This document shows, piece by piece, positions 1 to 64,000 of a stretch of DNA of 64,000 nt. The notes below the pieces were generated by a model. The model saw only the letters and a program-made list of their open reading frames with translations. It ran no database searches and was not told where the DNA came from. This DNA is from a virus. The stretch lies in IMG/VR virus record IMGVR_UViG_3300042485_001470, positions 1 to 64,000 of that record; one strand, given 5' to 3'. Numbering within the stretch: the stretch's first letter is position 1; each line of letters begins with the position of its first letter. The translations under genes were made by a program, and so were the position numbers.

Positions 1-1
1 T

Positions 2-232
2 TACAAAAACCCTTACATGACTTCTAACGAAATCTTGATGGGTTATAGAGGTAACAACTTCTTAGAGACTGGTGCTGTTTACGCTCCTTATGTACCATTG
101 ATTATGACTCCATTAGTGTATGACCCACAAAACTTTACTCCACGTAGAGGTGTGATGACTCGTTACGCTAAGAAAATGGTTCGTCCTGAGTACTATGGTA
201 AGATTTATGTTAAAGATTTAGCATCTATCTAA
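2..232 (+). CDS. Major capsid protein, C-terminal fragment (T4 gp23-like), 5' truncated by window
   Basis: GYRG...GAVYAPYVPL...DPQNFTPRRGVMTRYA is the typical gp23-family C-terminus; frame is open from base 2 (YKNPYM...). Confidence 0.9.
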   Translation, partial: YKNPYMTSNEILMGYRGNNFLETGAVYAPYVPLIMTPLVYDPQNFTPRRGVMTRYAKKMVRPEYYGKIYVKDLASI

Positions 233-260
233 TCTAAAGTAATTCTTAGATAATAAAATT

Positions 261-289
261 GGGGGAGAAGAAATTCTTCCCCTTTTTTT
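261..289 (+). terminator. Intrinsic terminator after capsid gene
   Basis: GGGGGAGAAG-AAA-TTCTTCCCC hairpin followed by T7. Confidence 0.85.
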
Positions 290-314
290 ATTTTACCCCT
301 TTCTAACTATTTTA

Positions 315-322
315 TATTTATA
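315..322 (+). promoter_or_regulatory. Putative phage late-promoter motif TATTTATA
   Basis: Same octamer recurs 19-28 nt upstream of most structural-gene starts. Confidence 0.6.
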
Positions 323-343
323 TAGGTAAACATAAAAATCACT

Positions 344-727
344 ATGGCAGCAGGAAGATATTCATTTGTAATAGAACAAGGAGCAACTACTAACATTCAG
401 ATAAATTGGACAGATTCAAGCGGCTCTGCAATTGATTTATCGGGATACCAAGCAAGAATGCAAATTAGACCGGGTGTAGAATCATCTGATGTTTTTCTAT
501 CACTATCATCATCACTTCAAGGTGCTTGTAATACTGGTATCAATTTAAGTGGTAGTAATGGTATTACACCTTTACAATCCGGTTCTCTTGCTATTTATAT
601 ATCCGCATACTCATCATCTTTATTAAATTTTAATGAAGCTTATTATGATTTGGAATTGGAAAAGGGATGTGAAGTTACTAGATTATTGGAAGGAAAAGTT
701 AAACTATCGAAAAACGTAACTAGATAA
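344..727 (+). CDS. Small virion structural protein (beta-sandwich, BppU/adaptor-like)
   Basis: IEQGAT...DLSGYQARMQIR...YYDLEL...RLLEGKV pattern common in phage structural clusters. Confidence 0.55.
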   Translation: MAAGRYSFVIEQGATTNIQINWTDSSGSAIDLSGYQARMQIRPGVESSDVFLSLSSSLQGACNTGINLSGSNGITPLQSGSLAIYISAYSSSLLNFNEAYYDLELEKGCEVTRLLEGKVKLSKNVTR

Positions 728-728
728 A

Positions 729-2270
729 ATGGCAGTAGAAATAACACAAAATTTAACACAAGTAACTATATCATCGGCTGGTGTTCAGGGATTAAAAGGA
801 GAGCCGGGTATTTCTGGTTCATCTCAAGATGTATCTATGTTCTTATCTTCTAGTACATTTAATACATTTACATCTTCTATTCAATCTGAAGTAAATTCAA
901 TTAAAGCTTGGACTGCATCTTTAGAATTAATTAATACAATTGATACGGAGTTATTACAATTTTATCAAACAACCGCATCGTTAAATACACAAACAGGTTC
1001 ACAAAATTCAGTAAACTTAGGAATATCAACCGCAACTGGTTCTTTAATAGGAATTACAAACGGATTGATGGCGTTTACCGCTGCATTGGATTCAACATAC
1101 GCAAGTGATGTACAATTACTTCCAATATTGCAGGCAACTCATTCTATTGAATTACATAGTGGTTCAATGGTTGGTATTACAAACGGATTGATGACTTATA
1201 CATCTTCTAACGAAAGTTGGAAAGTGGGTATAAGAAGTGAGTTATCAGCAATAGAAGCTTGGACATCATCTTTAGAATTGATTAACACAATTGATACTGA
1301 ATTATTACAATTATATCAAACTACTGCTTCACTTAACTCAAAAACCGGTTCTTATGCAACAACTGGTTCAAATACTTTCTATGGTACACAAAATATAAGT
1401 GGTTCATTGAATGTAAGTGGTTCGACTGTTCAAATTGGAAACAATATATTAACAGGAAACACTACATTAAGTGGTAGTATTAATGTAAGTGGTTCTACTA
1501 CATTTAATGGAACTCACATACTAAGTGGTAGCAATACAATTGATGGTAATACTATAATGACAGGAACTAATACTATAATTGGTAATACTGTTATGAGTGG
1601 TAGCATTGAAGTAAGTGGTAGTTCTAATTTCAAAAATTCAATATTCATTGTAACTGGTTCAACATACTTTACTGGTTCACATGATGTAAAAGGAAATACA
1701 TCCGTAACTGGTTCTTTTAATATAAATGGAAATACTATATTGAGTGGTTCTATTAATGTGGCAAGCGGTAGTGGATTTTATAGAGCAGGAAACAAATTGT
1801 TTAACTATGGGCAGTGGGGTTCTTTGGAAACTCAATCGGGTTCGGCAAATGTAGCAAACGCTATGAAATTTGAAACTTCATTTAATGGTTCAGACGGTAT
1901 AATTGTAGCAAATAACGGAAGTGGATTCCCAACAAGAATTACTGCACAACATAAAGGATTATATAATATTCAATTCTCAGCTCAATTACATACTACGGCA
2001 ACTGAAGCTTGTCAATTTTCTGTTTGGTTCGTTATGACGGGCTCAAATATAATGAATTCAAATACCGAATACACTGTTGAGAAAATATCGGGTGGTGGAA
2101 ATTCTGTGGCAGCATTAAATTTATTAACTTCAATTGAGGCTAATGATTGGATAGAATTATATTGGAGTAATGTAAGCGGAAACGGACAACTGCAATACAT
2201 AGGAACACAATCAACTCCTACAAGACCTGCAACTCCATCGGTAATAGTAACAATAACTCAAGTGGCATAA
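729..2270 (+). CDS. Fibre/whisker-like virion protein: helical repeats, SGS-rich beta repeats, C-terminal C1q/TNF-like head
   Basis: Duplicated AWT.SLELINTIDTELLQ.YQTTASLN; (I/L)SGS.NVSGS repeats; C-terminal GLYNIQFSAQL...DWIELYW. Confidence 0.55.
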   Translation: MAVEITQNLTQVTISSAGVQGLKGEPGISGSSQDVSMFLSSSTFNTFTSSIQSEVNSIKAWTASLELINTIDTELLQFYQTTASLNTQTGSQNSVNLGISTATGSLIGITNGLMAFTAALDSTYASDVQLLPILQATHSIELHSGSMVGITNGLMTYTSSNESWKVGIRSELSAIEAWTSSLELINTIDTELLQLYQTTASLNSKTGSYATTGSNTFYGTQNISGSLNVSGSTVQIGNNILTGNTTLSGSINVSGSTTFNGTHILSGSNTIDGNTIMTGTNTIIGNTVMSGSIEVSGSSNFKNSIFIVTGSTYFTGSHDVKGNTSVTGSFNINGNTILSGSINVASGSGFYRAGNKLFNYGQWGSLETQSGSANVANAMKFETSFNGSDGIIVANNGSGFPTRITAQHKGLYNIQFSAQLHTTATEACQFSVWFVMTGSNIMNSNTEYTVEKISGGGNSVAALNLLTSIEANDWIELYWSNVSGNGQLQYIGTQSTPTRPATPSVIVTITQVA

Positions 2271-2325
2271 GATGTGTAAAGTAAACAACTAATTCCTTTC
2301 TAAACACTATTCTTTTGATTCTTAA

Positions 2326-2333
2326 TATTTATA
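2326..2333 (+). promoter_or_regulatory. Putative late-promoter motif TATTTATA
   Basis: 25 nt upstream of ATG 2359. Confidence 0.6.
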
Positions 2334-2358
2334 GGTAACGATAAAATAAGTACTTATA

Positions 2359-3525
2359 ATGGCATTAGAAACATTGATATATCCTGGTTCATCTTCATTC
2401 TTTCCAGGTCAGACTCCTTTTGGAATTTATGATAATGATTATGAGTTTCAAGAAGATGCTCCAAAAGTGGCACTTTGGTGTGCTAGAAGATTGGGCTATC
2501 CTATTCAAAACATAGAATTAATAGATGAAAACTTCTATGCATGCTTCGAAGAATCGGTATCAGAGTATGGGGCACAAGTAAATCAATTCAATATTCGTAA
2601 TAATTTGGATTCGGTTAAGGGCAAATCAAAATCAACAAATCTTACAAGCAAATTAGTTCAGGGTTCAAATCTTCCTAACCTAATAGCAATTTCCGATGCG
2701 TATGGTACATTGGCAGGTGTTGGTGGTAATACTGATATTAAGAAAGGATTTATTGAATTGGTGCCCGGTCAACAAGAATATGATTTAGATACTTTATTTT
2801 CGGCTGTTAGTGAAAGTGGGAAGCGTATTGAAGTAGTTAAAGTATTTCAAGAACCAGTACCTGCAATTAATAGATTCTTTGACCCTTATTCAGTTTCTGG
2901 GCAAGGTACATTGAACTTAATTGATGAGTTTGGATTTGGTTCATATTCACCGGCTGCACAATTTATATTGATGCCAATGTTTGAAGACCTTCTTAGAATA
3001 CAAGCAATTGAATTCAATGACCAATTCAGAAAATCGGCATTTACTTTTAATATTGTGAATGGTAAGATGAGAATATTCCCAATACCAACATCTCAAAATA
3101 TGAACCTTTATGGTAAATTATATTTTGATTATTATGTAAAAGATGACTTTACTGAAAATTCAACAACTGTAACCCCAAATGTAATATCTGATTATTCTGA
3201 TATACCATATAGTTTTATGGAATATGGTGGAATTAATGATGTAGGTAAGCAGTGGATTAGAAAATACTCATTAGCTTTGGTAAAAGAGTTGTTAGGAGCA
3301 ATTAGAGAAAAATATTCATCAATTCCAATACCTGGTTCTGAAGTAAGTTTGGATGGAGCTGCATTACGAAGCGAAGCTCAGACTGAAAAAGAAGCACTAA
3401 TGACTCAATTAAGAGAAACATTAGAGGAGTTAAGTAGAAAAGTTCAATTTGAAAATCGTAACAATGAAGCTAACCAACACCAAGAAATGTTGAGAAAAGT
3501 TCCATTGGCAATATACATAGGATAA
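2359..3525 (+). CDS. Neck / head-tail adaptor protein (T4 gp13-like)
   Basis: RRLGYPIQNIEL..NFYACFEE..SEY and WIRKYSLALVKELLG..REKY..IP.PG..V.LDG motifs; position after capsid. Confidence 0.75.
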   Translation: MALETLIYPGSSSFFPGQTPFGIYDNDYEFQEDAPKVALWCARRLGYPIQNIELIDENFYACFEESVSEYGAQVNQFNIRNNLDSVKGKSKSTNLTSKLVQGSNLPNLIAISDAYGTLAGVGGNTDIKKGFIELVPGQQEYDLDTLFSAVSESGKRIEVVKVFQEPVPAINRFFDPYSVSGQGTLNLIDEFGFGSYSPAAQFILMPMFEDLLRIQAIEFNDQFRKSAFTFNIVNGKMRIFPIPTSQNMNLYGKLYFDYYVKDDFTENSTTVTPNVISDYSDIPYSFMEYGGINDVGKQWIRKYSLALVKELLGAIREKYSSIPIPGSEVSLDGAALRSEAQTEKEALMTQLRETLEELSRKVQFENRNNEANQHQEMLRKVPLAIYIG

Positions 3526-3526
3526 T

Positions 3527-3982
3527 ATGGCAAGATTTACATTAGCAAGAGATATAAAATTCTTTGAGAGTATATCCAGAGAATTGGTAGACGTAGTAAT
3601 AGAAACGGCTGTGGTATTATATAAACTTGTCATAGAAGATAGTAAGACCAATTTATATGGTGAATCTTTAAATAAAACATATTATCAAGGTGTAGAAACA
3701 ACCGCAGTAATTGAAAGAGAATCTTCTACAAGTGAATATGAAGGATTTGGTTCTGATAAAAATCAATTAGTAGAATTCCGTTTTAATCGATTTACATTAG
3801 AAGATACTGGATTTTATCCTGAAGTTGGGGATATTATATTTCACAACAATGGATATTTTGAAATTGATAATGTAAGAGAAGACCAATTGGTAGGTGGACA
3901 AGTTGATAATAAGTTTTCAATTATTTGTTCTACATTTATGACTAGAAGAAGTACAATTCAAACTGAAATGAGAATAGTATAA
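3527..3982 (+). CDS. Head closure / neck protein (T4 gp14-like)
   Basis: VVLYKL...TNLYGES..K.Y and PEVGDII motifs; synteny. Confidence 0.7.
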   Translation: MARFTLARDIKFFESISRELVDVVIETAVVLYKLVIEDSKTNLYGESLNKTYYQGVETTAVIERESSTSEYEGFGSDKNQLVEFRFNRFTLEDTGFYPEVGDIIFHNNGYFEIDNVREDQLVGGQVDNKFSIICSTFMTRRSTIQTEMRIV

Positions 3983-5043
3983 TGGAAAGAAAAGAAACAA
4001 ATAGAGCACAACAACTACCAATAGATAGAGAATATATCAAAGGTGTCAAACTTATTGATGTTGATACTACTATTGCAGAATATATGACTTCAGTTGTTAT
4101 TCCTGATTTAGAAGAAAATGGAAACGTATTAAAAGCTCCATTGATATATGGTAATGCGGAAAGATGGGCAGGTGCTAGAAGGGATGGATATATAAGAGAT
4201 GAAAGAGGTAGGATTCAAATACCTCTAGTGATGTTTAAGCGAAACTCAATTGAAAGAAATGACTTAATGTCGAATTTTCAAGAGATAAACAAAATATCAA
4301 CATATAAAAAATATTCTCAAAAAAATAAATATGAGAGATTTAGTATTCAAAATGGTGTAGCTCCTGTTCAAGAATTATATGAAATAAATGTACCACATTA
4401 TGTGACAGTAACTTATGAAGTAATGATTTGGACATCGTTTACCGAACACATGAATAAAATTGTAGAAGCATTTCAATATGCAACTGACAGATATTGGGGT
4501 AAAGAAGATGGATATAAATTTAAAGTAAAAATAGACTCGTTTGATAATCAACAAGAAGTTGGGGCAGGTTCGGAGCGTGTAATTAGAACTACATTTAATA
4601 TGGTAGTAAATGCTTATTTATTACCTGAAAGATATAATGAAAAGCCTGTTGTAAAAAAATCAAGAACAGTTAAAAGAATTATATTTGGTGTTGAAACTGA
4701 TTTAACTGGAAATCTTTTTGTTAATCCAACTTTATACAACGAATACTCTCAAGTTATTGATTTTATTGCAGTAAGAGGTTCTCAAATGGCAGTTTTTATA
4801 AATTCAACAACTGTTAAATTAACAAATGTAAGAAAACCAATATTACCATCAGAATTATTTGGGGTGTATGATACAGTAAACTGGTTTAGAGTTTATATTA
4901 ATGGAGATTTTATATCACCATCGTTATATACATACTCTTATAATGGTACTACGAATGAAATAATCTTTACATTTAGTGGATTAGGATTTGCATTAGATTC
5001 GCAAGATGAGGTTGCTATAACTGGAAAATTCCAAGAATTATAA
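3982..5043 (+). CDS. Tail terminator / sheath stabiliser (T4 gp15-like) with C-terminal extra domain
   Basis: PLIYGNAERW...IPLVMFKR..IE and P.YVTVTYEVMIWT...MNKIVE; TAATG coupling to upstream gene. Confidence 0.7.
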   Translation: MERKETNRAQQLPIDREYIKGVKLIDVDTTIAEYMTSVVIPDLEENGNVLKAPLIYGNAERWAGARRDGYIRDERGRIQIPLVMFKRNSIERNDLMSNFQEINKISTYKKYSQKNKYERFSIQNGVAPVQELYEINVPHYVTVTYEVMIWTSFTEHMNKIVEAFQYATDRYWGKEDGYKFKVKIDSFDNQQEVGAGSERVIRTTFNMVVNAYLLPERYNEKPVVKKSRTVKRIIFGVETDLTGNLFVNPTLYNEYSQVIDFIAVRGSQMAVFINSTTVKLTNVRKPILPSELFGVYDTVNWFRVYINGDFISPSLYTYSYNGTTNEIIFTFSGLGFALDSQDEVAITGKFQEL

Positions 5044-5044
5044 T

Positions 5045-5404
5045 ATGAATATTAAACAACTTAAAAATATAATGAAGGAAGTTAATGAACCAAATGAGTT
5101 TGAGTTATTTGCTCACGACTTGCAACATCCTTTTTATTGGATTTTCAAAGTTGAAAAGGTGAGGGTTAAAACATTATTTCCAAAATTAGAAGGATTGAGG
5201 AAACCCTCTGCACGATTCGATGTTTTTATAAATGGATTATTTATATCAGATAATGATTATATTTTTGAACAAATAGAAAATGATTTTTATTTAAGTTTTA
5301 AAAGAAGTAATTTTCCTGAATTTGATAGATTTGGAAATCCATATACTATCGATGAAACGGATGAGGTTAAAATAAACGGAGATGTTGAAAAATTTATTAA
5401 TTAA
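5045..5404 (+). CDS. Hypothetical virion protein (paralogue of gp15-like C-terminal domain)
   Basis: FDVFINGLFI...DEVKINGDV resembles FRVYINGDFI...DEVAITGKF. Confidence 0.6.
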   Translation: MNIKQLKNIMKEVNEPNEFELFAHDLQHPFYWIFKVEKVRVKTLFPKLEGLRKPSARFDVFINGLFISDNDYIFEQIENDFYLSFKRSNFPEFDRFGNPYTIDETDEVKINGDVEKFIN

Positions 5405-5787
5405 TGAGTAGAGTAGTTCCAAATATTAATATAGATACCACACAAAAGTTGAGGGATAGAGCCGGATTTAAAGAATTTGTATTAAGAGTTAATACAGATA
5501 CCTTTACATATTCACATAAACCAAATACTATTTCTTTGGAAAATCAAACATTTTTCACACTAACTTTAGAAAATAAAAGATTTATTTTTGATATATTAGA
5601 AGTTGATGATGTCACAGACTATGTTGATGTATATTTATTTGGAGTAAAACAACCACAAGATAGATATAATGTTGAAGTTGTTGGAAATAATATAATTGTT
5701 ACATTCACCGCTGATATTACAAGGTTACCAAATCAGGTATCGGCTGCAGATTTTGAAATAAAAGGTAAAATAGTAGAAATAGTATAA
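5404..5787 (+). CDS. Hypothetical virion protein (same small domain family)
   Basis: VDVYLFGVKQ...DFEIKGKI; coupled by TAATG overlaps on both sides. Confidence 0.6.
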   Translation: MSRVVPNINIDTTQKLRDRAGFKEFVLRVNTDTFTYSHKPNTISLENQTFFTLTLENKRFIFDILEVDDVTDYVDVYLFGVKQPQDRYNVEVVGNNIIVTFTADITRLPNQVSAADFEIKGKIVEIV

Positions 5788-8700
5788 TGGCAAGATTGAT
5801 ACCTCGTAAGCAGATTGAAGAACAACAAAATATTAGTAGTTCATTTTCGGTAGGACAAGACCTTACTGTAGGTAGGGATGTTGTTATATCTGGGTCTTTG
5901 TTTGTTTCCCAAAGTTTTTTTATGGGAAACGATACTGGTTCACGTAATGAACTAACTGGTTCGGTATTTCTTACTGGTTCTTTAACAATAGATGGTGATT
6001 TATTTGTAGGAGCTCCTGATACTGTTTTATCTATTAAGGCAAGTGGTTCTTTGATTTCAGATGATACTCAAAGATATGCTGGTATTCTTGCAAAAGATTT
6101 TGGTGCTAACTTACCTACACTTTATGTATCTTCAACCGATGGGGATGATACAAACGATGGTAGAACAATTCAATATCCACTTCGTACAATTAAAAGAGCA
6201 GCTCAATTAGCATCTCCAGGGTATGATGGTAGATATGGTTTTGATACCGGTTCGGTTTCAAACGGATATGTAATTAAAGTACAAGCGGGAACGTATTTAG
6301 AGGATAATCCTGTAATACTTCCTTCCAACACAACCATTTGGGGTGCTGGTTTGCGTATTACCAAAATTAACGCTAAAAACCCCACAGAAGACCTATTCCA
6401 TGTAAACTCTGGATGTTATATAGCAGAGGTAACGATGGGAGGTTTGAGATTATTCCCAGACCAAATAAATCCTGAAAAAGGATTTGCGGTAGCTTTCCAA
6501 CCCGGTGCATTTATTACAACATCACCATATACGCAAAACTGCTCGCAGATTTCAAACCAAGAAAATTCATTCACCGAACTTTACGAAGAAATTCCGCCAG
6601 GTGGTGGAGGTCTTTATGTTAATGGTGATGTGATACATCCTGATTCTCCATTGGCTTCAATGGTATTGGATGCTTATACGCAGATTTCTCCAAATGGTGT
6701 GGGTTGCTTGGTAAATGGTAGGGGATTCATTCAGCTGGTATCTTTCTTTACCAACTTCTCATATTATGCTATTAGAGTAAACAATGGTGGACATGCTACA
6801 CTAAACAACTCAAACATTTCGTTTGGTTTATATGGTATGTATGCATCTGGTTCTCGCTTTATTTCTGGTAGTGGTGGAAACATCGATGCTAGAAATAGAG
6901 TAAGAGGAAGTTGGAGTGTGGTGGTTGATGTTCTTAATAGAGGATTAAGTGCACTTCCTGAAATTACAACTTTGAATACGGCAGAAGGTATTCGTGCAAC
7001 ATCTTTATCTCAATATCCTCAATTATATCTTTCTGGTAGTGAAATATCATTAACACCAACTACACAAAATATTGAAGAAGTACAATCTGATTTTAAATTG
7101 GTATCTGCTATTGTAGAAAATGGTACATCTGATTTTCCAACTCTTTTAGCAAGAAGTTCTAACAAAGGATATGGATTTGAATCTCCTTATAATATTTTAG
7201 GAGCTGAACAAATTACATCATCAATAGCATCGGCATCTGCTGAAATTTTAACTGATATAAGTGAATCGTTTGGAGCTATATTAAGTATATTTGCAAATGG
7301 TACTGGTTCTTTTAACTTTGTATCAAATACAAAAAATGCTATTAAAGCAACTCAATTAGAACCAACTGCAATTGGTATGTCTGTTTCAAATAGTATTACT
7401 GCTAGTGTTAGTTCATCATTTGAAACGGTAATATCAATTATATCTTCTGGATTAACAGCAGTTCCAAAAGTAACTTCATCAAACGAAGCCGCTATAAAAG
7501 TTTCTGGTGTAGAACAATTTACAACTGGATTATCATCATCTTTACAAACAACCAATAGTGTAAGTGCAAGTTTTAGCATAATTTATAATATTTTGGATAA
7601 AGGAACTGGTAGTGTAATATTACCAATACCTCAAAATCATCAAAAAAATTATACAATAACTAATAATAATAGTTCATCGTATCAATGGCAAGGTGTGGGT
7701 TCTAATCCAACAATAACACTATATAGAGGTGAAACTTATAAATTTTATGTAAGTGCATCTAGTGTATTTGGTGGTATCAACTATCCATTTTTTATTAGAA
7801 CAAAACCTGTTAGTGGGATTAGTGAACAATTTGATTATGATAAGGGAGTGGTAAATAATGGGGATAGTGTTGGTAATATAACATTTACTGTACCATACGA
7901 TGCTCCTAATGAATTATATTATGTTGCACAAAATACTGATAATATGGCTGGAAAATTCCATATTATTAATAATTCAGCAACTCCATTTGATTTAATATCA
8001 AATACATTAACATACCCACAAACAATAAGCGGTAGTACAGAATCAACATCTAATATAGATAAGTTAAATGCTTACGAACTTCTTATTGGAAATAAATCTT
8101 TTATTGAAGAAGAAACAATTCAGTTTGTATCATCTTCTTGGTCTGATTTTGAATATGTTGAATCAACTTGTCGTAGAGATATTGGATTCTTAATAGACGC
8201 AGTAGCTAATGACCTTATATATGGGGGAAACAATAATAGTATTACCGCTGGTAGGTTTTATTATGAATACCCATCAACAGCAACTACAACACAAAAAGAC
8301 CCAACCAAAACTGCAGTTAAGTATGCAGCTGGTATGGTTCAAAAAATATTAAAAGGTGTAACTTTTGTTGAACCAAATAATGAAAGAGATGCCGTAGCAA
8401 CTGCTATACAGGCAAATAGAGAATTTATACAAACTGAAACAATAACTTTCCTTTCATCATCTTGGAGTAACTTCTATTATAATGAAGCTAAGTGTAAGAG
8501 AGATGTGGGATATATTTTAGATGCGGTAGCAACTGATGCTAGATATGGTGGTAACGAAAGGTCTGTACAAGCAGGTCAATTCTATTACTTATATCCATCA
8601 TTAGCAGTTGTTGATGGTGATGGTGATTCTGAAGGTCAATTAGGACAAACTTTAGATGGTGTACGTTTTGCAGCTGGTAATACTAATAATATAGTAGCTG

Positions 8701-11700
8701 GAATTACACACCAAACTGCATCATTGAATGTTAGAGAATCATATAGATTATTAAGAGAAAACAAAGAATTAATTCAAAACGAAACAATTCAGTTTATCAA
8801 TGTAGCATATCCTCAATTAAAATATAACCAAGACAAATGTAAGAGAGATGTTGGTTATATAATTGATGCAATATCAACTGATTTATTATATGGTGGTATA
8901 GAAAGAAGTGTAACGGCTGGTAAATATTATTATGAATATCCATCGCAAGCTACAAAAACTCAAAAAGTAGAAACTTCTGGTGGTATAAGATACGCTAAAA
9001 TTATTTCTGACTTTATTGTTCAAAATATTGTTTTAGAAACTCCACGTATTATTACTAATGATGAAAAATTAATTAAAGTAGTAAGTGGTAGTAGCAATAT
9101 TACATCTTCATTTAGTGGTACTATTAATGAGCAAAATTCTATTAGTAGTTCATTTGCTATTATTGAAGGAATTATAAAAAGAGGAACAGCAGCAGTACCA
9201 TCCATATTAGCACAAAATAGTGATTTGAATTGGAGTGTTGGTCTTCCATTGAGCGTTACGGGTCAAACACAAATAACCAATTCATTTGTATCACCTACTG
9301 AAGTAGAAAAATTAGGAAATGGGTTTGATGTGGTAACATCTATACTTCAAAACAATGGAGCTGAGCCTGTATTAACATCATCGGTAGAAGGACAAATTAA
9401 AGTAACAAATAATGAACAAATAACAGGTTCATTATCAAACTCATATACATCATCAATATCAGCATCATTTGGATATGTTGTTGAAATTATAAGTGGTGGG
9501 TTATCAAAGTTAGACACAATCGTTTCTAATGCATCGGCAAGTATTAAAGTAACAACAACTCCTCAATGGACAAGTGGTGTGGTTGGTACAAATTCACAAA
9601 CAGCAAGCATTAGTTCTTCATTTGGAAGTATCATAAATGTAATTGTTAGTGGAACGGCAGCATTACCAACTTTAGTACAAAATACTAATACAAATAGAAA
9701 AGTAACTTCAACACCACAATTTATATCAGCATCTTATAGTGGTAGTTTGGAGGATATAGCATTTGTATCGCAATCTATTTCTAAAGTAACTCAAATAGTT
9801 GAAACCGGAAATGTAGACCTTTTTGCAAAAACAAATTATTCAGCAACTATTGCTGCTAGAGTTGGGGTGTATGAAATATTAAAACAAAACATTCCATTTA
9901 TACAAAACGAAACAATTGCATATCTAAGTTCGTCTTGGGCTGGATTCCAATATGATGAAGTTAAGTGTAAGAGAGATATTGGATTGATTGTTAGTGGAGC
10001 AGCTGAAGACCTTTTATTTGGTGCTAATTCCGCATCTATTGTAAACGGACAATTCTATTATGAGTTCCCATCATTAGCAACTATTGGAAATGATGGTGAC
10101 ACTGGTGGGCAATTAAATCAAACTTTAGATGGTATTAACTATGCTAGTAGATTAGCACAAAAAGTAATTACACAAGGTATAACGTTCAGTTTACCATCAA
10201 CAGAAGTATCCGCATCAAACGCTTTATTATTCAATAACAAAGAGTTTATACAAAATGAAACTATTGCATATCTATCTTCTTCTTGGAGTGGATTTGATTA
10301 TAACGAAACAACTTGTAAAAGAGATGTTGGTTATATTATTGATGCGGTAAGAACTGATTTGGTATATGGTGGAAATGAAAGAAGTAGACAAGCTGGTTTA
10401 TATTATTTCCTATATCCATCACAAGCTACTGGTTCACAATTATTGCAAACAACCGATGGTATCAAATATGCATCACAAATCTCACAAAAGATAATTAGTG
10501 GTTCTATATTCCAATCTGCTGATTCTGATAAATTGGAAGTAAGTAGATTGATGAGATTGAACAAAGGACTTATTGCTGATGAGGTTGTTGAGTATGTATC
10601 ATCTTCTTGGAGCCAGGTTTCATATAATGAAGCTAAGTGTAAGAGAGATGTTGGATATATTATTGACGCAGTAAGAACTGATTTAGTTTATGGTGGTAAT
10701 GAAAGAACATCTAATGCAGGTGAATTTTATTATCGATTCCCATCATCAGCAACCGTTGGAGGAGAACCATCGGCAACTCAGCAATTAGACCCAACTGTAA
10801 CTGGAGTTGAATATGCAAATCGTTTAGCACAAAATATAGTTCAAAATAAAGTATTAGTTAATCCATCTACGGAAGTATTAGCAGCGGCTCAATTAGTAAG
10901 AACCAATAGAACATTCTTACAACAAAACGTAATACAATTTATTTCTCAAAACTATCCTAATTTAGATTACATAGTTTCCAAATGCTTCAGAGATGTTGGA
11001 TTCATTACTGATGGGGCTGTAACTGATTTGGTATATGGTGGAAACGAAAGAAGTATAAACTCTGGAAGATTCTACTTTAAGTTTGCTAGTAAAGCAACTG
11101 GTGACCAATTAGTTGAAACTGTAGCTGGTATTAACTTTGCTAAAGATTTGGCTAAGTTAGTAGCAATTGGTGGAAAGGCTGTTGAAGATGGATATGATAA
11201 TGTTTCTAAAATAATAGCAAGCGGAAGTTCATCAGCTCCTACGTTGATAACAAATACTGAAAATGCAATTAGAAAAACAGTTGAGCAACAATTCACATCA
11301 AGTCAAAGTGTTCAATCATCTGATAGGCAATTAGTATCTGCATCATTTGCAAATGTAATTACTATAATTTCAAATGGTACTGGTTCTATACCAACAATTG
11401 TAGAAAGTTCTAATAGAGGTATATTAGTAACAAGTGGTTCATATCAAATAACATCATCAATAACTCCATCTACAATTGATATTAATAAAGTTGTAAGTGG
11501 ATTTGATATTGTAACTAATATAATTGAAAATGGTACGGGTTCATTACCTACATTGGTTAAGAATACTCAAAATAATATTAAGAGAACTGATTCAATTCAA
11601 TTCACTTCAACTGCATCAATTTCTAATACTATTATTTCAAGCTCTAATACGGCATTTGATAATGTATTATTAATTGTATCTGAAGGAACTGGTTCAACAC

Positions 11701-14700
11701 CACAATTGATTAAGAACACTACCAATTTAGTTAAGGTAACAAACTCTACACAATATATTGGACCGGCTGCAGTTTCTGCATCTAAAGTTAATAGTATTAC
11801 TGGAAGTTTTGATACTATTATAAGAATATTGGAAAATGGATTGGGTAGTTCTCCTGTAATTTTAAACAATAATAATGCAAATATAAAAGTTACGGGTACT
11901 ACTAACTATGTATCATCATCATACAATGGTACACAAACACAAGCATCATTTATATCAGCATCTATTTCGATAGTTACTAATATAATTGCAAATGGAAGTG
12001 GCAGTTTACCAACTATAACTCTCTATACATCATCATTATCATCATCCGCTGTTTTAGATGCGTATAACATATTAAAGAATCATATACCATTTATTCAGGA
12101 TGAAACTATTGCTTACTTAAGTTCTTCTTGGAGTACGGCATCTTATGATGAACAAAAATGTAGACGTGATGTTGGATTGATTATAAGCGGTGCAGCTGAA
12201 GACCTTTTATGGAATTCTAATTCATCATCAATAGTGAATGGTAAGTTCTACTATGAGTATCCATCACAAGCACAGGGTGCACAATTGAATCAAACATTAG
12301 ATGGTGTAATTTACGCAAGTAGATTGGCACAAAAAATAGTATTGAATACACAATTTGCTTTACCAACATCTCAATCCAATTTGGCTTATGATTTGTTAGT
12401 ACAAAACAAGCAACTTATTCAAAATGAAACTATTGCTTACATTAGTTCTTCTTGGAGTACACATCAATATAATGAGATAACTTGTAAAAGAGATGTAGGA
12501 TATATTTTAGATGCGGTGGCAACTGATATTAAGTGGGGTGGTAACGAAAGAAGTGTAAAAGCTGGGCAATTCTACTACCTATACCCATCTGCAGCAACTG
12601 GTTCTCAAATAGAAGAAACTGTAACTGGTATAACTTACGCAAAGAATCTATCTGATAGAATCCTAAGACGATTAATATTACAATCAGTTTCTCAAAATAA
12701 ATTACAAGCTAAGCAACTTATTTTCAATAACAAAGAATTTATACAAAACGAAGTTATTGAGTATGTATCAGCTAGTTGGAACGGATTCCTATACAATGAA
12801 GATACTTGTAAGAGAGATGTAGGATTCATTTTAGATGCAGTGGTAACTGATGTGGTCTATGGTGGAAATGAGAGAGCCTTAGAAGCTGGAAGATATTATT
12901 ACCTATATCCATCTGAAGCAACTACAACTCAATTAGGTCCAACCCTGAGCGGTATTAGACATGCAAAGGGAATGGTTGAAGAAGTATTGAATAATTCAGT
13001 ATTTGTAACCGCATCTAATTCAGCACAAACGGCTTACAATTTATTATTAGACAACAAACAATTAATACAAAACGAAACAATCGCATTTGTAAGTTCTTCT
13101 TGGAGTATGTTCAATTACAACGAAGCAAGTTGTAGTAGAGATACTGGATACATTGTAGATGCAGTAGCAACTGATATTCTTTATGGTGGAAACGAAAGAG
13201 TAAGAGAAGCGGGTGAGTATTATTACTTATATCCATCGTTGGCAACGGTTGATGGTGATGGAGATGCGGCTGGGCAATTAGGACAAACTTTAGATGGTGT
13301 AAACTACGCTAAAGGAATTTCTAAAAAGATAGTATCAAACATCTTATTACAATCAGCAAGTATTTCTGAATTAACTGGTTGGAGTTTATTAAGACAAAAT
13401 AAACCATTAATTCAAAAAGAAACTATTGCTTATTTAAGTTCATCTTGGACTGGAGTTGATGGTTTCTATTATAACGAAGCAAGTTGTAGTAGAGATGTTG
13501 CTTACATCATTGATAATGTAGCAACTGATTTATTATATGGTGGAAACGAAAGAAGTTCTAAAGCTGGAGAATACTATTTCTTATATCCTTCAAAAGCAAC
13601 GGTTGGTGGAGTACCATCGATTAATGCACAATTGGAACAAACTGTACAAGGTATTAGATTTGCAGCAGGAACTGCACAAAATGTGTTATCAAATACATTA
13701 TTAGAACAACCTACGCAATTCGTATCATCTTCAGTAAGTTTATTGAGAAGTAATAGAGGATTTATCCAAAATGAAACTATACAATATATAGATGCATTCT
13801 TCCCTAGCTTAGTTTACAATAGAGAAAAATGTAGAAGGGATGTTGGATACATTATTGATAACGTATCTACTGATTTATGGTATGGTGGAAATGAGAGAAG
13901 TATTATAGCTGGTGATTACTATTATCGTTACCCATCTTTAGCAACTAAGCAAGAGCAAGTAAGAGAAACTGTAGCTGGTGTTGAATACGCAAAAGCAGTA
14001 TCAAAAGCAATTGTACAAAATGTATTATTACAAACTCCATCTTTGGTTTCAAATACTGATGGTAATATTAAAGTAGGTAATGTAGCACAAATAACATCAT
14101 CGTTATCAGCTACAAATACTCAAATATCAAATATTAGTTCATCTTTCTCAACCGTAACAAAAATTATTGAAGGTGGTTTGGGTGTGTTACCAACTATTGT
14201 TTCTAATAACGAAGGTTTAATAAAAGTAACAAACGAAACACAAATAACATCATCAATATCAGCATCATCTGCTGAAGTTGGTGTTGTAACAGCATCATTT
14301 GGATTGATTAGAGATATAATCTATTGGGGTTCTGCTTCATTACCGGATTCATTAGCTAATAACTTCCAATATGGATTTAATAATAGTGTACCAACATTAT
14401 TGCGTATTTCTTCATTCACTCAAACATTAGGAAGTGGTGAATATAATGCACAAACTTCAAGCGTAAGTTCTTCATTTGGTAATGTGATTAATGTTATCAA
14501 CAACGGAACGGCTTCATTACCAACATTAGAAGCTAATACATCGGCAAGTGTAAGTGTAAGTGGTATTACTACATTCAAATCAACAACATCTGGTTCTGAA
14601 TATCAAAAAAGTAGAATTGGAAACTTATTTGGTGTTGTTATGAATATAGTTGAGAGTGGTAAAAGTTCTATACCTGTATTATTATCAAATACATCAGCTA

Positions 14701-17700
14701 GTATTAAAGTAACAAATACTCCACAAATTATTAGTGGTAGTGGTAGTGATAGATTGCAAGCAAGATTAGTATCATCATCATTTGGTATTGTAATAGATTC
14801 ATTATTAAATAATGGTACTAGCTCAATTGCTTATGTTGGACCAACTGGAATTAATACAAATGCAAAAATAACATCTGCATATAATTTGTTATTAAATAAC
14901 CAACAAATGATTATAGATGAAACTATAACTTATATGAGTTCGTCTTGGAGTGGATTTAATTACACTCAATCATTATGTGAAAGAGATTTAGGATTGATTA
15001 TTAGTGGAGCAGCATTTGATTTATTGTGGGGTGGTAATTCGGCATCATTAGTAAATGGTAAATATTACTTTGAATCAGCATCACAAGCTACTGGTTCACA
15101 ATTAGACCAAACAATTACAGCAATTAGATATGCTGGTGGAATTATTGAAAAGGTTGTTAGAAATACACCATTGGTACATATTTCAGCATCATTACAAACA
15201 TCAGCATCTTATACATCATTAATTAAGAACAAAGGATTCATACAATCTGAATCAATTGCTTATGTGAGTTCTTCTTGGGAAGGATTTATGTATGATGAAA
15301 TTAAATGTGCTAGAGATATTGGTTATATTGTAGATGCGGTAGCAACCGATTTACTATATGGTGGAAATGAGAGAAGTATTGTAGCTGGAAGATATTATTA
15401 TGACTTCCCATCACAAGCTACTTCAACTCAATTAGAACCTACATTGACTGGTGTAAGATACGCTAAAGGAACGGCAATGAATGTTGTTGTTAATAAACAA
15501 TTCTTCTCACCAAACTCAAATAACCAAACTGCTTATAACTTAATCAAAGATAATAAGGAGTTCATTCAGGAAGAAACTGTAGCATTTGTAAACGCTAAAT
15601 ACCCTGAATTGGATTACATCGAATCTAAGTGTAGGAGAGATGTAGGATTTATTGTAGATGCGGTAGCAACTGACCTTCTTTATGGTGGAAATGAAAGAAG
15701 TAACAAAGCTGGTGAGTTCTATTACTTATATCCATCTTTAGCAACTGAAAATGAGCAAGTAGTTGAAACAACAACTGCGGTTGATTATGCTAGAAGATTA
15801 ACACAAAATATTATTAATAGTGTAGTAATACCTACACCACAAATAATATCTAATACTCAAAATAGTATTAAGGTAACAAATACACCTCAATATTTGAGTT
15901 CATCATTTAGTGGTAGTGTATATGAAGCATCATTGGTATCAGCATCAATTTCAATTGTAACAAATATTGTAGCAAATGGTATTGGTGTAGCAGGAAGTCC
16001 TGTAAATTATACAACACCATCAACTGCATCAAACGTTTGGTACGCTTACAACTTATTAAAAGAGAATATCGGATTCATCCAAAACGAAACTATTGCATAC
16101 ATTAGTTCTTCTTGGAGTACGGCATCTTATGATGAGGCTAAATGTAAGAGAGATGTTGGTTTAATTATTAGTGGTGCGGCTGAAGATATGTTATTTGGTG
16201 TAGATTCTGCATCGATTGTAAATGGTAAGTTCTATTTCGAATCAGCATCACAAGCAACTGGTGACCAATTAAATTATACATTGGATGGATTGTTTTACGC
16301 AAGTAGATTAGCACAAAAAGTGGTTAGAAACGTAGAATTTGTGACAGCATCTTTATTAGTATCTGCATCTTACGCATTGATGAGAAATAATAAATTATTT
16401 ATCCAATCGGAATCCGTAGAATATGTTGATTCTTCTTGGGTTGGATTGGATTATAATAAAGAAAAGTGTAGAAGGGATGTTGGTCATTTAATTGATGCAG
16501 TTTCAACTGACCTTTTATATGGTGGAAACGAAAGAAGTGCGATAGCTGGGGAATACTATTTCAAATACCCATCAGAAGCTACAACGGGTTCTCAATTAGA
16601 CCCAACGGTAGATGCTATTGATTACGCAAGTGGTTTAGCAACTAAAGTAATTCAAAGTTTAACATTTGTAACCGCTTCTCAAATAGTATCGGCATCGGTT
16701 GGATTGTTGAGAGGAAATAGAAACTTCATACAGGAAGAAACAATGGCATACTTAACTGCTAGTTGGAGTACTTTTGATTATGATAAAGTAAAATGTAGAA
16801 GGGATGTTGGATACATCATTGATGGTGTAGCAACTGATTTACTATATGGTGGAAACGAAAGAAGTGTAATGAGTGGTGAGTTCTATTATAGATACCCATC
16901 AAAGGCAATACTATTGGGTGATGGTGATGGAGCTGGACAATTAAAACAAACTGTTGATGGTATAAACTACGCAAGTAGAGTAGCACAAAAAGTTGTTAAG
17001 AATATTGAATTCATAACCGCATCATTACAAGCTTCAGCATCATTTGATTTATTGAGAAAAAATAAATCATTTATAGCAGCGGAAACAATAGCTTATGTAT
17101 CTTCATCTTGGAGTACTGTTTATTATAATCAAGCTTCTTGTTCTCGTGATGTTGGATACCTAATAGATGCAGCAGCAACTGATGTACTTTATGGTGGTAA
17201 AGAAAGAAGCGTAATAGCAGGAAACTTCTATTATCTATTCCCATCTAAAGCAACAAATGCTGGAGTACCTTCTGAACAAAATCAATTAGACCCTACAATT
17301 ACTGGTGTACGATATGCTGGAAGATTGGCAACTAAAGTTGTAGTAAATCCAAAATTTGTAGAAGCTTCTGGTTCTGCAATTGGTGGTAGTAAGTTACTAC
17401 AATTAAATAAATCTTTAATTCAAAAAGAAACTATAACATTCTTAAGTTCTTCTTGGAGTACTTTACAATACAACGAAGCAAGTTGTTCTCGTGACGTAGG
17501 ATTTATTATAGATGCGGTTAGAACTGACTTAGTTTATGGTGGTAATGAAAGAAGTATTGAAGCAGGTTCATACTACTACAAAATTCCTTCGGTAGCAATT
17601 AAAGAATCTTATACTGATAACGGTGGTGTTGGACAGAAAAAACAAACTGTTGATGGTGTAAACTACGCAGGAGGTATATCTGAAAAGATTGTAGCACAAA

Positions 17701-18341
17701 AACAATTGTTAAGACCTGGTACCAAACGAATTGAAGCTACTAATAGATTAAGAGGAGCTAAAGAGGAATTAAAACAAAGAGCAATTGGATACACAAACGG
17801 AGCATTCCCTTACTTAGTTTATAACGAAGCAAGTTGTTCTCGTGATACCGGATTAATTGTGGATGCTTGTTGTACTGATTTATTCTATGGTGGAAACGAA
17901 AGAGCAATCGCAGCAGCATCATCATATTATACAGGACAATACGGAAATGCAGATGAGGTAATATTTAAACAAAGACTAGAAACTCTTGAAACTAATAGAT
18001 ATTTAAGAACTAGAGCAGAGTTTATAGCAGCTGGAGCACCTGTTGAATCATTTGGTTCTCTAATTGTGGCAACTGGTATTGACTACTCTTATAATGGTAG
18101 TGGTGTGACATTTAAAGCACTTCCTCCAAATCAGGGTGGTAGTGGTGTTGCTAATCCAGCATTTGAAATTACCGAATTGGGTGGTGGTAGAATCTTCTTT
18201 ACCTCTGGTAACCAAGATGGTGACTTTAGAATTGGTACTGGTTTAAGTATTAATCAGGCAACTGGTACTCTTGTGGGTAGAACATTTAGTAAATCTCTAT
18301 TCTCATTAGTAACTCCGTTCTCATTGGCACTACAAATATAA
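5787..18341 (+). CDS. Giant virion protein (4184 aa): N-terminal pectate-lyase-like beta-helix, degenerate cupredoxin-like domain, 22 C-x-R-D helical repeats
   Basis: LYVSSTDGDDTNDG...PLRTIKRA...IKVQAGTYLE..P beta-helix start; repeat consensus YNE.KC.RDVGYIIDAV.TDLLYGGNERS..AG.YYY.YPS. Confidence 0.8.
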   Translation: MARLIPRKQIEEQQNISSSFSVGQDLTVGRDVVISGSLFVSQSFFMGNDTGSRNELTGSVFLTGSLTIDGDLFVGAPDTVLSIKASGSLISDDTQRYAGILAKDFGANLPTLYVSSTDGDDTNDGRTIQYPLRTIKRAAQLASPGYDGRYGFDTGSVSNGYVIKVQAGTYLEDNPVILPSNTTIWGAGLRITKINAKNPTEDLFHVNSGCYIAEVTMGGLRLFPDQINPEKGFAVAFQPGAFITTSPYTQNCSQISNQENSFTELYEEIPPGGGGLYVNGDVIHPDSPLASMVLDAYTQISPNGVGCLVNGRGFIQLVSFFTNFSYYAIRVNNGGHATLNNSNISFGLYGMYASGSRFISGSGGNIDARNRVRGSWSVVVDVLNRGLSALPEITTLNTAEGIRATSLSQYPQLYLSGSEISLTPTTQNIEEVQSDFKLVSAIVENGTSDFPTLLARSSNKGYGFESPYNILGAEQITSSIASASAEILTDISESFGAILSIFANGTGSFNFVSNTKNAIKATQLEPTAIGMSVSNSITASVSSSFETVISIISSGLTAVPKVTSSNEAAIKVSGVEQFTTGLSSSLQTTNSVSASFSIIYNILDKGTGSVILPIPQNHQKNYTITNNNSSSYQWQGVGSNPTITLYRGETYKFYVSASSVFGGINYPFFIRTKPVSGISEQFDYDKGVVNNGDSVGNITFTVPYDAPNELYYVAQNTDNMAGKFHIINNSATPFDLISNTLTYPQTISGSTESTSNIDKLNAYELLIGNKSFIEEETIQFVSSSWSDFEYVESTCRRDIGFLIDAVANDLIYGGNNNSITAGRFYYEYPSTATTTQKDPTKTAVKYAAGMVQKILKGVTFVEPNNERDAVATAIQANREFIQTETITFLSSSWSNFYYNEAKCKRDVGYILDAVATDARYGGNERSVQAGQFYYLYPSLAVVDGDGDSEGQLGQTLDGVRFAAGNTNNIVAGITHQTASLNVRESYRLLRENKELIQNETIQFINVAYPQLKYNQDKCKRDVGYIIDAISTDLLYGGIERSVTAGKYYYEYPSQATKTQKVETSGGIRYAKIISDFIVQNIVLETPRIITNDEKLIKVVSGSSNITSSFSGTINEQNSISSSFAIIEGIIKRGTAAVPSILAQNSDLNWSVGLPLSVTGQTQITNSFVSPTEVEKLGNGFDVVTSILQNNGAEPVLTSSVEGQIKVTNNEQITGSLSNSYTSSISASFGYVVEIISGGLSKLDTIVSNASASIKVTTTPQWTSGVVGTNSQTASISSSFGSIINVIVSGTAALPTLVQNTNTNRKVTSTPQFISASYSGSLEDIAFVSQSISKVTQIVETGNVDLFAKTNYSATIAARVGVYEILKQNIPFIQNETIAYLSSSWAGFQYDEVKCKRDIGLIVSGAAEDLLFGANSASIVNGQFYYEFPSLATIGNDGDTGGQLNQTLDGINYASRLAQKVITQGITFSLPSTEVSASNALLFNNKEFIQNETIAYLSSSWSGFDYNETTCKRDVGYIIDAVRTDLVYGGNERSRQAGLYYFLYPSQATGSQLLQTTDGIKYASQISQKIISGSIFQSADSDKLEVSRLMRLNKGLIADEVVEYVSSSWSQVSYNEAKCKRDVGYIIDAVRTDLVYGGNERTSNAGEFYYRFPSSATVGGEPSATQQLDPTVTGVEYANRLAQNIVQNKVLVNPSTEVLAAAQLVRTNRTFLQQNVIQFISQNYPNLDYIVSKCFRDVGFITDGAVTDLVYGGNERSINSGRFYFKFASKATGDQLVETVAGINFAKDLAKLVAIGGKAVEDGYDNVSKIIASGSSSAPTLITNTENAIRKTVEQQFTSSQSVQSSDRQLVSASFANVITIISNGTGSIPTIVESSNRGILVTSGSYQITSSITPSTIDINKVVSGFDIVTNIIENGTGSLPTLVKNTQNNIKRTDSIQFTSTASISNTIISSSNTAFDNVLLIVSEGTGSTPQLIKNTTNLVKVTNSTQYIGPAAVSASKVNSITGSFDTIIRILENGLGSSPVILNNNNANIKVTGTTNYVSSSYNGTQTQASFISASISIVTNIIANGSGSLPTITLYTSSLSSSAVLDAYNILKNHIPFIQDETIAYLSSSWSTASYDEQKCRRDVGLIISGAAEDLLWNSNSSSIVNGKFYYEYPSQAQGAQLNQTLDGVIYASRLAQKIVLNTQFALPTSQSNLAYDLLVQNKQLIQNETIAYISSSWSTHQYNEITCKRDVGYILDAVATDIKWGGNERSVKAGQFYYLYPSAATGSQIEETVTGITYAKNLSDRILRRLILQSVSQNKLQAKQLIFNNKEFIQNEVIEYVSASWNGFLYNEDTCKRDVGFILDAVVTDVVYGGNERALEAGRYYYLYPSEATTTQLGPTLSGIRHAKGMVEEVLNNSVFVTASNSAQTAYNLLLDNKQLIQNETIAFVSSSWSMFNYNEASCSRDTGYIVDAVATDILYGGNERVREAGEYYYLYPSLATVDGDGDAAGQLGQTLDGVNYAKGISKKIVSNILLQSASISELTGWSLLRQNKPLIQKETIAYLSSSWTGVDGFYYNEASCSRDVAYIIDNVATDLLYGGNERSSKAGEYYFLYPSKATVGGVPSINAQLEQTVQGIRFAAGTAQNVLSNTLLEQPTQFVSSSVSLLRSNRGFIQNETIQYIDAFFPSLVYNREKCRRDVGYIIDNVSTDLWYGGNERSIIAGDYYYRYPSLATKQEQVRETVAGVEYAKAVSKAIVQNVLLQTPSLVSNTDGNIKVGNVAQITSSLSATNTQISNISSSFSTVTKIIEGGLGVLPTIVSNNEGLIKVTNETQITSSISASSAEVGVVTASFGLIRDIIYWGSASLPDSLANNFQYGFNNSVPTLLRISSFTQTLGSGEYNAQTSSVSSSFGNVINVINNGTASLPTLEANTSASVSVSGITTFKSTTSGSEYQKSRIGNLFGVVMNIVESGKSSIPVLLSNTSASIKVTNTPQIISGSGSDRLQARLVSSSFGIVIDSLLNNGTSSIAYVGPTGINTNAKITSAYNLLLNNQQMIIDETITYMSSSWSGFNYTQSLCERDLGLIISGAAFDLLWGGNSASLVNGKYYFESASQATGSQLDQTITAIRYAGGIIEKVVRNTPLVHISASLQTSASYTSLIKNKGFIQSESIAYVSSSWEGFMYDEIKCARDIGYIVDAVATDLLYGGNERSIVAGRYYYDFPSQATSTQLEPTLTGVRYAKGTAMNVVVNKQFFSPNSNNQTAYNLIKDNKEFIQEETVAFVNAKYPELDYIESKCRRDVGFIVDAVATDLLYGGNERSNKAGEFYYLYPSLATENEQVVETTTAVDYARRLTQNIINSVVIPTPQIISNTQNSIKVTNTPQYLSSSFSGSVYEASLVSASISIVTNIVANGIGVAGSPVNYTTPSTASNVWYAYNLLKENIGFIQNETIAYISSSWSTASYDEAKCKRDVGLIISGAAEDMLFGVDSASIVNGKFYFESASQATGDQLNYTLDGLFYASRLAQKVVRNVEFVTASLLVSASYALMRNNKLFIQSESVEYVDSSWVGLDYNKEKCRRDVGHLIDAVSTDLLYGGNERSAIAGEYYFKYPSEATTGSQLDPTVDAIDYASGLATKVIQSLTFVTASQIVSASVGLLRGNRNFIQEETMAYLTASWSTFDYDKVKCRRDVGYIIDGVATDLLYGGNERSVMSGEFYYRYPSKAILLGDGDGAGQLKQTVDGINYASRVAQKVVKNIEFITASLQASASFDLLRKNKSFIAAETIAYVSSSWSTVYYNQASCSRDVGYLIDAAATDVLYGGKERSVIAGNFYYLFPSKATNAGVPSEQNQLDPTITGVRYAGRLATKVVVNPKFVEASGSAIGGSKLLQLNKSLIQKETITFLSSSWSTLQYNEASCSRDVGFIIDAVRTDLVYGGNERSIEAGSYYYKIPSVAIKESYTDNGGVGQKKQTVDGVNYAGGISEKIVAQKQLLRPGTKRIEATNRLRGAKEELKQRAIGYTNGAFPYLVYNEASCSRDTGLIVDACCTDLFYGGNERAIAAASSYYTGQYGNADEVIFKQRLETLETNRYLRTRAEFIAAGAPVESFGSLIVATGIDYSYNGSGVTFKALPPNQGGSGVANPAFEITELGGGRIFFTSGNQDGDFRIGTGLSINQATGTLVGRTFSKSLFSLVTPFSLALQI
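8060..18030 (+). repeat. Array of 22 ~100-110 aa C-x-R-D repeats in five clusters (3,4,6,3,6) separated by a second S/T-rich repeat type
   Basis: Counted by eye in the translation; spacer consensus IKVT.T.Q..S...SSSF..V..II.NG..SLP.LV.N. Confidence 0.85.
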
Positions 18342-18367
18342 AAAAAGAAAATAAAAGATAAAATAAA

Positions 18368-19291
18368 ATGGCAGAAGTTTTTGTACCACTAAATCGATTC
18401 CAGTCAGTTGTAACAAATCTGACTGGTGAAGAAGATGAAATATATATAACACCTTTAGGTGTATCATCAATTGTGCTATCAGCTCAAATTACAAATAATA
18501 GTTTGGTTACACAACCTGTAACTATTTTTGTAACATCAAATAGAGAATTACCTGTACCATCATTTGAAGGTCTTTATATTGGTTCTTCTTTTTATACTGG
18601 TTCTACATCTTTAGAAAATTTTAGTGGAAGTTTTGATAGCGCATCTGCACTTCTTACTTTGAATAGACAATTTATTCGTAAAGAAGTGGCAGCATACACA
18701 TCATTTCAAAATAATTTGCAAGAAACTCCATTTACTTTTGTATCTTCTCGTTTTGAAGATTATGCATTAGGAGCAACTGATGCAGTTGCATACGATATAG
18801 CAAATTCAAAAACAATTAGAACGGATAAAGAGGCTAAAAATTATTTTTCAAAAAATGGTGTTAATACTATTAAAACTTTTTACGATGAAGAATATTCATC
18901 ATCTTTATTTGCTTTAGATTATATCGGAAAATTAGCAGGACAAATTATAAAAAATCAATCAGTAACAGGTTCATCTGAAATTGGTAGATTATATCAAACA
19001 GCAGTAACTCAATCATTTAATTCAACGCTTGCTATAAGCGGTTCTGCATGGAGTGGTTCTAATTTTGTTATAACGGAATTATTGGGTGTTATAAGAGATA
19101 CAATAGAAAATCCTAATTTGGTAGCACAACCACCCATAAAATTGGTAACAAATGTAACTATACCATCTGCTGACTCACTTTCACCTGTTGTAAGTGGTAA
19201 ATTGGTGTTAGAAGAAGGATATGGATTCATTGTATCGGGTTCAACTGACTTAAGTGTGATTCTTTCTTTACTTGAAAGTGCAAATGAATAA
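18368..19291 (+). CDS. Virion accessory protein: small beta domain (as in 32343..32675) split by an insert containing a Cys-less copy of the repeat
   Basis: IYITPLGVSSIVLSAQITN...KLVLEEG...SVILSLLE flanking LLTLNRQFIRKEVAAY...DAVAYDI. Confidence 0.6.
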   Translation: MAEVFVPLNRFQSVVTNLTGEEDEIYITPLGVSSIVLSAQITNNSLVTQPVTIFVTSNRELPVPSFEGLYIGSSFYTGSTSLENFSGSFDSASALLTLNRQFIRKEVAAYTSFQNNLQETPFTFVSSRFEDYALGATDAVAYDIANSKTIRTDKEAKNYFSKNGVNTIKTFYDEEYSSSLFALDYIGKLAGQIIKNQSVTGSSEIGRLYQTAVTQSFNSTLAISGSAWSGSNFVITELLGVIRDTIENPNLVAQPPIKLVTNVTIPSADSLSPVVSGKLVLEEGYGFIVSGSTDLSVILSLLESANE

Positions 19292-19310
19292 CGATATTAT
19301 CATTGGGTAA

Positions 19311-19338
19311 TATTTATAAGGGATTCATTATATTTATA
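19311..19338 (+). promoter_or_regulatory. Two tandem TATTTATA motifs (19311, 19331)
   Basis: Upstream of ATG 19359. Confidence 0.6.
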
Positions 19339-19358
19339 AAAAAGCTGGAAAGTAACGA

Positions 19359-22300
19359 ATGGCAATTAGTAATCTATTAACAGGAAGGGTAAGGGTAGTT
19401 TCACCTAAAAATGTAACATCGGAAAGGTATCAGTTTTTGGATTTATCCCAAGCTGAACCAAATTTAGGTGTCCCAAATTTCTCCGCATCACTTTCTGGTT
19501 CTCCAGCTATTGTAGTATCGGATGACCAGGGTAATAGAGCATTTGTACGAAGTTTGGACTTAGATAGAGCAACTGGAGCATTTACAGGCTCATTTACTGG
19601 TTCATTTACTGGTTCTTATTTTGGAGATGGTTCTCAATTATTTAATTTACCTGGAGCAACATTTATAGCAAGTGGTTCGGCAACAGCATCATTTCAACAA
19701 GGTGATTTATTAATTAACACAAACACTAGAGTTCAGGGTGACCTTTACGTTGATGATACAATTTATGCAGAAAGTTTAATTGTAAGTTATATATCATCTT
19801 CGGTAATATATTCATCTGGTTCAAACGTTTTTGGTGATAATTATAATGATACGCAACAATTTACTGGTTCTGTATTAGTTAGTTCATCTATTATTGTAAA
19901 TGATATAACTGCATCTCAATCAATTAGTGGTTCATTCACGGGTTCTTTCTTTGGAGATGGTAGAGATATATTCAATTTACCACAAGCTACTAGATTAGTA
20001 ACAGGTTCGGTAACGGCATCAGTAACACCCGAAGATGGATTTAAAGTAGTTTCAATTGATAGTGGTTCAACTTTTACTGGTTCTCTTTTTGTAAGTGGAA
20101 ATATGACCATACCGTCTGGTAGTGGTTTCTTTAGTGGTAGTGGTGAGGGATTATTCAATATTCCATTATCTGCACTTAATATAGACTCATTAGTAGCTAG
20201 TAGAATTGCAAGTGGTAGCGTTACGGCATCAGTTTCTCCAACCGAAGGATTTAAAGTATTATCGGTTGCAAGTGGTTCAACTTTCACTGGTTCTCTTTTT
20301 GTAAGTGGAAACGTTGTAATACCATCTGGTAGTGGATTCTTTAGTGGTAGTGGTGAAGGATTATTTAACATACCTTTATCTGCACTTAATATTGATTCGT
20401 TGGTATCAACTGAATTGGCAAGTGGTAGTGTAACGGCATCCGTTTCACCTGTATTTGGTTTTAGAGTTGCATCACAAGAAAGTGGTTCTCAATTTACTGG
20501 TTCGATTAATATAAGTGGAAGTTTATTTGTAAGTCCTTTTAGTGGTTCACTACAATTAGCATCTGGTTCAAATTACTATGGTGAGGGACAGTATTTAAGA
20601 AACATACCTCGTTCGGCATTAACTGAAGATGCATTAATATCAAATGAAATTAAATCTGGTTCGATAACGGCATCGGTATCTCCTGATTTTGGATTTAAAG
20701 TACAAACTCCATTTACAGGCTCACAAATTGGTTCTCAATTCACTGGAAGTGTTGATGTAAGTGGAAGTGTTAAAGCATTTACATTTATTGGAGATGGTTC
20801 TCAATTAACAAATGTACAAGCAGCAGCTGCACCTAGAATAGAATCTGGTTCGGTAACTGCGTCTGTTTCACCTAATTTTGGATTTAGAGTAGAATCTGCA
20901 CAAAGCGGTTCTGAATTTACGGGTTCAATTGAAGTAAGTGGTTCTATATTCTTAAATTCGGGTTCTTTTTATTCTGGTAGTGGTGAAAGATTATTTAATA
21001 TACCAAGAGCAGCTTTAACACCAGACGCTTTGTTGAGTGTTGAGATTAAAAGTGGTAGTGTAACTGCATCGGTTTCTCCTCAATTTGGATTTAGAGTTGA
21101 ATCTGCGGATAGTGGTTCTGAATTTACTGGTAGTGTTGATATAAGCGGTTCTATATTCTTAAACTCTGGGTCTTTTTATTCTGGTAGTGGTAGGGGATTA
21201 TTTGATATACCTCGTTCAGCACTTGCTCCTGATGCACTTATATCAAATTTAATTGCAAGTGGTTCGGTTACTGCATCAGTAACTCCTGATTTCGGATTTA
21301 CAGTAGATTCATTAGAAAGTGGTTCTAGATTTACAGGTTCTCTTTTTGTAAGTGGAAATATTGAAATTCTTACTGGTTCATTTAGTGGTAGTGGTAAGAA
21401 TTTAAGAGAAATTCCATTAACAGCTATACCTGATTTAGACCTTTCAAAAATTGGTAGTGGTTCGGTAACAGCATCGATTAGACCTAATGAAGGATTTAGA
21501 GTAAATACATTCTCTACATTTACTGGTAGTATGCTAATATCGGCATCGGCTATATATCTACCAAGCGAATCAATACAAACTGTATTTAACGTAACTAATA
21601 GTGGAATTAGTCAGTATGTTTTTAGCGGAGCAGCTATTGGTACTAACCCAACATTAACTTTAGTAAGAGGTATTACTTATACCTTTAACGTAAATGCACC
21701 TGGTCATCCATTTTGGATTAAAACAATACAAACAACTGGTACTGGAGATGCATATAGTACTGGTGTAACAAATAATGGTGATGATGTTGGTGTAATTACA
21801 TTTACACCAGCCAACGATTCACCATCACGATTATATTATATTTGTCAAAATCATTCAGCGATGAATGGTGTGATTGATATAGTAGATGGTATATTACAAA
21901 GAGGTCCTGATGTTACAATTAGTGGTAGTTTATTCGTAAGTGATAGAATTGTAGCAAGAGAAGTAACGGCATCAATAAGTGCATCTTATATTCAAGGTGA
22001 TGGTGCTGGATTATTTAATATACCACGTTCGGCATTCACTGGTGATTCATTTAGAATCGCATCTGGTTCTGTAACTGCATCTGTTTCTCCTGTATTTGGA
22101 TTTAAAGTAGAATCTACTGAAAGAGGTTCTGAACTTTCTGGAAGTGTTAAAGTAAGTGGTTCAATCGTTGCATCATCTGTAACGGCTGTATCAATGAGTG
22201 CATTTGATATAAGTGGTTCTTTCCAGGGTGATGGTAGTAGATTAACCAATATTGTAATTCCACCATTGGAAACTACACAAATAGCTAGTGGTTCGGTAAC

Positions 22301-25300
22301 CGCATCGGCTATACCTGATAAAGGATTTGTTGTATTTTCACCAACCAATGGTTCACAATTTACAGGTTCTATTTTTATAAGTGGTAGTAGAGGTGTTGAA
22401 CTTACGTCTGGTTCATCTTTTAGTGGTAGTGGTGCTAGGTTATTCGATATTCCTAGAACTGCATTGGCGCCGGACGCATTGGATACAAATAGAATTCTTT
22501 CTGGTTCGGTAACAGCATCGGTAACTCCTGATTTTGGATTTAGAGTTCAATCAACTGAAAAGGGTTCACAATTTAGTGGTTCATTATTCCTAAGTGGGTC
22601 TGTATTTTTAAGAACTGGTTCATTTAGTGGTAGTGGTAGACAATTATTTGATATACCAGTAGCTGCACTTTCTGATTTAGATACATCAAAAATATTTAGT
22701 GGTTCTGTAACTGCATCTGTATCTCCAAACTTTGGATTTGTAGTAACATCAGTAGCAAGCGGTTCTACAATTAACGGAAGTTTAGTAGTAAGTGGAAGTA
22801 CTAGATTTAGAATGGGAGTATCCGCATCAGTATTTAGTGGTAGTGGTGCTGGTTTAACCGATATTCCATTTTCAGCACTTTCTCAAGAATTATTTAGAAT
22901 CGCAAGTGGTTCTGTAACAGCTTCGGCATTGCCTGATAGAGGTTTTGTAGTTGAATCTGAATTGGTAGGTTCTGAATTTACTGGTAGTGTTGATATAAGT
23001 GGTAGTTTAATAATAACGGCAACTTCAGGCGCATTGGTATTAGGTTCATCATCCGCATACTATGGTGAAGGTACTTATTTAAGAAATATTCCTAGAAATG
23101 CTCTTAGTGAAGATGCATTAATATCAACTGAAATCAAATCAGGTTCAGTAACGGCATCGGTATCACCTAACTTTGGATTTGTAGTAAAATCGGCAGAAAG
23201 CGGTTCTGAATTTACTGGTTCGATTGATGTAAGTGGAAGTGTAACTGTAAAGAGTGGTTCATTCTTTATTGGTGATGGTAGATTCCTTAACAATATTACA
23301 CTTGCTAACTTAGCAATTGATTCAACAAAAATATTTAGTGGAAGTGCAACTGCATCAATATCACCGAGCGAAGGATTTAAAGTAAATACTCATTCTAGAT
23401 TTGATGGTAGTTTTATAGTATCATCATCAACAAGACCTACTCCTGATTATTTGTTAAATACTACATTTTTAGTAACAAATGATGGAAGTAGTGCTTATAA
23501 TATAAGTGATACAATAATAAGTGGTTCTAATCCAACAATAACTTTAGTAAAAGGAGTAACTTATACTTTCAATGTAAATGCATCTGGACATCCATTCTAC
23601 ATTAAGACAGTAAATTCAATTGGAACTGCAAACGCATATAATACTGGTGTAACAAATAATGGTGATGATGTTGGGGTAATAATTTTTACACCACCATCTG
23701 ATGCACCTAACGTATTATATTATAACTGCCAACTACATTCATCTATGTTTGGTGTGATTAATATAGTTGATGAAATCACAACACCAGCAACAATCCAATT
23801 TATTGGAAATACTAAAATAGAAGGTAATTTAACGGCATCTATGTTTAGCGGTAGTGGTAGAGGGTTATTTGATATACCTCGTTCTGCCATAACAGAAGAT
23901 TCGGTTAGAATAGCAAGTGGTAGTGTAACTGCGTCTGTATCACCTGAAAGTGGATTTTTAGTTGAGTCTGTTATTAGTGGTTCTACGTTTAGTGGTAGTG
24001 TTGTTGTATCGGGTAGTATGTTCTTGAACTTTACGTCTGGTGCACTTTATATAGATTCATCCTCTGGACTTTATTCGGATGGACAATTCTTAAGAAACAT
24101 ACCTAGGTCAGCATTAACTGAAGATGCGTTAATATCTACTGAAATTAAGAGCGGTAGCGTAACAGCATCAGTAGCACCTGATTATGGATTTAGAGTAATA
24201 ACCGATTCAACTTCATCAATTGATGAATTTGGTGTATATACTACACAAATTGGTTCTAGATTTACTGGTAGTGTTGATGTAAGTGGTAGTTTATTTATAA
24301 ATGAAGTTAGTGGAGCAATATATTTACAATCATCTTCAAATTATTATGGTGAAGGTAGGTATCTAAGAAATATACCTAGGTCAGCACTAACGGAAGATGC
24401 ACTTATTAGTACTGAAATAAAATCAGGTTCAGTAACCGCATCGGTAACACCTGATGAAGGATTTAGAGTTATTACTGATAGAACTGGTTCACAAATTGGT
24501 TCTCAATTTACTGGTTCTGTTAATATAAGTGGTTCTCTTATTTCAGATGATGTAACTGCTAGAGGGTTCTTCTTTGGAGATGGTAGATTTATTACCAATG
24601 TACAAGCGGCAGCAGCACCTTTAATAGCTAGTGGTTCAGCAACCGCATCAGTAGCAAGTGGAGAATCATTTGTAGTAATAACCTCAAAAACAGGTTCGCA
24701 AATTGGTTCTGAATTTACTGGTTCGATTGGAGTAAGTGGTTCGGTTTCCGCATTTGATGTAACATCAACTGGATTCTTTTTTGGTGATGGTAGATTTATC
24801 ACTAATGTAGTAGCAACCGCAGCACCATTCATAGCTAGTGGTTCAGCAACGGCATCGGTAGCAAACGGATTTGATTTTAGAGTAATAACTGCAGCAACTG
24901 GTTCGGAAGTTGGTTCTGAATTTACTGGTTCGGTTTCTGTAAGTGGTTCATTGACCGCTGATGATTTAACGGCAAGAGGATTCCTTTTTGGTGATGGTAG
25001 ATTCATTACCAATGTACAAGCAGCAGCAGCTCCGTTGATAGCAAGTGGTTCGGCAACTGCATCCGTACAAAGCGGTGATACTTTTAGAGTAGTAACTGCA
25101 CCTTTATCTGGTTCATATCGTTCTCAATTCACATCATCCGTAGCAATTAGTGGTTCAATAACTGCATCTATTTACTTTGGTGATGGTGGCGGATTATTTA
25201 ACATTCCACCTGATGCGATTGAAAATTTAGAGTTAGCTAAAATTAACTCTGGGTCTGGATTTGCACAAATTGACCCTACTAAGTTAGAAGTAAACGTACC

Positions 25301-28300
25301 AATAACAGCATCTCGTTACGATGGAGATGGTAGTGGATTATTTAACATTCCACCTGAAGCGTTGGATGACCTTAAGATTGATAGAATTCAATCTGGTTCG
25401 TTTGAAGCCGTAATTTCTCCAAATAGAGGATTGGAAATTGGAACTAGAACATTCGTGTCTGGTAACTTAAGTGTTAGTGGTGGATTATTTGTGACTGGTG
25501 GAAATGTAACTGTATCTTCTGGTTCATCGTTTATTGGTGATGGTAGTGGTTTGACAAATATTAATATTGCAAACTTATCATTTGAAACATCTTTATTACA
25601 ATCAGGTTCGGCAATAGCTAGAATATCTCCAAATTTTGGATTTGTAGTAAATACATCATCTTTGATTGATGGTAATTTAGTAGTATCAAATAAAATAACT
25701 GCAAGTAATTTAATATTTGCACCATTATTTACTGGTTCTTTCTTAGGTACTTATAATTTCCAAGGAGTAGGTCCTACCGCATCCGCAGAATATGATATTT
25801 TAAGATTTGATACTGATAGAGGATATTTTGTACCTCAACCTGAAACATCATTAACTGAAACTGTATCATTCAATAGTGTAAGCGATTTAACTATCGTACA
25901 CAACTTGGGAATTAGATACCCAATGGTACAGGTATATGCAACTGGTTCTGAAGACCAATTATTGCCTGGTCAAATTATTTCAATTGATGATGACACAATC
26001 CAAATTAAATTTGCTGGATTAACATCTGGACATGTTGTAATTGGTAGTGGTGGTTCTCTAATTAATGGAACAATAAATGGTGATAGAGTATTTGGACCAG
26101 TACTATCAGCATCTTATGCAGTAACTGCGGAATTTGCAAAAACTGTAGCTGGATTTGATTCGGCATCATTAGCAAATTTATCAGCATCATTGAGTGATAC
26201 TGCTCAATATGTAAGAAATAATCAAACATCATCAATGTCTGTATTTAGTGCAGTAAGTTCTTCTTACGCATTAACTGCATCTTATATTGAAAATTTAAGT
26301 GGATTAAATCTAACTGATTATGTAAGAAATGATAGAACATCATCAATGACAGTTTTATCAGCATCATTCGCTAGAACGGCATCTTACGCATTATTCGCAC
26401 AAAATGCATCAAATGTAGATACAACAAACTTTGTTCAGAATTCACAAACTGCATCAATGTTGGTTGGTACTGCTTCATTAGCATATACTGCATCTTACGC
26501 TCTTTACGCTCTAAATGCGGAAGGAGTAAATACGGCATCATTCTTACAAGTAAATAAAGACAGTAGTATTAACGCAAACTTAACTGTTAGTGGAAGTTTG
26601 GGAGTTAGTGGTAGTTTATTATTACAAAGTTTACAAACTGGTTCATCCGAAGATGTTGTAATTTGGAATAGTGTAACAAAGAAATTAGAAAGAAGAAATA
26701 TAGTAGCGGCAGTTGGTTCTTCTGGAACTGGTGGTACTTCTGGGTTAGATGGTACTGCTGGTTCATCTGGTTCTTCTGGAACTAGCGGAACATCTGGTTC
26801 TTCTGGAACAAGTGGTACTTCTGGTTCTGCTGGAAGTAGTGGAAGTAGTGGTACAAGCGGACAAGATGGTTCTTCTGGTTCTTCTGGAAGTAGCGGTAGT
26901 AGTGGTTCGAGTGGTAGCAGTGGTTCTTCTGGAAGTAGTGGAAGTAGTGGTTCAAGCGGTAGCAGTGGAACAAGCGGTAGTAGTGGAACGAGTGGTAGTA
27001 GTGGAACGAGTGGTACAACTGGTTCAAGTGGTACTTCTGGTAGCAGTGGTACTTCTGGTAGTAGTGGTTCAAGCGGTTCGAGTGGTAGCAGTGGTTCAAG
27101 CGGTACTACTGGGTCATCTGGCTCTTCTGGTTCATCAGGAAGTAGTGGAAGTAGTGGAAGTTCTGGAACAAGCGGTACATCTGGTACATCTGGTACATCA
27201 GGAACGTCTGGCACATCGGGAACTTCTGGAACATCTGGTTCAAGTGGAAGTGGTGGTTCATCGGGAACTTCTGGTACAAGCGGAACATCAGGAACATCAG
27301 GCTCTTCTGGTTCATCCGGCTCATCTGGTAGTGGTGGAACTTCTGGTAGTGGTGGAACAAGTGGTTCATCTGGAAGTGGTGGCACAAGCGGAAGCGGTGG
27401 AACATCAGGAACTTCTGGTACAAGCGGAAGTGGCGGAACTTCTGGTTCAAGCGGAAGTGGAGGAACTTCTGGTAGTGGTGGAACGACTGGTTCTGCTGGT
27501 ACATCAGGAACTTCTGGGTCTTCAGCAACAGCTGGTACTGGTGGTACATCTGGTACTTCTGGAACAAGCGGAACTTCTGGAACAAGCGGAAGTGGAGGTA
27601 CATCGGGCACAAGCGGAAGTGGTGGTACATCGGGTACTTCTGGTAGTGATGGTTTGAGTGGAACTTCGGGAACTTCTGGTACGTCTGGTACAAGTGGTAG
27701 TGGTGGTACATCGGGAACTTCTGGTACAAGTGGCACAACGGGCTCGGCAGGTACATCAGGAACTTCTGGTTCATCTGGAAGTAGTGGTACATCGGGTACA
27801 AGTGGTGAAGATGGAACTTCTGGAACTAGTGGAAGTAGTGGAAGTAGTGGAACATCAGGTACAACAGGTAGTAGCGGAACTTCTGGTTCTTCTGGAACAT
27901 CTGGGTCATCTGGAAGTAGTGGTTCTTCTGGAAGTAGTGGTACTTCTGGTACTACGGGTTCAAGCGGTACTTCTGGAACTAGCGGTACGTCTGGTACAAG
28001 CGGAACGGATGGTACAAGTGGTACATCTGGGTCAAGCGGTAGTAGTGGTACTTCTGGTACAACAGGTTCATCTGGGTCAAGCGGTAGCAGCGGTACATCG
28101 GGTACAAGCGGAACGGATGGTACAAGTGGTACATCTGGTTCTGCTGGAAGTAGTGGAACATCCGGAACAAATGGTTCGGCTGGAACATCAGGTTCGTCTG
28201 GTTCAAGTGGTACATCTGGAACTGATGGTACAAGTGGTTCAAGTGGTTCTTCGGGAACTTCTGGTTCAACTGGAACTGATGGAACTTCTGGAACAACAGG

Positions 28301-30638
28301 TTCTGATGGAACTTCTGGAACAAGTGGTTCTGATGGTAGCAGTGGAACAAGCGGAACTTCTGGAACAAGCGGAACTTCTGGTTCAACTGGAACTGATGGA
28401 ACTTCTGGAACAACAGGTTCTTCTGGAACTTCGGGAATAGATGGTACATCTGGAAGTAGTGGTACAAATGGAACTACTGGTACTGCTGGTAGTAGTGGTA
28501 CAAGTGGTACGCAAGGAACGTCTGGTTCTGATGGTACTTCTGGTTCATCTGGAACAAGTGGTTTGGATGGTACATATTTTGGTAGTAGTGGAACAAGCGG
28601 AAGTTCAGGAAGTAGTGGTACTTCAGGCACAAGCGGTACTTCAGGAACAAGCGGAACTTCTGGATTGGATGGAACTTTCTTTGGTAGTAGTGGTACTTCT
28701 GGTAGTGAAGGTTCTTCTGGAACTTCTGGTAGTGGAGGTTCTTCTGGAACTTCTGGTTCAACTGGTACTGGAGGAACTTCGGGAACAACTGGTACATCTG
28801 GTTCTTCTGGATTAAATGGTACATTCTTTGGTACAAACGGAACAAGCGGAACTTCTGGGACAAGTGGAACAAGTGGTTCATCGGGTTCAACTGGTACAGC
28901 TGGTTCATCGGGTACTTCTGGTATATCTGGTAGTTCTGGATTGGATGGAACGTTCTTTGGTTCTTCTGGAACGTCAGGAACTTCTGGTTCTAATGGAACT
29001 TCTGGTTCAACTGGTACTGCTGGTTCAAGCGGAAGTAGTGGTACATCTGGTACTTCTGGATTGGATGGAACTTTCTTCGGTTCAAGTGGAAGTAGTGGTA
29101 GTGCTGGTTCATCAGGAACTTCTGGTGCTGGTTCAAGTGGTAGCAGTGGTTCTTCTGGAAGTAGTGGTACAAGTGGTTTAGATGGTACATTATTTGGTTC
29201 AAGCGGAAGTAGTGGTTCATCGGGAACTTCTGGAGCCGGAACTTCTGGTAGTAGTGGTAGTACGGGTTCGTCTGGTTCAGCTGGTACTTCTGGTTTAGAT
29301 GGTACATTCTTTGGAAGTAGTGGTACAAGTGGATTGTCTGGTACTAATGGAAGTACAGGAACTGCTGGTTCTTCTGGTACTTCTGGTATTAGTGGTACAA
29401 ATGGTACTTCTGGAACTTCTGGTTTTGATGGTACATTCTTTGGAAGTAGTGGTACATCGGGTAGTTCTGGAACAAGCGGAACTTCTGGTTCAACTGGTAC
29501 TGATGGTACAACAGGTTCAGCAGGTACTTCTGGTATTTCTGGAACAAGTGGATTTGACGGTACATTCTTTGGTTCATCAGGAACTTCTGGTACTTCTGGT
29601 ACTTCTGGTTCAACTGGTACTGCTGGTTCTTCTGGTTCAACTGGTACTGATGGTACTTCTGGTATTTCTGGAACAAGTGGATTTGACGGTACATATTTTG
29701 GTTCGTCTGGAACATCAGGAACTTCTGGTTCTAATGGAACTTCTGGTTCAACTGGTACTGATGGAACTTCTGGTTCAACTGGTACAAATGGAACAAGTGG
29801 AAGTAGCGGTTTAAATGGTACATTCTTTGGAAGTAGTGGTACTAGTGGAGCTAATGGTTCTACTGGAGTAGCTGGTACTTCTGGTACTTCTGGTACAACA
29901 CCTCCAAACTTTACGTCTGGAACTTCTGGAAGTGGAGGTACATCCGGCATAACAGGAACTTCTGGTACTTCTGGTACAACACCTCCAAACTTTACATCTG
30001 GAACAAGTGGAAGTTCCGGACAAACTGGTACTTCTGGTACTTCTGGTACAACTCCGCCTAACTTTACATCTGGAACAAGTGGAAGTGGTGGCACATCAGG
30101 ACAAACTGGTACATCAGGAACTTCTGGTACAACACCTCCAAACTTTACGTCTGGAACTTCTGGTACAAATGGATTTAGTTTAAATGGTACAACCAATAAT
30201 GGATTACTTACATATCAAGATGTTCCTGTTGCGGCTTTTGTTGAAAGTAATTTAACATTTGATGGTACTACTTTATCCATAACAGGAAACATAGTATCTT
30301 CTACACATATAACTTCAACTACATTTAGAGAAACTTATATTGATTTAGGAACTGGAACAAGCGCAACATTAGACCTATCAACAGCAAATAATTTTAGAAG
30401 ACAATTTAGTGGTACATCTACATTAACATTCTCAAACCCACCTGCCTCAAATGCATTTGGATTTACATTTACAATGATAAACGCTGGTGGTTATTCAATA
30501 ACTTGGCCTGCTAGTGTAGATTGGGTTAATGGAAGTGCTCCAATATTAACATCAATTGGTACTGATGTATTATCATTCTTTACATTTAATGGTGGTACAA
30601 CTTATTACGGATTTGTAGTTGGAAAAAATATGAGTTAA
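19359..30638 (+). CDS. Giant tail-fibre-like protein (3759 aa): SGSVTASVSP repeats, two cupredoxin-like domains, ~1150-aa Gly-X-X tract, C-terminal fibre domain
   Basis: Repeated IASGSVTASVSP.FGF.V...SGS.FTGS and G(D/S)G..LFNIP units; C-terminal LDLSTANNF...ITWPASVDW..GSAP.L...GTDVLSF. Confidence 0.8.
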   Translation: MAISNLLTGRVRVVSPKNVTSERYQFLDLSQAEPNLGVPNFSASLSGSPAIVVSDDQGNRAFVRSLDLDRATGAFTGSFTGSFTGSYFGDGSQLFNLPGATFIASGSATASFQQGDLLINTNTRVQGDLYVDDTIYAESLIVSYISSSVIYSSGSNVFGDNYNDTQQFTGSVLVSSSIIVNDITASQSISGSFTGSFFGDGRDIFNLPQATRLVTGSVTASVTPEDGFKVVSIDSGSTFTGSLFVSGNMTIPSGSGFFSGSGEGLFNIPLSALNIDSLVASRIASGSVTASVSPTEGFKVLSVASGSTFTGSLFVSGNVVIPSGSGFFSGSGEGLFNIPLSALNIDSLVSTELASGSVTASVSPVFGFRVASQESGSQFTGSINISGSLFVSPFSGSLQLASGSNYYGEGQYLRNIPRSALTEDALISNEIKSGSITASVSPDFGFKVQTPFTGSQIGSQFTGSVDVSGSVKAFTFIGDGSQLTNVQAAAAPRIESGSVTASVSPNFGFRVESAQSGSEFTGSIEVSGSIFLNSGSFYSGSGERLFNIPRAALTPDALLSVEIKSGSVTASVSPQFGFRVESADSGSEFTGSVDISGSIFLNSGSFYSGSGRGLFDIPRSALAPDALISNLIASGSVTASVTPDFGFTVDSLESGSRFTGSLFVSGNIEILTGSFSGSGKNLREIPLTAIPDLDLSKIGSGSVTASIRPNEGFRVNTFSTFTGSMLISASAIYLPSESIQTVFNVTNSGISQYVFSGAAIGTNPTLTLVRGITYTFNVNAPGHPFWIKTIQTTGTGDAYSTGVTNNGDDVGVITFTPANDSPSRLYYICQNHSAMNGVIDIVDGILQRGPDVTISGSLFVSDRIVAREVTASISASYIQGDGAGLFNIPRSAFTGDSFRIASGSVTASVSPVFGFKVESTERGSELSGSVKVSGSIVASSVTAVSMSAFDISGSFQGDGSRLTNIVIPPLETTQIASGSVTASAIPDKGFVVFSPTNGSQFTGSIFISGSRGVELTSGSSFSGSGARLFDIPRTALAPDALDTNRILSGSVTASVTPDFGFRVQSTEKGSQFSGSLFLSGSVFLRTGSFSGSGRQLFDIPVAALSDLDTSKIFSGSVTASVSPNFGFVVTSVASGSTINGSLVVSGSTRFRMGVSASVFSGSGAGLTDIPFSALSQELFRIASGSVTASALPDRGFVVESELVGSEFTGSVDISGSLIITATSGALVLGSSSAYYGEGTYLRNIPRNALSEDALISTEIKSGSVTASVSPNFGFVVKSAESGSEFTGSIDVSGSVTVKSGSFFIGDGRFLNNITLANLAIDSTKIFSGSATASISPSEGFKVNTHSRFDGSFIVSSSTRPTPDYLLNTTFLVTNDGSSAYNISDTIISGSNPTITLVKGVTYTFNVNASGHPFYIKTVNSIGTANAYNTGVTNNGDDVGVIIFTPPSDAPNVLYYNCQLHSSMFGVINIVDEITTPATIQFIGNTKIEGNLTASMFSGSGRGLFDIPRSAITEDSVRIASGSVTASVSPESGFLVESVISGSTFSGSVVVSGSMFLNFTSGALYIDSSSGLYSDGQFLRNIPRSALTEDALISTEIKSGSVTASVAPDYGFRVITDSTSSIDEFGVYTTQIGSRFTGSVDVSGSLFINEVSGAIYLQSSSNYYGEGRYLRNIPRSALTEDALISTEIKSGSVTASVTPDEGFRVITDRTGSQIGSQFTGSVNISGSLISDDVTARGFFFGDGRFITNVQAAAAPLIASGSATASVASGESFVVITSKTGSQIGSEFTGSIGVSGSVSAFDVTSTGFFFGDGRFITNVVATAAPFIASGSATASVANGFDFRVITAATGSEVGSEFTGSVSVSGSLTADDLTARGFLFGDGRFITNVQAAAAPLIASGSATASVQSGDTFRVVTAPLSGSYRSQFTSSVAISGSITASIYFGDGGGLFNIPPDAIENLELAKINSGSGFAQIDPTKLEVNVPITASRYDGDGSGLFNIPPEALDDLKIDRIQSGSFEAVISPNRGLEIGTRTFVSGNLSVSGGLFVTGGNVTVSSGSSFIGDGSGLTNINIANLSFETSLLQSGSAIARISPNFGFVVNTSSLIDGNLVVSNKITASNLIFAPLFTGSFLGTYNFQGVGPTASAEYDILRFDTDRGYFVPQPETSLTETVSFNSVSDLTIVHNLGIRYPMVQVYATGSEDQLLPGQIISIDDDTIQIKFAGLTSGHVVIGSGGSLINGTINGDRVFGPVLSASYAVTAEFAKTVAGFDSASLANLSASLSDTAQYVRNNQTSSMSVFSAVSSSYALTASYIENLSGLNLTDYVRNDRTSSMTVLSASFARTASYALFAQNASNVDTTNFVQNSQTASMLVGTASLAYTASYALYALNAEGVNTASFLQVNKDSSINANLTVSGSLGVSGSLLLQSLQTGSSEDVVIWNSVTKKLERRNIVAAVGSSGTGGTSGLDGTAGSSGSSGTSGTSGSSGTSGTSGSAGSSGSSGTSGQDGSSGSSGSSGSSGSSGSSGSSGSSGSSGSSGSSGTSGSSGTSGSSGTSGTTGSSGTSGSSGTSGSSGSSGSSGSSGSSGTTGSSGSSGSSGSSGSSGSSGTSGTSGTSGTSGTSGTSGTSGTSGSSGSGGSSGTSGTSGTSGTSGSSGSSGSSGSGGTSGSGGTSGSSGSGGTSGSGGTSGTSGTSGSGGTSGSSGSGGTSGSGGTTGSAGTSGTSGSSATAGTGGTSGTSGTSGTSGTSGSGGTSGTSGSGGTSGTSGSDGLSGTSGTSGTSGTSGSGGTSGTSGTSGTTGSAGTSGTSGSSGSSGTSGTSGEDGTSGTSGSSGSSGTSGTTGSSGTSGSSGTSGSSGSSGSSGSSGTSGTTGSSGTSGTSGTSGTSGTDGTSGTSGSSGSSGTSGTTGSSGSSGSSGTSGTSGTDGTSGTSGSAGSSGTSGTNGSAGTSGSSGSSGTSGTDGTSGSSGSSGTSGSTGTDGTSGTTGSDGTSGTSGSDGSSGTSGTSGTSGTSGSTGTDGTSGTTGSSGTSGIDGTSGSSGTNGTTGTAGSSGTSGTQGTSGSDGTSGSSGTSGLDGTYFGSSGTSGSSGSSGTSGTSGTSGTSGTSGLDGTFFGSSGTSGSEGSSGTSGSGGSSGTSGSTGTGGTSGTTGTSGSSGLNGTFFGTNGTSGTSGTSGTSGSSGSTGTAGSSGTSGISGSSGLDGTFFGSSGTSGTSGSNGTSGSTGTAGSSGSSGTSGTSGLDGTFFGSSGSSGSAGSSGTSGAGSSGSSGSSGSSGTSGLDGTLFGSSGSSGSSGTSGAGTSGSSGSTGSSGSAGTSGLDGTFFGSSGTSGLSGTNGSTGTAGSSGTSGISGTNGTSGTSGFDGTFFGSSGTSGSSGTSGTSGSTGTDGTTGSAGTSGISGTSGFDGTFFGSSGTSGTSGTSGSTGTAGSSGSTGTDGTSGISGTSGFDGTYFGSSGTSGTSGSNGTSGSTGTDGTSGSTGTNGTSGSSGLNGTFFGSSGTSGANGSTGVAGTSGTSGTTPPNFTSGTSGSGGTSGITGTSGTSGTTPPNFTSGTSGSSGQTGTSGTSGTTPPNFTSGTSGSGGTSGQTGTSGTSGTTPPNFTSGTSGTNGFSLNGTTNNGLLTYQDVPVAAFVESNLTFDGTTLSITGNIVSSTHITSTTFRETYIDLGTGTSATLDLSTANNFRRQFSGTSTLTFSNPPASNAFGFTFTMINAGGYSITWPASVDWVNGSAPILTSIGTDVLSFFTFNGGTTYYGFVVGKNMS
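26714..30172 (+). repeat. Gly-(Ser/Thr)-(Ser/Thr/Gly) triplet tract with 11 G(L/F)(D/N)GT(F/Y/L)FG and 4 GTTPPNFTSG interruptions
   Basis: Direct translation; 9-bp periodic DNA (ggaacttct-like) with synonymous variation. Confidence 0.9.
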
Positions 30639-30649
30639 TAATTATAGTT

Positions 30650-31552
30650 ATGAGTATAGCAAGAAAATTAATACCATCGGATTCAGCAGAAGTGTTTCCA
30701 TTTGTATTTAGAATCCAAACAACAACAGCAAATACAGTATTTACTGTACCTTTGGTTGATTTTGGATTACTAAAACCAAATCTTACGATAAGTTGGGGTG
30801 ATGGTACATCATCTCCTTTGATAACATCATCATCTTCTACCGATAGAATCAAAACATACACAACACCGGGTACATATACTATTACTATTAGTGGATTTAT
30901 GCCAGGATTTTCGGTAAATAATAATATTAATATTAGAAATCTTATTATCGAATTAGTACAATGGGGAATTGTTGGATTAAGAACTATAAATTTTTATGGT
31001 TGTCAAAATTTAACATCTATTCCTGGTAGTGCAACTCTTGATGATGTTGGTGGATATACTGGATTAGCAGAAGTTGTAAATTTCAACTCATTTTTTCAAG
31101 CAACTAGATTAGCAAATATACCAGCTGACCTTTTTGATTATTCACCAAATGCTACAACGTTTTCAAATACATTCGCATCGATATTAACATTGACAAGCGT
31201 ACCAACTGGATTATTTGATAACGTACCTTCTGCAACTACATTTGCATCTTGTTTCTTTGCATGCACCGCACTTACTTCAGTACCATCAACATTGTTTGAC
31301 CAAAATATAAACGCATCAAACTTTTCTGGTACTTTTAGAAATTGTAGAGCACTTACAAATGTATTACAATTTACAAATAATGTAAACGCATTGATTTTTA
31401 ATAACTGCTATAATATGAGTTCTACAACAAATGCACTTACAGGCACAGCACCTGAATTATGGAATAGAACCCCAACACCTTCTGGAACTGATTGTTTTAA
31501 TAATTGTGTTAATTTAACAAATTTCGCAACAATACCTGCAAACTTTAAGTAA
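30650..31552 (+). CDS. Putative receptor-binding/adhesin protein: PKD-like N-terminus plus BspA/DUF285-like leucine-rich repeats
   Basis: ISWGDGT...TYTTPGTYTITISG; repeats L..(I/V)P..LFD....ATTF...F. Confidence 0.65.
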   Translation: MSIARKLIPSDSAEVFPFVFRIQTTTANTVFTVPLVDFGLLKPNLTISWGDGTSSPLITSSSSTDRIKTYTTPGTYTITISGFMPGFSVNNNINIRNLIIELVQWGIVGLRTINFYGCQNLTSIPGSATLDDVGGYTGLAEVVNFNSFFQATRLANIPADLFDYSPNATTFSNTFASILTLTSVPTGLFDNVPSATTFASCFFACTALTSVPSTLFDQNINASNFSGTFRNCRALTNVLQFTNNVNALIFNNCYNMSSTTNALTGTAPELWNRTPTPSGTDCFNNCVNLTNFATIPANFK

Positions 31553-31553
31553 T

Positions 31554-31997
31554 ATGTATTTAAGAATTATAGATGAAACGATAAATTATCCTTATACTAT
31601 TAAGGAATTGAGAGAAGCCTATCCTAATGTAAGTTTACCTGCTGAATTATCGGATGAAATGTTGGCAGATTGGGATGTGTATGTGGTTACTCCAACTACA
31701 ATGCCAAATGATTATACAAAAAATATTACCGAAGGAACTCCTGTTTTGACGGATGGTGTATATTATCAAAATTGGATTCAAATAAATGCAACCGAATCTG
31801 AAATAAATTATAGATTAGAAAACCAATGGGAAGAAGTAAGAATAATTAGAAATGAATTACTTAAAGAATCTGATTGGACTCAATTAAATGATATTTCTCA
31901 AACAATAAAAGATTTGTGGAGTACTTATAGACAAGAATTGAGAGATGTAACGAATCAGCAAAATCCGTTTAATATAGAATGGCCTGTAAAACCCTAA
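31554..31997 (+). CDS. Tail fibre assembly chaperone
   Basis: WEEVRIIRNELLKESDWTQL.D...W.TYRQELRDV...IEWPVKP C-terminal motif. Confidence 0.85.
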   Translation: MYLRIIDETINYPYTIKELREAYPNVSLPAELSDEMLADWDVYVVTPTTMPNDYTKNITEGTPVLTDGVYYQNWIQINATESEINYRLENQWEEVRIIRNELLKESDWTQLNDISQTIKDLWSTYRQELRDVTNQQNPFNIEWPVKP

Positions 31998-32013
31998 AAG
32001 ATATGGAAGTTTA

Positions 32014-32021
32014 TATTTATA
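32014..32021 (+). promoter_or_regulatory. Putative late-promoter motif TATTTATA
   Basis: 25 nt upstream of ATG 32047. Confidence 0.6.
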
Positions 32022-32046
32022 CCTATAACAAAATAGTTAAGGTAAA

Positions 32047-32328
32047 ATGGTAATACACAATCCTATATTTTCGGGTTCTATAATTCAAGATAGAAATAAT
32101 GCTTTTGCGGATTTAAGTGGTTCGTTTACTGGTTCTTTAACTGGTTCATTTAAAGGTACAATTGATGTTCAACAAGCATCATTTGCAAATTTAAGTATAA
32201 CTAATAAATTATCGGTAAGTGGTTCTTTAATAATGACCGGTTCTATGAATTTGAATGCCGGTGGATATTTAGTAGATGGGGTGAATGTATTAGATTCAGC
32301 TATCGCATTTGCAATAGCGTTGGGATAA
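32047..32328 (+). CDS. Small fibre-associated virion protein
   Basis: SGSFTGSLTGSF motif shared with the 19359 N-terminus; C-terminal AIAFAIALG. Confidence 0.6.
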   Translation: MVIHNPIFSGSIIQDRNNAFADLSGSFTGSLTGSFKGTIDVQQASFANLSITNKLSVSGSLIMTGSMNLNAGGYLVDGVNVLDSAIAFAIALG

Positions 32329-32342
32329 AAAAATAAAAAAAA

Positions 32343-32675
32343 ATGGCAAACGCATTTAAAAATAGTATAGCAAGTTCAATTGGAACAACTGGTGTGCCGG
32401 TTTACACAACACCAGCAAATACATCAACAACGGTAATTGGTGTTGGTGTGGCAAACGTAAATACAAACAATATTTCGGTTAGTGTAATGGTGAGAGATGT
32501 ATCTGCAAATAAAGTTGCATACGTTGTTAAAGATGCGTTGATAGTGCCTGGTAGTTCTAATGTGTTGGTTGGTGGTGAACAAAAGTTAGTTTTAGAAAGT
32601 GGAGATTTTCTTTCGGTAACATCATCATTAGCTAATTCGGCAGATGTAATTGTTTCGGTATTGGAGATAACATAA
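32343..32675 (+). CDS. Small conserved fibre-associated beta protein
   Basis: VYTTPANTSTTVIG..VAN...KLVLESGD.L.V...ADVIVSVLEIT. Confidence 0.65.
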   Translation: MANAFKNSIASSIGTTGVPVYTTPANTSTTVIGVGVANVNTNNISVSVMVRDVSANKVAYVVKDALIVPGSSNVLVGGEQKLVLESGDFLSVTSSLANSADVIVSVLEIT

Positions 32676-32687
32676 AAGTTTTAATGA

Positions 32688-35600
32688 ATGGAATATTTGG
32701 GTAAAAGTCCTAATGGGTTAAATCAACTAAGTTCATCCTTAGTTGGTTTGTTTGTAAGTGGTAGTAATATAGCACAATTTTCATCAGCATCAGTAAATGT
32801 TGTTGGTAGTGTTACTGCTTCTGGAATACAAGCATACGAAATAGATTCTTTTGGAAACTTACCATTGGAAATAAAATCTAATACTCAAATAACTGGGTCT
32901 TTAGCTGTATCATCTTCAATAACCGCATCTTTATTTAGAGGTGATGGTGCCGGATTGTTTAATATATCAGCCACATCTATTGGTGATATTGATAAAATAA
33001 AATCAGGTTCAGCAACTGCAATAATTTCACCAAATAAAGGGTTGGTAGTAAATGTACCAACTTCAATTGATGGTGTATTGGCAGTAAACGGAAATTCAAA
33101 CATAACTGGTTCAGTTGTAATAAGCCAAAACTTAAATGTGGCTGGAAAAATTACAACAACTGAATTACATACAACATTTATATCATCTTCAGTAATATTC
33201 TCATCTGGTTCAAATAAATTTGGTGACAACGTTATTGATAGACAAGAAATAACTGGTTCTTTAAACGTAAGTGGTTCTATATTTGTAGGCGGAAATACAA
33301 TACCAACCGATAATACAACAAATGAGGTGTTGGTGTTGAATACTACAACTGGTAGAATTAGTAGAAGATTTGCAGCAGCAACTTCTGGTACATCAGGAAC
33401 TTCTGGCACATCAGGAACTTCTGGAACATCAGGAACTTCTGGAACATCAGGAACTTCTGGCACATCGGGAACTTCTGGAACAAGCGGAACTTCTGGTACA
33501 TCAGGAACTTCTGGTACATCAGGAACTTCTGGTACATCGGGAACTTCTGGTACATCGGGAACTTCTGGAACATCAGGAACTTCTGGTACAAGTGGAACAT
33601 CGGGTTCTTCTGGTACTCGTGGAACAAGCGGAACTTCTGGAACATCAGGAACTTCTGGCACATCGGGAACTTCTGGTACAAGTGGTACATCTGGTTCTAG
33701 TGGAACAAGCGGAGCTAGTGGTAGTAGTGGTAGTAGTGGAACATCTGGAACTTCTGGCACAAGCGGTACATCTGGAACTTCGGGTATAAGTGGTAGTAGT
33801 GGAACGAGTGGAAGTAGTGGAACAAGTGGTTCTTCTGGAAGTAGTGGAACGAGTGGAAGTAGTGGAACAAGTGGTTCATCGGGAACTTCTGGTATAAGTG
33901 GTACATCAGGAACTTCTGGTATAAGTGGTACATCAGGAACTTCTGGTACATCGGGAATAAGTGGAAGTGCTGGTACGTCTGGTACAAGTGGTATAAGTGG
34001 TACATCGGGAACTTCTGGTACATCAGGAACAAGTGGAACATCGGGAACTTCTGGATTAACTGGAGCCGGTGGTGGTACTGGAAGTTCTGGTTCAAGTGGT
34101 TCTTCTGGAACTTCAGGAACATCTGGAACAAGCGGAACATCAGGAACTTCTGGGACTAGTGGTATAGGTGGAGCAAGTGGTACTAGCGGAACATCAGGAA
34201 CTTCTGGGACTAGTGGTACATCGGGTATAAATGGAAGTAGTGGAACATCCGGTACACGTGGAACTTCTGGTACAAGCGGAGCTAGTGGAACTGGTGGTAC
34301 TTCTGGTACATCAGGAACTTCTGGGACTAGTGGTACATCTGGTACATCGGGTACTTCTGGTACTTCTGGTACTTCTGGTTCACGTGGAACTTCTGGAACA
34401 AGTGGAGCCAGCGGAAGTGCAGGTTCATCGGGAACTTCTGGAACAAGTGGCACATCCGGAACTTCGGGTATAAGTGGTTCATCGGGAACTTCTGGTACAT
34501 CAGGAACTTCTGGTACATCAGGAACTTCTGGTAGTCGTGGTACAAGCGGAACTTCTGGCACAAGTGGAGTAAGTGGAAGTGCCGGTACAAGTGGTACTTC
34601 TGGTACAAGCGGAACATCGGGAACATCTGGAACATCGGGAACTTCTGGAACATCTGGAACTTCTGGAACATCTGGAACTTCTGGAACATCGGGAACTTCT
34701 GGAACATCAGGAGTAAGTGGTTCATCAGGAACTTCTGGTACAAGTGGAACATCGGGAACTTCTGGAACAAGCGGTACGTCTGGAACATCAGGAACTTCTG
34801 GAACAAGTGGTGTAAGTGGTTCATCGGGAACTTCTGGTACATCGGGAACAAGCGGTACATCAGGAACAAGCGGTACATCAGGAACAAGAGGAACTTCTGG
34901 TACAAGCGGAACTTCTGGTACGAGCGGAACATCCGGTACATCAGGAACATCTGGAACAAGTGGTTCATCTGGAACGCGTGGGACTTCTGGAACTTCTGGA
35001 ACTTCTGGTACATCAGGAACTTCTGGAACAAGCGGAAGTAGTGGTTCATCTGGATTACTATCATTAACTGGTACAACTGATAATGGTGTAATCACATTAA
35101 ATGGAACTGCACCAAACGCAACTGTTGAAGCAAACTTAAAATTCGATGGTAGTACATTGACAGTAACGGGGGATGCTACAATTAGTGGTAACTTAACTGT
35201 AAGTGGTACAACAACTACAATTAATACCGAAACAATCCTATTAGCGGATAATATTATAACTCTTAACTCAAACTTCACATCTGGAGCACCAACTGAAAAT
35301 GCTGGTATCGAAGTTAGGAGAGGTTCATCTGCAACTGTACAATTTTATTGGGATGAAACCAATGATAGATGGTATGCAGATAATACATTACAGGTTGTAG
35401 GCAACGTAATCCTTAGTGGTACAATAGATACTGGACAGGGAGCAACGGAAGTTCATTTAATGAATCAGAATCTTCGTACAACTGATAACGTAACACATGC
35501 TACAATTACAGCAACAAATGGTGTAAGTGTAACTGGTGGAAACCTTTCAGTAAGTGCTGGTAATATAACTATAAGTGGTACAATAGATACTGGACAAGGT

Positions 35601-38600
35601 GCAACCGAAGTTCATTTAATGAACCAAAACGTTAGAACTTCTGATAACGTACAATTTGCAACAGTAAACGCATCTAATTTTAGAGATGGTAATGGTGCAT
35701 TCAACGTAAACTTAGGTAGTGGTGGTTCTGAAGGTAGAGGTTTAGTTGCTGGATATAGTGGTGGATGGTATGGTGGTATCGGGTATAACGTAAGACATAC
35801 AGGTACATCTGGTACTTTAATAGCACCATTAACCGATACGGCAACATATCTTAATTTTAGTCAAGGATTTACTTTCTATAATGACCAAACAACTACTGCT
35901 GGTAGAACTATTGGTTGGACTCAAATCGGTAGATTAGATAGTGCAGGTACATTTACAATTCCTGGTAACTTAGTTGCGGCACAGGTAAATACTGGACAAG
36001 GTTTAACTGAAGTTCATTTAATGAACCAAAATGTTAGAACAACTGATAGTGTAACATTTGCTAATATAAGTGCTGCTAATACAACTGTTAATAATTTAAT
36101 TTTACCACAAAATCCGGTAGGAACAACTTATGGAAATGGTGTATCAACAACACCACCATATATGATTTCCCAAACCGTTGGTGATAATGATGGTTGGCGA
36201 ATTTTTGGTGAAACATCTACAACAAATGCCGTAAGAATGGTATTTGAATTGATTGATGATATTGAAACTGCATTTACTGACCAATGGGCGTTTAGAAATA
36301 AATTAACATACGGTGGTTATACTGCAAGAAATGAATTCCAAATATCAGGAGATGGAGATGCATTAGCTCGTACATCGATGAGGGCTCCAATTTTTTATGA
36401 TAGTGATAATACTGGATATTATGGTAATTTTGCAGCAACATCCGAATTAAATGCCGCAAATCTATATGGAACTTGGGCTTGGAGAAATGGAGCACAACAA
36501 AACTTCTACACATCAGCTGGAAATTTAAGAGGATATATTCAGGCAACTGATACCGATGATGCACACTTCATTATAGCTACATCCGGTGGTGAAGATATAT
36601 CATTTAGAGATGGTGGACTGGCGGGATCTGTGAATATGGTAATTAGAGGAAATGGTACGGTTCAGGCATACGATGATTTCAGAGCACCAATATTCTATGA
36701 TTCGGCAGATACAACATATAGAATTGATGCAAATGGCACATCTGTTGTTGATATAATGGAATTTGGTGGTGATATATCAACTAACACTTCAAATGGTTCT
36801 AAAATGTTTGGTATGTTTATACCGGATGGTAAATATCAAACTCGTAATTGGCATGCTGGTGATGGTGGATATGTTTGGGGTGGAATGCAATATAGAACAG
36901 GATTATCGGATTCTCCAATTGGTTCATACGCACATAGCGGAAACTTTGCCGCTTGGGCAGGATGGAGACAAAACGGATGGGTGCCAATTGATAGAACAAA
37001 AACATATAAAGTTTCTGCTTGGATAAGAACAACATCTGGTAATCCATATTGCTATCTTTCATTTACGCAAGCTGGATTTGATTATTCTCAACCTGATAAT
37101 GGTGGTTGGGGACAACCTTATTATTGGAGTGGTGTGGCACCATCTTCTTGGACAGAATACACAATGACTATTGGACCTGCTGGGTCTGGAGCTCAATATA
37201 CTTGGTATTCATACGCAAGATTCATGCAGTTAGGCTTCCTACATAACTATTTGTATAGTGGATATAGTGGAAATGCGGAATTTGTAGGATTTAAAATTGA
37301 AGAAGTTGATAATACATTAGCTAATAATACTGTTGTATTAGGACCTATTTACGCAACTCAATTTATTGATAATAATGATGGTAGTTTCTTAGTTGACCCT
37401 AATGGTACTTCTAGACTTAGTGTTTTAACACTAACATCTACATTCAATTTACCAAACAACGCATTAGTATCAGTAAATAATGAGCCGGATACTTGGGGTG
37501 CTAGATTTAGAACAACAACATCTACATCAAACTTAGGTTCGGCACTTAAAAATATTATTTGGACAGGTGGGGGTAGTTCCGAAGGTTTTGCAGTTTCTGG
37601 AGTAGGAACTGGTGGATATGCATTAGAAGTAAGAAATGATGGTATAGCTTGGGCTAGGAGTTCATTTAGAGCACCTGAAATTTACGCTGACCGTTTTTAT
37701 GATGATGATGGAACATTTGCATTTAGATTTGCACCAAATACTGGTGTATCTAGAGCGATAAACTTGGCAAGTAGTACATCAGACCCATCAAGTGTTGGTT
37801 CAGCATCTGGTATCACATCTGGACAAAGAAGTGATGGACAACCATACTATATGCTTTATGTACCATCTGCTTATAACAATGGATATAGTACACATACTCG
37901 TTTAAGATTAAATTGGCATACTGGTGTTGAAATAGGAGCTGACCCATCGTATGGTGGTACTAGATTCTTTAACGGAAACTTACCAATTTACGGAAGTGAA
38001 ATAATGTCAATCGGTGCTGGTGATTCTAATATAAGAATTACAAACACTTTATTTGTTCCGTATATTGCAGATAGAGACAATACGGCATTCTATCTAAACC
38101 CTGCTGATACGGGAAATTCTATTAATATAGCAGGTTCATTACGAGCAGCTAATTATAATAAACCGGCTATTATGTCTGTGTCAAGCGGAACATCTTCAGC
38201 TGGGGCATCATTTGGAATTCAACAAGAAACGGCTGAAGGTTGGACAGGTATATTTGTAGATTATGAACCATATACTGGATGGGGATTCTACCATGATAAT
38301 CCAAACAACCTATTTTCGTTTACTTCTGAAGGTTCAACTGGGCAAATTCGTTCATTTACTGTACCATCGAGAGTAAGTGGTAATAGAACGGCTTATGAGA
38401 AACTTAGAATTGACCAAAATAATGGTGATATAATTGTTGGTAGAGATGGTTATGCACAATCATCATTTAGAGCACCAATATTCTATGATAGTAACAACAC
38501 AACATATTATATAGACCCTAATAGTAACTCTGTTATAAGAGGTAGATTGGATGTTCAGGCTGGACATGGTAATACAAATATAAGATTAACTGCAATAGGT

Positions 38601-41000
38601 GGGGAGATGGGTTCTGGTGTACAATCTACTATGCAGTGGTGGGTATCTGAACCGGGTGTAACTTGGAACGATGGTGGTTTTGGATATAACGTACAAAACG
38701 ATGGTGGTTCTCCTTCTGGATTTGGTAGATTGAATACGGGATTAGGACAGGCTTACATGAGATTCAGTACAGCTGGGCATTTATATTTTTATAACACAAA
38801 TACTTCTGGTACTAGATATTCTACTATGGATATGTATGCTAGTAATTACATATATGTTCATAACTATTTAGAAGCAGGTAGTTCATTAAGAGCACCAATA
38901 TTCTACGATAGTAATAATACTGGATTTTATACTGACCAAGCATCTACATCTCGATACAATGAGATAAGAGCTAACAAAATGCGTGCTGATACCAATGGTG
39001 CTATGAGTGATGACCAGGGTTGGTGGACGCATGACCCGTATGGATATGGGTGGGGTAAACCACATGGTTCATTCCGTACATTGGAGGTATCTACATCTGG
39101 TAATTTCAGTACTGAACCAATGTTGTTCCGTATGCACCAGTGGGGTTCTGGAGCAGCAGAATTCTGGAAACCACAAGGTCTTACTCTTTTCTTGAGAGAA
39201 ACTCCAATTGGTGGTAATATTAAGCACAGTAACTGGTTTACTCGTTTTTATGTACAAAGATACATTGAAACGGATGAATCAATGAGAGCGCCAATTTTCT
39301 ACGATAGTGATAATACTGGATATTATGTAGACCCTACCGGCGAAACAAACTGGCAAGGATTAACTTTATATGCAAAAAATAGAATTGGTTTAGCCGCTAA
39401 GGAGCAGTATAGAAGAAGTGATTACACTGGTGATACTAACCACTGGACTGGTGCTAGAGGATGGGGTACTACTTCATTCAATGACCAAATGAACTGGGGT
39501 TCTGGTTGGGGTGATTCTTGGGGTAGTATTGGACAATCTCCTGGCGATACTTCTCATTATTTAACGGCACAAGTATATCACTATTCTTATTCTGGAGTTG
39601 GATATGGGTGGCAATTAACTGGTGGTGTTACTGATTCATTGTGGTGGAGACATAGCTGGCCATCTAATAGCGGTTGGTTCAAAATCGCAATGTATGATAA
39701 TAATGCATCAGCGGGTGGTGCGTTATGGGCAGGTATATTTTATGATTCAAATGATAGTGGATATTATTTAGACCCAAATACTACATCAAATGCTGCATTA
39801 AGAATTAGAGGTGGTACATTACATGGACCTAACCCAAGTTGGGGAAAATATTTAGCAGTTGGTACAAACGGACATTGGACCGGTGGTTATGCTAGTGTTG
39901 CTGTAACCAATGGTAACCTTCACTTAGATTCTGAAGGTGGGTATGGTATGTACCTACAATGGTATGTTGGTGGTAGCACCTATGTAAATGGTGATATACG
40001 TGCAAACATATTCTATGATTTGCAAAACACCTCATATTATTGTGACCCTACTGGATATTCTCAATTTAGTAGTGGTGAGTTTAACAACTATATGAGAGCA
40101 GCTCGTATAGACTTCATTGGTACGGGTGGTAACTCTGGACAAGGTACAAATGCATACTCTATCTTCCAAGAAGGTGGTGGATGGGGTTATCCTTATCCGG
40201 ATTTAAGAATTGCATACCATACTGGTATCAAATTAGGAGCAAACGGACCTTCTTATGAAGGAACAAGAGTTTACACCGATTATGATATGAGTGATTTAGC
40301 AATCCAATTGTGTGGACCATCAAACTATTCATTTAAGTATAAATGGATGTGGACAAATGATACTGGATATTATTCTAGTGTAAATGGGGCACACTGGTAT
40401 CCAAATAACATCACCTATGGTGCTTGGAGAATGGATGGTAATCGAAATGGTTGGTATGGACACGTAATTGATTCGGCGTATTTACCTCACTATATGTGGG
40501 AGAGTGGTAATGGTGGAATATATTTACAAAATGCCGGAAGATGGGTATTATATCATTCATTGGGAAATAACTGTACCGGATTGGGTACATCAGCAACATC
40601 TGGCGCATACGGTATATATGTAGATAAAGGTGTTTACACTACTGGAAACGTTGTAGCTTACTCCGATAGACGTGCAAAAGAAAATATTGTAACTATTGAT
40701 GATGCATTAAGTAAATTAATGCAATTAAGAGGTGTTTATTACAATAGAATAAAAGATGAAGATAAAGTAAGACAATTGGGTGTAATTGCACAAGAAGTTA
40801 ATGAGATAGTTCCTGAAGTAGTAACTTATGCAGAAGATGTTGATGAATACGGAGTTGCTTATGGTAATTTAGCTGGATTATTTATAGAATCTATAAAAGA
40901 CCAACAAGCAATTATTGATAAACAATCTGAAGAAATAAATTTATTAAAAGATGAATTACAAAAAATTAAAGATTTAATATTTAATACTAATAAAGGATAA
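32688..41000 (+). CDS. Long tail fibre (2770 aa) with Gly-X-X tract, modular RAPIFYD repeats and C-terminal intramolecular chaperone (peptidase S74)
   Basis: YSDRRAKENI..IDDALSKLMQLRGVYY...GVIAQEV..IVPEVV...VAYGNL.GLFIESIK plus terminal coiled coil. Confidence 0.85.
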   Translation: MEYLGKSPNGLNQLSSSLVGLFVSGSNIAQFSSASVNVVGSVTASGIQAYEIDSFGNLPLEIKSNTQITGSLAVSSSITASLFRGDGAGLFNISATSIGDIDKIKSGSATAIISPNKGLVVNVPTSIDGVLAVNGNSNITGSVVISQNLNVAGKITTTELHTTFISSSVIFSSGSNKFGDNVIDRQEITGSLNVSGSIFVGGNTIPTDNTTNEVLVLNTTTGRISRRFAAATSGTSGTSGTSGTSGTSGTSGTSGTSGTSGTSGTSGTSGTSGTSGTSGTSGTSGTSGTSGTSGTSGTSGTSGTSGSSGTRGTSGTSGTSGTSGTSGTSGTSGTSGSSGTSGASGSSGSSGTSGTSGTSGTSGTSGISGSSGTSGSSGTSGSSGSSGTSGSSGTSGSSGTSGISGTSGTSGISGTSGTSGTSGISGSAGTSGTSGISGTSGTSGTSGTSGTSGTSGLTGAGGGTGSSGSSGSSGTSGTSGTSGTSGTSGTSGIGGASGTSGTSGTSGTSGTSGINGSSGTSGTRGTSGTSGASGTGGTSGTSGTSGTSGTSGTSGTSGTSGTSGSRGTSGTSGASGSAGSSGTSGTSGTSGTSGISGSSGTSGTSGTSGTSGTSGSRGTSGTSGTSGVSGSAGTSGTSGTSGTSGTSGTSGTSGTSGTSGTSGTSGTSGTSGTSGVSGSSGTSGTSGTSGTSGTSGTSGTSGTSGTSGVSGSSGTSGTSGTSGTSGTSGTSGTRGTSGTSGTSGTSGTSGTSGTSGTSGSSGTRGTSGTSGTSGTSGTSGTSGSSGSSGLLSLTGTTDNGVITLNGTAPNATVEANLKFDGSTLTVTGDATISGNLTVSGTTTTINTETILLADNIITLNSNFTSGAPTENAGIEVRRGSSATVQFYWDETNDRWYADNTLQVVGNVILSGTIDTGQGATEVHLMNQNLRTTDNVTHATITATNGVSVTGGNLSVSAGNITISGTIDTGQGATEVHLMNQNVRTSDNVQFATVNASNFRDGNGAFNVNLGSGGSEGRGLVAGYSGGWYGGIGYNVRHTGTSGTLIAPLTDTATYLNFSQGFTFYNDQTTTAGRTIGWTQIGRLDSAGTFTIPGNLVAAQVNTGQGLTEVHLMNQNVRTTDSVTFANISAANTTVNNLILPQNPVGTTYGNGVSTTPPYMISQTVGDNDGWRIFGETSTTNAVRMVFELIDDIETAFTDQWAFRNKLTYGGYTARNEFQISGDGDALARTSMRAPIFYDSDNTGYYGNFAATSELNAANLYGTWAWRNGAQQNFYTSAGNLRGYIQATDTDDAHFIIATSGGEDISFRDGGLAGSVNMVIRGNGTVQAYDDFRAPIFYDSADTTYRIDANGTSVVDIMEFGGDISTNTSNGSKMFGMFIPDGKYQTRNWHAGDGGYVWGGMQYRTGLSDSPIGSYAHSGNFAAWAGWRQNGWVPIDRTKTYKVSAWIRTTSGNPYCYLSFTQAGFDYSQPDNGGWGQPYYWSGVAPSSWTEYTMTIGPAGSGAQYTWYSYARFMQLGFLHNYLYSGYSGNAEFVGFKIEEVDNTLANNTVVLGPIYATQFIDNNDGSFLVDPNGTSRLSVLTLTSTFNLPNNALVSVNNEPDTWGARFRTTTSTSNLGSALKNIIWTGGGSSEGFAVSGVGTGGYALEVRNDGIAWARSSFRAPEIYADRFYDDDGTFAFRFAPNTGVSRAINLASSTSDPSSVGSASGITSGQRSDGQPYYMLYVPSAYNNGYSTHTRLRLNWHTGVEIGADPSYGGTRFFNGNLPIYGSEIMSIGAGDSNIRITNTLFVPYIADRDNTAFYLNPADTGNSINIAGSLRAANYNKPAIMSVSSGTSSAGASFGIQQETAEGWTGIFVDYEPYTGWGFYHDNPNNLFSFTSEGSTGQIRSFTVPSRVSGNRTAYEKLRIDQNNGDIIVGRDGYAQSSFRAPIFYDSNNTTYYIDPNSNSVIRGRLDVQAGHGNTNIRLTAIGGEMGSGVQSTMQWWVSEPGVTWNDGGFGYNVQNDGGSPSGFGRLNTGLGQAYMRFSTAGHLYFYNTNTSGTRYSTMDMYASNYIYVHNYLEAGSSLRAPIFYDSNNTGFYTDQASTSRYNEIRANKMRADTNGAMSDDQGWWTHDPYGYGWGKPHGSFRTLEVSTSGNFSTEPMLFRMHQWGSGAAEFWKPQGLTLFLRETPIGGNIKHSNWFTRFYVQRYIETDESMRAPIFYDSDNTGYYVDPTGETNWQGLTLYAKNRIGLAAKEQYRRSDYTGDTNHWTGARGWGTTSFNDQMNWGSGWGDSWGSIGQSPGDTSHYLTAQVYHYSYSGVGYGWQLTGGVTDSLWWRHSWPSNSGWFKIAMYDNNASAGGALWAGIFYDSNDSGYYLDPNTTSNAALRIRGGTLHGPNPSWGKYLAVGTNGHWTGGYASVAVTNGNLHLDSEGGYGMYLQWYVGGSTYVNGDIRANIFYDLQNTSYYCDPTGYSQFSSGEFNNYMRAARIDFIGTGGNSGQGTNAYSIFQEGGGWGYPYPDLRIAYHTGIKLGANGPSYEGTRVYTDYDMSDLAIQLCGPSNYSFKYKWMWTNDTGYYSSVNGAHWYPNNITYGAWRMDGNRNGWYGHVIDSAYLPHYMWESGNGGIYLQNAGRWVLYHSLGNNCTGLGTSATSGAYGIYVDKGVYTTGNVVAYSDRRAKENIVTIDDALSKLMQLRGVYYNRIKDEDKVRQLGVIAQEVNEIVPEVVTYAEDVDEYGVAYGNLAGLFIESIKDQQAIIDKQSEEINLLKDELQKIKDLIFNTNKG
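33383..35055 (+). repeat. (Ser-Gly-Thr)n tract, ~555 aa
   Basis: Direct translation; 18-bp units such as ggaacttctggtacatca. Confidence 0.9.
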
Positions 41001-41003
41001 ATT

Positions 41004-41435
41004 ATGGCACTCTTAAGAGATTACGAACTACCAGGAACTGGATTAATTGCACCAAATGCATATCATGTTGTAACAAATGTAAAGGTTGAAAAACGAATGG
41101 CGGATTTCAAACCACCAGTAGATAATTCAAGACCAGACGGCCTTACTGTAATGAACAGAACTTTAGAAACAGCAGTTCATTGGAAATCTGGATATATTGC
41201 TGAAATAGCAGTAACGATTTGGAAAGATAAAGAGGCAAGAGATACTGACGCAAATCCAATTGGATTTATAGGAAAAAATCCATCTGATAATAAATATGGC
41301 GTAAGTATTGGTACTGATGGTATGGACCATAAATGTGTATTTATTTTAGATGTGCCATCGGAATTAGACCATGTAGCACAAGCATATAGACATCTACTAA
41401 CTACTGATTATTACAGTGGTTCTTTGGAAGTTTAA
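41004..41435 (+). CDS. Hypothetical fibre-associated protein
   Basis: ORF directly after S74 fibre; C-terminal QAYRHLLT. Confidence 0.55.
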   Translation: MALLRDYELPGTGLIAPNAYHVVTNVKVEKRMADFKPPVDNSRPDGLTVMNRTLETAVHWKSGYIAEIAVTIWKDKEARDTDANPIGFIGKNPSDNKYGVSIGTDGMDHKCVFILDVPSELDHVAQAYRHLLTTDYYSGSLEV

Positions 41436-41450
41436 AAAATAAATTACATA

Positions 41451-41458
41451 TATTTATA
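41451..41458 (+). promoter_or_regulatory. Putative late-promoter motif TATTTATA
   Basis: 20 nt upstream of ATG 41479. Confidence 0.6.
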
Positions 41459-41478
41459 GAATATAAAACAAAATTATT

Positions 41479-41880
41479 ATGGCATTAACATACGAATGGA
41501 AATTAACGGGTTTAAAAAAACAAAATGGTGAAAACTTAAATGATGTAGTTGTTGGTACAAATTGGAAGCTGACTGGCACAGACGAAGATGGATACCAAGG
41601 AACATTTAATGGAGCAACACCATTTAGTATAAGTTCAGTAAATCCAACAAATTTTACAGAATATAATTCATTGACAGAAGAACAAGTATTAGGTTGGGTA
41701 ATGAATCATGTAAGTGGTTCATCTAACACAAATTACATGTCTCATATCAATGAAGTGATTTTAAGAGATATAAATTCTAAAAAATGGACTAGAATGGAAG
41801 TGATGGAAACCGATTTACCTTGGTCACCAACATCAGGAAGTTCAGTAACTCCAGAAATAAGTGGTTCGGCTCCTGTATAG
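41479..41880 (+). CDS. Hypothetical fibre-associated protein
   Basis: TYEWKL..L...DVV...W..TGTD...F..Y..LTEEQVLGWV, a pattern often seen beside phage fibre genes. Confidence 0.6.
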   Translation: MALTYEWKLTGLKKQNGENLNDVVVGTNWKLTGTDEDGYQGTFNGATPFSISSVNPTNFTEYNSLTEEQVLGWVMNHVSGSSNTNYMSHINEVILRDINSKKWTRMEVMETDLPWSPTSGSSVTPEISGSAPV

Positions 41881-41906
41881 TAGAATAGTTAAATTTTAAA
41901 CTTTAT

Positions 41907-41944
41907 AAATATCCAAAGCATTATATTATGTTTTGGATATTTTT
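41907..41944 (+). terminator. Hairpin/terminator before sheath gene
   Basis: AAATATCCAAAGCA...TGTTTTGGATATTT inverted repeat with T tail. Confidence 0.6.
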
Positions 41945-41948
41945 GTTA

Positions 41949-41956
41949 TATTTATA
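41949..41956 (+). promoter_or_regulatory. Putative late-promoter motif TATTTATA
   Basis: Just after the hairpin, 54 nt upstream of sheath ATG. Confidence 0.55.
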
Positions 41957-42010
41957 TGTGTATTTCATAACTAGCAAATACAAACTTAAAATACAAATTG
42001 TAGAAATAAA

Positions 42011-44338
42011 ATGGCAGAAAGAATCGTATCACCTGGCGTATTCACAAGAGAAAATGACCTTTCCTTCTTAGCGCAAGGAATTGGTGAAATTGGAGCAGCA
42101 TTTATAGGACCTTTTAAGCAAGGACCTGCATTTGTTCCAACTATTGTTAGAACGCAATCAGAGTTTGAAGAAATCTTCGGAACTCCTGATGGAACTTATT
42201 ATACTGAACACGCAGTACAAAACTATTTAAGAGAAGCTGGAACTGCTACCATCGTAAGAGTTGGTGGTATTGGTGGTTACACCCAAGTTGCACCTTTAGG
42301 TATTTTTGCTTCTGGTTCATCTAACCAAAGTTTAGGTACTAAACTAATTGGAGTATTATATTCAACGCAAGTTGGAGATGAAGGTGTTGGATTTGCATCA
42401 TCAACAATAGTTAGTAACGATGCAACCGATGGTTCATTTGTAATTAATACATTGGCTGCAGGTGTAAACGTATCTGCATCTATTTTACCAACCGCTACTA
42501 ACGATTTAGCAGATGTGTTTGGTGAATCTCCATTTGGTTCAAAGGCTGGTTATGCATACACTTACTTTGAAAATATTGCAGCTTTATATACTGGTTCTTT
42601 GGGAAACAATATTGTAGTATCTACTAATTCATTACCATCTCAAGTATATGGTGATATTAAAACTGCAAGAACTCCGTATGTTAAATCTCAATTAATTAGT
42701 GGTGAAAGATATGACCTTTTCCGTTTTGTAACTTTAGGACATGGTACATTATATAATACTAAATTTAAAATTGGTATCTCTAATGTAAAAGCAGCTGGTG
42801 AAGATGGTTCAACTGATTACGCAACATTTACTGTAACAGTTCGTTCATTTGTTGATACCGATAAGAGAAAGAGTGTTGTTGAAACATTTAACAATGTAAA
42901 CTTAGACCCTGCTTCTCCAAACTATATTGCTAAAAGAATTGGTGATAGATGGAATGAAATTGCATCTGATGGAAAAATAACTGAAAATGGTGATTATACA
43001 AACAGATCAAAATTTGTAAGAGTTGAAATGGCACAAAATAGTGTTGGAAATCCAATTTCAGCAGCACCATTTGGACATGGAGCATATATAAACCCAATTA
43101 CAGCAGATAATGATTCGGAGGCACAACAAATACCAGCGGTAGTTTATCAAACTGGTTCTCTAGTTAATACATCATCATCTCCAATATATTTTAGTGGATT
43201 TGATTTTGAAACAATTGGAGTGGCCGATGATAATAAACAATATTTAAAACCAATTCCTGAAAGTGCACAAATTGGAGCAAACCAAATATTTGCGTTTGAT
43301 TCTAATGGTGGATTGAGCTTAGGAGCTCTTACAGGTTCTGCATCTACTGATATGGTTAAGAGACAATTCGTTCTTGGATTCCAAGAAGGTTTTGATGGAT
43401 TGAACCCAACGGTAAAGGCTAATTTAGGTTTAGATATAGAAGCGGCAAACACACAAGGTTTCAACTGCGCAAATGCAGGAACAACAGGTACACAGGCATA
43501 CACTAAAGCAATTAACGCTATATCAAACGCAGATGAATATGATATTAACTTAGTTGTAACTCCTGGTATCATCCGTTCTTTACACCCAACTATTACTAAT
43601 AGAGTAATTGATATGGTTGAAGATAGACAAGATTGTTTCTATATTGCTGATTTTGTAGAAGCAGATGCATCTATAACTGAAGTAACTGAAAAAGCAAATG
43701 AAGTAGATTCTAACTATGTGGCAACATACTACCCTTGGATTAAGACGGTAGATGCTAATACAAACAAATTAATATCAGTTCCACCATCAGTATTGATGCC
43801 GGCTGTATTCGCTGCAAACGATAGATTGGCAGCTGAATGGTTCGCACCTGCTGGTTTAAATAGAGGTGGTATCATCGGAGCAGTTAGTGTATTGAATAGA
43901 TTAACACACTCTGAAAGAGATACTCTTTATGAGAACAAAGTGAACCCAATCGCAGCATTCCCTGGACAAGGTATTGTAGCATTTGGACAGAAGACATTGC
44001 AAGATAAGGCTTCAGCATTAGATAGAATCAACGTAAGAAGATTACTTATCACTGTTAAGAAGTTCATCGCTTCAACATCTCGTTTCTTAGTATTCGAACA
44101 AAATACTTCTACAACTAGAGGAAGATTCTTAAACACTGTAAACCCTTACTTAGAAGCAATTCAACAAAGACAAGGTTTATACGCTTTCAGAGTTGTAATG
44201 GATGAGAGTAACAACACACCTGATGTAATTGATAGAAACATATTAGCAGGACAAATTTTCTTACAACCGGCTAAGACCGCTGAATTCATCGTAATTGATT
44301 TCAACATCTTACCAACTGGAGCAAGTTTTAACGCTTAA
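42011..44338 (+). CDS. Contractile tail sheath protein (T4 gp18-like)
   Basis: SPGVFTREND...AFIGPFKQGP; YYPW...VPPS...WFAPAGLNRG...NKVNPI..FPGQG...GQKT...RINVRRL...FEQN. Confidence 0.95.
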   Translation: MAERIVSPGVFTRENDLSFLAQGIGEIGAAFIGPFKQGPAFVPTIVRTQSEFEEIFGTPDGTYYTEHAVQNYLREAGTATIVRVGGIGGYTQVAPLGIFASGSSNQSLGTKLIGVLYSTQVGDEGVGFASSTIVSNDATDGSFVINTLAAGVNVSASILPTATNDLADVFGESPFGSKAGYAYTYFENIAALYTGSLGNNIVVSTNSLPSQVYGDIKTARTPYVKSQLISGERYDLFRFVTLGHGTLYNTKFKIGISNVKAAGEDGSTDYATFTVTVRSFVDTDKRKSVVETFNNVNLDPASPNYIAKRIGDRWNEIASDGKITENGDYTNRSKFVRVEMAQNSVGNPISAAPFGHGAYINPITADNDSEAQQIPAVVYQTGSLVNTSSSPIYFSGFDFETIGVADDNKQYLKPIPESAQIGANQIFAFDSNGGLSLGALTGSASTDMVKRQFVLGFQEGFDGLNPTVKANLGLDIEAANTQGFNCANAGTTGTQAYTKAINAISNADEYDINLVVTPGIIRSLHPTITNRVIDMVEDRQDCFYIADFVEADASITEVTEKANEVDSNYVATYYPWIKTVDANTNKLISVPPSVLMPAVFAANDRLAAEWFAPAGLNRGGIIGAVSVLNRLTHSERDTLYENKVNPIAAFPGQGIVAFGQKTLQDKASALDRINVRRLLITVKKFIASTSRFLVFEQNTSTTRGRFLNTVNPYLEAIQQRQGLYAFRVVMDESNNTPDVIDRNILAGQIFLQPAKTAEFIVIDFNILPTGASFNA

Positions 44339-44359
44339 TACGAATTTAAGGTAACTTGA

Positions 44360-44367
44360 TATTTATT
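44360..44367 (+). promoter_or_regulatory. Variant late-promoter motif TATTTATT
   Basis: 25 nt upstream of tube ATG. Confidence 0.45.
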
Positions 44368-44392
44368 AATATAAAAATAAAAGGATAATAAA

Positions 44393-44887
44393 ATGGCAGA
44401 AATACTAGAGTTTGATAAGATGTTCTATACGAACTTCGAACCTAAGATGAAAAATAGATATGTGATGGAAATGACAGATGTAGGCATTCCAGCATATATG
44501 GTTAAGGCGGCAGCTAGACCTTCAATTAACTTTGAACCCGTTGTGTTAGACCACATCAACATTAAAAGAAAGTTGCAAGGTAAGGGTGAGTGGCAAGATA
44601 TTACCATTACATTATATGACCCGATTGTTCCATCTGGAGCACAAGCTGTAATGGAGTGGATACGTTTAGGACACGAATCTATAACTGGTAGACGTGGATA
44701 TGCAGATTTCTATAAAAAAGATATTGATTTCTATATGCTAGGTCCTGTTGGTGATAAAATCGAACAATGGAAACTAAAAGGTGCATTTATTGTATCTGCA
44801 AACTTTGGTGATGTTGCATTTGATTCAAATGAAGTAGCAACTATTGAATTAACATTGGCTTACGATTACGCTATACTTGAATTCTAA
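44393..44887 (+). CDS. Tail tube protein (T4 gp19-like)
   Basis: EPK.KNRY...RPS...GKGEWQDITITLYDPI...WKLKGAF...IELTLAYDYA; follows sheath. Confidence 0.9.
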   Translation: MAEILEFDKMFYTNFEPKMKNRYVMEMTDVGIPAYMVKAAARPSINFEPVVLDHINIKRKLQGKGEWQDITITLYDPIVPSGAQAVMEWIRLGHESITGRRGYADFYKKDIDFYMLGPVGDKIEQWKLKGAFIVSANFGDVAFDSNEVATIELTLAYDYAILEF

Positions 44888-44917
44888 AAATATTCCTTAC
44901 GGAAGCTACCGAAGGAC

Positions 44918-44947
44918 AACCCTCATCAGAAATGGTGGGGGTTTTTT
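44918..44947 (+). terminator. Intrinsic terminator after tube gene
   Basis: AACCCTCATCA-GAAA-TGGTGGGGGTT followed by T run. Confidence 0.8.
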
Positions 44948-44971
44948 ATTTCCAATTTTTTAAAAACTATG

Positions 44972-44979
44972 TATTTATA
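44972..44979 (+). promoter_or_regulatory. Putative late-promoter motif TATTTATA
   Basis: 28 nt upstream of ATG 45008. Confidence 0.6.
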
Positions 44980-45007
44980 TATACAAACTTAAAAAAGATA
45001 TAAAGTT

Positions 45008-45823
45008 ATGGCAGAAGTTAATATTGCACAACAAAATCCAACCCCTACACAGGTTGAAAAAGGTAAATTTGATTTTCCTACAGAAGTAATCGAATTACCA
45101 TCAAAAGGATTACTATATCCAGAAGGACATCCTCTTAGAAAAGGTACTTGTGAATTAAAGTATATGACAGCAAGAGAAGAAGATATTCTTGCAAATACAA
45201 ACCTTATTAAGAAAGGTATTGTATTAGATAAATTGTTTGAATCAGTAGTTGTTGAACCGGGTGTTAATCCAAATGATATTTTTATTGGTGATAAAAACGC
45301 TATCCTAATGGCAACTCGTATTTTGGGATATGGGGCTGATTATCAAATAGAAATGACAGATAAATTTTCATCAGAAAAGCAAGCTGTTACTATTGATTTG
45401 GGTAAAGTACAAACTAAAGATTTTGATGAATCTATATTGAATCCAAAAAATAGATATAGTTTTAAGTTACCAACAATGGGTACTCAACTTATTTTTAAAT
45501 TATTAACACATGGTGATGAGCAAGAAATAACTAGAGAAGTACAAGCTTTAGAAAAATTAAATAAGAATTCAGGCGCTTCATTTGATGTAACAACTCGTTT
45601 GAAATATATGATTGTTTCAGTTGATGGCAATGAAGATAGAGGTTTTGTAAACAGATGGATAACTAACTCATTCTTAGCAAAAGATACTAAAGCATTTAGA
45701 GCTTATGTTAAAGAATTATCACCTGATTTGGATATGAAATTCCAATTTACATCAGATGTTACTGGCGAGACGGAGGCGCTGGATATACCATTTGGGATTA
45801 ACTTTTTTTACCCTTCCAACTGA
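45008..45823 (+). CDS. Tail/baseplate-hub assembly chaperone (T4 gp26-like)
   Basis: IELPSKGLLYP...YMTAREEDIL...GDKNAILMATRILGYG..Y; ends FFYP; lies between tube and tape measure. Confidence 0.75.
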   Translation: MAEVNIAQQNPTPTQVEKGKFDFPTEVIELPSKGLLYPEGHPLRKGTCELKYMTAREEDILANTNLIKKGIVLDKLFESVVVEPGVNPNDIFIGDKNAILMATRILGYGADYQIEMTDKFSSEKQAVTIDLGKVQTKDFDESILNPKNRYSFKLPTMGTQLIFKLLTHGDEQEITREVQALEKLNKNSGASFDVTTRLKYMIVSVDGNEDRGFVNRWITNSFLAKDTKAFRAYVKELSPDLDMKFQFTSDVTGETEALDIPFGINFFYPSN

Positions 45824-46022
45824 TTATAAAATAATTCTTCATTCTCAAATTTGGGAAATGGTTCAATTTGGTAATGGATTTACTTGGTCAGAGGTTTATC
45901 ACATGCCATCATACCTTCGTAAATTTTATTTTAATAAGTTAATAGAACTTAAGAAAAAAGAAGCAGAAGAACATAAAAAGGCTCAGTCAAAAATGAAATC
46001 AAATAAAGTGAGGATACGTTAA
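45804..46022 (+). CDS. Second tail-chaperone segment (T4 gp51-like); start uncertain (frameshift product or ATG 45858)
   Basis: GFTWSEVYHMPSYLRKFYFNKL..LKKKE; overlaps upstream gene in the +1 frame across a T7 run. Confidence 0.65.
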   Translation, partial: FFTLPTDYKIILHSQIWEMVQFGNGFTWSEVYHMPSYLRKFYFNKLIELKKKEAEEHKKAQSKMKSNKVRIR

Positions 46023-46037
46023 TATCCTCACTTTTTT
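46005..46037 (+). terminator. Intrinsic terminator
   Basis: AAAGTGAGGATA-CGTTAA-TATCCTCACTTT plus T run. Confidence 0.8.
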
Positions 46038-46046
46038 ATTTGCCGA

Positions 46047-46054
46047 TATTTATA
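46047..46054 (+). promoter_or_regulatory. Putative late-promoter motif TATTTATA
   Basis: 19 nt upstream of ATG 46074. Confidence 0.6.
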
Positions 46055-46073
46055 CAATATAAACATTCTAATT

Positions 46074-46283
46074 ATGGAAAATAATAAAAAACAAGTTAAA
46101 GAAGGTATATTCGATGCAGCTGATAAATTTGTAACTAAATTTTTTGATGGTTTGTCAAATGGAGCTGCTAATAGCATTATTAGAAAAGCTGAACAGGCTA
46201 AATTACCAAAAGAAGCAATCGATAGGATGAAAAAAATGGAAAAAGATGCAGAAGAATTTAGAAAATTTTTAGATTCTTTATAA
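46074..46283 (+). CDS. Small hypothetical protein
   Basis: 69-aa helical ORF with its own TATTTATA motif. Confidence 0.6.
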   Translation: MENNKKQVKEGIFDAADKFVTKFFDGLSNGAANSIIRKAEQAKLPKEAIDRMKKMEKDAEEFRKFLDSL

Positions 46284-46305
46284 TCTACATTAGATAATTT
46301 TATAA

Positions 46306-49101
46306 ATGGCAAAAGCAAAAAATACACAAAAGGGACAACAGCTAGAATTATTCCCTACACCCGCCGCAGCACCTGCTGCACCTGCTGCTGCTGCGCAAGA
46401 ACTTAAACTTTCTGAAAGAATTGCACAAAAAAGAGCAGAAATTAATAAATTACTAGAAAAGGGTGAAGAAATTACTGAAGCTGAATTAGAGTTAGTTAGA
46501 AAAGAAGAAATTGCTTTAGCAAAATTAGAAAAACAACAAAAGAAAGTATTAGAGGGTAGGCGTACCAATGAACAGAAACAACTAGATATAAATTCAGCAG
46601 TAAAGGAAGAATTAGGTTCTCTGGCATCAATCAGTAAAGTATATGGCGGTTTAACAACAGCCCAATCAAATACTTTAACTACACATCAAAAATCATTAAC
46701 GGCGGTATTAGCACAAGAAAGCGCAACCCAAGAGCAATATGAATTTGCTCAAAATCATGTTGCGGAAATGTCAAAGATGTTTGCATTGCAACAGCAGCTT
46801 GCTCAATTGGGTCCTGAACAAGTAGCTGAACGAGAAGCAATAAATGCAAAAATTGACGTTCAGAATGATAAAATGGAGCAATCTATTGCACATGCAAAGG
46901 GTATGGGTTATATAACCGAAGACCAAGCTAAGGCGATGAACGATGGACGAGTTGCTGCACTGAAAAACAACTCAATAGCGGAAAAGTATGCAACAATTAG
47001 TGCAGAGACAAAAGAAGTAATAGAGGGACAGATTCAGGCGTATGAAGCCATAAAAAAATCAATTAGGGGTGTAATTGGTACTGTCAAATTACTTACTATG
47101 GGATGGGCAGGTGTTGCTAGAATAACATTGATGGGTGCTGGGGCAGCTATCTCAAAAGTAGGAAAAACAATCAGAGAGATGGGTGGGTACTTGGGGGGTG
47201 CAACTATATCTGCTACTGCGTTGGGAACTGTATTTGATTCCGCTAATGATGTTGCTAAGGGATTATCAGAAGAAATGGGTGGTTTGAATGATGTATCATT
47301 TCAAGCTCAACTCAATACAAACCTTATGGCCACTAATATGGGTATAAGTGGAACTGAAGCAGCAAAATTAACTGGTAATCTAGCTCGTTTAAATGGTAAT
47401 AGTATTGAAACTGCACAAAACCTAGCAAATGGAGCCAAAGAAATGGCAAAAACTGCCGGAGTAGTCCCAGCAGCTGTAATGGCTGATATGGCAGCATCTG
47501 CTGAAGAATTTGCACTATTTGGTAAGGATGGTGGAAAGAATATGCAAGAAGCCGCAGTTCAAGCCGCTAAGATGGGTGTTAGTTTAAAAACTATGGGTGG
47601 CGTTGCCGATAACCTTTTAGATTTTGAAACTTCTATTAATAGTGAATTGGAATTGGGGGCAATGCTCGGTAAAAATATTAATTTAGATAGAGCAAGGGCA
47701 TTAGCATACGAAGGAGATATAGCAGGAGCTACTCAAGAAACATTGAATGCATTAGGTGGTGTTGATGAGTTTAATAAAATGGATTATTTCCAAAAGAAAA
47801 AAACAGCCGAATTATTAGGTACTTCCGTTGAAGAATTACAAAAAATGGTTACCCAACAGGAAGAAGCAGCAACATTAGGTGGGCAAATAGATGGAACATT
47901 CAATTCAATGACGGAAGGATTAACTGCATTAACAACAGGCCCTTTAGGTGGATTTGTTTCTGGGTTGAGTGGTGCAATTGGACAAACATCGGAAATAGCA
48001 GGTAACTTTAAATCAGCTGGTGATTTTGCAAAAGAGACGTTTGGTAAAGCAAAAGATTTTTTTGGAGGAAAAAAACCTGATGTACCTGACTTACCAAAAA
48101 ATTCTACAGAATCAATAACAGATTCAGTTACATCATCTGGTGATTCTGGTGGTAAAGTATCAGGTCCTGGAGAAAAAGCTGGTGATGGTCTAAAAAGTTT
48201 AGCAGAAGGTTTAGAAAAAATGGGTACTACAAAAGTATTATTTGGTGCATTGAACTTAATACCAACTGCATTGGGTTTACTTCTTATGGTAGTTGGTATT
48301 CCATCATTAATGGCAATTGGTGCATTTGGTCTTAATGCTGGAATGGGATTACTATATCTTGCTGAAGGCTTAGAAAAAATGGGCACTACACAGGTATTAT
48401 TTGGTGCATTGAATTTAATACCAACTGCATTAGGATTTGCTTTAATGACACTTGGTGTAATTGGATTAGCAGGTGTTGCACTTTTAGGTGCACCAGCTGG
48501 GGCAGGATTAGTCGCATTAGGTAGTGGATTGGCATCATTTGGAGCAACGGCTGGGACTGTAGGATGGTTGGGAGTTGCCGTAATTTTGGCATTAGGAGCC
48601 GCTTTTACATTATTTGCATTTGGATTGAGTTTATTAGCACCATTAGTTGAATCAATTGGAAACGCAATTGGTAGTGTTGTAGAATCAATAGCAGCCGGTA
48701 TTGTTATGATTGTTTCAAGTATAAGTGATTTATTGGTTAATGTATTACCATTACTTAATTTAGAAGCAGCGGCTGGAATTCTAGCGATGGCAGCTTCATT
48801 TACGGTATTAGCAGGTTCATTGGCATTGTTAAGCACTATGGGATTAGCAGCCATTCCTGTATTATTAGCGGTTGGTGCAGTTGGTGCAGTTGGAGCAAGT
48901 ATATTTGGTGGTGGTGAAGAAGGAGCCGAAGGGGCTGATGGTGGTGGTGATAGAACTGGTGAGTTAATTGATGAGATAAAAGGATTGAGAGCAGATTTAA
49001 TAGCTGGTAAAATAGCCGTAAATATAGATGGCCAAAAGGTTACTTCTAATGTAGGTAAAGTTGTATCTAGAATTAGTTCAAATTCATACGCTAAAGTATA
49101 A
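46306..49101 (+). CDS. Tape measure protein (931 aa)
   Basis: Ala/Gly-rich helical; LLDFETSINSELE...LGKNINLDRARALA; duplicated LAEGLEKMGTT.VLFGALNLIPTALG; hydrophobic segments; C-terminal VNIDGQKV. Confidence 0.85.
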   Translation: MAKAKNTQKGQQLELFPTPAAAPAAPAAAAQELKLSERIAQKRAEINKLLEKGEEITEAELELVRKEEIALAKLEKQQKKVLEGRRTNEQKQLDINSAVKEELGSLASISKVYGGLTTAQSNTLTTHQKSLTAVLAQESATQEQYEFAQNHVAEMSKMFALQQQLAQLGPEQVAEREAINAKIDVQNDKMEQSIAHAKGMGYITEDQAKAMNDGRVAALKNNSIAEKYATISAETKEVIEGQIQAYEAIKKSIRGVIGTVKLLTMGWAGVARITLMGAGAAISKVGKTIREMGGYLGGATISATALGTVFDSANDVAKGLSEEMGGLNDVSFQAQLNTNLMATNMGISGTEAAKLTGNLARLNGNSIETAQNLANGAKEMAKTAGVVPAAVMADMAASAEEFALFGKDGGKNMQEAAVQAAKMGVSLKTMGGVADNLLDFETSINSELELGAMLGKNINLDRARALAYEGDIAGATQETLNALGGVDEFNKMDYFQKKKTAELLGTSVEELQKMVTQQEEAATLGGQIDGTFNSMTEGLTALTTGPLGGFVSGLSGAIGQTSEIAGNFKSAGDFAKETFGKAKDFFGGKKPDVPDLPKNSTESITDSVTSSGDSGGKVSGPGEKAGDGLKSLAEGLEKMGTTKVLFGALNLIPTALGLLLMVVGIPSLMAIGAFGLNAGMGLLYLAEGLEKMGTTQVLFGALNLIPTALGFALMTLGVIGLAGVALLGAPAGAGLVALGSGLASFGATAGTVGWLGVAVILALGAAFTLFAFGLSLLAPLVESIGNAIGSVVESIAAGIVMIVSSISDLLVNVLPLLNLEAAAGILAMAASFTVLAGSLALLSTMGLAAIPVLLAVGAVGAVGASIFGGGEEGAEGADGGGDRTGELIDEIKGLRADLIAGKIAVNIDGQKVTSNVGKVVSRISSNSYAKV

Positions 49102-49103
49102 CG

Positions 49104-51587
49104 ATGGGAAAAAGTATTGAAGAATTATTTAAAACAAAACAATTGGTAGATGGTAAAACAGCTGCCGAAAAATACGAAATTCGTAATAGTAAAGATATAG
49201 AATTACGTGCATCTACGGGTGCTATGAATTTACCATTCAAAGGAGCACAAATACTAAGAAGAAATTTATCATCAAGAACAAGAGAAACCCGATTAGAAGA
49301 AGAAGTAACAGGATTAAGAATTATATCTAAGCTAGCAGGCCCTATTATATATGGTACTGATATTTTTAAATTAAGTACACAAAAAACTGAAATGGTTTCC
49401 GTAATGAAAGATTCGGTAAACCCAAACAATTCAGCAGATAGTGGTCTTTTGGGAAACGCATTTGAAAAGGGAAAAACAAAAGGATTAGAATTATTAAGTA
49501 AACTAGGCGTACAACTTCCACAAAAACTAATACCAACTCGTATATTTTTAAATAAGGAATTTAAAGCAGGTAAAGAGCCAGATACTATGGCTACACTTGC
49601 TAAAATAAAAGGAGATGGTGCTGGTAATTTGGCTGGAAAGTTTTTAGCTCAAAATGCAAAAGGAACTCCTAAACAAATAGGTAACCAGGTATTAGGTGGT
49701 GGTATTGGTTTATTAAAAGGTGAAGTTAAGAAAAAATTATTTGGAGCACCAAAGCAAGGTGCACAAAATCTTGCCAAAAAAGGAGATACTGAAGTTCAAT
49801 ACGATAGTACTGCAAAATATTCCGATACTGTAAACCCAATTGATGAAGATTATTTCAAAAGAAATGACCTTTCATCTATATTAGTGGCACAAGATACAAA
49901 AGAGAATGCTGACCAGGCTGTTAAAAAAAGAGTTGATGAAATAGTCCCTAAAGGAAAATCTATAAATGCTTCAAAAAATCCATTTGCTAAGTTAGGTGAA
50001 AAAATTGGAGATATTAAAAAAGAAGGTGAGCAAAAATTATCACAAGCAAAAAAAGTAGGACAGCAAGAATTATCAGCTGGTAAAAAAGTTGGTGATACTA
50101 AAAGTGGAGGTTCATCTACTGGGGCGGATTCGATAATTAGATATTCTGATACTGTTGATGAAACACAGGATGATGCAAAATTAAGAAATGACCTTTCTAC
50201 TTTACTTCTATCAAAAAAACAAAAGGAAACAGAATCTCCTGATAATAAAAAGCAAATTGATGCAATAAAAGGTAATCTGGGGGCTTTAAATGTAAAGCAA
50301 AATCCATTCGCAAAATCATCAGATAAAGTTAAATCAGCAGATGGTGACACAAAAAATGGTTTACAATCTGGTAGAAAATTAGGACAGCAATCGATTGCAA
50401 CTGGTAAAAAAATTGGTGAAACTGCTGATACGGCTGCTGGTGTAATTATATACTCTAATACCGTAGATGAAACACAGGATGATGTAAAATTAAGAAATGA
50501 TTTATCAACAAAATTACAAGCATTAATGCAAGCAAGTAGTGCAGTAACTGCCCAAGGGGGTACTATTTCTGGTCTATCAAGATCCGATGTTACTCAAAAT
50601 ATGTATTCAACGAAAAAAAATAAAAGTACAAAACTGGGTAGAAAAGATGTACCATCGGTATCTTTAAAAACAAAATATGGTATAGAAAGTTCAAATAAGT
50701 TAGATTTTTTAAATGAAAAAACAACATACACATCTGACCCCCTTAAACTAAGTGATGGTACGACATTAGATGACCATGATTTTATAGTACTTAAATTTAA
50801 ATCAATAGCAACTGGAGAAGTGGCAAGTTTTAGAGCAACTGTAACTGGAATATCTGAAACAGTATCACCTTCATGGGATAGTGCAAAATTTATAGGTTCT
50901 CCGTTTAATTATTATACATACTCAAGTATAGAAAGAAGTGTAAGTTTTAATTTCAAAATGTATTCAACAACCCCTACACAACATATAGCATGTTGGCAAC
51001 GATTAAACTTTTTAACTGGTTTGACATATCCGCAAGGTTATTCGGGACCATACGCAACTCCTCCTTTTGTAGAATTTACATTGGGTAGTCTTTATAAACG
51101 TAAAGCCACCTTTATTGAATCTTTATCATATACTATGGATGACAACGGAGGATGGGAAATAGGTAATACTTTAGGATTACTCAGTGAAAAAGTAAAAGTC
51201 AATGGTAAAGATGTTTCTATGAAAGATTATAAGTTACCAATGGTTGTAGATGTTTCAATAACTTTAAAAATATTGGAATCAAAAAGTACAACTGATAGTA
51301 AACAATTTTATGGATTTTCTAGATTGGGTGCAAATAATTCAGTTAAGCCAACGGATACTAAAGGAAACACATCAACTAATGCACAAAAATCAGGCGATGC
51401 AAATATATCAACGGACTCAACTAAAGTTGAATCATCAGAAACTATCAAACAAAGTAACGTAAAAAGTTTGAATAGTAAAGAAACTAATAAACAAACTGAT
51501 AATAATTCTGCAATCCCTAGCTTCATAAAATTTGATGGTTATGGTGGTGGTGATTTTGGTGGCGGCGGAGCTGGTGATAGTTTTTAA
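49104..51587 (+). CDS. Baseplate / tail-tube initiator-like protein with N-terminal repeats
   Basis: C-terminal FRATVTGISETVSPSW....FIG....YTYSSIERSVSFNF...PPFVEFTLG; three YS.TV.E..D...RNDLS repeats. Confidence 0.65.
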   Translation: MGKSIEELFKTKQLVDGKTAAEKYEIRNSKDIELRASTGAMNLPFKGAQILRRNLSSRTRETRLEEEVTGLRIISKLAGPIIYGTDIFKLSTQKTEMVSVMKDSVNPNNSADSGLLGNAFEKGKTKGLELLSKLGVQLPQKLIPTRIFLNKEFKAGKEPDTMATLAKIKGDGAGNLAGKFLAQNAKGTPKQIGNQVLGGGIGLLKGEVKKKLFGAPKQGAQNLAKKGDTEVQYDSTAKYSDTVNPIDEDYFKRNDLSSILVAQDTKENADQAVKKRVDEIVPKGKSINASKNPFAKLGEKIGDIKKEGEQKLSQAKKVGQQELSAGKKVGDTKSGGSSTGADSIIRYSDTVDETQDDAKLRNDLSTLLLSKKQKETESPDNKKQIDAIKGNLGALNVKQNPFAKSSDKVKSADGDTKNGLQSGRKLGQQSIATGKKIGETADTAAGVIIYSNTVDETQDDVKLRNDLSTKLQALMQASSAVTAQGGTISGLSRSDVTQNMYSTKKNKSTKLGRKDVPSVSLKTKYGIESSNKLDFLNEKTTYTSDPLKLSDGTTLDDHDFIVLKFKSIATGEVASFRATVTGISETVSPSWDSAKFIGSPFNYYTYSSIERSVSFNFKMYSTTPTQHIACWQRLNFLTGLTYPQGYSGPYATPPFVEFTLGSLYKRKATFIESLSYTMDDNGGWEIGNTLGLLSEKVKVNGKDVSMKDYKLPMVVDVSITLKILESKSTTDSKQFYGFSRLGANNSVKPTDTKGNTSTNAQKSGDANISTDSTKVESSETIKQSNVKSLNSKETNKQTDNNSAIPSFIKFDGYGGGDFGGGGAGDSF

Positions 51588-51598
51588 ATATATTAATT

Positions 51599-51886
51599 AT
51601 GAGTAGATACGAAAATAATCCTATTAAAAAAACTTTTGATGGTAAAGAAGTATATAGAAGAAAAATATATCCAAATATTCCGTTAAAAGATACCGATGTA
51701 TATGTAATGACGGAAACTGGTGACAGATTGGATACATTGGCATTTCAATATTATGAAGATTCATCATTATGGTGGATAATTGCCGCAGCAAATAATATAC
51801 ACGATGCCCCTATGGGATTGCAAGATGGTACTATACTAAGAATACCATTAAACTATATTCAAATAAACAGTAATTTTATAAAATAA
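51599..51886 (+). CDS. LysM-type baseplate protein (gp53/P2 gpX-like)
   Basis: GDRLDTLAFQYYEDSSLWWIIAAANNI...G.ILRIP. Confidence 0.85.
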   Translation: MSRYENNPIKKTFDGKEVYRRKIYPNIPLKDTDVYVMTETGDRLDTLAFQYYEDSSLWWIIAAANNIHDAPMGLQDGTILRIPLNYIQINSNFIK

Positions 51887-51889
51887 TTT

Positions 51890-54169
51890 ATGTCAAGTTT
51901 TCCTAATTTATCAAATTTAGCGGGTTATGTAAAATCTGCATTAGATAGAAGAATTGGTAATGTTCAAAATGTATCACAATTAAATGCTTGGGTTAGAGTA
52001 TCTTCTGGTGTTGGTGGGGGACTTATGTTATTATCTAATCCCAATTTTGCATTATTTAGAGCAGCTGGTGAAGGTTCTATCTATGGGGATGGTAAATCAA
52101 GTGGTACTTTGGGAACTAGTTGGGGCGGTGCAGCAATTTATGCGGAAACAAGTGATTCTGGATTTAGACCTAAACCAAATATTACATCAATCGAAATCGA
52201 TGAGGGAGCTGGTACATTAAGTAGAAAAGCATCGTTTACCATAACATGCTACACTAAAGGACAATTGGATACTTTGTGTGAATATTTTTTAGAACCGGGA
52301 TATTCTATTTTTTTAGAATGGGGTTGGAATGTACCTGAATCACTAAAAGCATACAGTTCCACATTAAATTCTACTACGGTAGCAAATTTTCAAAGTTTTA
52401 AAAAAGTAAATGAAGCAAGAGCAAATTCAAAAGGTACTTATGATAACTATTTGGGATTTATAACCGGAGGCGGTATTTCATCTAATGGGGATACTTATGA
52501 AATATCTGTTAAATGTACTGGATTCACAGAACTACCTGCATATTTTATGGGAGCCGATAATTCAGAAGATTCGGAAAATGAGGAAAAAATAACAGAACCA
52601 GAATATAGTACTGCACAAATATCAGCTGAAACTAATTTGGGTAAAAAAAGATTTATGATGGCTTTTAATAGATTGCCATCGAATAGAAGAACTACTAGAG
52701 TATCATCTCTAATAGTAAACCCATTGGTAGCAAACCCTTCTAATTTTATAAATGTTGATGAAACTGTAAAGGCAAAAGTAAATGAATGTGTTGGTGGAAC
52801 TGAATTGCTTGGAATATCAATAAATGATGAAGAAGCAAATGTAGGTGGAGTGACTCAAGAATTCCCATCAGGAACGGAAATTATAAAAGATGAATCCTTT
52901 ATACGATTTGGTACTTTAATGGAAATACTTAATCAAATTGGTATGGAAGGGTTTATGATAGGTGGGAAGGTAATAAAAACCACAATAAACACAAAAACCA
53001 CAGTTTGTTGTGCATTTCCAAAAATATTTAGTACTGATAAGAAAAAACTATTTATACCAAATAAAACCGCTCCTTTATTCGATTTAGTTAAAGCAGCAAA
53101 TAGTCCAACTGATAATGGTGTAAGTGATGCGGCAACAGATGATTGTTCTGTAGTTAATGTAAATGATTCAGCCAATCTAATTATGTTTCCAGCAGCAGGA
53201 ACGATAGCAAATGGTATTGCTAATGGTAAGGTTGTTGTTAGTAATAAAATAGATGGTTCATTTGAAGCATTGACTAAACCAAATGGGCAGTGGGGGTTTT
53301 TGGATGACCTTTATGTAAATTTAGATTTTGCAAAAGGGGTATTAGAAACCAAAAACTTTTCTATAAGAAATGCATTATATCAAATATTAAATGGAATGTC
53401 AGCAGCGGCTGGAGGTCTATGGGATTTTCAAATAATGTCTGATGAGGATGATACAGAATTAAGAGTTGTTGATATGAATTTAACACCAACTGGTGTACAA
53501 GAGCCATATCAATTTATATTGGCTGGAGTTAATTCTATTTTTATAGATGCATCATTGGATATGGATATTAGTGGTGCAAAGATGAATCAAATAATTGGTA
53601 ATAGATTAGGACAGACAATTAATGGAAGTCAAAAAGATGTTAAATCAAAAGATAAAAAAGGACTATTTACCAATAAAGATGACCAAATTTTAAAAGAAAT
53701 AAAAAAAAGGGAAGAACCACCTCCACCAAAAGATGCTACGCCACCTGAAGGTCCTACTGATGATGAACTTGAAGAAGCAAAAATCAAAAACTTACAATTG
53801 TTTTTAGATAAAATTGGATTGATGCCTAGACCACATCTTGATGATAAATACCCATTTGAGGCAGACTTGAAAAAAAGTGTGTTTACAGTCGCATATAATG
53901 ACCAAGCAGTTTTTGAATTTTTCAAAAATCAAAACGATAAAAAGGCAGTACAAACTGAACCAGGTGGAGTTGGACCTATTATGCCAATTAAATTTACATT
54001 TACAATACATGGATTGAGTGGTATTAAGAGAGGTGATAAATTTAAAGTATTGGGATTACCTAAAAATTATGAATCAACTGGGTTTTTTCAAGTAACATCC
54101 GTTAAACATACGATAACCGATATGTTATGGAAAACTGATATAGAAGGAAGCTTTAGACAATCAAGATAA
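51890..54169 (+). CDS. Baseplate hub protein (gp27/P2 gpD-like)
   Basis: RKASFTITCY...LEPGYSIFLEWGW; C-terminal FTIHGLSGIKRGDKF....LP..Y...GFFQVTSVKHTI....WKT. Confidence 0.7.
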   Translation: MSSFPNLSNLAGYVKSALDRRIGNVQNVSQLNAWVRVSSGVGGGLMLLSNPNFALFRAAGEGSIYGDGKSSGTLGTSWGGAAIYAETSDSGFRPKPNITSIEIDEGAGTLSRKASFTITCYTKGQLDTLCEYFLEPGYSIFLEWGWNVPESLKAYSSTLNSTTVANFQSFKKVNEARANSKGTYDNYLGFITGGGISSNGDTYEISVKCTGFTELPAYFMGADNSEDSENEEKITEPEYSTAQISAETNLGKKRFMMAFNRLPSNRRTTRVSSLIVNPLVANPSNFINVDETVKAKVNECVGGTELLGISINDEEANVGGVTQEFPSGTEIIKDESFIRFGTLMEILNQIGMEGFMIGGKVIKTTINTKTTVCCAFPKIFSTDKKKLFIPNKTAPLFDLVKAANSPTDNGVSDAATDDCSVVNVNDSANLIMFPAAGTIANGIANGKVVVSNKIDGSFEALTKPNGQWGFLDDLYVNLDFAKGVLETKNFSIRNALYQILNGMSAAAGGLWDFQIMSDEDDTELRVVDMNLTPTGVQEPYQFILAGVNSIFIDASLDMDISGAKMNQIIGNRLGQTINGSQKDVKSKDKKGLFTNKDDQILKEIKKREEPPPPKDATPPEGPTDDELEEAKIKNLQLFLDKIGLMPRPHLDDKYPFEADLKKSVFTVAYNDQAVFEFFKNQNDKKAVQTEPGGVGPIMPIKFTFTIHGLSGIKRGDKFKVLGLPKNYESTGFFQVTSVKHTITDMLWKTDIEGSFRQSR

Positions 54170-54170
54170 T

Positions 54171-54542
54171 ATGTTAGATATTAACCGATATAAAAAAATA
54201 AATAGTCCTGATGTACTTTATGATAGTATAAAGATAAAAACTCATGTGGCAACACCAACCCAAACCGATTATAAAAGAGGGTATATTACAAGATATTTCA
54301 TACAAAAAGCAAATGATACCGAATCAGCTATATATGAAGTTGATTATATAGGGTTTAGTAAATTTATAGACAACCCATTTTATACACATGTAAATTTAAA
54401 TTGGAGAATAATTGGTACTGATGAACAAATAAAAGATTCAAATTTTAAAGCAATACGTTTATTAACTCCAAAAATACCAAAACTTCAACTATATCTTCCA
54501 AACTTATTGCAGTTTAAGCAAAAAAATGATTTGGAAGTTTAA
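54171..54542 (+). CDS. Hypothetical protein (baseplate-associated)
   Basis: PTQTDYKRGYITRYF...IYEV...LNWRIIG. Confidence 0.6.
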   Translation: MLDINRYKKINSPDVLYDSIKIKTHVATPTQTDYKRGYITRYFIQKANDTESAIYEVDYIGFSKFIDNPFYTHVNLNWRIIGTDEQIKDSNFKAIRLLTPKIPKLQLYLPNLLQFKQKNDLEV

Positions 54543-54561
54543 TTATTTTTTTGTATATTTG
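54530..54561 (+). promoter_or_regulatory. Bacteroidota primary-sigma promoter for tmRNA
   Basis: TTTG (54530-54533), 20-nt spacer, TATATTTG (54554-54561) match the -33/-7 consensus TTTG/TAnnTTTG. Confidence 0.75.
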
Positions 54562-54574
54562 TATTTATCAATAT

Positions 54575-54960
54575 GGGGGTGACTCGGAATTGATTACAAT
54601 GAGAATTGTAGTATCACATGTAGTGGGATGGTTCTCCAACCACTTTAATCTCGGAATCAACAAATAAACGCAGAAGAATTATCTTCTTGGACCTTCGAAG
54701 ATGCTATGGCATTCGTAGGTGCTGATTACGCTGTAGCAGCCTAATCAAACTCGGGTCGGTGCACATATAACCTAGGAACAGAAGTGTTTACAAAGGCTTT
54801 ATTCGTTGAGCCCAAATCAATGAATTGGTGGAAACGCTGAACTAACCATTCGGCCCCAATTATTTTGGAAAGTGAATAAGATTAAACTTTATCCTAAACA
54901 TGTGAGACGTTGGTATTATGGTTACTTTGTAAGACATGGGTTCGAATCCCATCACCTCCA
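54575..54960 (+). ncRNA. ssrA: tmRNA; tag frame 54670..54744 encodes (A)AEELSSWTFEDAMAFVGADYAVAA*
   Basis: 5' GGGGGTG pairs with 3' CACCTCC including the G3:U70 alanine determinant; discriminator A; T-arm ATGGG-TTCGAAT-CCCAT; ATAAAC-GCA resume context; tag ends YAVAA; CCA not encoded (CAA). Confidence 0.93.
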
Positions 54961-54964
54961 CAAC

Positions 54965-55002
54965 AATCCCGAACTATTATTTGGTAGTTTGGGATTTTTT
55001 TT
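54965..55002 (+). terminator. tmRNA terminator overlapping the next promoter
   Basis: AATCCCGAACTA...TAGTTTGGGATT hairpin plus T run. Confidence 0.75.
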
Positions 55003-55011
55003 GTATATTTG
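54980..55011 (+). promoter_or_regulatory. Bacteroidota primary-sigma promoter for the polymerase gene
   Basis: TTTG (54980-54983), 20-nt spacer, TATATTTG (55004-55011), ATG at 55017. Confidence 0.75.
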
Positions 55012-55016
55012 TGAAT

Positions 55017-56297
55017 ATGAAAATTGTTGAGTCTATTGGCGAATTGAACGAATTGAAAGTTTTGTTGGAAACCGAAGTATCCATTTGGTATCCAATATGG
55101 GTAGATAATGATAAGCACCCACAAAACACTCATATATCGTTCGTATTCGTTAGAACCTTATCGGACAAGTACATACTACCACAACAACATACAGACGCTG
55201 TATCGCTATCTAATGAACAAATAGAAAGTGTGTTGAATACTGCCGGTGAAAAATGGGTTTTCCAAAAGAAAAAGCTACTACAATCTTTTACAAATGTAAG
55301 GGAAGGCTTGAATGATGTTGATACCGCTCACTTCTTAAAGACCGGTGAACCAATAGATTACTCTCAACCACTACAACACTTAGTAGCTCCCCTTTTACAT
55401 AGGGGTTACAAAGAAGACATCATTCAATCTATTCCCATTCTTAAACTTGCGGAAGCAATAGAACCACAATTACTAAAACATACAAATCAAAAGAGTAAAA
55501 CTTATAATTGGTATAACGATATATTCTTACCTACCCTTTCAGATATTGAACGATTTGGGATTCGGGTCGATGGAAAAAAATTTATTGATAGATGGCCTCA
55601 AGCCTATAAGCAATTAAAAGGAGATTGTGTGTTTACGGAATACAATCCATTTACGGTGACAGGTAGACCATCCAATAGACATGGTGGTGTGAATTATGCC
55701 GCCCTCAATAAAACCGATGGTAGTAGAGATGTGTTCGTTTCCGATGGGATATTTCTACAAATGGATTATAACGCATATCACCCCCGTCTAATCGCTAAGT
55801 TGGTTAAGTTCGATGCGCCGGATGGTAATATGCACCAATGGTTAGCCGAACAATATGGTTGTAGTGTGGATGAATCGAAGGGAATTACGTTCCAATTACT
55901 TTATGGTGGTATCGATGATGAGTTCCGCCAAATCCCATACTTTGATAAAGTGGCTGATTATATAGATGAGTTGTGGATTGAAACACAAAGAAGGGGATAC
56001 TTACAAACACCACATAGAGAGATACCCCTAAGTTGGATAGAACAACCAAATGCTCAAAAAGTATTTAACTATCTACTACAAGCGGTAGAAACTGAAATGA
56101 ATATTGATAAGATGATGAAGATATTAGAATGTATTAAGGGAAGTGGTATTGAGTTTTCCCTATACACATACGATTCATTTCTTTTTGATGTTCCTGTTGA
56201 TGTTGATAAAGGGCTTATTAAGAAATTGAAAGAAATAATCGAAGAAGGGGGGTTTCCTATCAAAGCTAGTTGGGGAAAAACTTACGGAAAACTCTAA
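55017..56297 (+). CDS. Short divergent family A DNA polymerase (426 aa)
   Basis: TVTGRPS, motif A MDYNAYHPRL, motif B KGITFQLLYG, NYLLQAVE, motif C TYDSFLFD; start moved from 54936, which lies inside the tmRNA. Confidence 0.8.
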   Translation: MKIVESIGELNELKVLLETEVSIWYPIWVDNDKHPQNTHISFVFVRTLSDKYILPQQHTDAVSLSNEQIESVLNTAGEKWVFQKKKLLQSFTNVREGLNDVDTAHFLKTGEPIDYSQPLQHLVAPLLHRGYKEDIIQSIPILKLAEAIEPQLLKHTNQKSKTYNWYNDIFLPTLSDIERFGIRVDGKKFIDRWPQAYKQLKGDCVFTEYNPFTVTGRPSNRHGGVNYAALNKTDGSRDVFVSDGIFLQMDYNAYHPRLIAKLVKFDAPDGNMHQWLAEQYGCSVDESKGITFQLLYGGIDDEFRQIPYFDKVADYIDELWIETQRRGYLQTPHREIPLSWIEQPNAQKVFNYLLQAVETEMNIDKMMKILECIKGSGIEFSLYTYDSFLFDVPVDVDKGLIKKLKEIIEEGGFPIKASWGKTYGKL

Positions 56298-56303
56298 AGA
56301 ATA

Positions 56304-56311
56304 TATTTATA
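56304..56311 (+). promoter_or_regulatory. Putative late-promoter motif TATTTATA
   Basis: 25 nt upstream of ATG 56337. Confidence 0.6.
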
Positions 56312-56336
56312 CTATATACAAAAATAGTGTCATAAT

Positions 56337-56939
56337 ATGAAAAAAATCAGTACCCTTATCGGTTTCCTACTTGTTTCTTTAATTTCGTTTGGGCAAGATG
56401 TTAGAATTAAAAACGAAGTATTTGAAGTTCTTTATTCACAATCATTAGAACAACCTTTAGTAATTAAATATCGTTCAACTAATAGACCTACAAATGTGAA
56501 CAGAGGTACTATGGATTTTTACAAAGAACCAAACATTAAAACATCAGATGCGGAAGATTACGCTAAAAATATATACGATAAAGGACATGGTGCACCAGCT
56601 GCAACATTCTCTGATAATATGGTAAACCTAAAACAAACATTCTCATACTTAAATTGTATAATGCAAGACCAATACCTTAATAGAGGTGAGTGGAGATTGT
56701 TAGAAGAACAAATCCGTAAATGGGATGATACTGAAAATATAACTGTACTAATAAAAACATTCTTTGATACTCCAGTAAAAAGAGTGGCAACTGGAGCAGC
56801 AATTCCATCTTACTTACAAAAACACATCTATTTTGAAACACAAAAGAAATGGAGATGTTATGTATTTCTAAATCAAAAACCAAAATTTCATTGGGATGAA
56901 TTAGAAATGATATGCGAAGCTGAAGACCACAAATTTTAA
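56337..56939 (+). CDS. Secreted DNA/RNA non-specific endonuclease (NucA/Serratia-type His-Me finger)
   Basis: Signal peptide MKKISTLIGFLLVSLISFG/Q; YDKGHGAPAA, TF.YLN...Q...LNRGEWRLLE. Confidence 0.85.
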   Translation: MKKISTLIGFLLVSLISFGQDVRIKNEVFEVLYSQSLEQPLVIKYRSTNRPTNVNRGTMDFYKEPNIKTSDAEDYAKNIYDKGHGAPAATFSDNMVNLKQTFSYLNCIMQDQYLNRGEWRLLEEQIRKWDDTENITVLIKTFFDTPVKRVATGAAIPSYLQKHIYFETQKKWRCYVFLNQKPKFHWDELEMICEAEDHKF

Positions 56940-59900
56940 TGAATATGAATTTATCTGAATTAATAAACGAAATACTATCCGAATGGGCATATAGAGTTGA
57001 AAATGGTATGCCTGACCCAAAGAACCCAACCCATTTAAAGGAGTTGGGTATTGTACTTTCTGAAATGGGATTATCTCATATCAAAGATACATTGGTTGAA
57101 AACCTTTTGGTGGAAACGGGAAAAACTCCACAAAAAGTTGTTGAAGCTGAAAAGGGTAACTTTACAAATCCTGCTCTTAATAAATCTATTAAGTATAAAA
57201 ATGATAAAGGTGAAGATAAGGAAGGATTGGTTGGTAACCTGTTAAGATTACCAAAAGAGCATCCTGGTAGAAAAGCAGCGGAAGCAACATTACCTGCCGA
57301 TGGTACGCCGGAAAGAGATTCTATTAATAAAGATTTGGGTGGGGAAGGTCAACCTAAAAAGCCTGAAGATGGAAAGGGCAAAGAAGGTGGAGAATCAGGT
57401 GGTGGAGAAGATGAAAAAATGAAACAAGCGGCGGCAATGTTTGACCCAAAAGTAGACCCAGCTATGGCTGCTAGAATGAATAAAGAAAAAGAAGTTCAAG
57501 CTCAATTAGCAAAAGATGCTGAAGCACAAAACGAACCACCCCCAACTCCAAAAAACCAAACAACAAACAAACAATTAGCAAAAGCAGCTGGATTTGATAA
57601 TGTTGGTAGTTGGTATAATGACCTTAATAAGAAAGCAATGTCTGATGATCCTGAAGTGGCATCAAAGGCGGAAAAAGATTTAGATACATACGAAAAAAAT
57701 AAAGTAAAAGATGCTCAATCAACTGATGATTTTAATCCAATAGATAGTAAGGATGTAGCAAAAGAAATGCCACAAGCTGACCCAGAAACATTTGGAGGAG
57801 ATAGTGATATACCGGATGGTATAGAACCTGAACAATTGCAAAAATTCAATACTGATATTAGTAAAGTAGCACAGCAAGTAGCTGATGCAAAGGCTAAAGG
57901 AGAACCAGCACCAAACATTAACTTATGTGATGTGACTGTTCCTGGTACTAACTTATATTGTGATGATAATTTGGGTATTCCAAGAGACCAAATGCCACAA
58001 TTCAAAGGTACTGCTCAACCTGGTAGTAGAGCAGCTGGAATGGATGTGGATGCAAGTGGTGAGGTAGACACTGAACCTGTATTCAAAGAAATGTTAAAAG
58101 AGAAAGGTATTAAGACATTACAAACGGAAATACCTGCTGATAAATTAAAAGCAACTCAGCAAGATTTAGTTGGTGCAAAAGTAGTTGGTATGATGGGTGT
58201 TTTAAAAGACCCAAATCACCCAGCTTTTGAAAAAATTACCGCACCAATATATGTGAGTAGGGATGGTCACGTAATTGATGGACATCACCGTTGGGCGGCA
58301 ATCGTAGCTCATAATGCAGCAAATCCAGACAATCAAATACCAATGAAAACAACGGTATTGGATATGGATATTAAAGATGCAATTCCAATGGCGAATAAGT
58401 TTGCAGAAGATATGGGTATTGCGGCTAAGAAAGCAGATGCAAATAAAGAAGCACCAACCGAACAACCATCAGAACCAGCAAAAAGAGAACCTGCCAATAA
58501 TGATCCTGAATCTAAAGCACAGCAATTTAAAGGAAAATCATCTGGTGAAAATATCCAAACAATGGAAATGGAAGGTGGTGGATTCGTATATGGAACGAAG
58601 CACGGAAACACCGCAATGGTTGATGATATATTAGATGATGTTAAATCTAAAATACCAAAAGAAAGATGGAAGGATGTTGTATTCGTAGGTGAGGGAGGTG
58701 CAACTGGTGATAGTGGTGAAGTGGAATTTAACGATGAAATGGATTACGCAGCTCCAAAGTTCAAAGAAATGGGTGCTGGTGTGGATACATGGGATGGTGA
58801 TGATATGGATGTACATAATGACCAATCTAAATTATACCAAAAGCAAAAAGAAAAAACTGGATTTAACGATTCTCAAGTTAAAGCTGGTAACTGGGCTAGT
58901 ATGATTGGGCAGGGAGAAGGTACTGATACAATGTCACCAAACGATTATTTAGATGATGAAGGTAAACAATTCTTAAGTGATGCTGCAAAAGAGGCTGGAT
59001 TCCCACCAATAGAAAATTGGAATGAACCAACCGAACAGGATAAAGATACTCTTTATAGATTATCATTCCCAGAAGATAATGGTGATAAACCAACAAAGAT
59101 AAATGATATTCAAGTTGCATTTAATGATGCAAGAGATGAAAATTTAATTGAAAAGAATAAAGAACTAACTGCACAGGGTAAAATACCTATTACGATTGCA
59201 GGTGAGAGTCATGTTGACTTAGTCGATAAAATGACAAGAAAACAAAAAGGAGCATCAAGCGAAAAATTACCTGAACCAGAAGCCCCATCAGAAGAAGATG
59301 GTGGTGTTGTATATAGTGTGGGTGGTGGATATTATTCGGATAAGCCTGATGGGCCTGCACAATATGTGGCAACTGAAAATGTAATTCAAAAAGTATTAAT
59401 TGAAGGTGATATTAATTTTTCTTATTTATTGTTTGAAGCAGCAGTAACTAAAAAAACTTCTAAAGGTAAGGTTGTAAAATTAAGAACAATCAAACCAAAA
59501 GACCAAAATAAAGCAACTGCAGCAGCTGCGGCAGCAAAACCACAGCCACCTGCTAAAATTGTACCACCGGGAGTAAAACAAAAACCACCGGTTATCGCAC
59601 CACCAGAGGTAAAACCAAAATCACAAGCACCTGCTAAAATTGTACCTCCTGGTGTAAAACCAAAGGCATCAGTTCCACCTCCACCACCGCCTCCACCGCC
59701 GCCACTTCCTAAGAAGAAAGCAGGAGCTGTGCCACCTCCACCGCCACCTCCGCCACCAACGGTGAAGAAAGCAGGAGCTGTGCCACCGCCACCGCCACCA
59801 CTTCCTACGAAAAAAGCAGGAGCTGTGCCGCCTCCACCGCCACCTCCGCCACCAACGGCGAAGAAAGCAGGAGCTGTACCACCTCCACCGCCACCTCCTC

Positions 59901-62900
59901 CGCCGCCACTTCCTAAGAAGAAAGCAGGAGCTGTACCTCCTCCACCGCCACCTCCGCCACCTCCACCGCTTCCTAAAAAAGCAGGAGATAAAAGTGGTTG
60001 GGATGGATATGAAGAACCTGAATGGATAAAAAATGCTCCAAAAGGTTGGGATGATGATGCGGTTAAAAATAAGAGTGCTTGGGGTGATGAACCAATGCAA
60101 GAACCTGATTGGATGAAAGGTGGTTCTTCGTGGGATAAAAAGCCAATGCCTAAAGGTGAAACTCCACCTCCTGGTACTAAAAAAGCTGGAGCAATTCCAC
60201 CACCGCCTCCACCGCCTCCACCGGGAGCTAAGAGTGCAAATAATAACGAAAATATACCACCAACCGATAAACAAGCAAATGAACAAATAGCTCAAGAAAG
60301 AAAAGGTTTAACTCATGAGGAAAATCAAGTTTATGAATTCTTAGAAGGAATGCCTGAAGAGCAAAGGGCAGAGGCAATTCAAAAAGCATTGGATGATAGA
60401 AGTTTGTTGCAAAAAGGATTGCAAGATACAATGGTAGGCGGTTGGTTTAAGAAGAAAGGGAAAATGTTGTCTAATGTATATGATGGAATAAAGCAATGGT
60501 ATAAAACAGGTAAAGTTGGTACTACTAAAGATTGTAGTGGTGCACCAGCTGGACCTCATGCAAATAAGAATGAAAATATAAAAGAAGATTCACAAAATAG
60601 ACAAGACTATTTAGCATCTTTAGATAAGACGGGTAAAAAGAAAAAGAAAGCTGATGATAGTGATTGTATGGATGTGCATGTTGAGGACTATCAAAAAAGA
60701 GATAAAGATGGTAACTTAATGTACAAAAAAGAACCTGTATATGAAAGTGGAGAAAAACCAGACCCAAAAAACTTTGGACCAGATGGTGCATATTTCGGTG
60801 GGTTGGGAACTGGATACATAGGTCCTAGAAAAACTGGAACTGAATATGGTAATGCTTCTAAAGAAGATGCATTTAAAGCAAGTGAATTAGATTCTAAAAC
60901 AGGATACTTTAAGAGAGATGGAAAATACTATGGTGTAGATGGTGAGGAAGTAAATGCGAAAGGACAAAAATTAGATGCAGAGGGTAATACAACACAAAAG
61001 ACAGAAAGATGTTTCTTTTGTTTTCCTCCGGGAAAAAAGGTCCCAGTTACGCAAAAAGTTGCTGATTTGGAAGATGGTTTAACCGCTGAACAAAAACATG
61101 CAGCTCATCATTCGGAACATGCTCAACATGAAAGAAAGCATGCGATGTGGCATTTAGGAATAGAAGCTTCATTGATAGTTGGTGGTGCATTAGCTGGCCC
61201 TATGATATTAGCTAAGATGGGAGTCGGTGGAGCAGCTGCTGGAGCTGGTTCGCATGGTGTAGCACAAGCAACTTCACAAGCCGCAACAGCCGCAGCTGAA
61301 CATCACGGAGCATCTGCATTTGCAGCACACGTTTTAAAAGATTTTGGAAAGCATGCATTAGCAGAAACATTAGGAGTAACGAACCCTTATGCAGCAGCAG
61401 GGAGTGGGTTGGCAGCAAGTGCAGTTACTGGTGGTGTATTAGAATCATTTTGGAAAGATGTAGAAAAGTATAATTTATTATCGGAAGATATTGATGGAGA
61501 AATGGATGAGAATAAAGGTAAAGATTTCTTAGAAAAAATTATGGTATTGATGATGGAGAAAATGAAAACTTACAAAATGACTCCTCAGCAAAAGTTGGAA
61601 AGTATAAGAAAGTATAAATTTGAAAAAGCTGAAAACGAAAAGAAAAAACAAAAACAAGATAAATTAAAAGATTTGGCTAATTTACTAAAAGAAAAAACAG
61701 CAAAGTCAAAACAAAATTCTATAAATCATTTTGTTGAATTTGCAGCTAAACGATTAAATTTAAAAGAAACTCCAAAAATTAATTTAATGAGTGGAAATGA
61801 ATTTAAAAATGAATTGGCAGCTTTGGGTGGGTATGACCCTTCTTCAAAAGAAATATTTGTTGCAACCGAAGGAAGATTGACAGCTGATATTTTAAGAACT
61901 ATTGCACATGAAATGGTACATAGAAAGCAAGAAGAAAAAGGATTCCTTAAGAACATTGATAAAGATGGTTCAGCTGGGTCTAAAATAGAAAATCAAGCCA
62001 ATTCAATTGCTGGAATTTTGATGAGAGAATATGGTAAGATAAACAAACAAATCTATAACGAAAATACAAAAAAACAATTAGAATTAGTAAGTAATTTATT
62101 ATTAGAGAAGGTTAATCGTTTTATTGATGAGGCTAAACCAAAGAAAGATGATCCTGATGTAAAATATATAGATGGAAAAGGAAAAGAACATACAATCAAA
62201 TTTTCATCAGCAATTAAGTATGATGAAAAACATCCTGCTTATATAGCAGCTATGAAATTAAAAGATACTGGAGATAACTCAAATGATACCCAAACTGTTC
62301 AAGGTGCAGGATTGTTTGATGACCCAGAATATCAAAAAAGAATGGGAGCTGAAGTACCACCAACACAAACAACACCAACTGATTCAGAAGAAAATCCGGA
62401 AGGATTGTATGACCCTAATGATAAATTACAATCGGCAGTTGTTGATGCAAAAAATCCAAAAGAATTATTTTCCGCATTAGATGAATTAGGTAAAGATGAG
62501 GAAGATATAATGTTGGATAAGGTTAAAGCTGGGGCAGGTGGTCCTGTTGCATCAACTGGTGAAACTCTTTGTACTGAAGCTCAAACTAATATGATACAAG
62601 GTAGATATAATCCGAAGGAAGTTAGGAGTTCTACGGAATATAAAGCCGAATTGGCAAGTGTTAGAAATGTAATGAGTGGTACTGATAAGAGAGCAAAAAC
62701 TGCTCTTACTAAGGAATTGGATAATATTTGTGACAAAATGGGGTATTATAAAGAAGATGGTAACCCTGATTATGAATTAGCAATGGCTATGAAAGCCGAA
62801 GCAGATTTGTATATTAAACAAAATTTACCAGCTTTCAAAAAAACAAATGTAGCAAAAACTAAATTTAAAAAAGAAGAAGATATGGTAAGTTGGATGAAAG

Positions 62901-64000
62901 CATCATTCTATTCATCATATTCTTTAATAAATAATGGACCTGCTGATTGGGATAGAAAAAAGGGTAATGGTAGAGTAATGAAAGCTAATCCAAGAACACA
63001 AGGAGCTACAAAGCAAGTTTTATTAGATGGTTTAAAAAACGCAAAAACTCCTGAAGAAAAGGCTCATTATGAAAATCAATTAAAAGTTTGGAGTAAATTT
63101 AAAGGTTATCACGATACGTTTTTGGTTTACAAAAATGATAAAGGATTGGTTTCAGTATTTCATATATCAAATAAAAAAAGTGATGAGTTAGATGACCCTC
63201 AAAATAATACAACTCCTGAAACTAGACTTGCTAACTATATGGCAGCAGCTAGAGAAGCTAATTTAAGTCCTAAAGCAGCTAAAGCGGTAGCTAACGCACA
63301 ATCAGTAGCTATGGCAGGTTCTGCTGATAATGATAATATTGCAAAGGGTGCTTGGAATGAAGTAGAAGATGTAAACTTAATAACATCATTAGCCGGTAGA
63401 TTACCTGCTAGAGGTCAAACTGATGTTAAAGATGAATATTATACTGATTTGAAAGGTGATAAATTAGTTAAAGATTGGTATAAAAAGAAATATGGTAAAG
63501 ATAAGTGGGAAGCAAAATGGAAGGCAGCAAAACCAAATGAAGTAATTGGAGTAGTGATGCAAATTGCAGAAGCACAAGATGATATTTCAAAACTATCAGG
63601 AAACTTTACTAAATTTATGTTAAAGCAAGGTCAATTAGCACAAAGTGTATTTGCAAAAGCTCAATCTGGTATGAATGCAAAACAAATTTCTCAAAGCTTT
63701 AACGGAATATATTCACCAAAAGAAATACAAGCTATTCTTGATAGTGAAACAATGAAAATGTTAGCTGATAAAAAAGCACAACATGCTGCTGGTTTAGAAG
63801 GTGTACATAAAGGATTTATTACATCACTACATAAAGCAGATGGTACAAAGCCTGGTCATAGTGGTAAAAACGGACCTGCTGTTGAAACCTACGTTGCTGG
63901 TACGTTAAAAGCATTACATATTGATACCTACGTTACTAACTTTGATGAAAATATTGAGATTGAAATGGGTGGAGTTGGATGTAAACCTATTGATGTTAGG
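56939..64000 (+). CDS. Giant multi-domain (polyvalent-type) protein, >=2354 aa, 3' truncated; absent from the ORF track
   Basis: ATG overlaps the nuclease stop (TAATG); manual translation finds no stop to window end; ParB-like DGHHRW (58277), TraB/TIKI-like GTKH...RD...GESH, polyproline, HEMVH (61907). Confidence 0.88.
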   Translation, partial: MNMNLSELINEILSEWAYRVENGMPDPKNPTHLKELGIVLSEMGLSHIKDTLVENLLVETGKTPQKVVEAEKGNFTNPALNKSIKYKNDKGEDKEGLVGNLLRLPKEHPGRKAAEATLPADGTPERDSINKDLGGEGQPKKPEDGKGKEGGESGGGEDEKMKQAAAMFDPKVDPAMAARMNKEKEVQAQLAKDAEAQNEPPPTPKNQTTNKQLAKAAGFDNVGSWYNDLNKKAMSDDPEVASKAEKDLDTYEKNKVKDAQSTDDFNPIDSKDVAKEMPQADPETFGGDSDIPDGIEPEQLQKFNTDISKVAQQVADAKAKGEPAPNINLCDVTVPGTNLYCDDNLGIPRDQMPQFKGTAQPGSRAAGMDVDASGEVDTEPVFKEMLKEKGIKTLQTEIPADKLKATQQDLVGAKVVGMMGVLKDPNHPAFEKITAPIYVSRDGHVIDGHHRWAAIVAHNAANPDNQIPMKTTVLDMDIKDAIPMANKFAEDMGIAAKKADANKEAPTEQPSEPAKREPANNDPESKAQQFKGKSSGENIQTMEMEGGGFVYGTKHGNTAMVDDILDDVKSKIPKERWKDVVFVGEGGATGDSGEVEFNDEMDYAAPKFKEMGAGVDTWDGDDMDVHNDQSKLYQKQKEKTGFNDSQVKAGNWASMIGQGEGTDTMSPNDYLDDEGKQFLSDAAKEAGFPPIENWNEPTEQDKDTLYRLSFPEDNGDKPTKINDIQVAFNDARDENLIEKNKELTAQGKIPITIAGESHVDLVDKMTRKQKGASSEKLPEPEAPSEEDGGVVYSVGGGYYSDKPDGPAQYVATENVIQKVLIEGDINFSYLLFEAAVTKKTSKGKVVKLRTIKPKDQNKATAAAAAAKPQPPAKIVPPGVKQKPPVIAPPEVKPKSQAPAKIVPPGVKPKASVPPPPPPPPPPLPKKKAGAVPPPPPPPPPTVKKAGAVPPPPPPLPTKKAGAVPPPPPPPPPTAKKAGAVPPPPPPPPPPLPKKKAGAVPPPPPPPPPPPLPKKAGDKSGWDGYEEPEWIKNAPKGWDDDAVKNKSAWGDEPMQEPDWMKGGSSWDKKPMPKGETPPPGTKKAGAIPPPPPPPPPGAKSANNNENIPPTDKQANEQIAQERKGLTHEENQVYEFLEGMPEEQRAEAIQKALDDRSLLQKGLQDTMVGGWFKKKGKMLSNVYDGIKQWYKTGKVGTTKDCSGAPAGPHANKNENIKEDSQNRQDYLASLDKTGKKKKKADDSDCMDVHVEDYQKRDKDGNLMYKKEPVYESGEKPDPKNFGPDGAYFGGLGTGYIGPRKTGTEYGNASKEDAFKASELDSKTGYFKRDGKYYGVDGEEVNAKGQKLDAEGNTTQKTERCFFCFPPGKKVPVTQKVADLEDGLTAEQKHAAHHSEHAQHERKHAMWHLGIEASLIVGGALAGPMILAKMGVGGAAAGAGSHGVAQATSQAATAAAEHHGASAFAAHVLKDFGKHALAETLGVTNPYAAAGSGLAASAVTGGVLESFWKDVEKYNLLSEDIDGEMDENKGKDFLEKIMVLMMEKMKTYKMTPQQKLESIRKYKFEKAENEKKKQKQDKLKDLANLLKEKTAKSKQNSINHFVEFAAKRLNLKETPKINLMSGNEFKNELAALGGYDPSSKEIFVATEGRLTADILRTIAHEMVHRKQEEKGFLKNIDKDGSAGSKIENQANSIAGILMREYGKINKQIYNENTKKQLELVSNLLLEKVNRFIDEAKPKKDDPDVKYIDGKGKEHTIKFSSAIKYDEKHPAYIAAMKLKDTGDNSNDTQTVQGAGLFDDPEYQKRMGAEVPPTQTTPTDSEENPEGLYDPNDKLQSAVVDAKNPKELFSALDELGKDEEDIMLDKVKAGAGGPVASTGETLCTEAQTNMIQGRYNPKEVRSSTEYKAELASVRNVMSGTDKRAKTALTKELDNICDKMGYYKEDGNPDYELAMAMKAEADLYIKQNLPAFKKTNVAKTKFKKEEDMVSWMKASFYSSYSLINNGPADWDRKKGNGRVMKANPRTQGATKQVLLDGLKNAKTPEEKAHYENQLKVWSKFKGYHDTFLVYKNDKGLVSVFHISNKKSDELDDPQNNTTPETRLANYMAAAREANLSPKAAKAVANAQSVAMAGSADNDNIAKGAWNEVEDVNLITSLAGRLPARGQTDVKDEYYTDLKGDKLVKDWYKKKYGKDKWEAKWKAAKPNEVIGVVMQIAEAQDDISKLSGNFTKFMLKQGQLAQSVFAKAQSGMNAKQISQSFNGIYSPKEIQAILDSETMKMLADKKAQHAAGLEGVHKGFITSLHKADGTKPGHSGKNGPAVETYVAGTLKALHIDTYVTNFDENIEIEMGGVGCKPIDVR
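59675..60223 (+). repeat. Seven polyproline tracts (P10,P9,P6,P9,P10,P11,P9) mostly joined by KKAGA(V/I) linkers
   Basis: Manual translation of the ccn-rich region. Confidence 0.9.

Follow-up and report, generated by a model that had tools for sequence, protein, structure and literature searches.

Twenty-two shortened phycobiliprotein-type domains, putative bilin carriers, in a giant fibre-type protein predicted for the virion of an uncultured freshwater jumbo phage

Results

The giant open reading frame and its parts

The window, that is, the whole stretch of DNA that was analysed (64,000 nt, positions 1 to 64,000 of IMG/VR record IMGVR_UViG_3300042485_001470), stems from an uncultured freshwater jumbo phage. 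The ORF list and its translation place an open reading frame on the plus strand at 5787-18341, which encodes a protein of 4184 aa and encloses the whole stretch of repeats described below. The gene lies in a structural module, with an adaptor-like gene (2359-3525) on one side and the tail sheath gene (42011-44338) on the other. PHROG 4527 and 5342 (labelled tail fibre) and 701 (virion structural protein) match the ORF with E-values from 1e-69 to 1e-206. Both the PHROG homology and the position in the gene module fit a fibre-type virion structural protein. Cyanophage homologues of the giant protein are labelled tail fibre, baseplate or structural, labels that do not amount to experimental evidence for the giant ORF itself. 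A Pfam scan of the whole protein returned no family, just two sub-threshold chance matches, and no match to PF00502 at E <= 0.1; when the giant gene was compared with phage records by megablast, nothing matched. The features of the locus, all on the plus strand, are the following.

5787..18341, +, giant ORF, 4184 aa, carries the array (ORF list, translation, PHROG matches)
5787..6866, +, N-terminal domain, aa 1-360, holds three of the five non-motif Cys (PHROG 5342 best stretch aa 112-216)
6870..7670, +, five B units (Ser-rich, helix-plus-strand), aa 362-628 (unit profile searched back on the protein; alignment A2)
7671..8036, +, inserted domain, about 120 aa, that follows the last of these B units and precedes core 1, at the tip of the first hairpin (translation)
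8061..9071, +, cores 1-3, Cys at aa 795, 903 and 1018 (motif and alignment)
9111..9836, +, five B units, aa 1109-1350 (B-unit profile)
9858..11216, +, cores 4-7, Cys at aa 1394, 1510, 1618 and 1733; core 4 is a run-opening variant, G-L-I-x-S-G-A-A-E-D-L-L (motif and alignment)
11175..12038, +, six B units, aa 1797-2084 (B-unit profile)
12051..14063, +, cores 8-13, Cys at aa 2125 to 2682; core 8 is an opening variant (motif and alignment)
14103..14891, +, five B units, aa 2773-3035 (B-unit profile)
14868..15863, +, cores 14-16, Cys at aa 3064, 3174 and 3282 (motif and alignment)
15906..15998, +, single B unit, aa 3374-3404 (B-unit profile)
16035..18068, +, cores 17-22, Cys at aa 3453 to 4017; core 17 is an opening variant (motif and alignment)
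18048..18338, +, conserved C-terminal domain, aa 4088-4184 (PHROG 3442 matches aa 4088-4182)
18368..19291, +, downstream ORF of 307 aa with one degenerate core that lacks C-x-R-D (hmmsearch, E 9e-4)

The sequence pattern of the N-terminal domain suggests a right-handed beta-helix, and the inserted domain looks beta-rich; a gap of 150 aa at the place of the inserted domain is also seen in two relatives (G010 and G012). Searches of PDB sequences with the N-terminal, inserted and C-terminal domains gave nothing significant. Two metagenome fragments (P0028, P0031) end with the same C-terminal tail as the giant protein, and the downstream ORF has syntenic counterparts of 289 aa and 307 aa in the relatives G007 and G012.

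Core repeats

A sequence-only reading of this DNA had reported 22 repeats with an invariant C-x-R-D motif. A regular expression finds exactly 22, all within the single 4184-aa ORF, and the details reported for them bear up: repeat 15 reads KCARDIGY at nt 15303-15326 in the translation, the Gly-Gly said to lie 11 residues past G-Y in most repeats is present in 19 of the 22 copies (alignment A1), and the L..N...I..E pattern ahead of the motif is genuine, with N11, I15 and E18 each at least 90% conserved. The array unit measures about 110 aa, with C-x-R-D intervals of 108-118 aa inside runs, and the runs comprise 3+4+6+3+6 copies, separated by Ser-rich stretches of 171-392 aa. Identity to repeat 15 ranges from 32 to 57% across the 22 units, core 22 being the most divergent copy (32%). 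The columns Y32, C37, R39, D40, D51, Y67, Q78 and T82 are invariant over all units. The whole protein has 27 Cys residues, which are distributed over the motifs (22), the N-terminal domain (3) and the last repeat (2).

Fold of the cores and their relation to phycobiliproteins

The structure of a single repeat was predicted and used in structure searches, as had been proposed in the sequence-only reading, and phycobiliproteins and other bilin-binding globins ranked best. The AlphaFold2 model of core 15, made from the 22-copy alignment, has five helices and a pLDDT of 85.8, with the caveat that it may be steered by the C-x-R-D motif. The Foldseek matches listed from the PDB (to rank 50) are all phycobiliprotein-type bilin proteins (TM 0.62-0.72) with E-values of 0.09-0.4, which are weak; the Foldseek probability is 0.98-1.0 for all but one of them. 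A second, independent all-against-representatives structure search places the globin domain of photocobilin first (Z 12.0), other top matches being far-red allophycocyanin (Z 11.2), the ApcE bilin domain (Z 10.6) and phycoerythrin (Z 10.3), values of a size (Z 10-12) that for helical models can arise without homology. Residues 1-101 of the core model superpose on allophycocyanin 37-142 with Z 11.2 and an rmsd of 2.6.

Profile comparison by HHalign of 228 diverse cores with 30 allophycocyanin/phycocyanin subunits gave a probability of 95.8% and an E-value of 7.6e-9, and the pairing puts the C-x-R-D of the cores exactly on the bilin-attachment Cys-x-Arg-Asp. A convergent likeness, or a short-motif artefact with a fold model pulled by the motif, would suit some of the results: the diverse profile is required, since the 22 window copies only (profile A1) reach just 37% HHalign probability, the sole matches of the core profile among PDB sequences are three phycocyanin alpha chains at E 0.6-1, and Pfam has none. 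We nevertheless consider this explanation very improbable, as the diverse profile aligns over 100 columns, beyond the motif, the controls (the reversed alignment and ten column-shuffled alignments) do not fall below E 0.066, and the two structure-search methods concur over model residues 1-101. TIGR01338 is the sole NCBIfam match of the core profile, and an ESM Atlas search with one core gave no usable match.

The earlier proposal of a phycobiliprotein-type globin-fold array therefore stands as far as the fold and the correspondence of C-x-R-D to the bilin-attachment site are concerned (structure searches, HHalign, and phycocyanin alpha chains as the sole PDB sequence matches), but the unit is truncated and is not a whole phycobiliprotein. 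It spans phycobiliprotein helices B to G and has neither the X-Y hairpin nor helix H, and most of helix A is absent as well; alignments begin at residue 35-38 of the subunits, past their N-terminal X-Y hairpin. As the hairpin is missing, the core should be unable to form alpha-beta rings. Judging from these comparisons, the cores appear to be remote but true, shortened homologues of phycobiliproteins, outside the curated boundary of PF00502 and within the clade of bilin-binding globins. They carry the chromophore triad of the family on the counterpart of phycobiliprotein helix E; in phycobiliproteins, Cys serves for the thioether, Arg for a propionate and Asp for the pyrrole nitrogens. The fold parts that the core lacks are those that flank the phycobiliprotein pocket, which we counted against bilin loading.

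Conservation of the site across a large family

With E <= 0.001, the core profile finds 1332 cluster representatives among 1.84 billion proteins, a number that puts the likeness of the repeats far beyond chance. We found no published description of a large conserved family of bilin-globin-type domains in virion proteins. A stand-alone single-domain form was considered and rejected: every homologue of 62-200 aa proved to be either part of a long protein on a short contig or a piece produced by a frameshift.

In 1300 cores from 150 proteins, Cys is kept in 96%, Arg in 96% and Asp in 98%, and the complete C-x-R-D is intact in 94% of these copies (22 of 22 in the giant ORF). The 57 cores without the Cys retain Arg in 47%, Asp in 63%, Tyr67 in 68% and Thr83 in 46%, as compared with 98%, 99.8%, 99% and 89% in equally diverged cores that bear the Cys; Asp51 is retained in 100% and 99%, respectively. 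Arg, Asp, Tyr67 and Thr83 thus vanish along with Cys, which points to a joint binding site.

Such a site might serve a different chemistry, either disulfides between chains or domains that lock the fibre, or the binding of haem, another tetrapyrrole or a metal. One Cys per domain and 22 per chain, in the oxidising medium around the particle, would be in keeping with the former, and haem sensors of the globin superfamily, which are also among the structural matches (Z 7-8), with the latter. We give this explanation only a small chance. Haem globins rely on a proximal His and not on C-x-R-D, while the cores have no conserved His; the best structural and profile matches bind bilin, not haem; and a disulfide leaves the coupled Arg, Asp, Tyr and Thr unaccounted for.

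B units and their pairing with the cores

The giant protein has as many B units as cores, 22 of each, in the order B5 A3 B5 A4 B6 A6 B5 A3 B1 A6. G012, with a protein that is 66.7% identical, shows the same order, and the numbers are also balanced in G010 (15 and 15). A hairpin model of a B unit with core 8 (aa 2047-2200) has a pLDDT of 86.1 and a pTM of 0.82, with a pLDDT of 92-93 for the B helix. Each core appears to be paired with, and completed by, one upstream Ser-rich helix-plus-strand unit, in nested order. Structural alignments of the hairpin model begin only at its residues 30-39, which leaves the B helix without sequential counterpart in the subunits; the idea that it stands in for the N-terminal subunit helix was dropped, as it aligns with none of the subunits' N-terminal helices.

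Complex prediction for core 15 and its nested-partner B unit gave a median of 0.37 against 0.01 for the best control, with at least 76% of contacts shared between runs and a partner pLDDT of at least 50. Among 80 solved complexes, 58 reached the mark set for such predictions, as did 2 of 110 mismatched pairs; just 7 of the 80, but both mismatches, reached it with a score of 0.60 or less. We grade the result as weak support and have kept it out of the evidence. Distant members of the family, many with runs of at least 20 cores, show no B units when searched with the profile from the giant protein.

Bilin genes in the phage and its relatives

No bilin synthesis or lyase genes were found in the window, as the sequence-only reading had stated. 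A check of the rest of the genome covered the 95-kb contig (about 53% of a genome); neither haem oxygenase nor bilin reductase is encoded there, nor is a lyase, which was counted against bilin loading. The long relatives that are closest, with PolB 83% identical, have the cassette some 57 kb beyond PolB on its downstream side, and the present contig stops 11 kb past PolB. By synteny, the cassette would be expected at that distance in the full genome of this phage as well, which should measure about 180-270 kb.

Haem oxygenase adjoins a ferredoxin-dependent bilin reductase in all four distinct complete relatives that bear the array (G007, G010, G011 and G012). Reductase is absent from G008 and Mel-JY01, the two complete relatives that do not carry the array, and haem oxygenase is absent from G008 as well; this co-occurrence of array and cassette refers to six complete, mutually related genomes. 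The cassette of G007 is more than 100 kb away from the fibre gene, so that reductase genes and array share the genome and are not adjacent. G013 was rejected as a complete array-bearing genome without reductase, since its identity of 99.99% to G011 over 15 kb makes it a shorter piece of the G011 virus.

Five relatives were searched for the lyase CpeS, and none has it; counted over the four distinct complete relatives, CpeT is found in one and CpeS in none. The absence of CpeS and the single occurrence of CpeT were counted against bilin loading. Eight related records have no 5-aminolevulinate synthase (TIGR01821). The sequence-only reading had taken promoters as pointing to a non-cyanobacterial host. 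The contig and four relatives have no psbA, an absence that is compatible with a cyanobacterial host as well as with another, and the nearest isolate, at about 50% protein identity, is a phage of Microcystis. Among marine cyanophages, P-SSM2 has a bilin reductase and no cores, and S-PM2 has cores and no reductase. The former case indicates that phage bilin genes are not tied solely to a core-bearing protein.

Discussion

A model for the array and its weighing against structural reuse

We infer tetrapyrrole binding from the conservation of the residues, the coupled loss of the site and the co-occurrence with bilin synthesis genes in relatives. The best explanation of the data, towards which we lean with modest confidence, is a fibre-type virion protein with 22 shortened phycobiliprotein-type domains that are putative carriers of bilin. 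The B units and cores would form 22 composite domains in nested order. Bilin would be supplied during infection, by the phage or by a pigment-making host, and joined to the Cys of each core. Phycobiliproteins usually require lyases; the cores would probably do without one, as BBAG-1/3 do, or rely on CpeT where the phage encodes it. The particle would then bear up to 22 bilins per chain, and the pigment might fill out the truncated globin structurally, sense light on the adsorption apparatus, or do both. To our knowledge, cyanophage particles have not been reported to be coloured or fluorescent. A putative bilin on the virion would account for the bilin-making enzymes that such phages encode.

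Alternatively, a captured phycobiliprotein or BBAG gene may have been multiplied as a rigid helical building block of the fibre that carries no pigment, with Cys, Arg, Asp, Tyr and Thr as stabilisers of the shortened fold or of its interface with the B unit. We regard this as doubtful. The location of cores without X-Y hairpin and helix H inside a fibre protein speaks for it, as do the lack of a lyase in most relatives, the case of S-PM2, and the occurrence of cores in several different structural proteins (e.g., one labelled gp7 baseplate wedge in P-HM2), as would be expected for a generic module. However, a purely structural role would not usually go with a lone, nearly invariant Cys (96%) in a protein outside the cell, and the site residues are lost jointly while the structural Asp51 stays at 100%. 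Moreover, the retained residues are the exact chromophore triad of the parent family (PMC10151467), and the array is accompanied by haem oxygenase and reductase cassettes that have no other known purpose in these phages (PMC11480375). In phages of non-cyanobacterial hosts, the purpose of bilin cassettes has been stated as unknown (PMC11480375).

Possible link to light-dependent adsorption

S-PM2 and P-HM2 have been reported to adsorb only in the light, P-SSM2 and P-SSP7 also in the dark, and a light-sensitive tail component has been proposed for light-dependent adsorption of cyanophages (PMC6628666). Among these four isolates, S-PM2 and P-HM2 have both cores and CpeT, and P-SSM2 and P-SSP7 have neither. 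A more far-reaching and tentative proposal, which we would not call probable, is that the cores are loaded with bilin and act as photoreceptors or pigment modules of the virion adsorption apparatus, each domain being made from two distant, nested segments of a chain that folds into a branched fibre. The cores would then be a molecular candidate for the proposed light-sensitive tail component, a concrete candidate acceptor for bilins from the haem oxygenase and PcyA/PcyX/PebS cassettes of phages, and a possible substrate of phage CpeT. If true, the proposal would give a reason for the presence of haem oxygenase, bilin reductase and CpeT genes in phages, among them some that lack psbA and may have non-photosynthetic hosts, and would also explain why some cyanomyoviruses adsorb solely in the light, independently of host photosynthesis.

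Comparison with known systems

Bilin-binding globins comprise the cyanobacterial antenna proteins and, since 2023, also the BBAGs of heterotrophs, whose function is unknown. The alpha and beta subunits of phycobiliproteins (PF00502) share with the cores helices B, E, F and G of a globin-like fold and the C-x-R-D of helix E (Cys81-84 position), aligned column for column; the helix with the N...I pattern ahead of it and the conserved Tyr before the Cys align as well. In contrast to phycobiliproteins, the cores are not expected to form alpha-beta monomers or trimeric rings, they add the family-specific invariant residues Asp51, Tyr67 and Thr83, and instead of free subunits of 160 aa there are 22 copies in one virion chain of 4184 aa.

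BBAG-1 and BBAG-3 have C-x-R-D and bind bilin without lyases (Rockwell, Martin and Lagarias 2023, PMC10151467). Like the cores, the BBAGs and the globin domain of photocobilin/photoglobin (8j2y, 8j2w) are paralogues of phycobiliproteins outside the light-harvesting antenna, and genomes with BBAGs also encode haem oxygenase and bilin reductase, as do the four distinct complete relatives with the array. BBAGs, however, are single-domain cellular proteins encoded beside the reductase, whereas the phage cores are multiplied in a virion protein.

The bilin-binding domain of ApcE (4xxi, Z 10.6) resembles the cores in being a phycobiliprotein-like domain within a long multidomain protein. ApcE attaches its own bilin autocatalytically. 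Unlike the array, it has one domain per protein, with an inserted loop and with the Cys at a different place, and it belongs to the phycobilisome and not to a virus.

Giant proteins of T4-like cyanophages also contain C-x-R-D cores, in smaller numbers: 9 matches in S-PM2 (proteins of 3792 and 3340 aa) and 5 in P-HM2 (4458 aa, labelled gp7, and 3682 aa). They are labelled tail fibre, baseplate wedge or virion structural protein, and the database labels of the matched proteins make no mention of a likeness to phycobiliproteins. S-PM2 and P-HM2 are marine phages with pigment-making hosts, and their cores, unlike those of the array, are scattered rather than arranged in long runs.

The array protein and its neighbourhood

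All 22 phycobiliprotein-like units lie in a single giant protein of a myovirus with T4-type replication genes. The window covers the opening 64 kb of its 95-kb IMG/VR record, which is about 53% complete. The nearest isolate is Microcystis phage Mel-JY01 (sheath 48% and PolB 51.5% identical), and IMG/VR holds many uncultured relatives. The ORF list and translation, together with the profiles described below, give these features:

5787-18341, +, giant open reading frame with the array (4184 aa)
6870-15998, runs of B units (Ser-rich, helix plus strand)
8061-18068, runs of cores (about 100 aa, with C-x-R-D)

A regular expression finds exactly 22 C-x-R-D motifs, spaced 108-118 aa within five runs of 3, 4, 6, 3 and 6 copies. 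Every detail that the sequence-only reading had described was borne out: 22 repeats in one frame, each with the motif, KCARDIGY of repeat 15 at nt 15303-15326, and GG 11 residues past the G-Y in most repeats (19 of 22 aligned copies). Compared with repeat 15, the copies show 32-57% identity, with Y32, C37, R39, D40, D51, Y67, Q78 and T82 invariant. Besides the 22 motif cysteines, the protein has only five others (27 in total), two of them in the last copy and three in the N-terminal domain.

Downstream, a syntenic 307-aa frame (18368-19291; also in relatives G007 and G012) holds one degenerate core without C-x-R-D. The same structural module includes giant frames at 19359-30638 (3759 aa), 32688-41000 (2770 aa) and 56939-64000 (2447 aa, running past the window to about 64283 of the contig), none of which contains cores. 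Between 26 and 30 kb, G+C is 0.44-0.46 versus 0.33, with long antisense open frames, as is typical of simple or Gly-rich repeats. Elsewhere in the contig, the replication-region stretch L002 encodes two tandem Mom-family DNA base modification proteins (429-1217 and 1511-2311, contig about 75.4-77.3 kb) and a DruA-like protein of the Druantia family (9726-10937); the contig's recombinase is RecA, not UvsX-type.

Homology and fold

Since the motif could bias a predicted fold, homology was tested on sequence alone. Direct searches gave little: a Pfam scan of the array protein had no match, the sole NCBIfam match was TIGR01338 (phycocyanin alpha), a weak summed hit, and the 22-copy profile matched only three of 177,635 PDB sequences, each a phycocyanin alpha chain with a non-significant E (0.6-1). 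Searched exhaustively against 1.84 billion representatives, the profile picked up 1332 proteins at E <= 0.001, with up to 36 copies each. From the best 150 of these we took 1300 near-full cores, thinned to 227 at <45% identity, and aligned them by HHalign with allophycocyanin and phycocyanin subunits, 30 in all, taken from five cyanobacterial genomes. The alignment spans 100 columns (probability 95.8%, E 7.6e-9); the two C-x-R-D motifs coincide, and the helix and Tyr ahead of them align too. Controls with the subunit alignment reversed or column-shuffled (x10) gave E >= 0.066 and probability <1%. From this score and the clean controls, we conclude at the level of sequence that the cores are genuine, albeit remote and truncated, phycobiliprotein homologues.

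The structure searches agree with the phycobilin-fold array that had been proposed. AlphaFold2 on the 22-copy alignment gives a confident five-helix model (pLDDT 85.8, pTM 0.78), and every Foldseek match listed against the PDB (to rank 50) is a bilin protein of the phycobiliprotein type, for the most part a beta subunit (probability 0.98-1.0 except one, TM 0.62-0.72, weak E of 0.09-0.4). A second search, not dependent on Foldseek, set the model against 48,161 representative chains and placed bilin-binding globins at the top: photocobilin globin domain (Z 12.0), far-red allophycocyanin (11.2), phycobilisome core subunit (10.7), ApcE bilin domain (10.6) and phycoerythrin (10.3). Further down the ranking are colicin pore domains (Z 8-9) and, at Z 7-8, haem-sensor globins. 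Model residues 1-101 correspond to helices B to G of the subunits (residues about 37-142); unlike phycobiliprotein subunits, the model has neither X-Y hairpin nor helix H, and lacks most of helix A. Homology and fold, taken jointly, are very probable.

A conserved site in the core

Of the 1300 cores, 96% keep the Cys, 96% the Arg and 98% the Asp; three more positions are near-invariant (Asp51 about 100%, Tyr67 98%, Thr83 91%). We compared the 57 cores without Cys with 413 equally diverged cores that retain it.

Residue retention in cores without Cys (n=57) and with Cys (n=413)
Arg: 47%; 98%
Asp: 63%; 99.8%
Tyr67: 68%; 99%
Thr83: 46%; 89%
Asp51: 100%; 99%

Elsewhere, the Cys-less cores are barely more diverged (37.8% versus 41.0% identity to consensus). 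Cys, Arg, Asp, Tyr67 and Thr83 thus behave as a single, jointly dispensable unit; Asp51 is structural. The main rival to bilin binding is that the fold has been reused for a purely structural purpose; joint loss of these five residues while Asp51 stays is the pattern of a ligand site, and Cys, Arg and Asp are the bilin-binding residues of phycobiliproteins and of the bilin biosynthesis-associated globins BBAG-1/3 (PMC10151467). We give covalent bilin binding by the cores about an even chance.

Nested arrangement of B units and cores

Between core runs, the Ser-rich stretches are made up of roughly 50-aa units, in each of which an extended segment follows a helix. A profile built from these units recovers 22 with the helix, against 22 cores, in the order B5 A3 B5 A4 B6 A6 B5 A3 B1 A6 (A, core). 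The running difference of B minus A never falls below zero and ends at zero, as in a balanced bracket string, and the order in G012 is identical. The two counts are 15/15 (balanced) in G010 and close to balance in G011 (13/12) and G007 (24/21), the latter two differences probably reflecting units missed by the profile; in distant family members the B profile detected few units. The core that opens each core run after a B run is a distinct variant. One B unit modelled with the next core gives pLDDT 86.1 and pTM 0.82 (B helix pLDDT 92-93); nothing in phycobiliproteins corresponds sequentially to this helix. Equal counts, bracket order and the same order in G012 suggest that two distant segments make up each domain, the chain folding into a branched fibre. 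The roughly 120 aa (7671-8036) that separate the last B unit from the first core, at the first hairpin's tip, form a beta-rich-looking inserted domain, conserved in G010 and G012, which could be a receptor-binding tip.

Bilin genes in relatives

As had been noted, the window contains no bilin reductase or haem oxygenase. The wider genome search then proposed could be carried across the 95-kb contig, again finding neither, in a record that is only about 53% complete. G006 and G009, which are the closest long relatives (PolB 83% identical), have the haem oxygenase-reductase cassette some 57 kb downstream of PolB, and their fibre region would lie past their contig ends. Our contig stops 11 kb past PolB, so a cassette carried by the phage would be expected to be missing from it.

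The complete genomes G007, G010, G011 and G012 (array protein of the last 66.7% identical to ours) each combine an array protein with an adjacent haem oxygenase-reductase pair, and complete genomes G008 and Mel-JY01 have neither cores nor reductase. CpeT is present in one of the four array-bearing genomes, and CpeS in none of them. As the genomes are few and related to one another, this co-occurrence is suggestive only. Neither our contig nor four relatives have psbA, a result compatible with a cyanobacterial or another host. G013, seemingly an array without reductase, was ruled out as an exception: over 15 kb it matches G011 at 99.99% identity, and so is a shorter piece of the same virus. The shared 15 kb join a 270-kb record (L283, G011, "100% complete") and a 168-kb record (L306, G013, "96% complete"); the latter figure is probably too high.

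Comparison with cultured phages

What phage bilin genes do in non-cyanobacterial hosts is stated to be unknown, and BBAG-like bilin acceptors have been raised only as a possibility (PMC11480375, PMC10151467). A literature search found no paper describing phycobiliprotein-like domains in phage particle proteins. By tblastn, two copies matched 68 of 50,697 phage records, all marine Synechococcus/Prochlorococcus myoviruses or other marine viruses, in genes annotated as tail fibre, baseplate wedge or structural protein. Its annotation and gene position make the array protein a likely virion fibre component.

Cores and bilin-related genes in four phages
S-PM2: 9 cores in two giant proteins; CpeT, 1.4 kb upstream of one; no bilin reductase
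P-HM2: 5 cores; CpeT; bilin reductase
P-SSM2: no cores; no CpeT; bilin reductase
P-SSP7: no cores; no CpeT; no bilin reductase

P-SSM2 has a reductase without cores, so phage reductases are not bound solely to a core-bearing protein. The giant core-bearing S-PM2 gene downstream of cpeT lies in stretch L328 (NC_006820 163102-175389); inside this gene the RefSeq record draws tRNA features under its locus tag, in what looks like an annotation error. According to PMC6628666, citing Jia et al. 2010, S-PM2 and P-HM2 adsorb in the light only, and P-SSM2 and P-SSP7 also in the dark. The same paper states that the light dependence of S-PM2 is independent of host photosynthesis and that a light-sensitive receptor or tail fibre was proposed. 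Four phages are far fewer than a conclusion would need; the match between cores and light-dependent adsorption makes a direct test possible.

What the first reader, a model, noticed from the sequence alone, without database searches (positions are those of the whole stretch)
56939..64000. Uncalled >=2354-aa polyvalent protein that looks like a head-packaged, protease-processed effector polyprotein
Seen in manual translation, in order: N-terminal LINEILSEWAYRV..GMPD; ParB/Srx-like domain (~57960-58420); TraB/TIKI-like domain (~58560-59230); polyproline; His-rich hydrophobic segment; zincin HEMVH...ENQAN (~61720-62060); possible PD-(D/E)xK-like domain. Clusters of (L/I/V)-x-E fall at several domain boundaries (LVENLLVE ~57100, VLIE/LLFE ~59400, VLES/LLSE ~61440, LLKE ~61685, LLLE/FIDE ~62100). 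Known: T4 prohead protease gp21 cleaves after (I/L)-x-E, and phage polyvalent proteins combine such enzymatic domains. Inference: a late-expressed cargo cut in the prohead into several injected host-takeover or anti-defence effectors.
Basis: partly seen in the sequence, partly recalled or inferred. Interest (0 to 1): 0.8.

Follow-up and report, generated by a model that had tools for sequence, protein, structure and literature searches.

The report
Capsid-targeted polyvalent nuclease-type phage protein
A 2447-residue multi-enzyme protein of an uncultured T4-like lake phage starts with a leader rich in the cutting motif of the phage head protease, so it is probably packed into the capsid, but the idea that it is cut apart at every domain joint fails the statistics.

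Summary
The ORF is real: 2447 aa, ending 282 nt past the window, with more than 250 metagenomic homologues.

Most domain calls hold:
- ParB/Srx fold.
- ChaN/EreA/TIKI-like fold, although the TraB Pfam model does not match.
- Polyproline repeats.
- A His-rich membrane-like segment.
- A mini-zincin.
- A C-terminal domain whose best fold matches are the restriction enzymes HinP1I and MspI, with an invariant D-x17-(S/T)-x-K.

The (L/I)-x-E claim is only partly right. Over the whole protein the motif is at chance (22 seen, 17.5 expected). Only residues 1-66 are enriched (7 seen, 1.7 expected).

That N-terminal cluster does mean something. In a complete relative of 286 ORFs, only three ORFs have six sites in their first 68 residues: the T4-type prohead protease, the major capsid protein and this protein's homologue. 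A T4 control ranks known head-core proteins on top. The leader and its junction L-x-E persist in distant stand-alone relatives of the C-terminal domain.

Best reading: a capsid-targeted internal head protein of nuclease type that has grown into a polyvalent protein. One internal joint (1721-1731) repeats the leader junction. Packaging and cleavage are untested.

The scan noted this family before on other DNA, in first-reader notes only.

The parts
56303..56311 (+). Promoter-like motif ATATTTATA upstream of the nuclease-polyvalent gene pair
   Evidence: The same motif lies 13-85 nt upstream of sheath, fibre, adaptor and other + strand genes. In relative G001 it occurs 34 times on the coding strand and 2 times on the other, and there too it precedes the homologous gene pair. 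Late timing is inferred, not shown.
56337..56939 (+). Upstream gene, translationally coupled (ATGA overlap): DNA/RNA non-specific endonuclease with a signal-like N-terminus
   Evidence: Pfam Endonuclease_NS, E = 6e-20; phrog_14168, nuclease; N-terminal sequence seen.
56939..64000 (+). Polyvalent protein ORF, 2447 aa; its stop lies at genome position 64282, beyond the window
   Evidence: more than 258 homologues.
56939..57115 (+). N-module, res 1-59: three helices carrying seven (L/I)-x-E sites. Candidate capsid-targeting propeptide, ending at the junction LVE (57-59).
   Evidence: 7 sites seen against 1.7 expected. It is the only such 66-aa window in the 95-kb record. It is the most conserved part of the family. 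The AF2 model gives helices 5-19, 30-42 and 46-57, then a disordered stretch 58-73. The module is homologous to the N-termini of stand-alone C-domain proteins.
57158..57337 (+). Small conserved alpha/beta module, res 74-133
   Evidence: AF2 pLDDT 62-85. Nearly invariant residues. Also present in distant relatives.
57944..58426 (+). ParB/Srx-fold domain, res 336-496, with DGHHRW at 447-452
   Evidence: phrog_2859. The nearest cultured-phage matches lie inside giant proteins of F116-like phages that are annotated as structural.
58478..59254 (+). ChaN/EreA/TIKI-like domain, res 514-772 (H555, E585, R732, H758)
59303..59548 (+). Small beta domain, res 789-870, with a low-confidence loop holding LIE820 and LFE831
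59549..60238 (+). Proline-rich spacer with tandem units of about 17 aa built around runs of 7-12 prolines
   Evidence: Present in only a few homologues.
60239..62068 (+). Mobile cassette, res 1101-1710: helical part, Cys-containing part, His-rich plus membrane-like segment (1396-1505) and mini-zincin (about 1580-1710; HExxH at 1657, ENxAN at 1684)
   Evidence: The cassette is conserved as one unit in 8 proteins that have different N-terminal cores. Zincin evidence.
62072..62266 (+). Internal repeat of the N-module end plus the small module, res 1712-1776, with LLE at 1721 and IDE at 1729
   Evidence: Local alignment of 51-114 with 1715-1771: score 48, P = 0.013 against shuffles. MAFFT places it on the N-modules of the stand-alone relatives. 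All 8 cassette-bearing proteins keep an (L/I)-x-E here.
62396..64000 (+). C-terminal nuclease-like domain, res 1820-2447 (runs to 64279): PD-(D/E)xK-like core with a helical insertion; D2059, S2077-N-K2079, D2086

Best explanation
This is an enlarged member of an undescribed, widespread family of internal head proteins of uncultured T4-like phages.

The basic family plan has three parts:
- a conserved three-helix N-terminal module rich in (L/I)-x-E;
- a variable linker;
- a C-terminal domain of about 620 aa resembling MspI/HinP1I-type restriction nucleases.

In this protein, and in about 250 others, extra modules have been inserted into the linker, making it a polyvalent protein. Here the inserts are a ParB/Srx domain, a ChaN/EreA/TIKI-like hydrolase-type domain, a proline spacer, and a cassette holding a membrane-like segment and a small zincin peptidase.

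Inferred mechanism:
1. The gene is transcribed with the virion genes.
2. The N-module docks the protein to the prohead core, as the T4 capsid-targeting sequence does.
3. The gp21-type protease removes the N-module at the junction L-x-E (after E59 and/or E69).
4. The protease possibly also cuts at the repeated junction at 1721-1731, which would free the nuclease-type unit.
5. The mature protein leaves the capsid with the DNA and acts on DNA in the new host. The phage's own DNA is probably modified and so spared.

Shown here: the ORF, the folds and motifs, the statistics, the family architecture, and the protease gene in relatives. Inferred: packaging, cleavage, timing, ejection and any enzymatic activity.
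For: - The N-terminal (L/I)-x-E cluster is real: 7 seen against 1.7 expected.
- The cluster is unique in the 95-kb record.
- In the complete relative G001, only the S77 prohead protease, the gp23 capsid protein and the homologue reach 6 sites in their first 68 aa, out of 286 ORFs.
- Eight control motifs give no such ranking.
- T4 control: gp68, gp22, gp23, Inh and gp67 rank on top.
- Known background: gp21 cuts after L/I-x-E; N-terminal propeptides of 7-65 residues are removed; a 10-residue capsid-targeting sequence suffices for loading (PMC9026906).
- The G001 capsid protein keeps L-D-E followed by A at the position of the T4 gp23 site L-T-E followed by A.
- The junction (L/I)-x-E is kept in 28 of 38 distant stand-alone relatives.
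- A short version of the leader heads other cargo: a 971-aa nucleotidyltransferase-type protein in G001 and the homologue in G003.
- A promoter-like motif is shared with the virion genes.
- Domain evidence.
- The architecture varies around a fixed N-module and C-domain.
- Polyvalent proteins with ParB and zincin domains are known, and P1 DdrB is processed and packaged (PMC5512222).
Against: - There is no virion proteome, no measured cleavage and no cultured relative that carries the family.
- The record itself lacks the head module and the protease gene.
- Amphipathic helices rich in Leu and Glu can produce L-x-E without any protease, and the N-module is conserved as a whole, so site conservation is not independent evidence.
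- The gene lies between the tail and replication genes, next to a secreted-type nuclease, not in a head cluster.
- The promoter-like motif also precedes many small non-structural ORFs.
Confidence: 0.5

Rival explanations
1. One reading: a polyprotein cut by the prohead protease at (L/I/V)-x-E clusters at every domain boundary, releasing five or more separate injected effectors.
For: - Some internal sites lie in predicted linkers or loops: LPE777 in the disordered stretch 771-788, and LIE820 and LFE831 in the low-confidence loop 816-833.
- The 1721-1731 joint repeats the N-terminal junction.
- Redundant cut sites are known in phiKZ-type propeptides (PMC9026906).
Against: - Whole-protein counts are at chance: 22 against 17.5, and 27 against 27.0 when V is included.
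- Nine of ten segments are at chance.
- Linker enrichment is not significant, P = 0.07.
- The long linkers 134-207 and 497-510 and the proline spacer hold no site.
- Most homologues lack the middle modules altogether.
Confidence: 0.12
2. It is not packaged. It is a late cytoplasmic DNA-degrading or DNA-processing enzyme that works with the co-translated non-specific endonuclease, for example to break down host DNA for nucleotides. On this view the N-module is simply a protein-interaction domain.
For: - The gene is translationally coupled to an Endonuclease_NS gene.
- It carries two nuclease-type domains.
- It sits next to replication and nucleotide-metabolism genes.
- No evidence places it in virions.
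Against: - The N-terminal motif cluster ranks with the protease and the capsid protein, specifically for (L/I)-x-E.
- The leader is shared with unrelated cargo.
- The closest ParB relatives in cultured phages sit in giant proteins annotated as virion structural.
- The upstream nuclease has a signal-like N-terminus, so it probably acts in another compartment.
Confidence: 0.2
3. It is a virion protein of the tail or ejection apparatus rather than head cargo. The membrane-like segment and rigid proline spacer would help form or extend a conduit across the envelope, and the enzyme domains would be secondary.
For: - The gene follows the tail module: sheath, tube, hub and three large unknown proteins.
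- It has a membrane-like helix and long proline runs.
Against: - The proline and membrane modules are present in only a handful of family members, so they cannot be the core function.
- The conserved parts are the N-module and the nuclease-like domain.
Confidence: 0.08

Closest known systems
Polyvalent proteins of phages and conjugative elements (Iyer, Burroughs, Anand, de Souza, Aravind 2017; PMC5512222), with phage P1 DdrB (ParB domain plus C-terminal zincin, processed and packaged) as prototype
   Same: - Many unrelated enzyme-type domains sit in one polypeptide of a phage.
- The ParB/Srx and zincin hub domains are present.
- Architecture varies strongly among homologues.
- It is proposed to be delivered with the DNA.
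   Different: - The paper text does not mention a ChaN/EreA/TIKI-like domain or a restriction-endonuclease-fold domain as components.
- No Pfam polyvalent-protein family matches.
- The zincin occurs in only about 8 of 120 homologues, so zincin self-processing cannot be the family rule.
- A conserved T4-type N-terminal leader is present instead.
T4 internal head proteins IPI, IPII, IPIII and Alt, with the capsid-targeting sequence and gp21 processing (review PMC9026906)
   Same: - It belongs to a T4-like myovirus lineage with an S77 prohead protease.
- It has an N-terminal helical leader with (L/I)-x-E sites.
- The gene lies outside the head cluster.
- Its content is of the effector type.
- Related short leaders occur on different cargo.
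   Different: - The leader is about 60 residues and three helices, against 7-10 residues in T4.
- The protein is 3 to 30 times larger than the T4 examples.
- There is no sequence similarity to any T4 internal protein.
- Nothing has been tested.
Type II restriction endonucleases MspI and HinP1I (PDB 1sa3, 1ynm)
   Same: - They are the best fold matches and cover over 80% of those chains.
- An acidic residue at the start of one strand and x-K at the end of the next lie at MspI-like spacing. The comparison with the MspI D-N-x-K motif is recalled from memory, not tested.
   Different: - The domain carries a helical insertion of about 300 residues.
- Ser/Thr stands where the second acidic residue is expected.
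- There is no methyltransferase partner, and no activity is known.
EreA/ChaN/TIKI/TraB-PrgY superfamily
   Same: - The fold matches ChaN, EreC, 2qgm and HopBA1.
- It has two G-x-x-H motifs plus a conserved Glu and Arg.
   Different: - The TraB_PrgY_gumN profile finds no match.
- The substrate is unknown.

Membership tests
Polyvalent proteins (Iyer et al. 2017) | Two or more unrelated effector or enzyme domains in one polypeptide of a phage or conjugative element | tested here: met
   ParB/Srx, ChaN-like, zincin and nuclease-like domains in one ORF of a T4-like phage record.
Polyvalent proteins (Iyer et al. 2017) | Carries hub domains of the class (zincin MPTase, DdrB-type ParB) | tested here: inconclusive
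   The zincin motifs are invariant, but only sub-threshold DUF6782 and M78 hits were found. The ParB/Srx fold is present, but no DdrB-ParB or other Pfam ParB model matched.
Polyvalent proteins (Iyer et al. 2017) | Domain architecture varies among close homologues | tested here: met
   The N-core is shared by about 105-119 of 119 homologues, the middle cassette by about 7, and the C-domain by 20-50. Some homologues lack the ChaN-like domain.
Polyvalent proteins (Iyer et al. 2017) | Packaged in the capsid and delivered with the DNA | not testable with these tools
   This needs virion proteomics.
T4-type capsid-targeted, gp21-processed head proteins | The phage lineage encodes a T4 gp21-type (Peptidase_S77) prohead protease | tested here: met
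   Found in relatives G001 (E = 8.6e-29) and G003 (E = 1.3e-27). Absent from this incomplete record, which lacks the head module.
T4-type capsid-targeted, gp21-processed head proteins | N-terminal leader with (L/I)-x-E sites beyond chance | tested here: met
   7 seen against 1.7 expected. Joint top rank with the protease and capsid protein in G001. Specific to this motif. The T4 control behaves as expected.
T4-type capsid-targeted, gp21-processed head proteins | Leader removed by the protease; mature protein found in heads | not testable with these tools
T4-type capsid-targeted, gp21-processed head proteins | Late expression together with the head genes | tested here: inconclusive
   A strand-specific motif, ATATTTATA, is shared with structural genes, but it also precedes many small ORFs.
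ParB/Srx superfamily | ParB/Srx fold with the conserved Arg-containing active-site motif | tested here: met
   [not shown]
TraB/PrgY/GumN family (Pfam PF01963) | Match to the family profile | tested here: not met
   No match at E <= 10 in the whole record, while the control genomes matched. No hit in hmmscan either.
EreA/ChaN/TIKI superfamily (fold level) | Shared fold, with two G-x-x-H motifs and a conserved Glu and Arg | tested here: inconclusive
   [not shown]
Zincin metallopeptidases (DUF6782 / Peptidase_M78-like) | HExxH plus a downstream Glu ligand; profile match over the curated cut-off | tested here: inconclusive
   HExxH and ENxAN are invariant in 21 sequences. DUF6782 scores 23.1 bits against a cut-off of 27, and 11 of 21 homologues hit it weakly. 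No PDB sequence relative was found.
PD-(D/E)xK nucleases (MspI/HinP1I type) | Alpha-beta-beta-beta-alpha-beta core, with Asp at the start of the second strand and (D/E)-x-K in the third | tested here: inconclusive
   [not shown]

The most novel reading that the evidence does not exclude
The three-helix N-module, and its short one-helix form, is a portable capsid-loading and protease-release signal. It defines a large unrecognised family of ejected nuclease-type effectors in uncultured T4-like phages. The linker behind it serves as an insertion platform where arbitrary enzymes are added (ParB, ChaN-like, nucleotidyltransferase, zincin cassette). Neighbouring genes with the same kind of leader, including the minimal family A polymerase at 55017, would then also be head cargo.
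Probability: 0.3. Interest if true: 0.7.

Novelty: new variant of a known kind. Interest (0 to 1): 0.55.

Why it matters
If the N-module is a loading signal, it gives a sequence rule for finding the injected protein arsenal of abundant uncultured freshwater T4-like phages. It would link two ideas that have so far been described separately: polyvalent proteins and the T4 capsid-targeting system. It also points to a packaged nuclease-type effector, which makes sense only if the phage's own DNA is protected by modification. Finally, it offers a natural long leader that could be tested for loading large foreign proteins into phage heads in laboratory strains.

Tried and rejected
- Megablast of the ORF against cultured phages: no match.
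- tblastn of the N-core: only the ParB part hits, inside giant proteins of F116-like phages.
- tblastn of the C-domain: no match.
- Profile search of the nearest cultured phage, Microcystis phage Mel-JY01 (51.5% identity in DNA polymerase): no C-domain homologue.
- Pfam on the whole protein and on eight segments: only weak zincin hits.
- Pfam on ten stand-alone C-domain relatives: nothing.
- PDB sequence-profile searches of the N-core, C-domain and zincin: only a marginal ParB-motif hit.
- Foldseek against the PDB with both models: nothing significant.
- BFVD: only uncharacterised phage proteins.
- ESM Atlas: no named cluster.
- The N-module occurs once per genome, so in its long form it is not a tag shared by many genes.
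- Enrichment of (L/I)-x-E in low-confidence linkers: not significant.
- The T4 late promoter TATAAATA as such is not enriched on the coding strand; the recurrent motif is TATTTATA.
Context of relatives was therefore taken from IMG/VR loci.
- The minus-strand ORF 59669-60295 is a shadow of the proline-coding repeats, not a gene.
Full report
WHAT IS THERE

The window is the first 64 kb of a 95,081-bp IMG/VR virus record estimated 53% complete. It belongs to a T4-like myovirus:
- tail sheath and tube lie upstream;
- endolysin, SSB, UvsX, DnaB-type helicase, ribonucleotide reductase, gp43-type polymerase, clamp and clamp loader lie downstream;
- the nearest cultured phage is Microcystis phage Mel-JY01, at 51.5% polymerase identity.

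The ORF starts at 56939, overlapping the stop of the preceding gene (ATGA). It runs past the window to 64282 and encodes 2447 aa. A search of 5.8 billion proteins found at least 258 relatives, all unnamed and metagenomic, 1350-2475 aa long. One of them is the gene's own 2445-aa call.

DOMAINS

An AlphaFold2 model of residues 1-870, built on 48 homologues, gives:
- three helices (5-57);
- a disordered stretch (58-73);
- a small alpha/beta module (74-133);
- low-confidence and variable sequence to about 335;
- a confident domain at 336-496;
- a very confident domain at 514-772 (pLDDT 85-96);
- a small beta domain (789-870).

Residues 871-1100 are proline runs encoded by about five tandem 51-nt units.

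Residues 1101-1710 form a cassette that is conserved as one unit in eight proteins with different N-terminal cores. It holds:
- a Cys-containing part;
- a His-rich stretch;
- one membrane-like helix (about 1405-1430);
- a 115-residue zincin with invariant HExxH, Q, G-S and ENxA.

That zincin is widespread. The search with residues 1521-2447 returned 2184 hits in 1.84 billion representatives, and many of them cover only the zincin. It gives only sub-threshold DUF6782 and Peptidase_M78 scores.

THE (L/I)-x-E CLAIM

Across the whole protein, [LI]-x-E occurs 22 times against 17.5 +/- 3.8 in shuffles. [LIV]-x-E occurs 27 times against 27.0.

When the protein is split into ten segments and each is shuffled on its own:
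- only residues 1-66 are enriched (7 against 1.7, P < 0.0002);
- residues 791-870 are marginal (2 against 0.29, P = 0.025, uncorrected);
- all other segments are at chance.

Sites inside low-confidence linkers are not significantly enriched (3 against 1.07, P = 0.07).

WHY THE N-TERMINAL CLUSTER STILL MATTERS

1. The record lacks the head module, but relatives G001 (274 kb, rated complete) and G003 encode a T4 gp21-type S77 protease.
2. Among 286 ORFs of G001, only three have six [LI]-x-E sites in their first 68 residues: the protease itself, the gp23-type capsid protein (confirmed by PF07068, E = 8e-75) and the homologue of this protein. With eight control motifs these three proteins are unremarkable.
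3. In this record, the target's N-terminus is the only 66-residue window with six or more sites among about 26,000 windows.
4. A T4 control on 40 annotated genes ranks gp68, gp22, gp23, Inh and gp67 on top. Alt scores only 1, so the measure is specific but not sensitive.
5. The capsid protein of G001 keeps L-D-E followed by Ala where T4 gp23 has its maturation site L-T-E followed by Ala. The T4 cleavage rule and propeptide lengths come from PMC9026906.
6. The C-terminal domain also exists as stand-alone proteins of 650-820 aa. These begin either with a homologous three-helix module or with a short helix of the same type. Of 38 such proteins, 28 keep [LI]-x-E exactly at the junction between that module and the variable linker.
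7. The short helix also heads a 971-aa nucleotidyltransferase-type protein near the head genes of G001, and the G003 homologue. This recalls how the T4 internal proteins share one targeting sequence.

ARCHITECTURE AND ORIGIN

The N-core (1-850) is shared by nearly all homologues, the middle (870-1700) by about seven, and the C-domain by 20-50 at BLAST level. Some homologues lack the ChaN-like domain. The family plan is therefore N-module, linker and nuclease-like domain, with optional inserts.

Residues 1715-1771, just after the zincin, repeat residues 51-114, that is, the junction plus the small module (score 48, P = 0.013). All eight cassette-bearing proteins keep an [LI]-x-E there. The last 735 residues thus look like a complete stand-alone unit fused to the end. 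This one internal joint is a credible second cut site.

EXPRESSION CONTEXT

The motif ATATTTATA lies 13-85 nt upstream of adaptor, fibre, sheath and other genes on the coding strand. It also lies at 56303, ahead of the endonuclease-polyvalent gene pair. In G001 it shows a 34 to 2 strand bias and the same position relative to the homologous pair. This fits co-expression with virion genes, but the motif also precedes many small ORFs, and timing is not shown.

COMPARISON WITH WHAT IS KNOWN

Iyer et al. 2017 (PMC5512222) describe phage polyvalent proteins with ParB and zincin hubs. They propose packaging and zincin-driven processing, with P1 DdrB as precedent.

This protein fits that class by architecture, but differs in four ways:
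- no Pfam polyvalent-protein family matches it;
- it carries ChaN-like and restriction-fold domains that the paper's text does not name;
- most homologues lack the zincin;
- it bears a T4-type leader instead.

The closest ParB relatives in cultured phages lie inside proteins of about 3800 aa in F116-like phages that are annotated as structural. That is annotation only.

The scan's earlier notes show that the same family was flagged in several other genomes, by first readers only. They also show that capsid-cargo polyproteins are a recurring theme in uncultured T4-like phages.

VERDICT

- Most likely (about 0.5) this is a capsid-targeted, protease-trimmed internal head protein of nuclease type that has grown into a polyvalent protein.
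- Multi-site cutting at every joint is unlikely (about 0.12).
- A non-packaged cytoplasmic role remains open (about 0.2).
- Everything about packaging, cleavage, ejection and activity is inference.

Noticed in passing
window 56337-56939 (+): The gene translationally coupled to the giant ORF is a Serratia-type DNA/RNA non-specific endonuclease (Pfam Endonuclease_NS, E = 6e-20). It has a hydrophobic, signal-like N-terminus. The same gene pair behind the same promoter-like motif occurs in relative G001.
   Followed up: partly
window 55017-56297 (+): The minimal family A polymerase-like gene just upstream has four (L/I)-x-E sites in its first 22 residues, and its G001 homologue has the same. That is the highest count in G001 for that window, so this protein too might be head cargo.
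   Followed up: partly
window 314-322, 2325, 19310, 19330, 32013, 41450, 41948, 46046, 56303 (+); also genome positions 64310 and 66062: ATATTTATA is a strand-specific promoter-like motif just upstream of virion genes. It differs from the T4 late promoter TATAAATA at its centre. In G001 it occurs 34 times on the coding strand and 2 times on the other.
   Followed up: partly
G001:C1:243395-246310 (-) and L038:8474-13738: A 971-aa protein near the head genes of G001, and the 1754-aa homologue in G003, both start with a short L-x-E helix. An H-x-G-H nucleotidyltransferase-type motif follows. They look like other cargo behind a similar leader.
   Followed up: no
window 60239-62068 (+): A cassette of about 610 residues (Cys-containing part, His-rich stretch with a second HExxH at 1397, membrane-like helix, zincin) is conserved nearly residue for residue in eight proteins whose N-terminal cores differ. 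It therefore moves as a unit.
   Followed up: partly
window 59669-60295 (-): This 208-aa minus-strand ORF is the Gly-rich shadow of the proline-coding tandem repeats, not a gene. The repeats also raise local G+C to about 0.42 against about 0.33 for the genome.
   Followed up: yes
window 57920-57967 (+): Two nearly invariant cysteines (C330 and C341) lie just before the ParB/Srx domain, in a segment conserved across the family. Their role is unknown.
   Followed up: no
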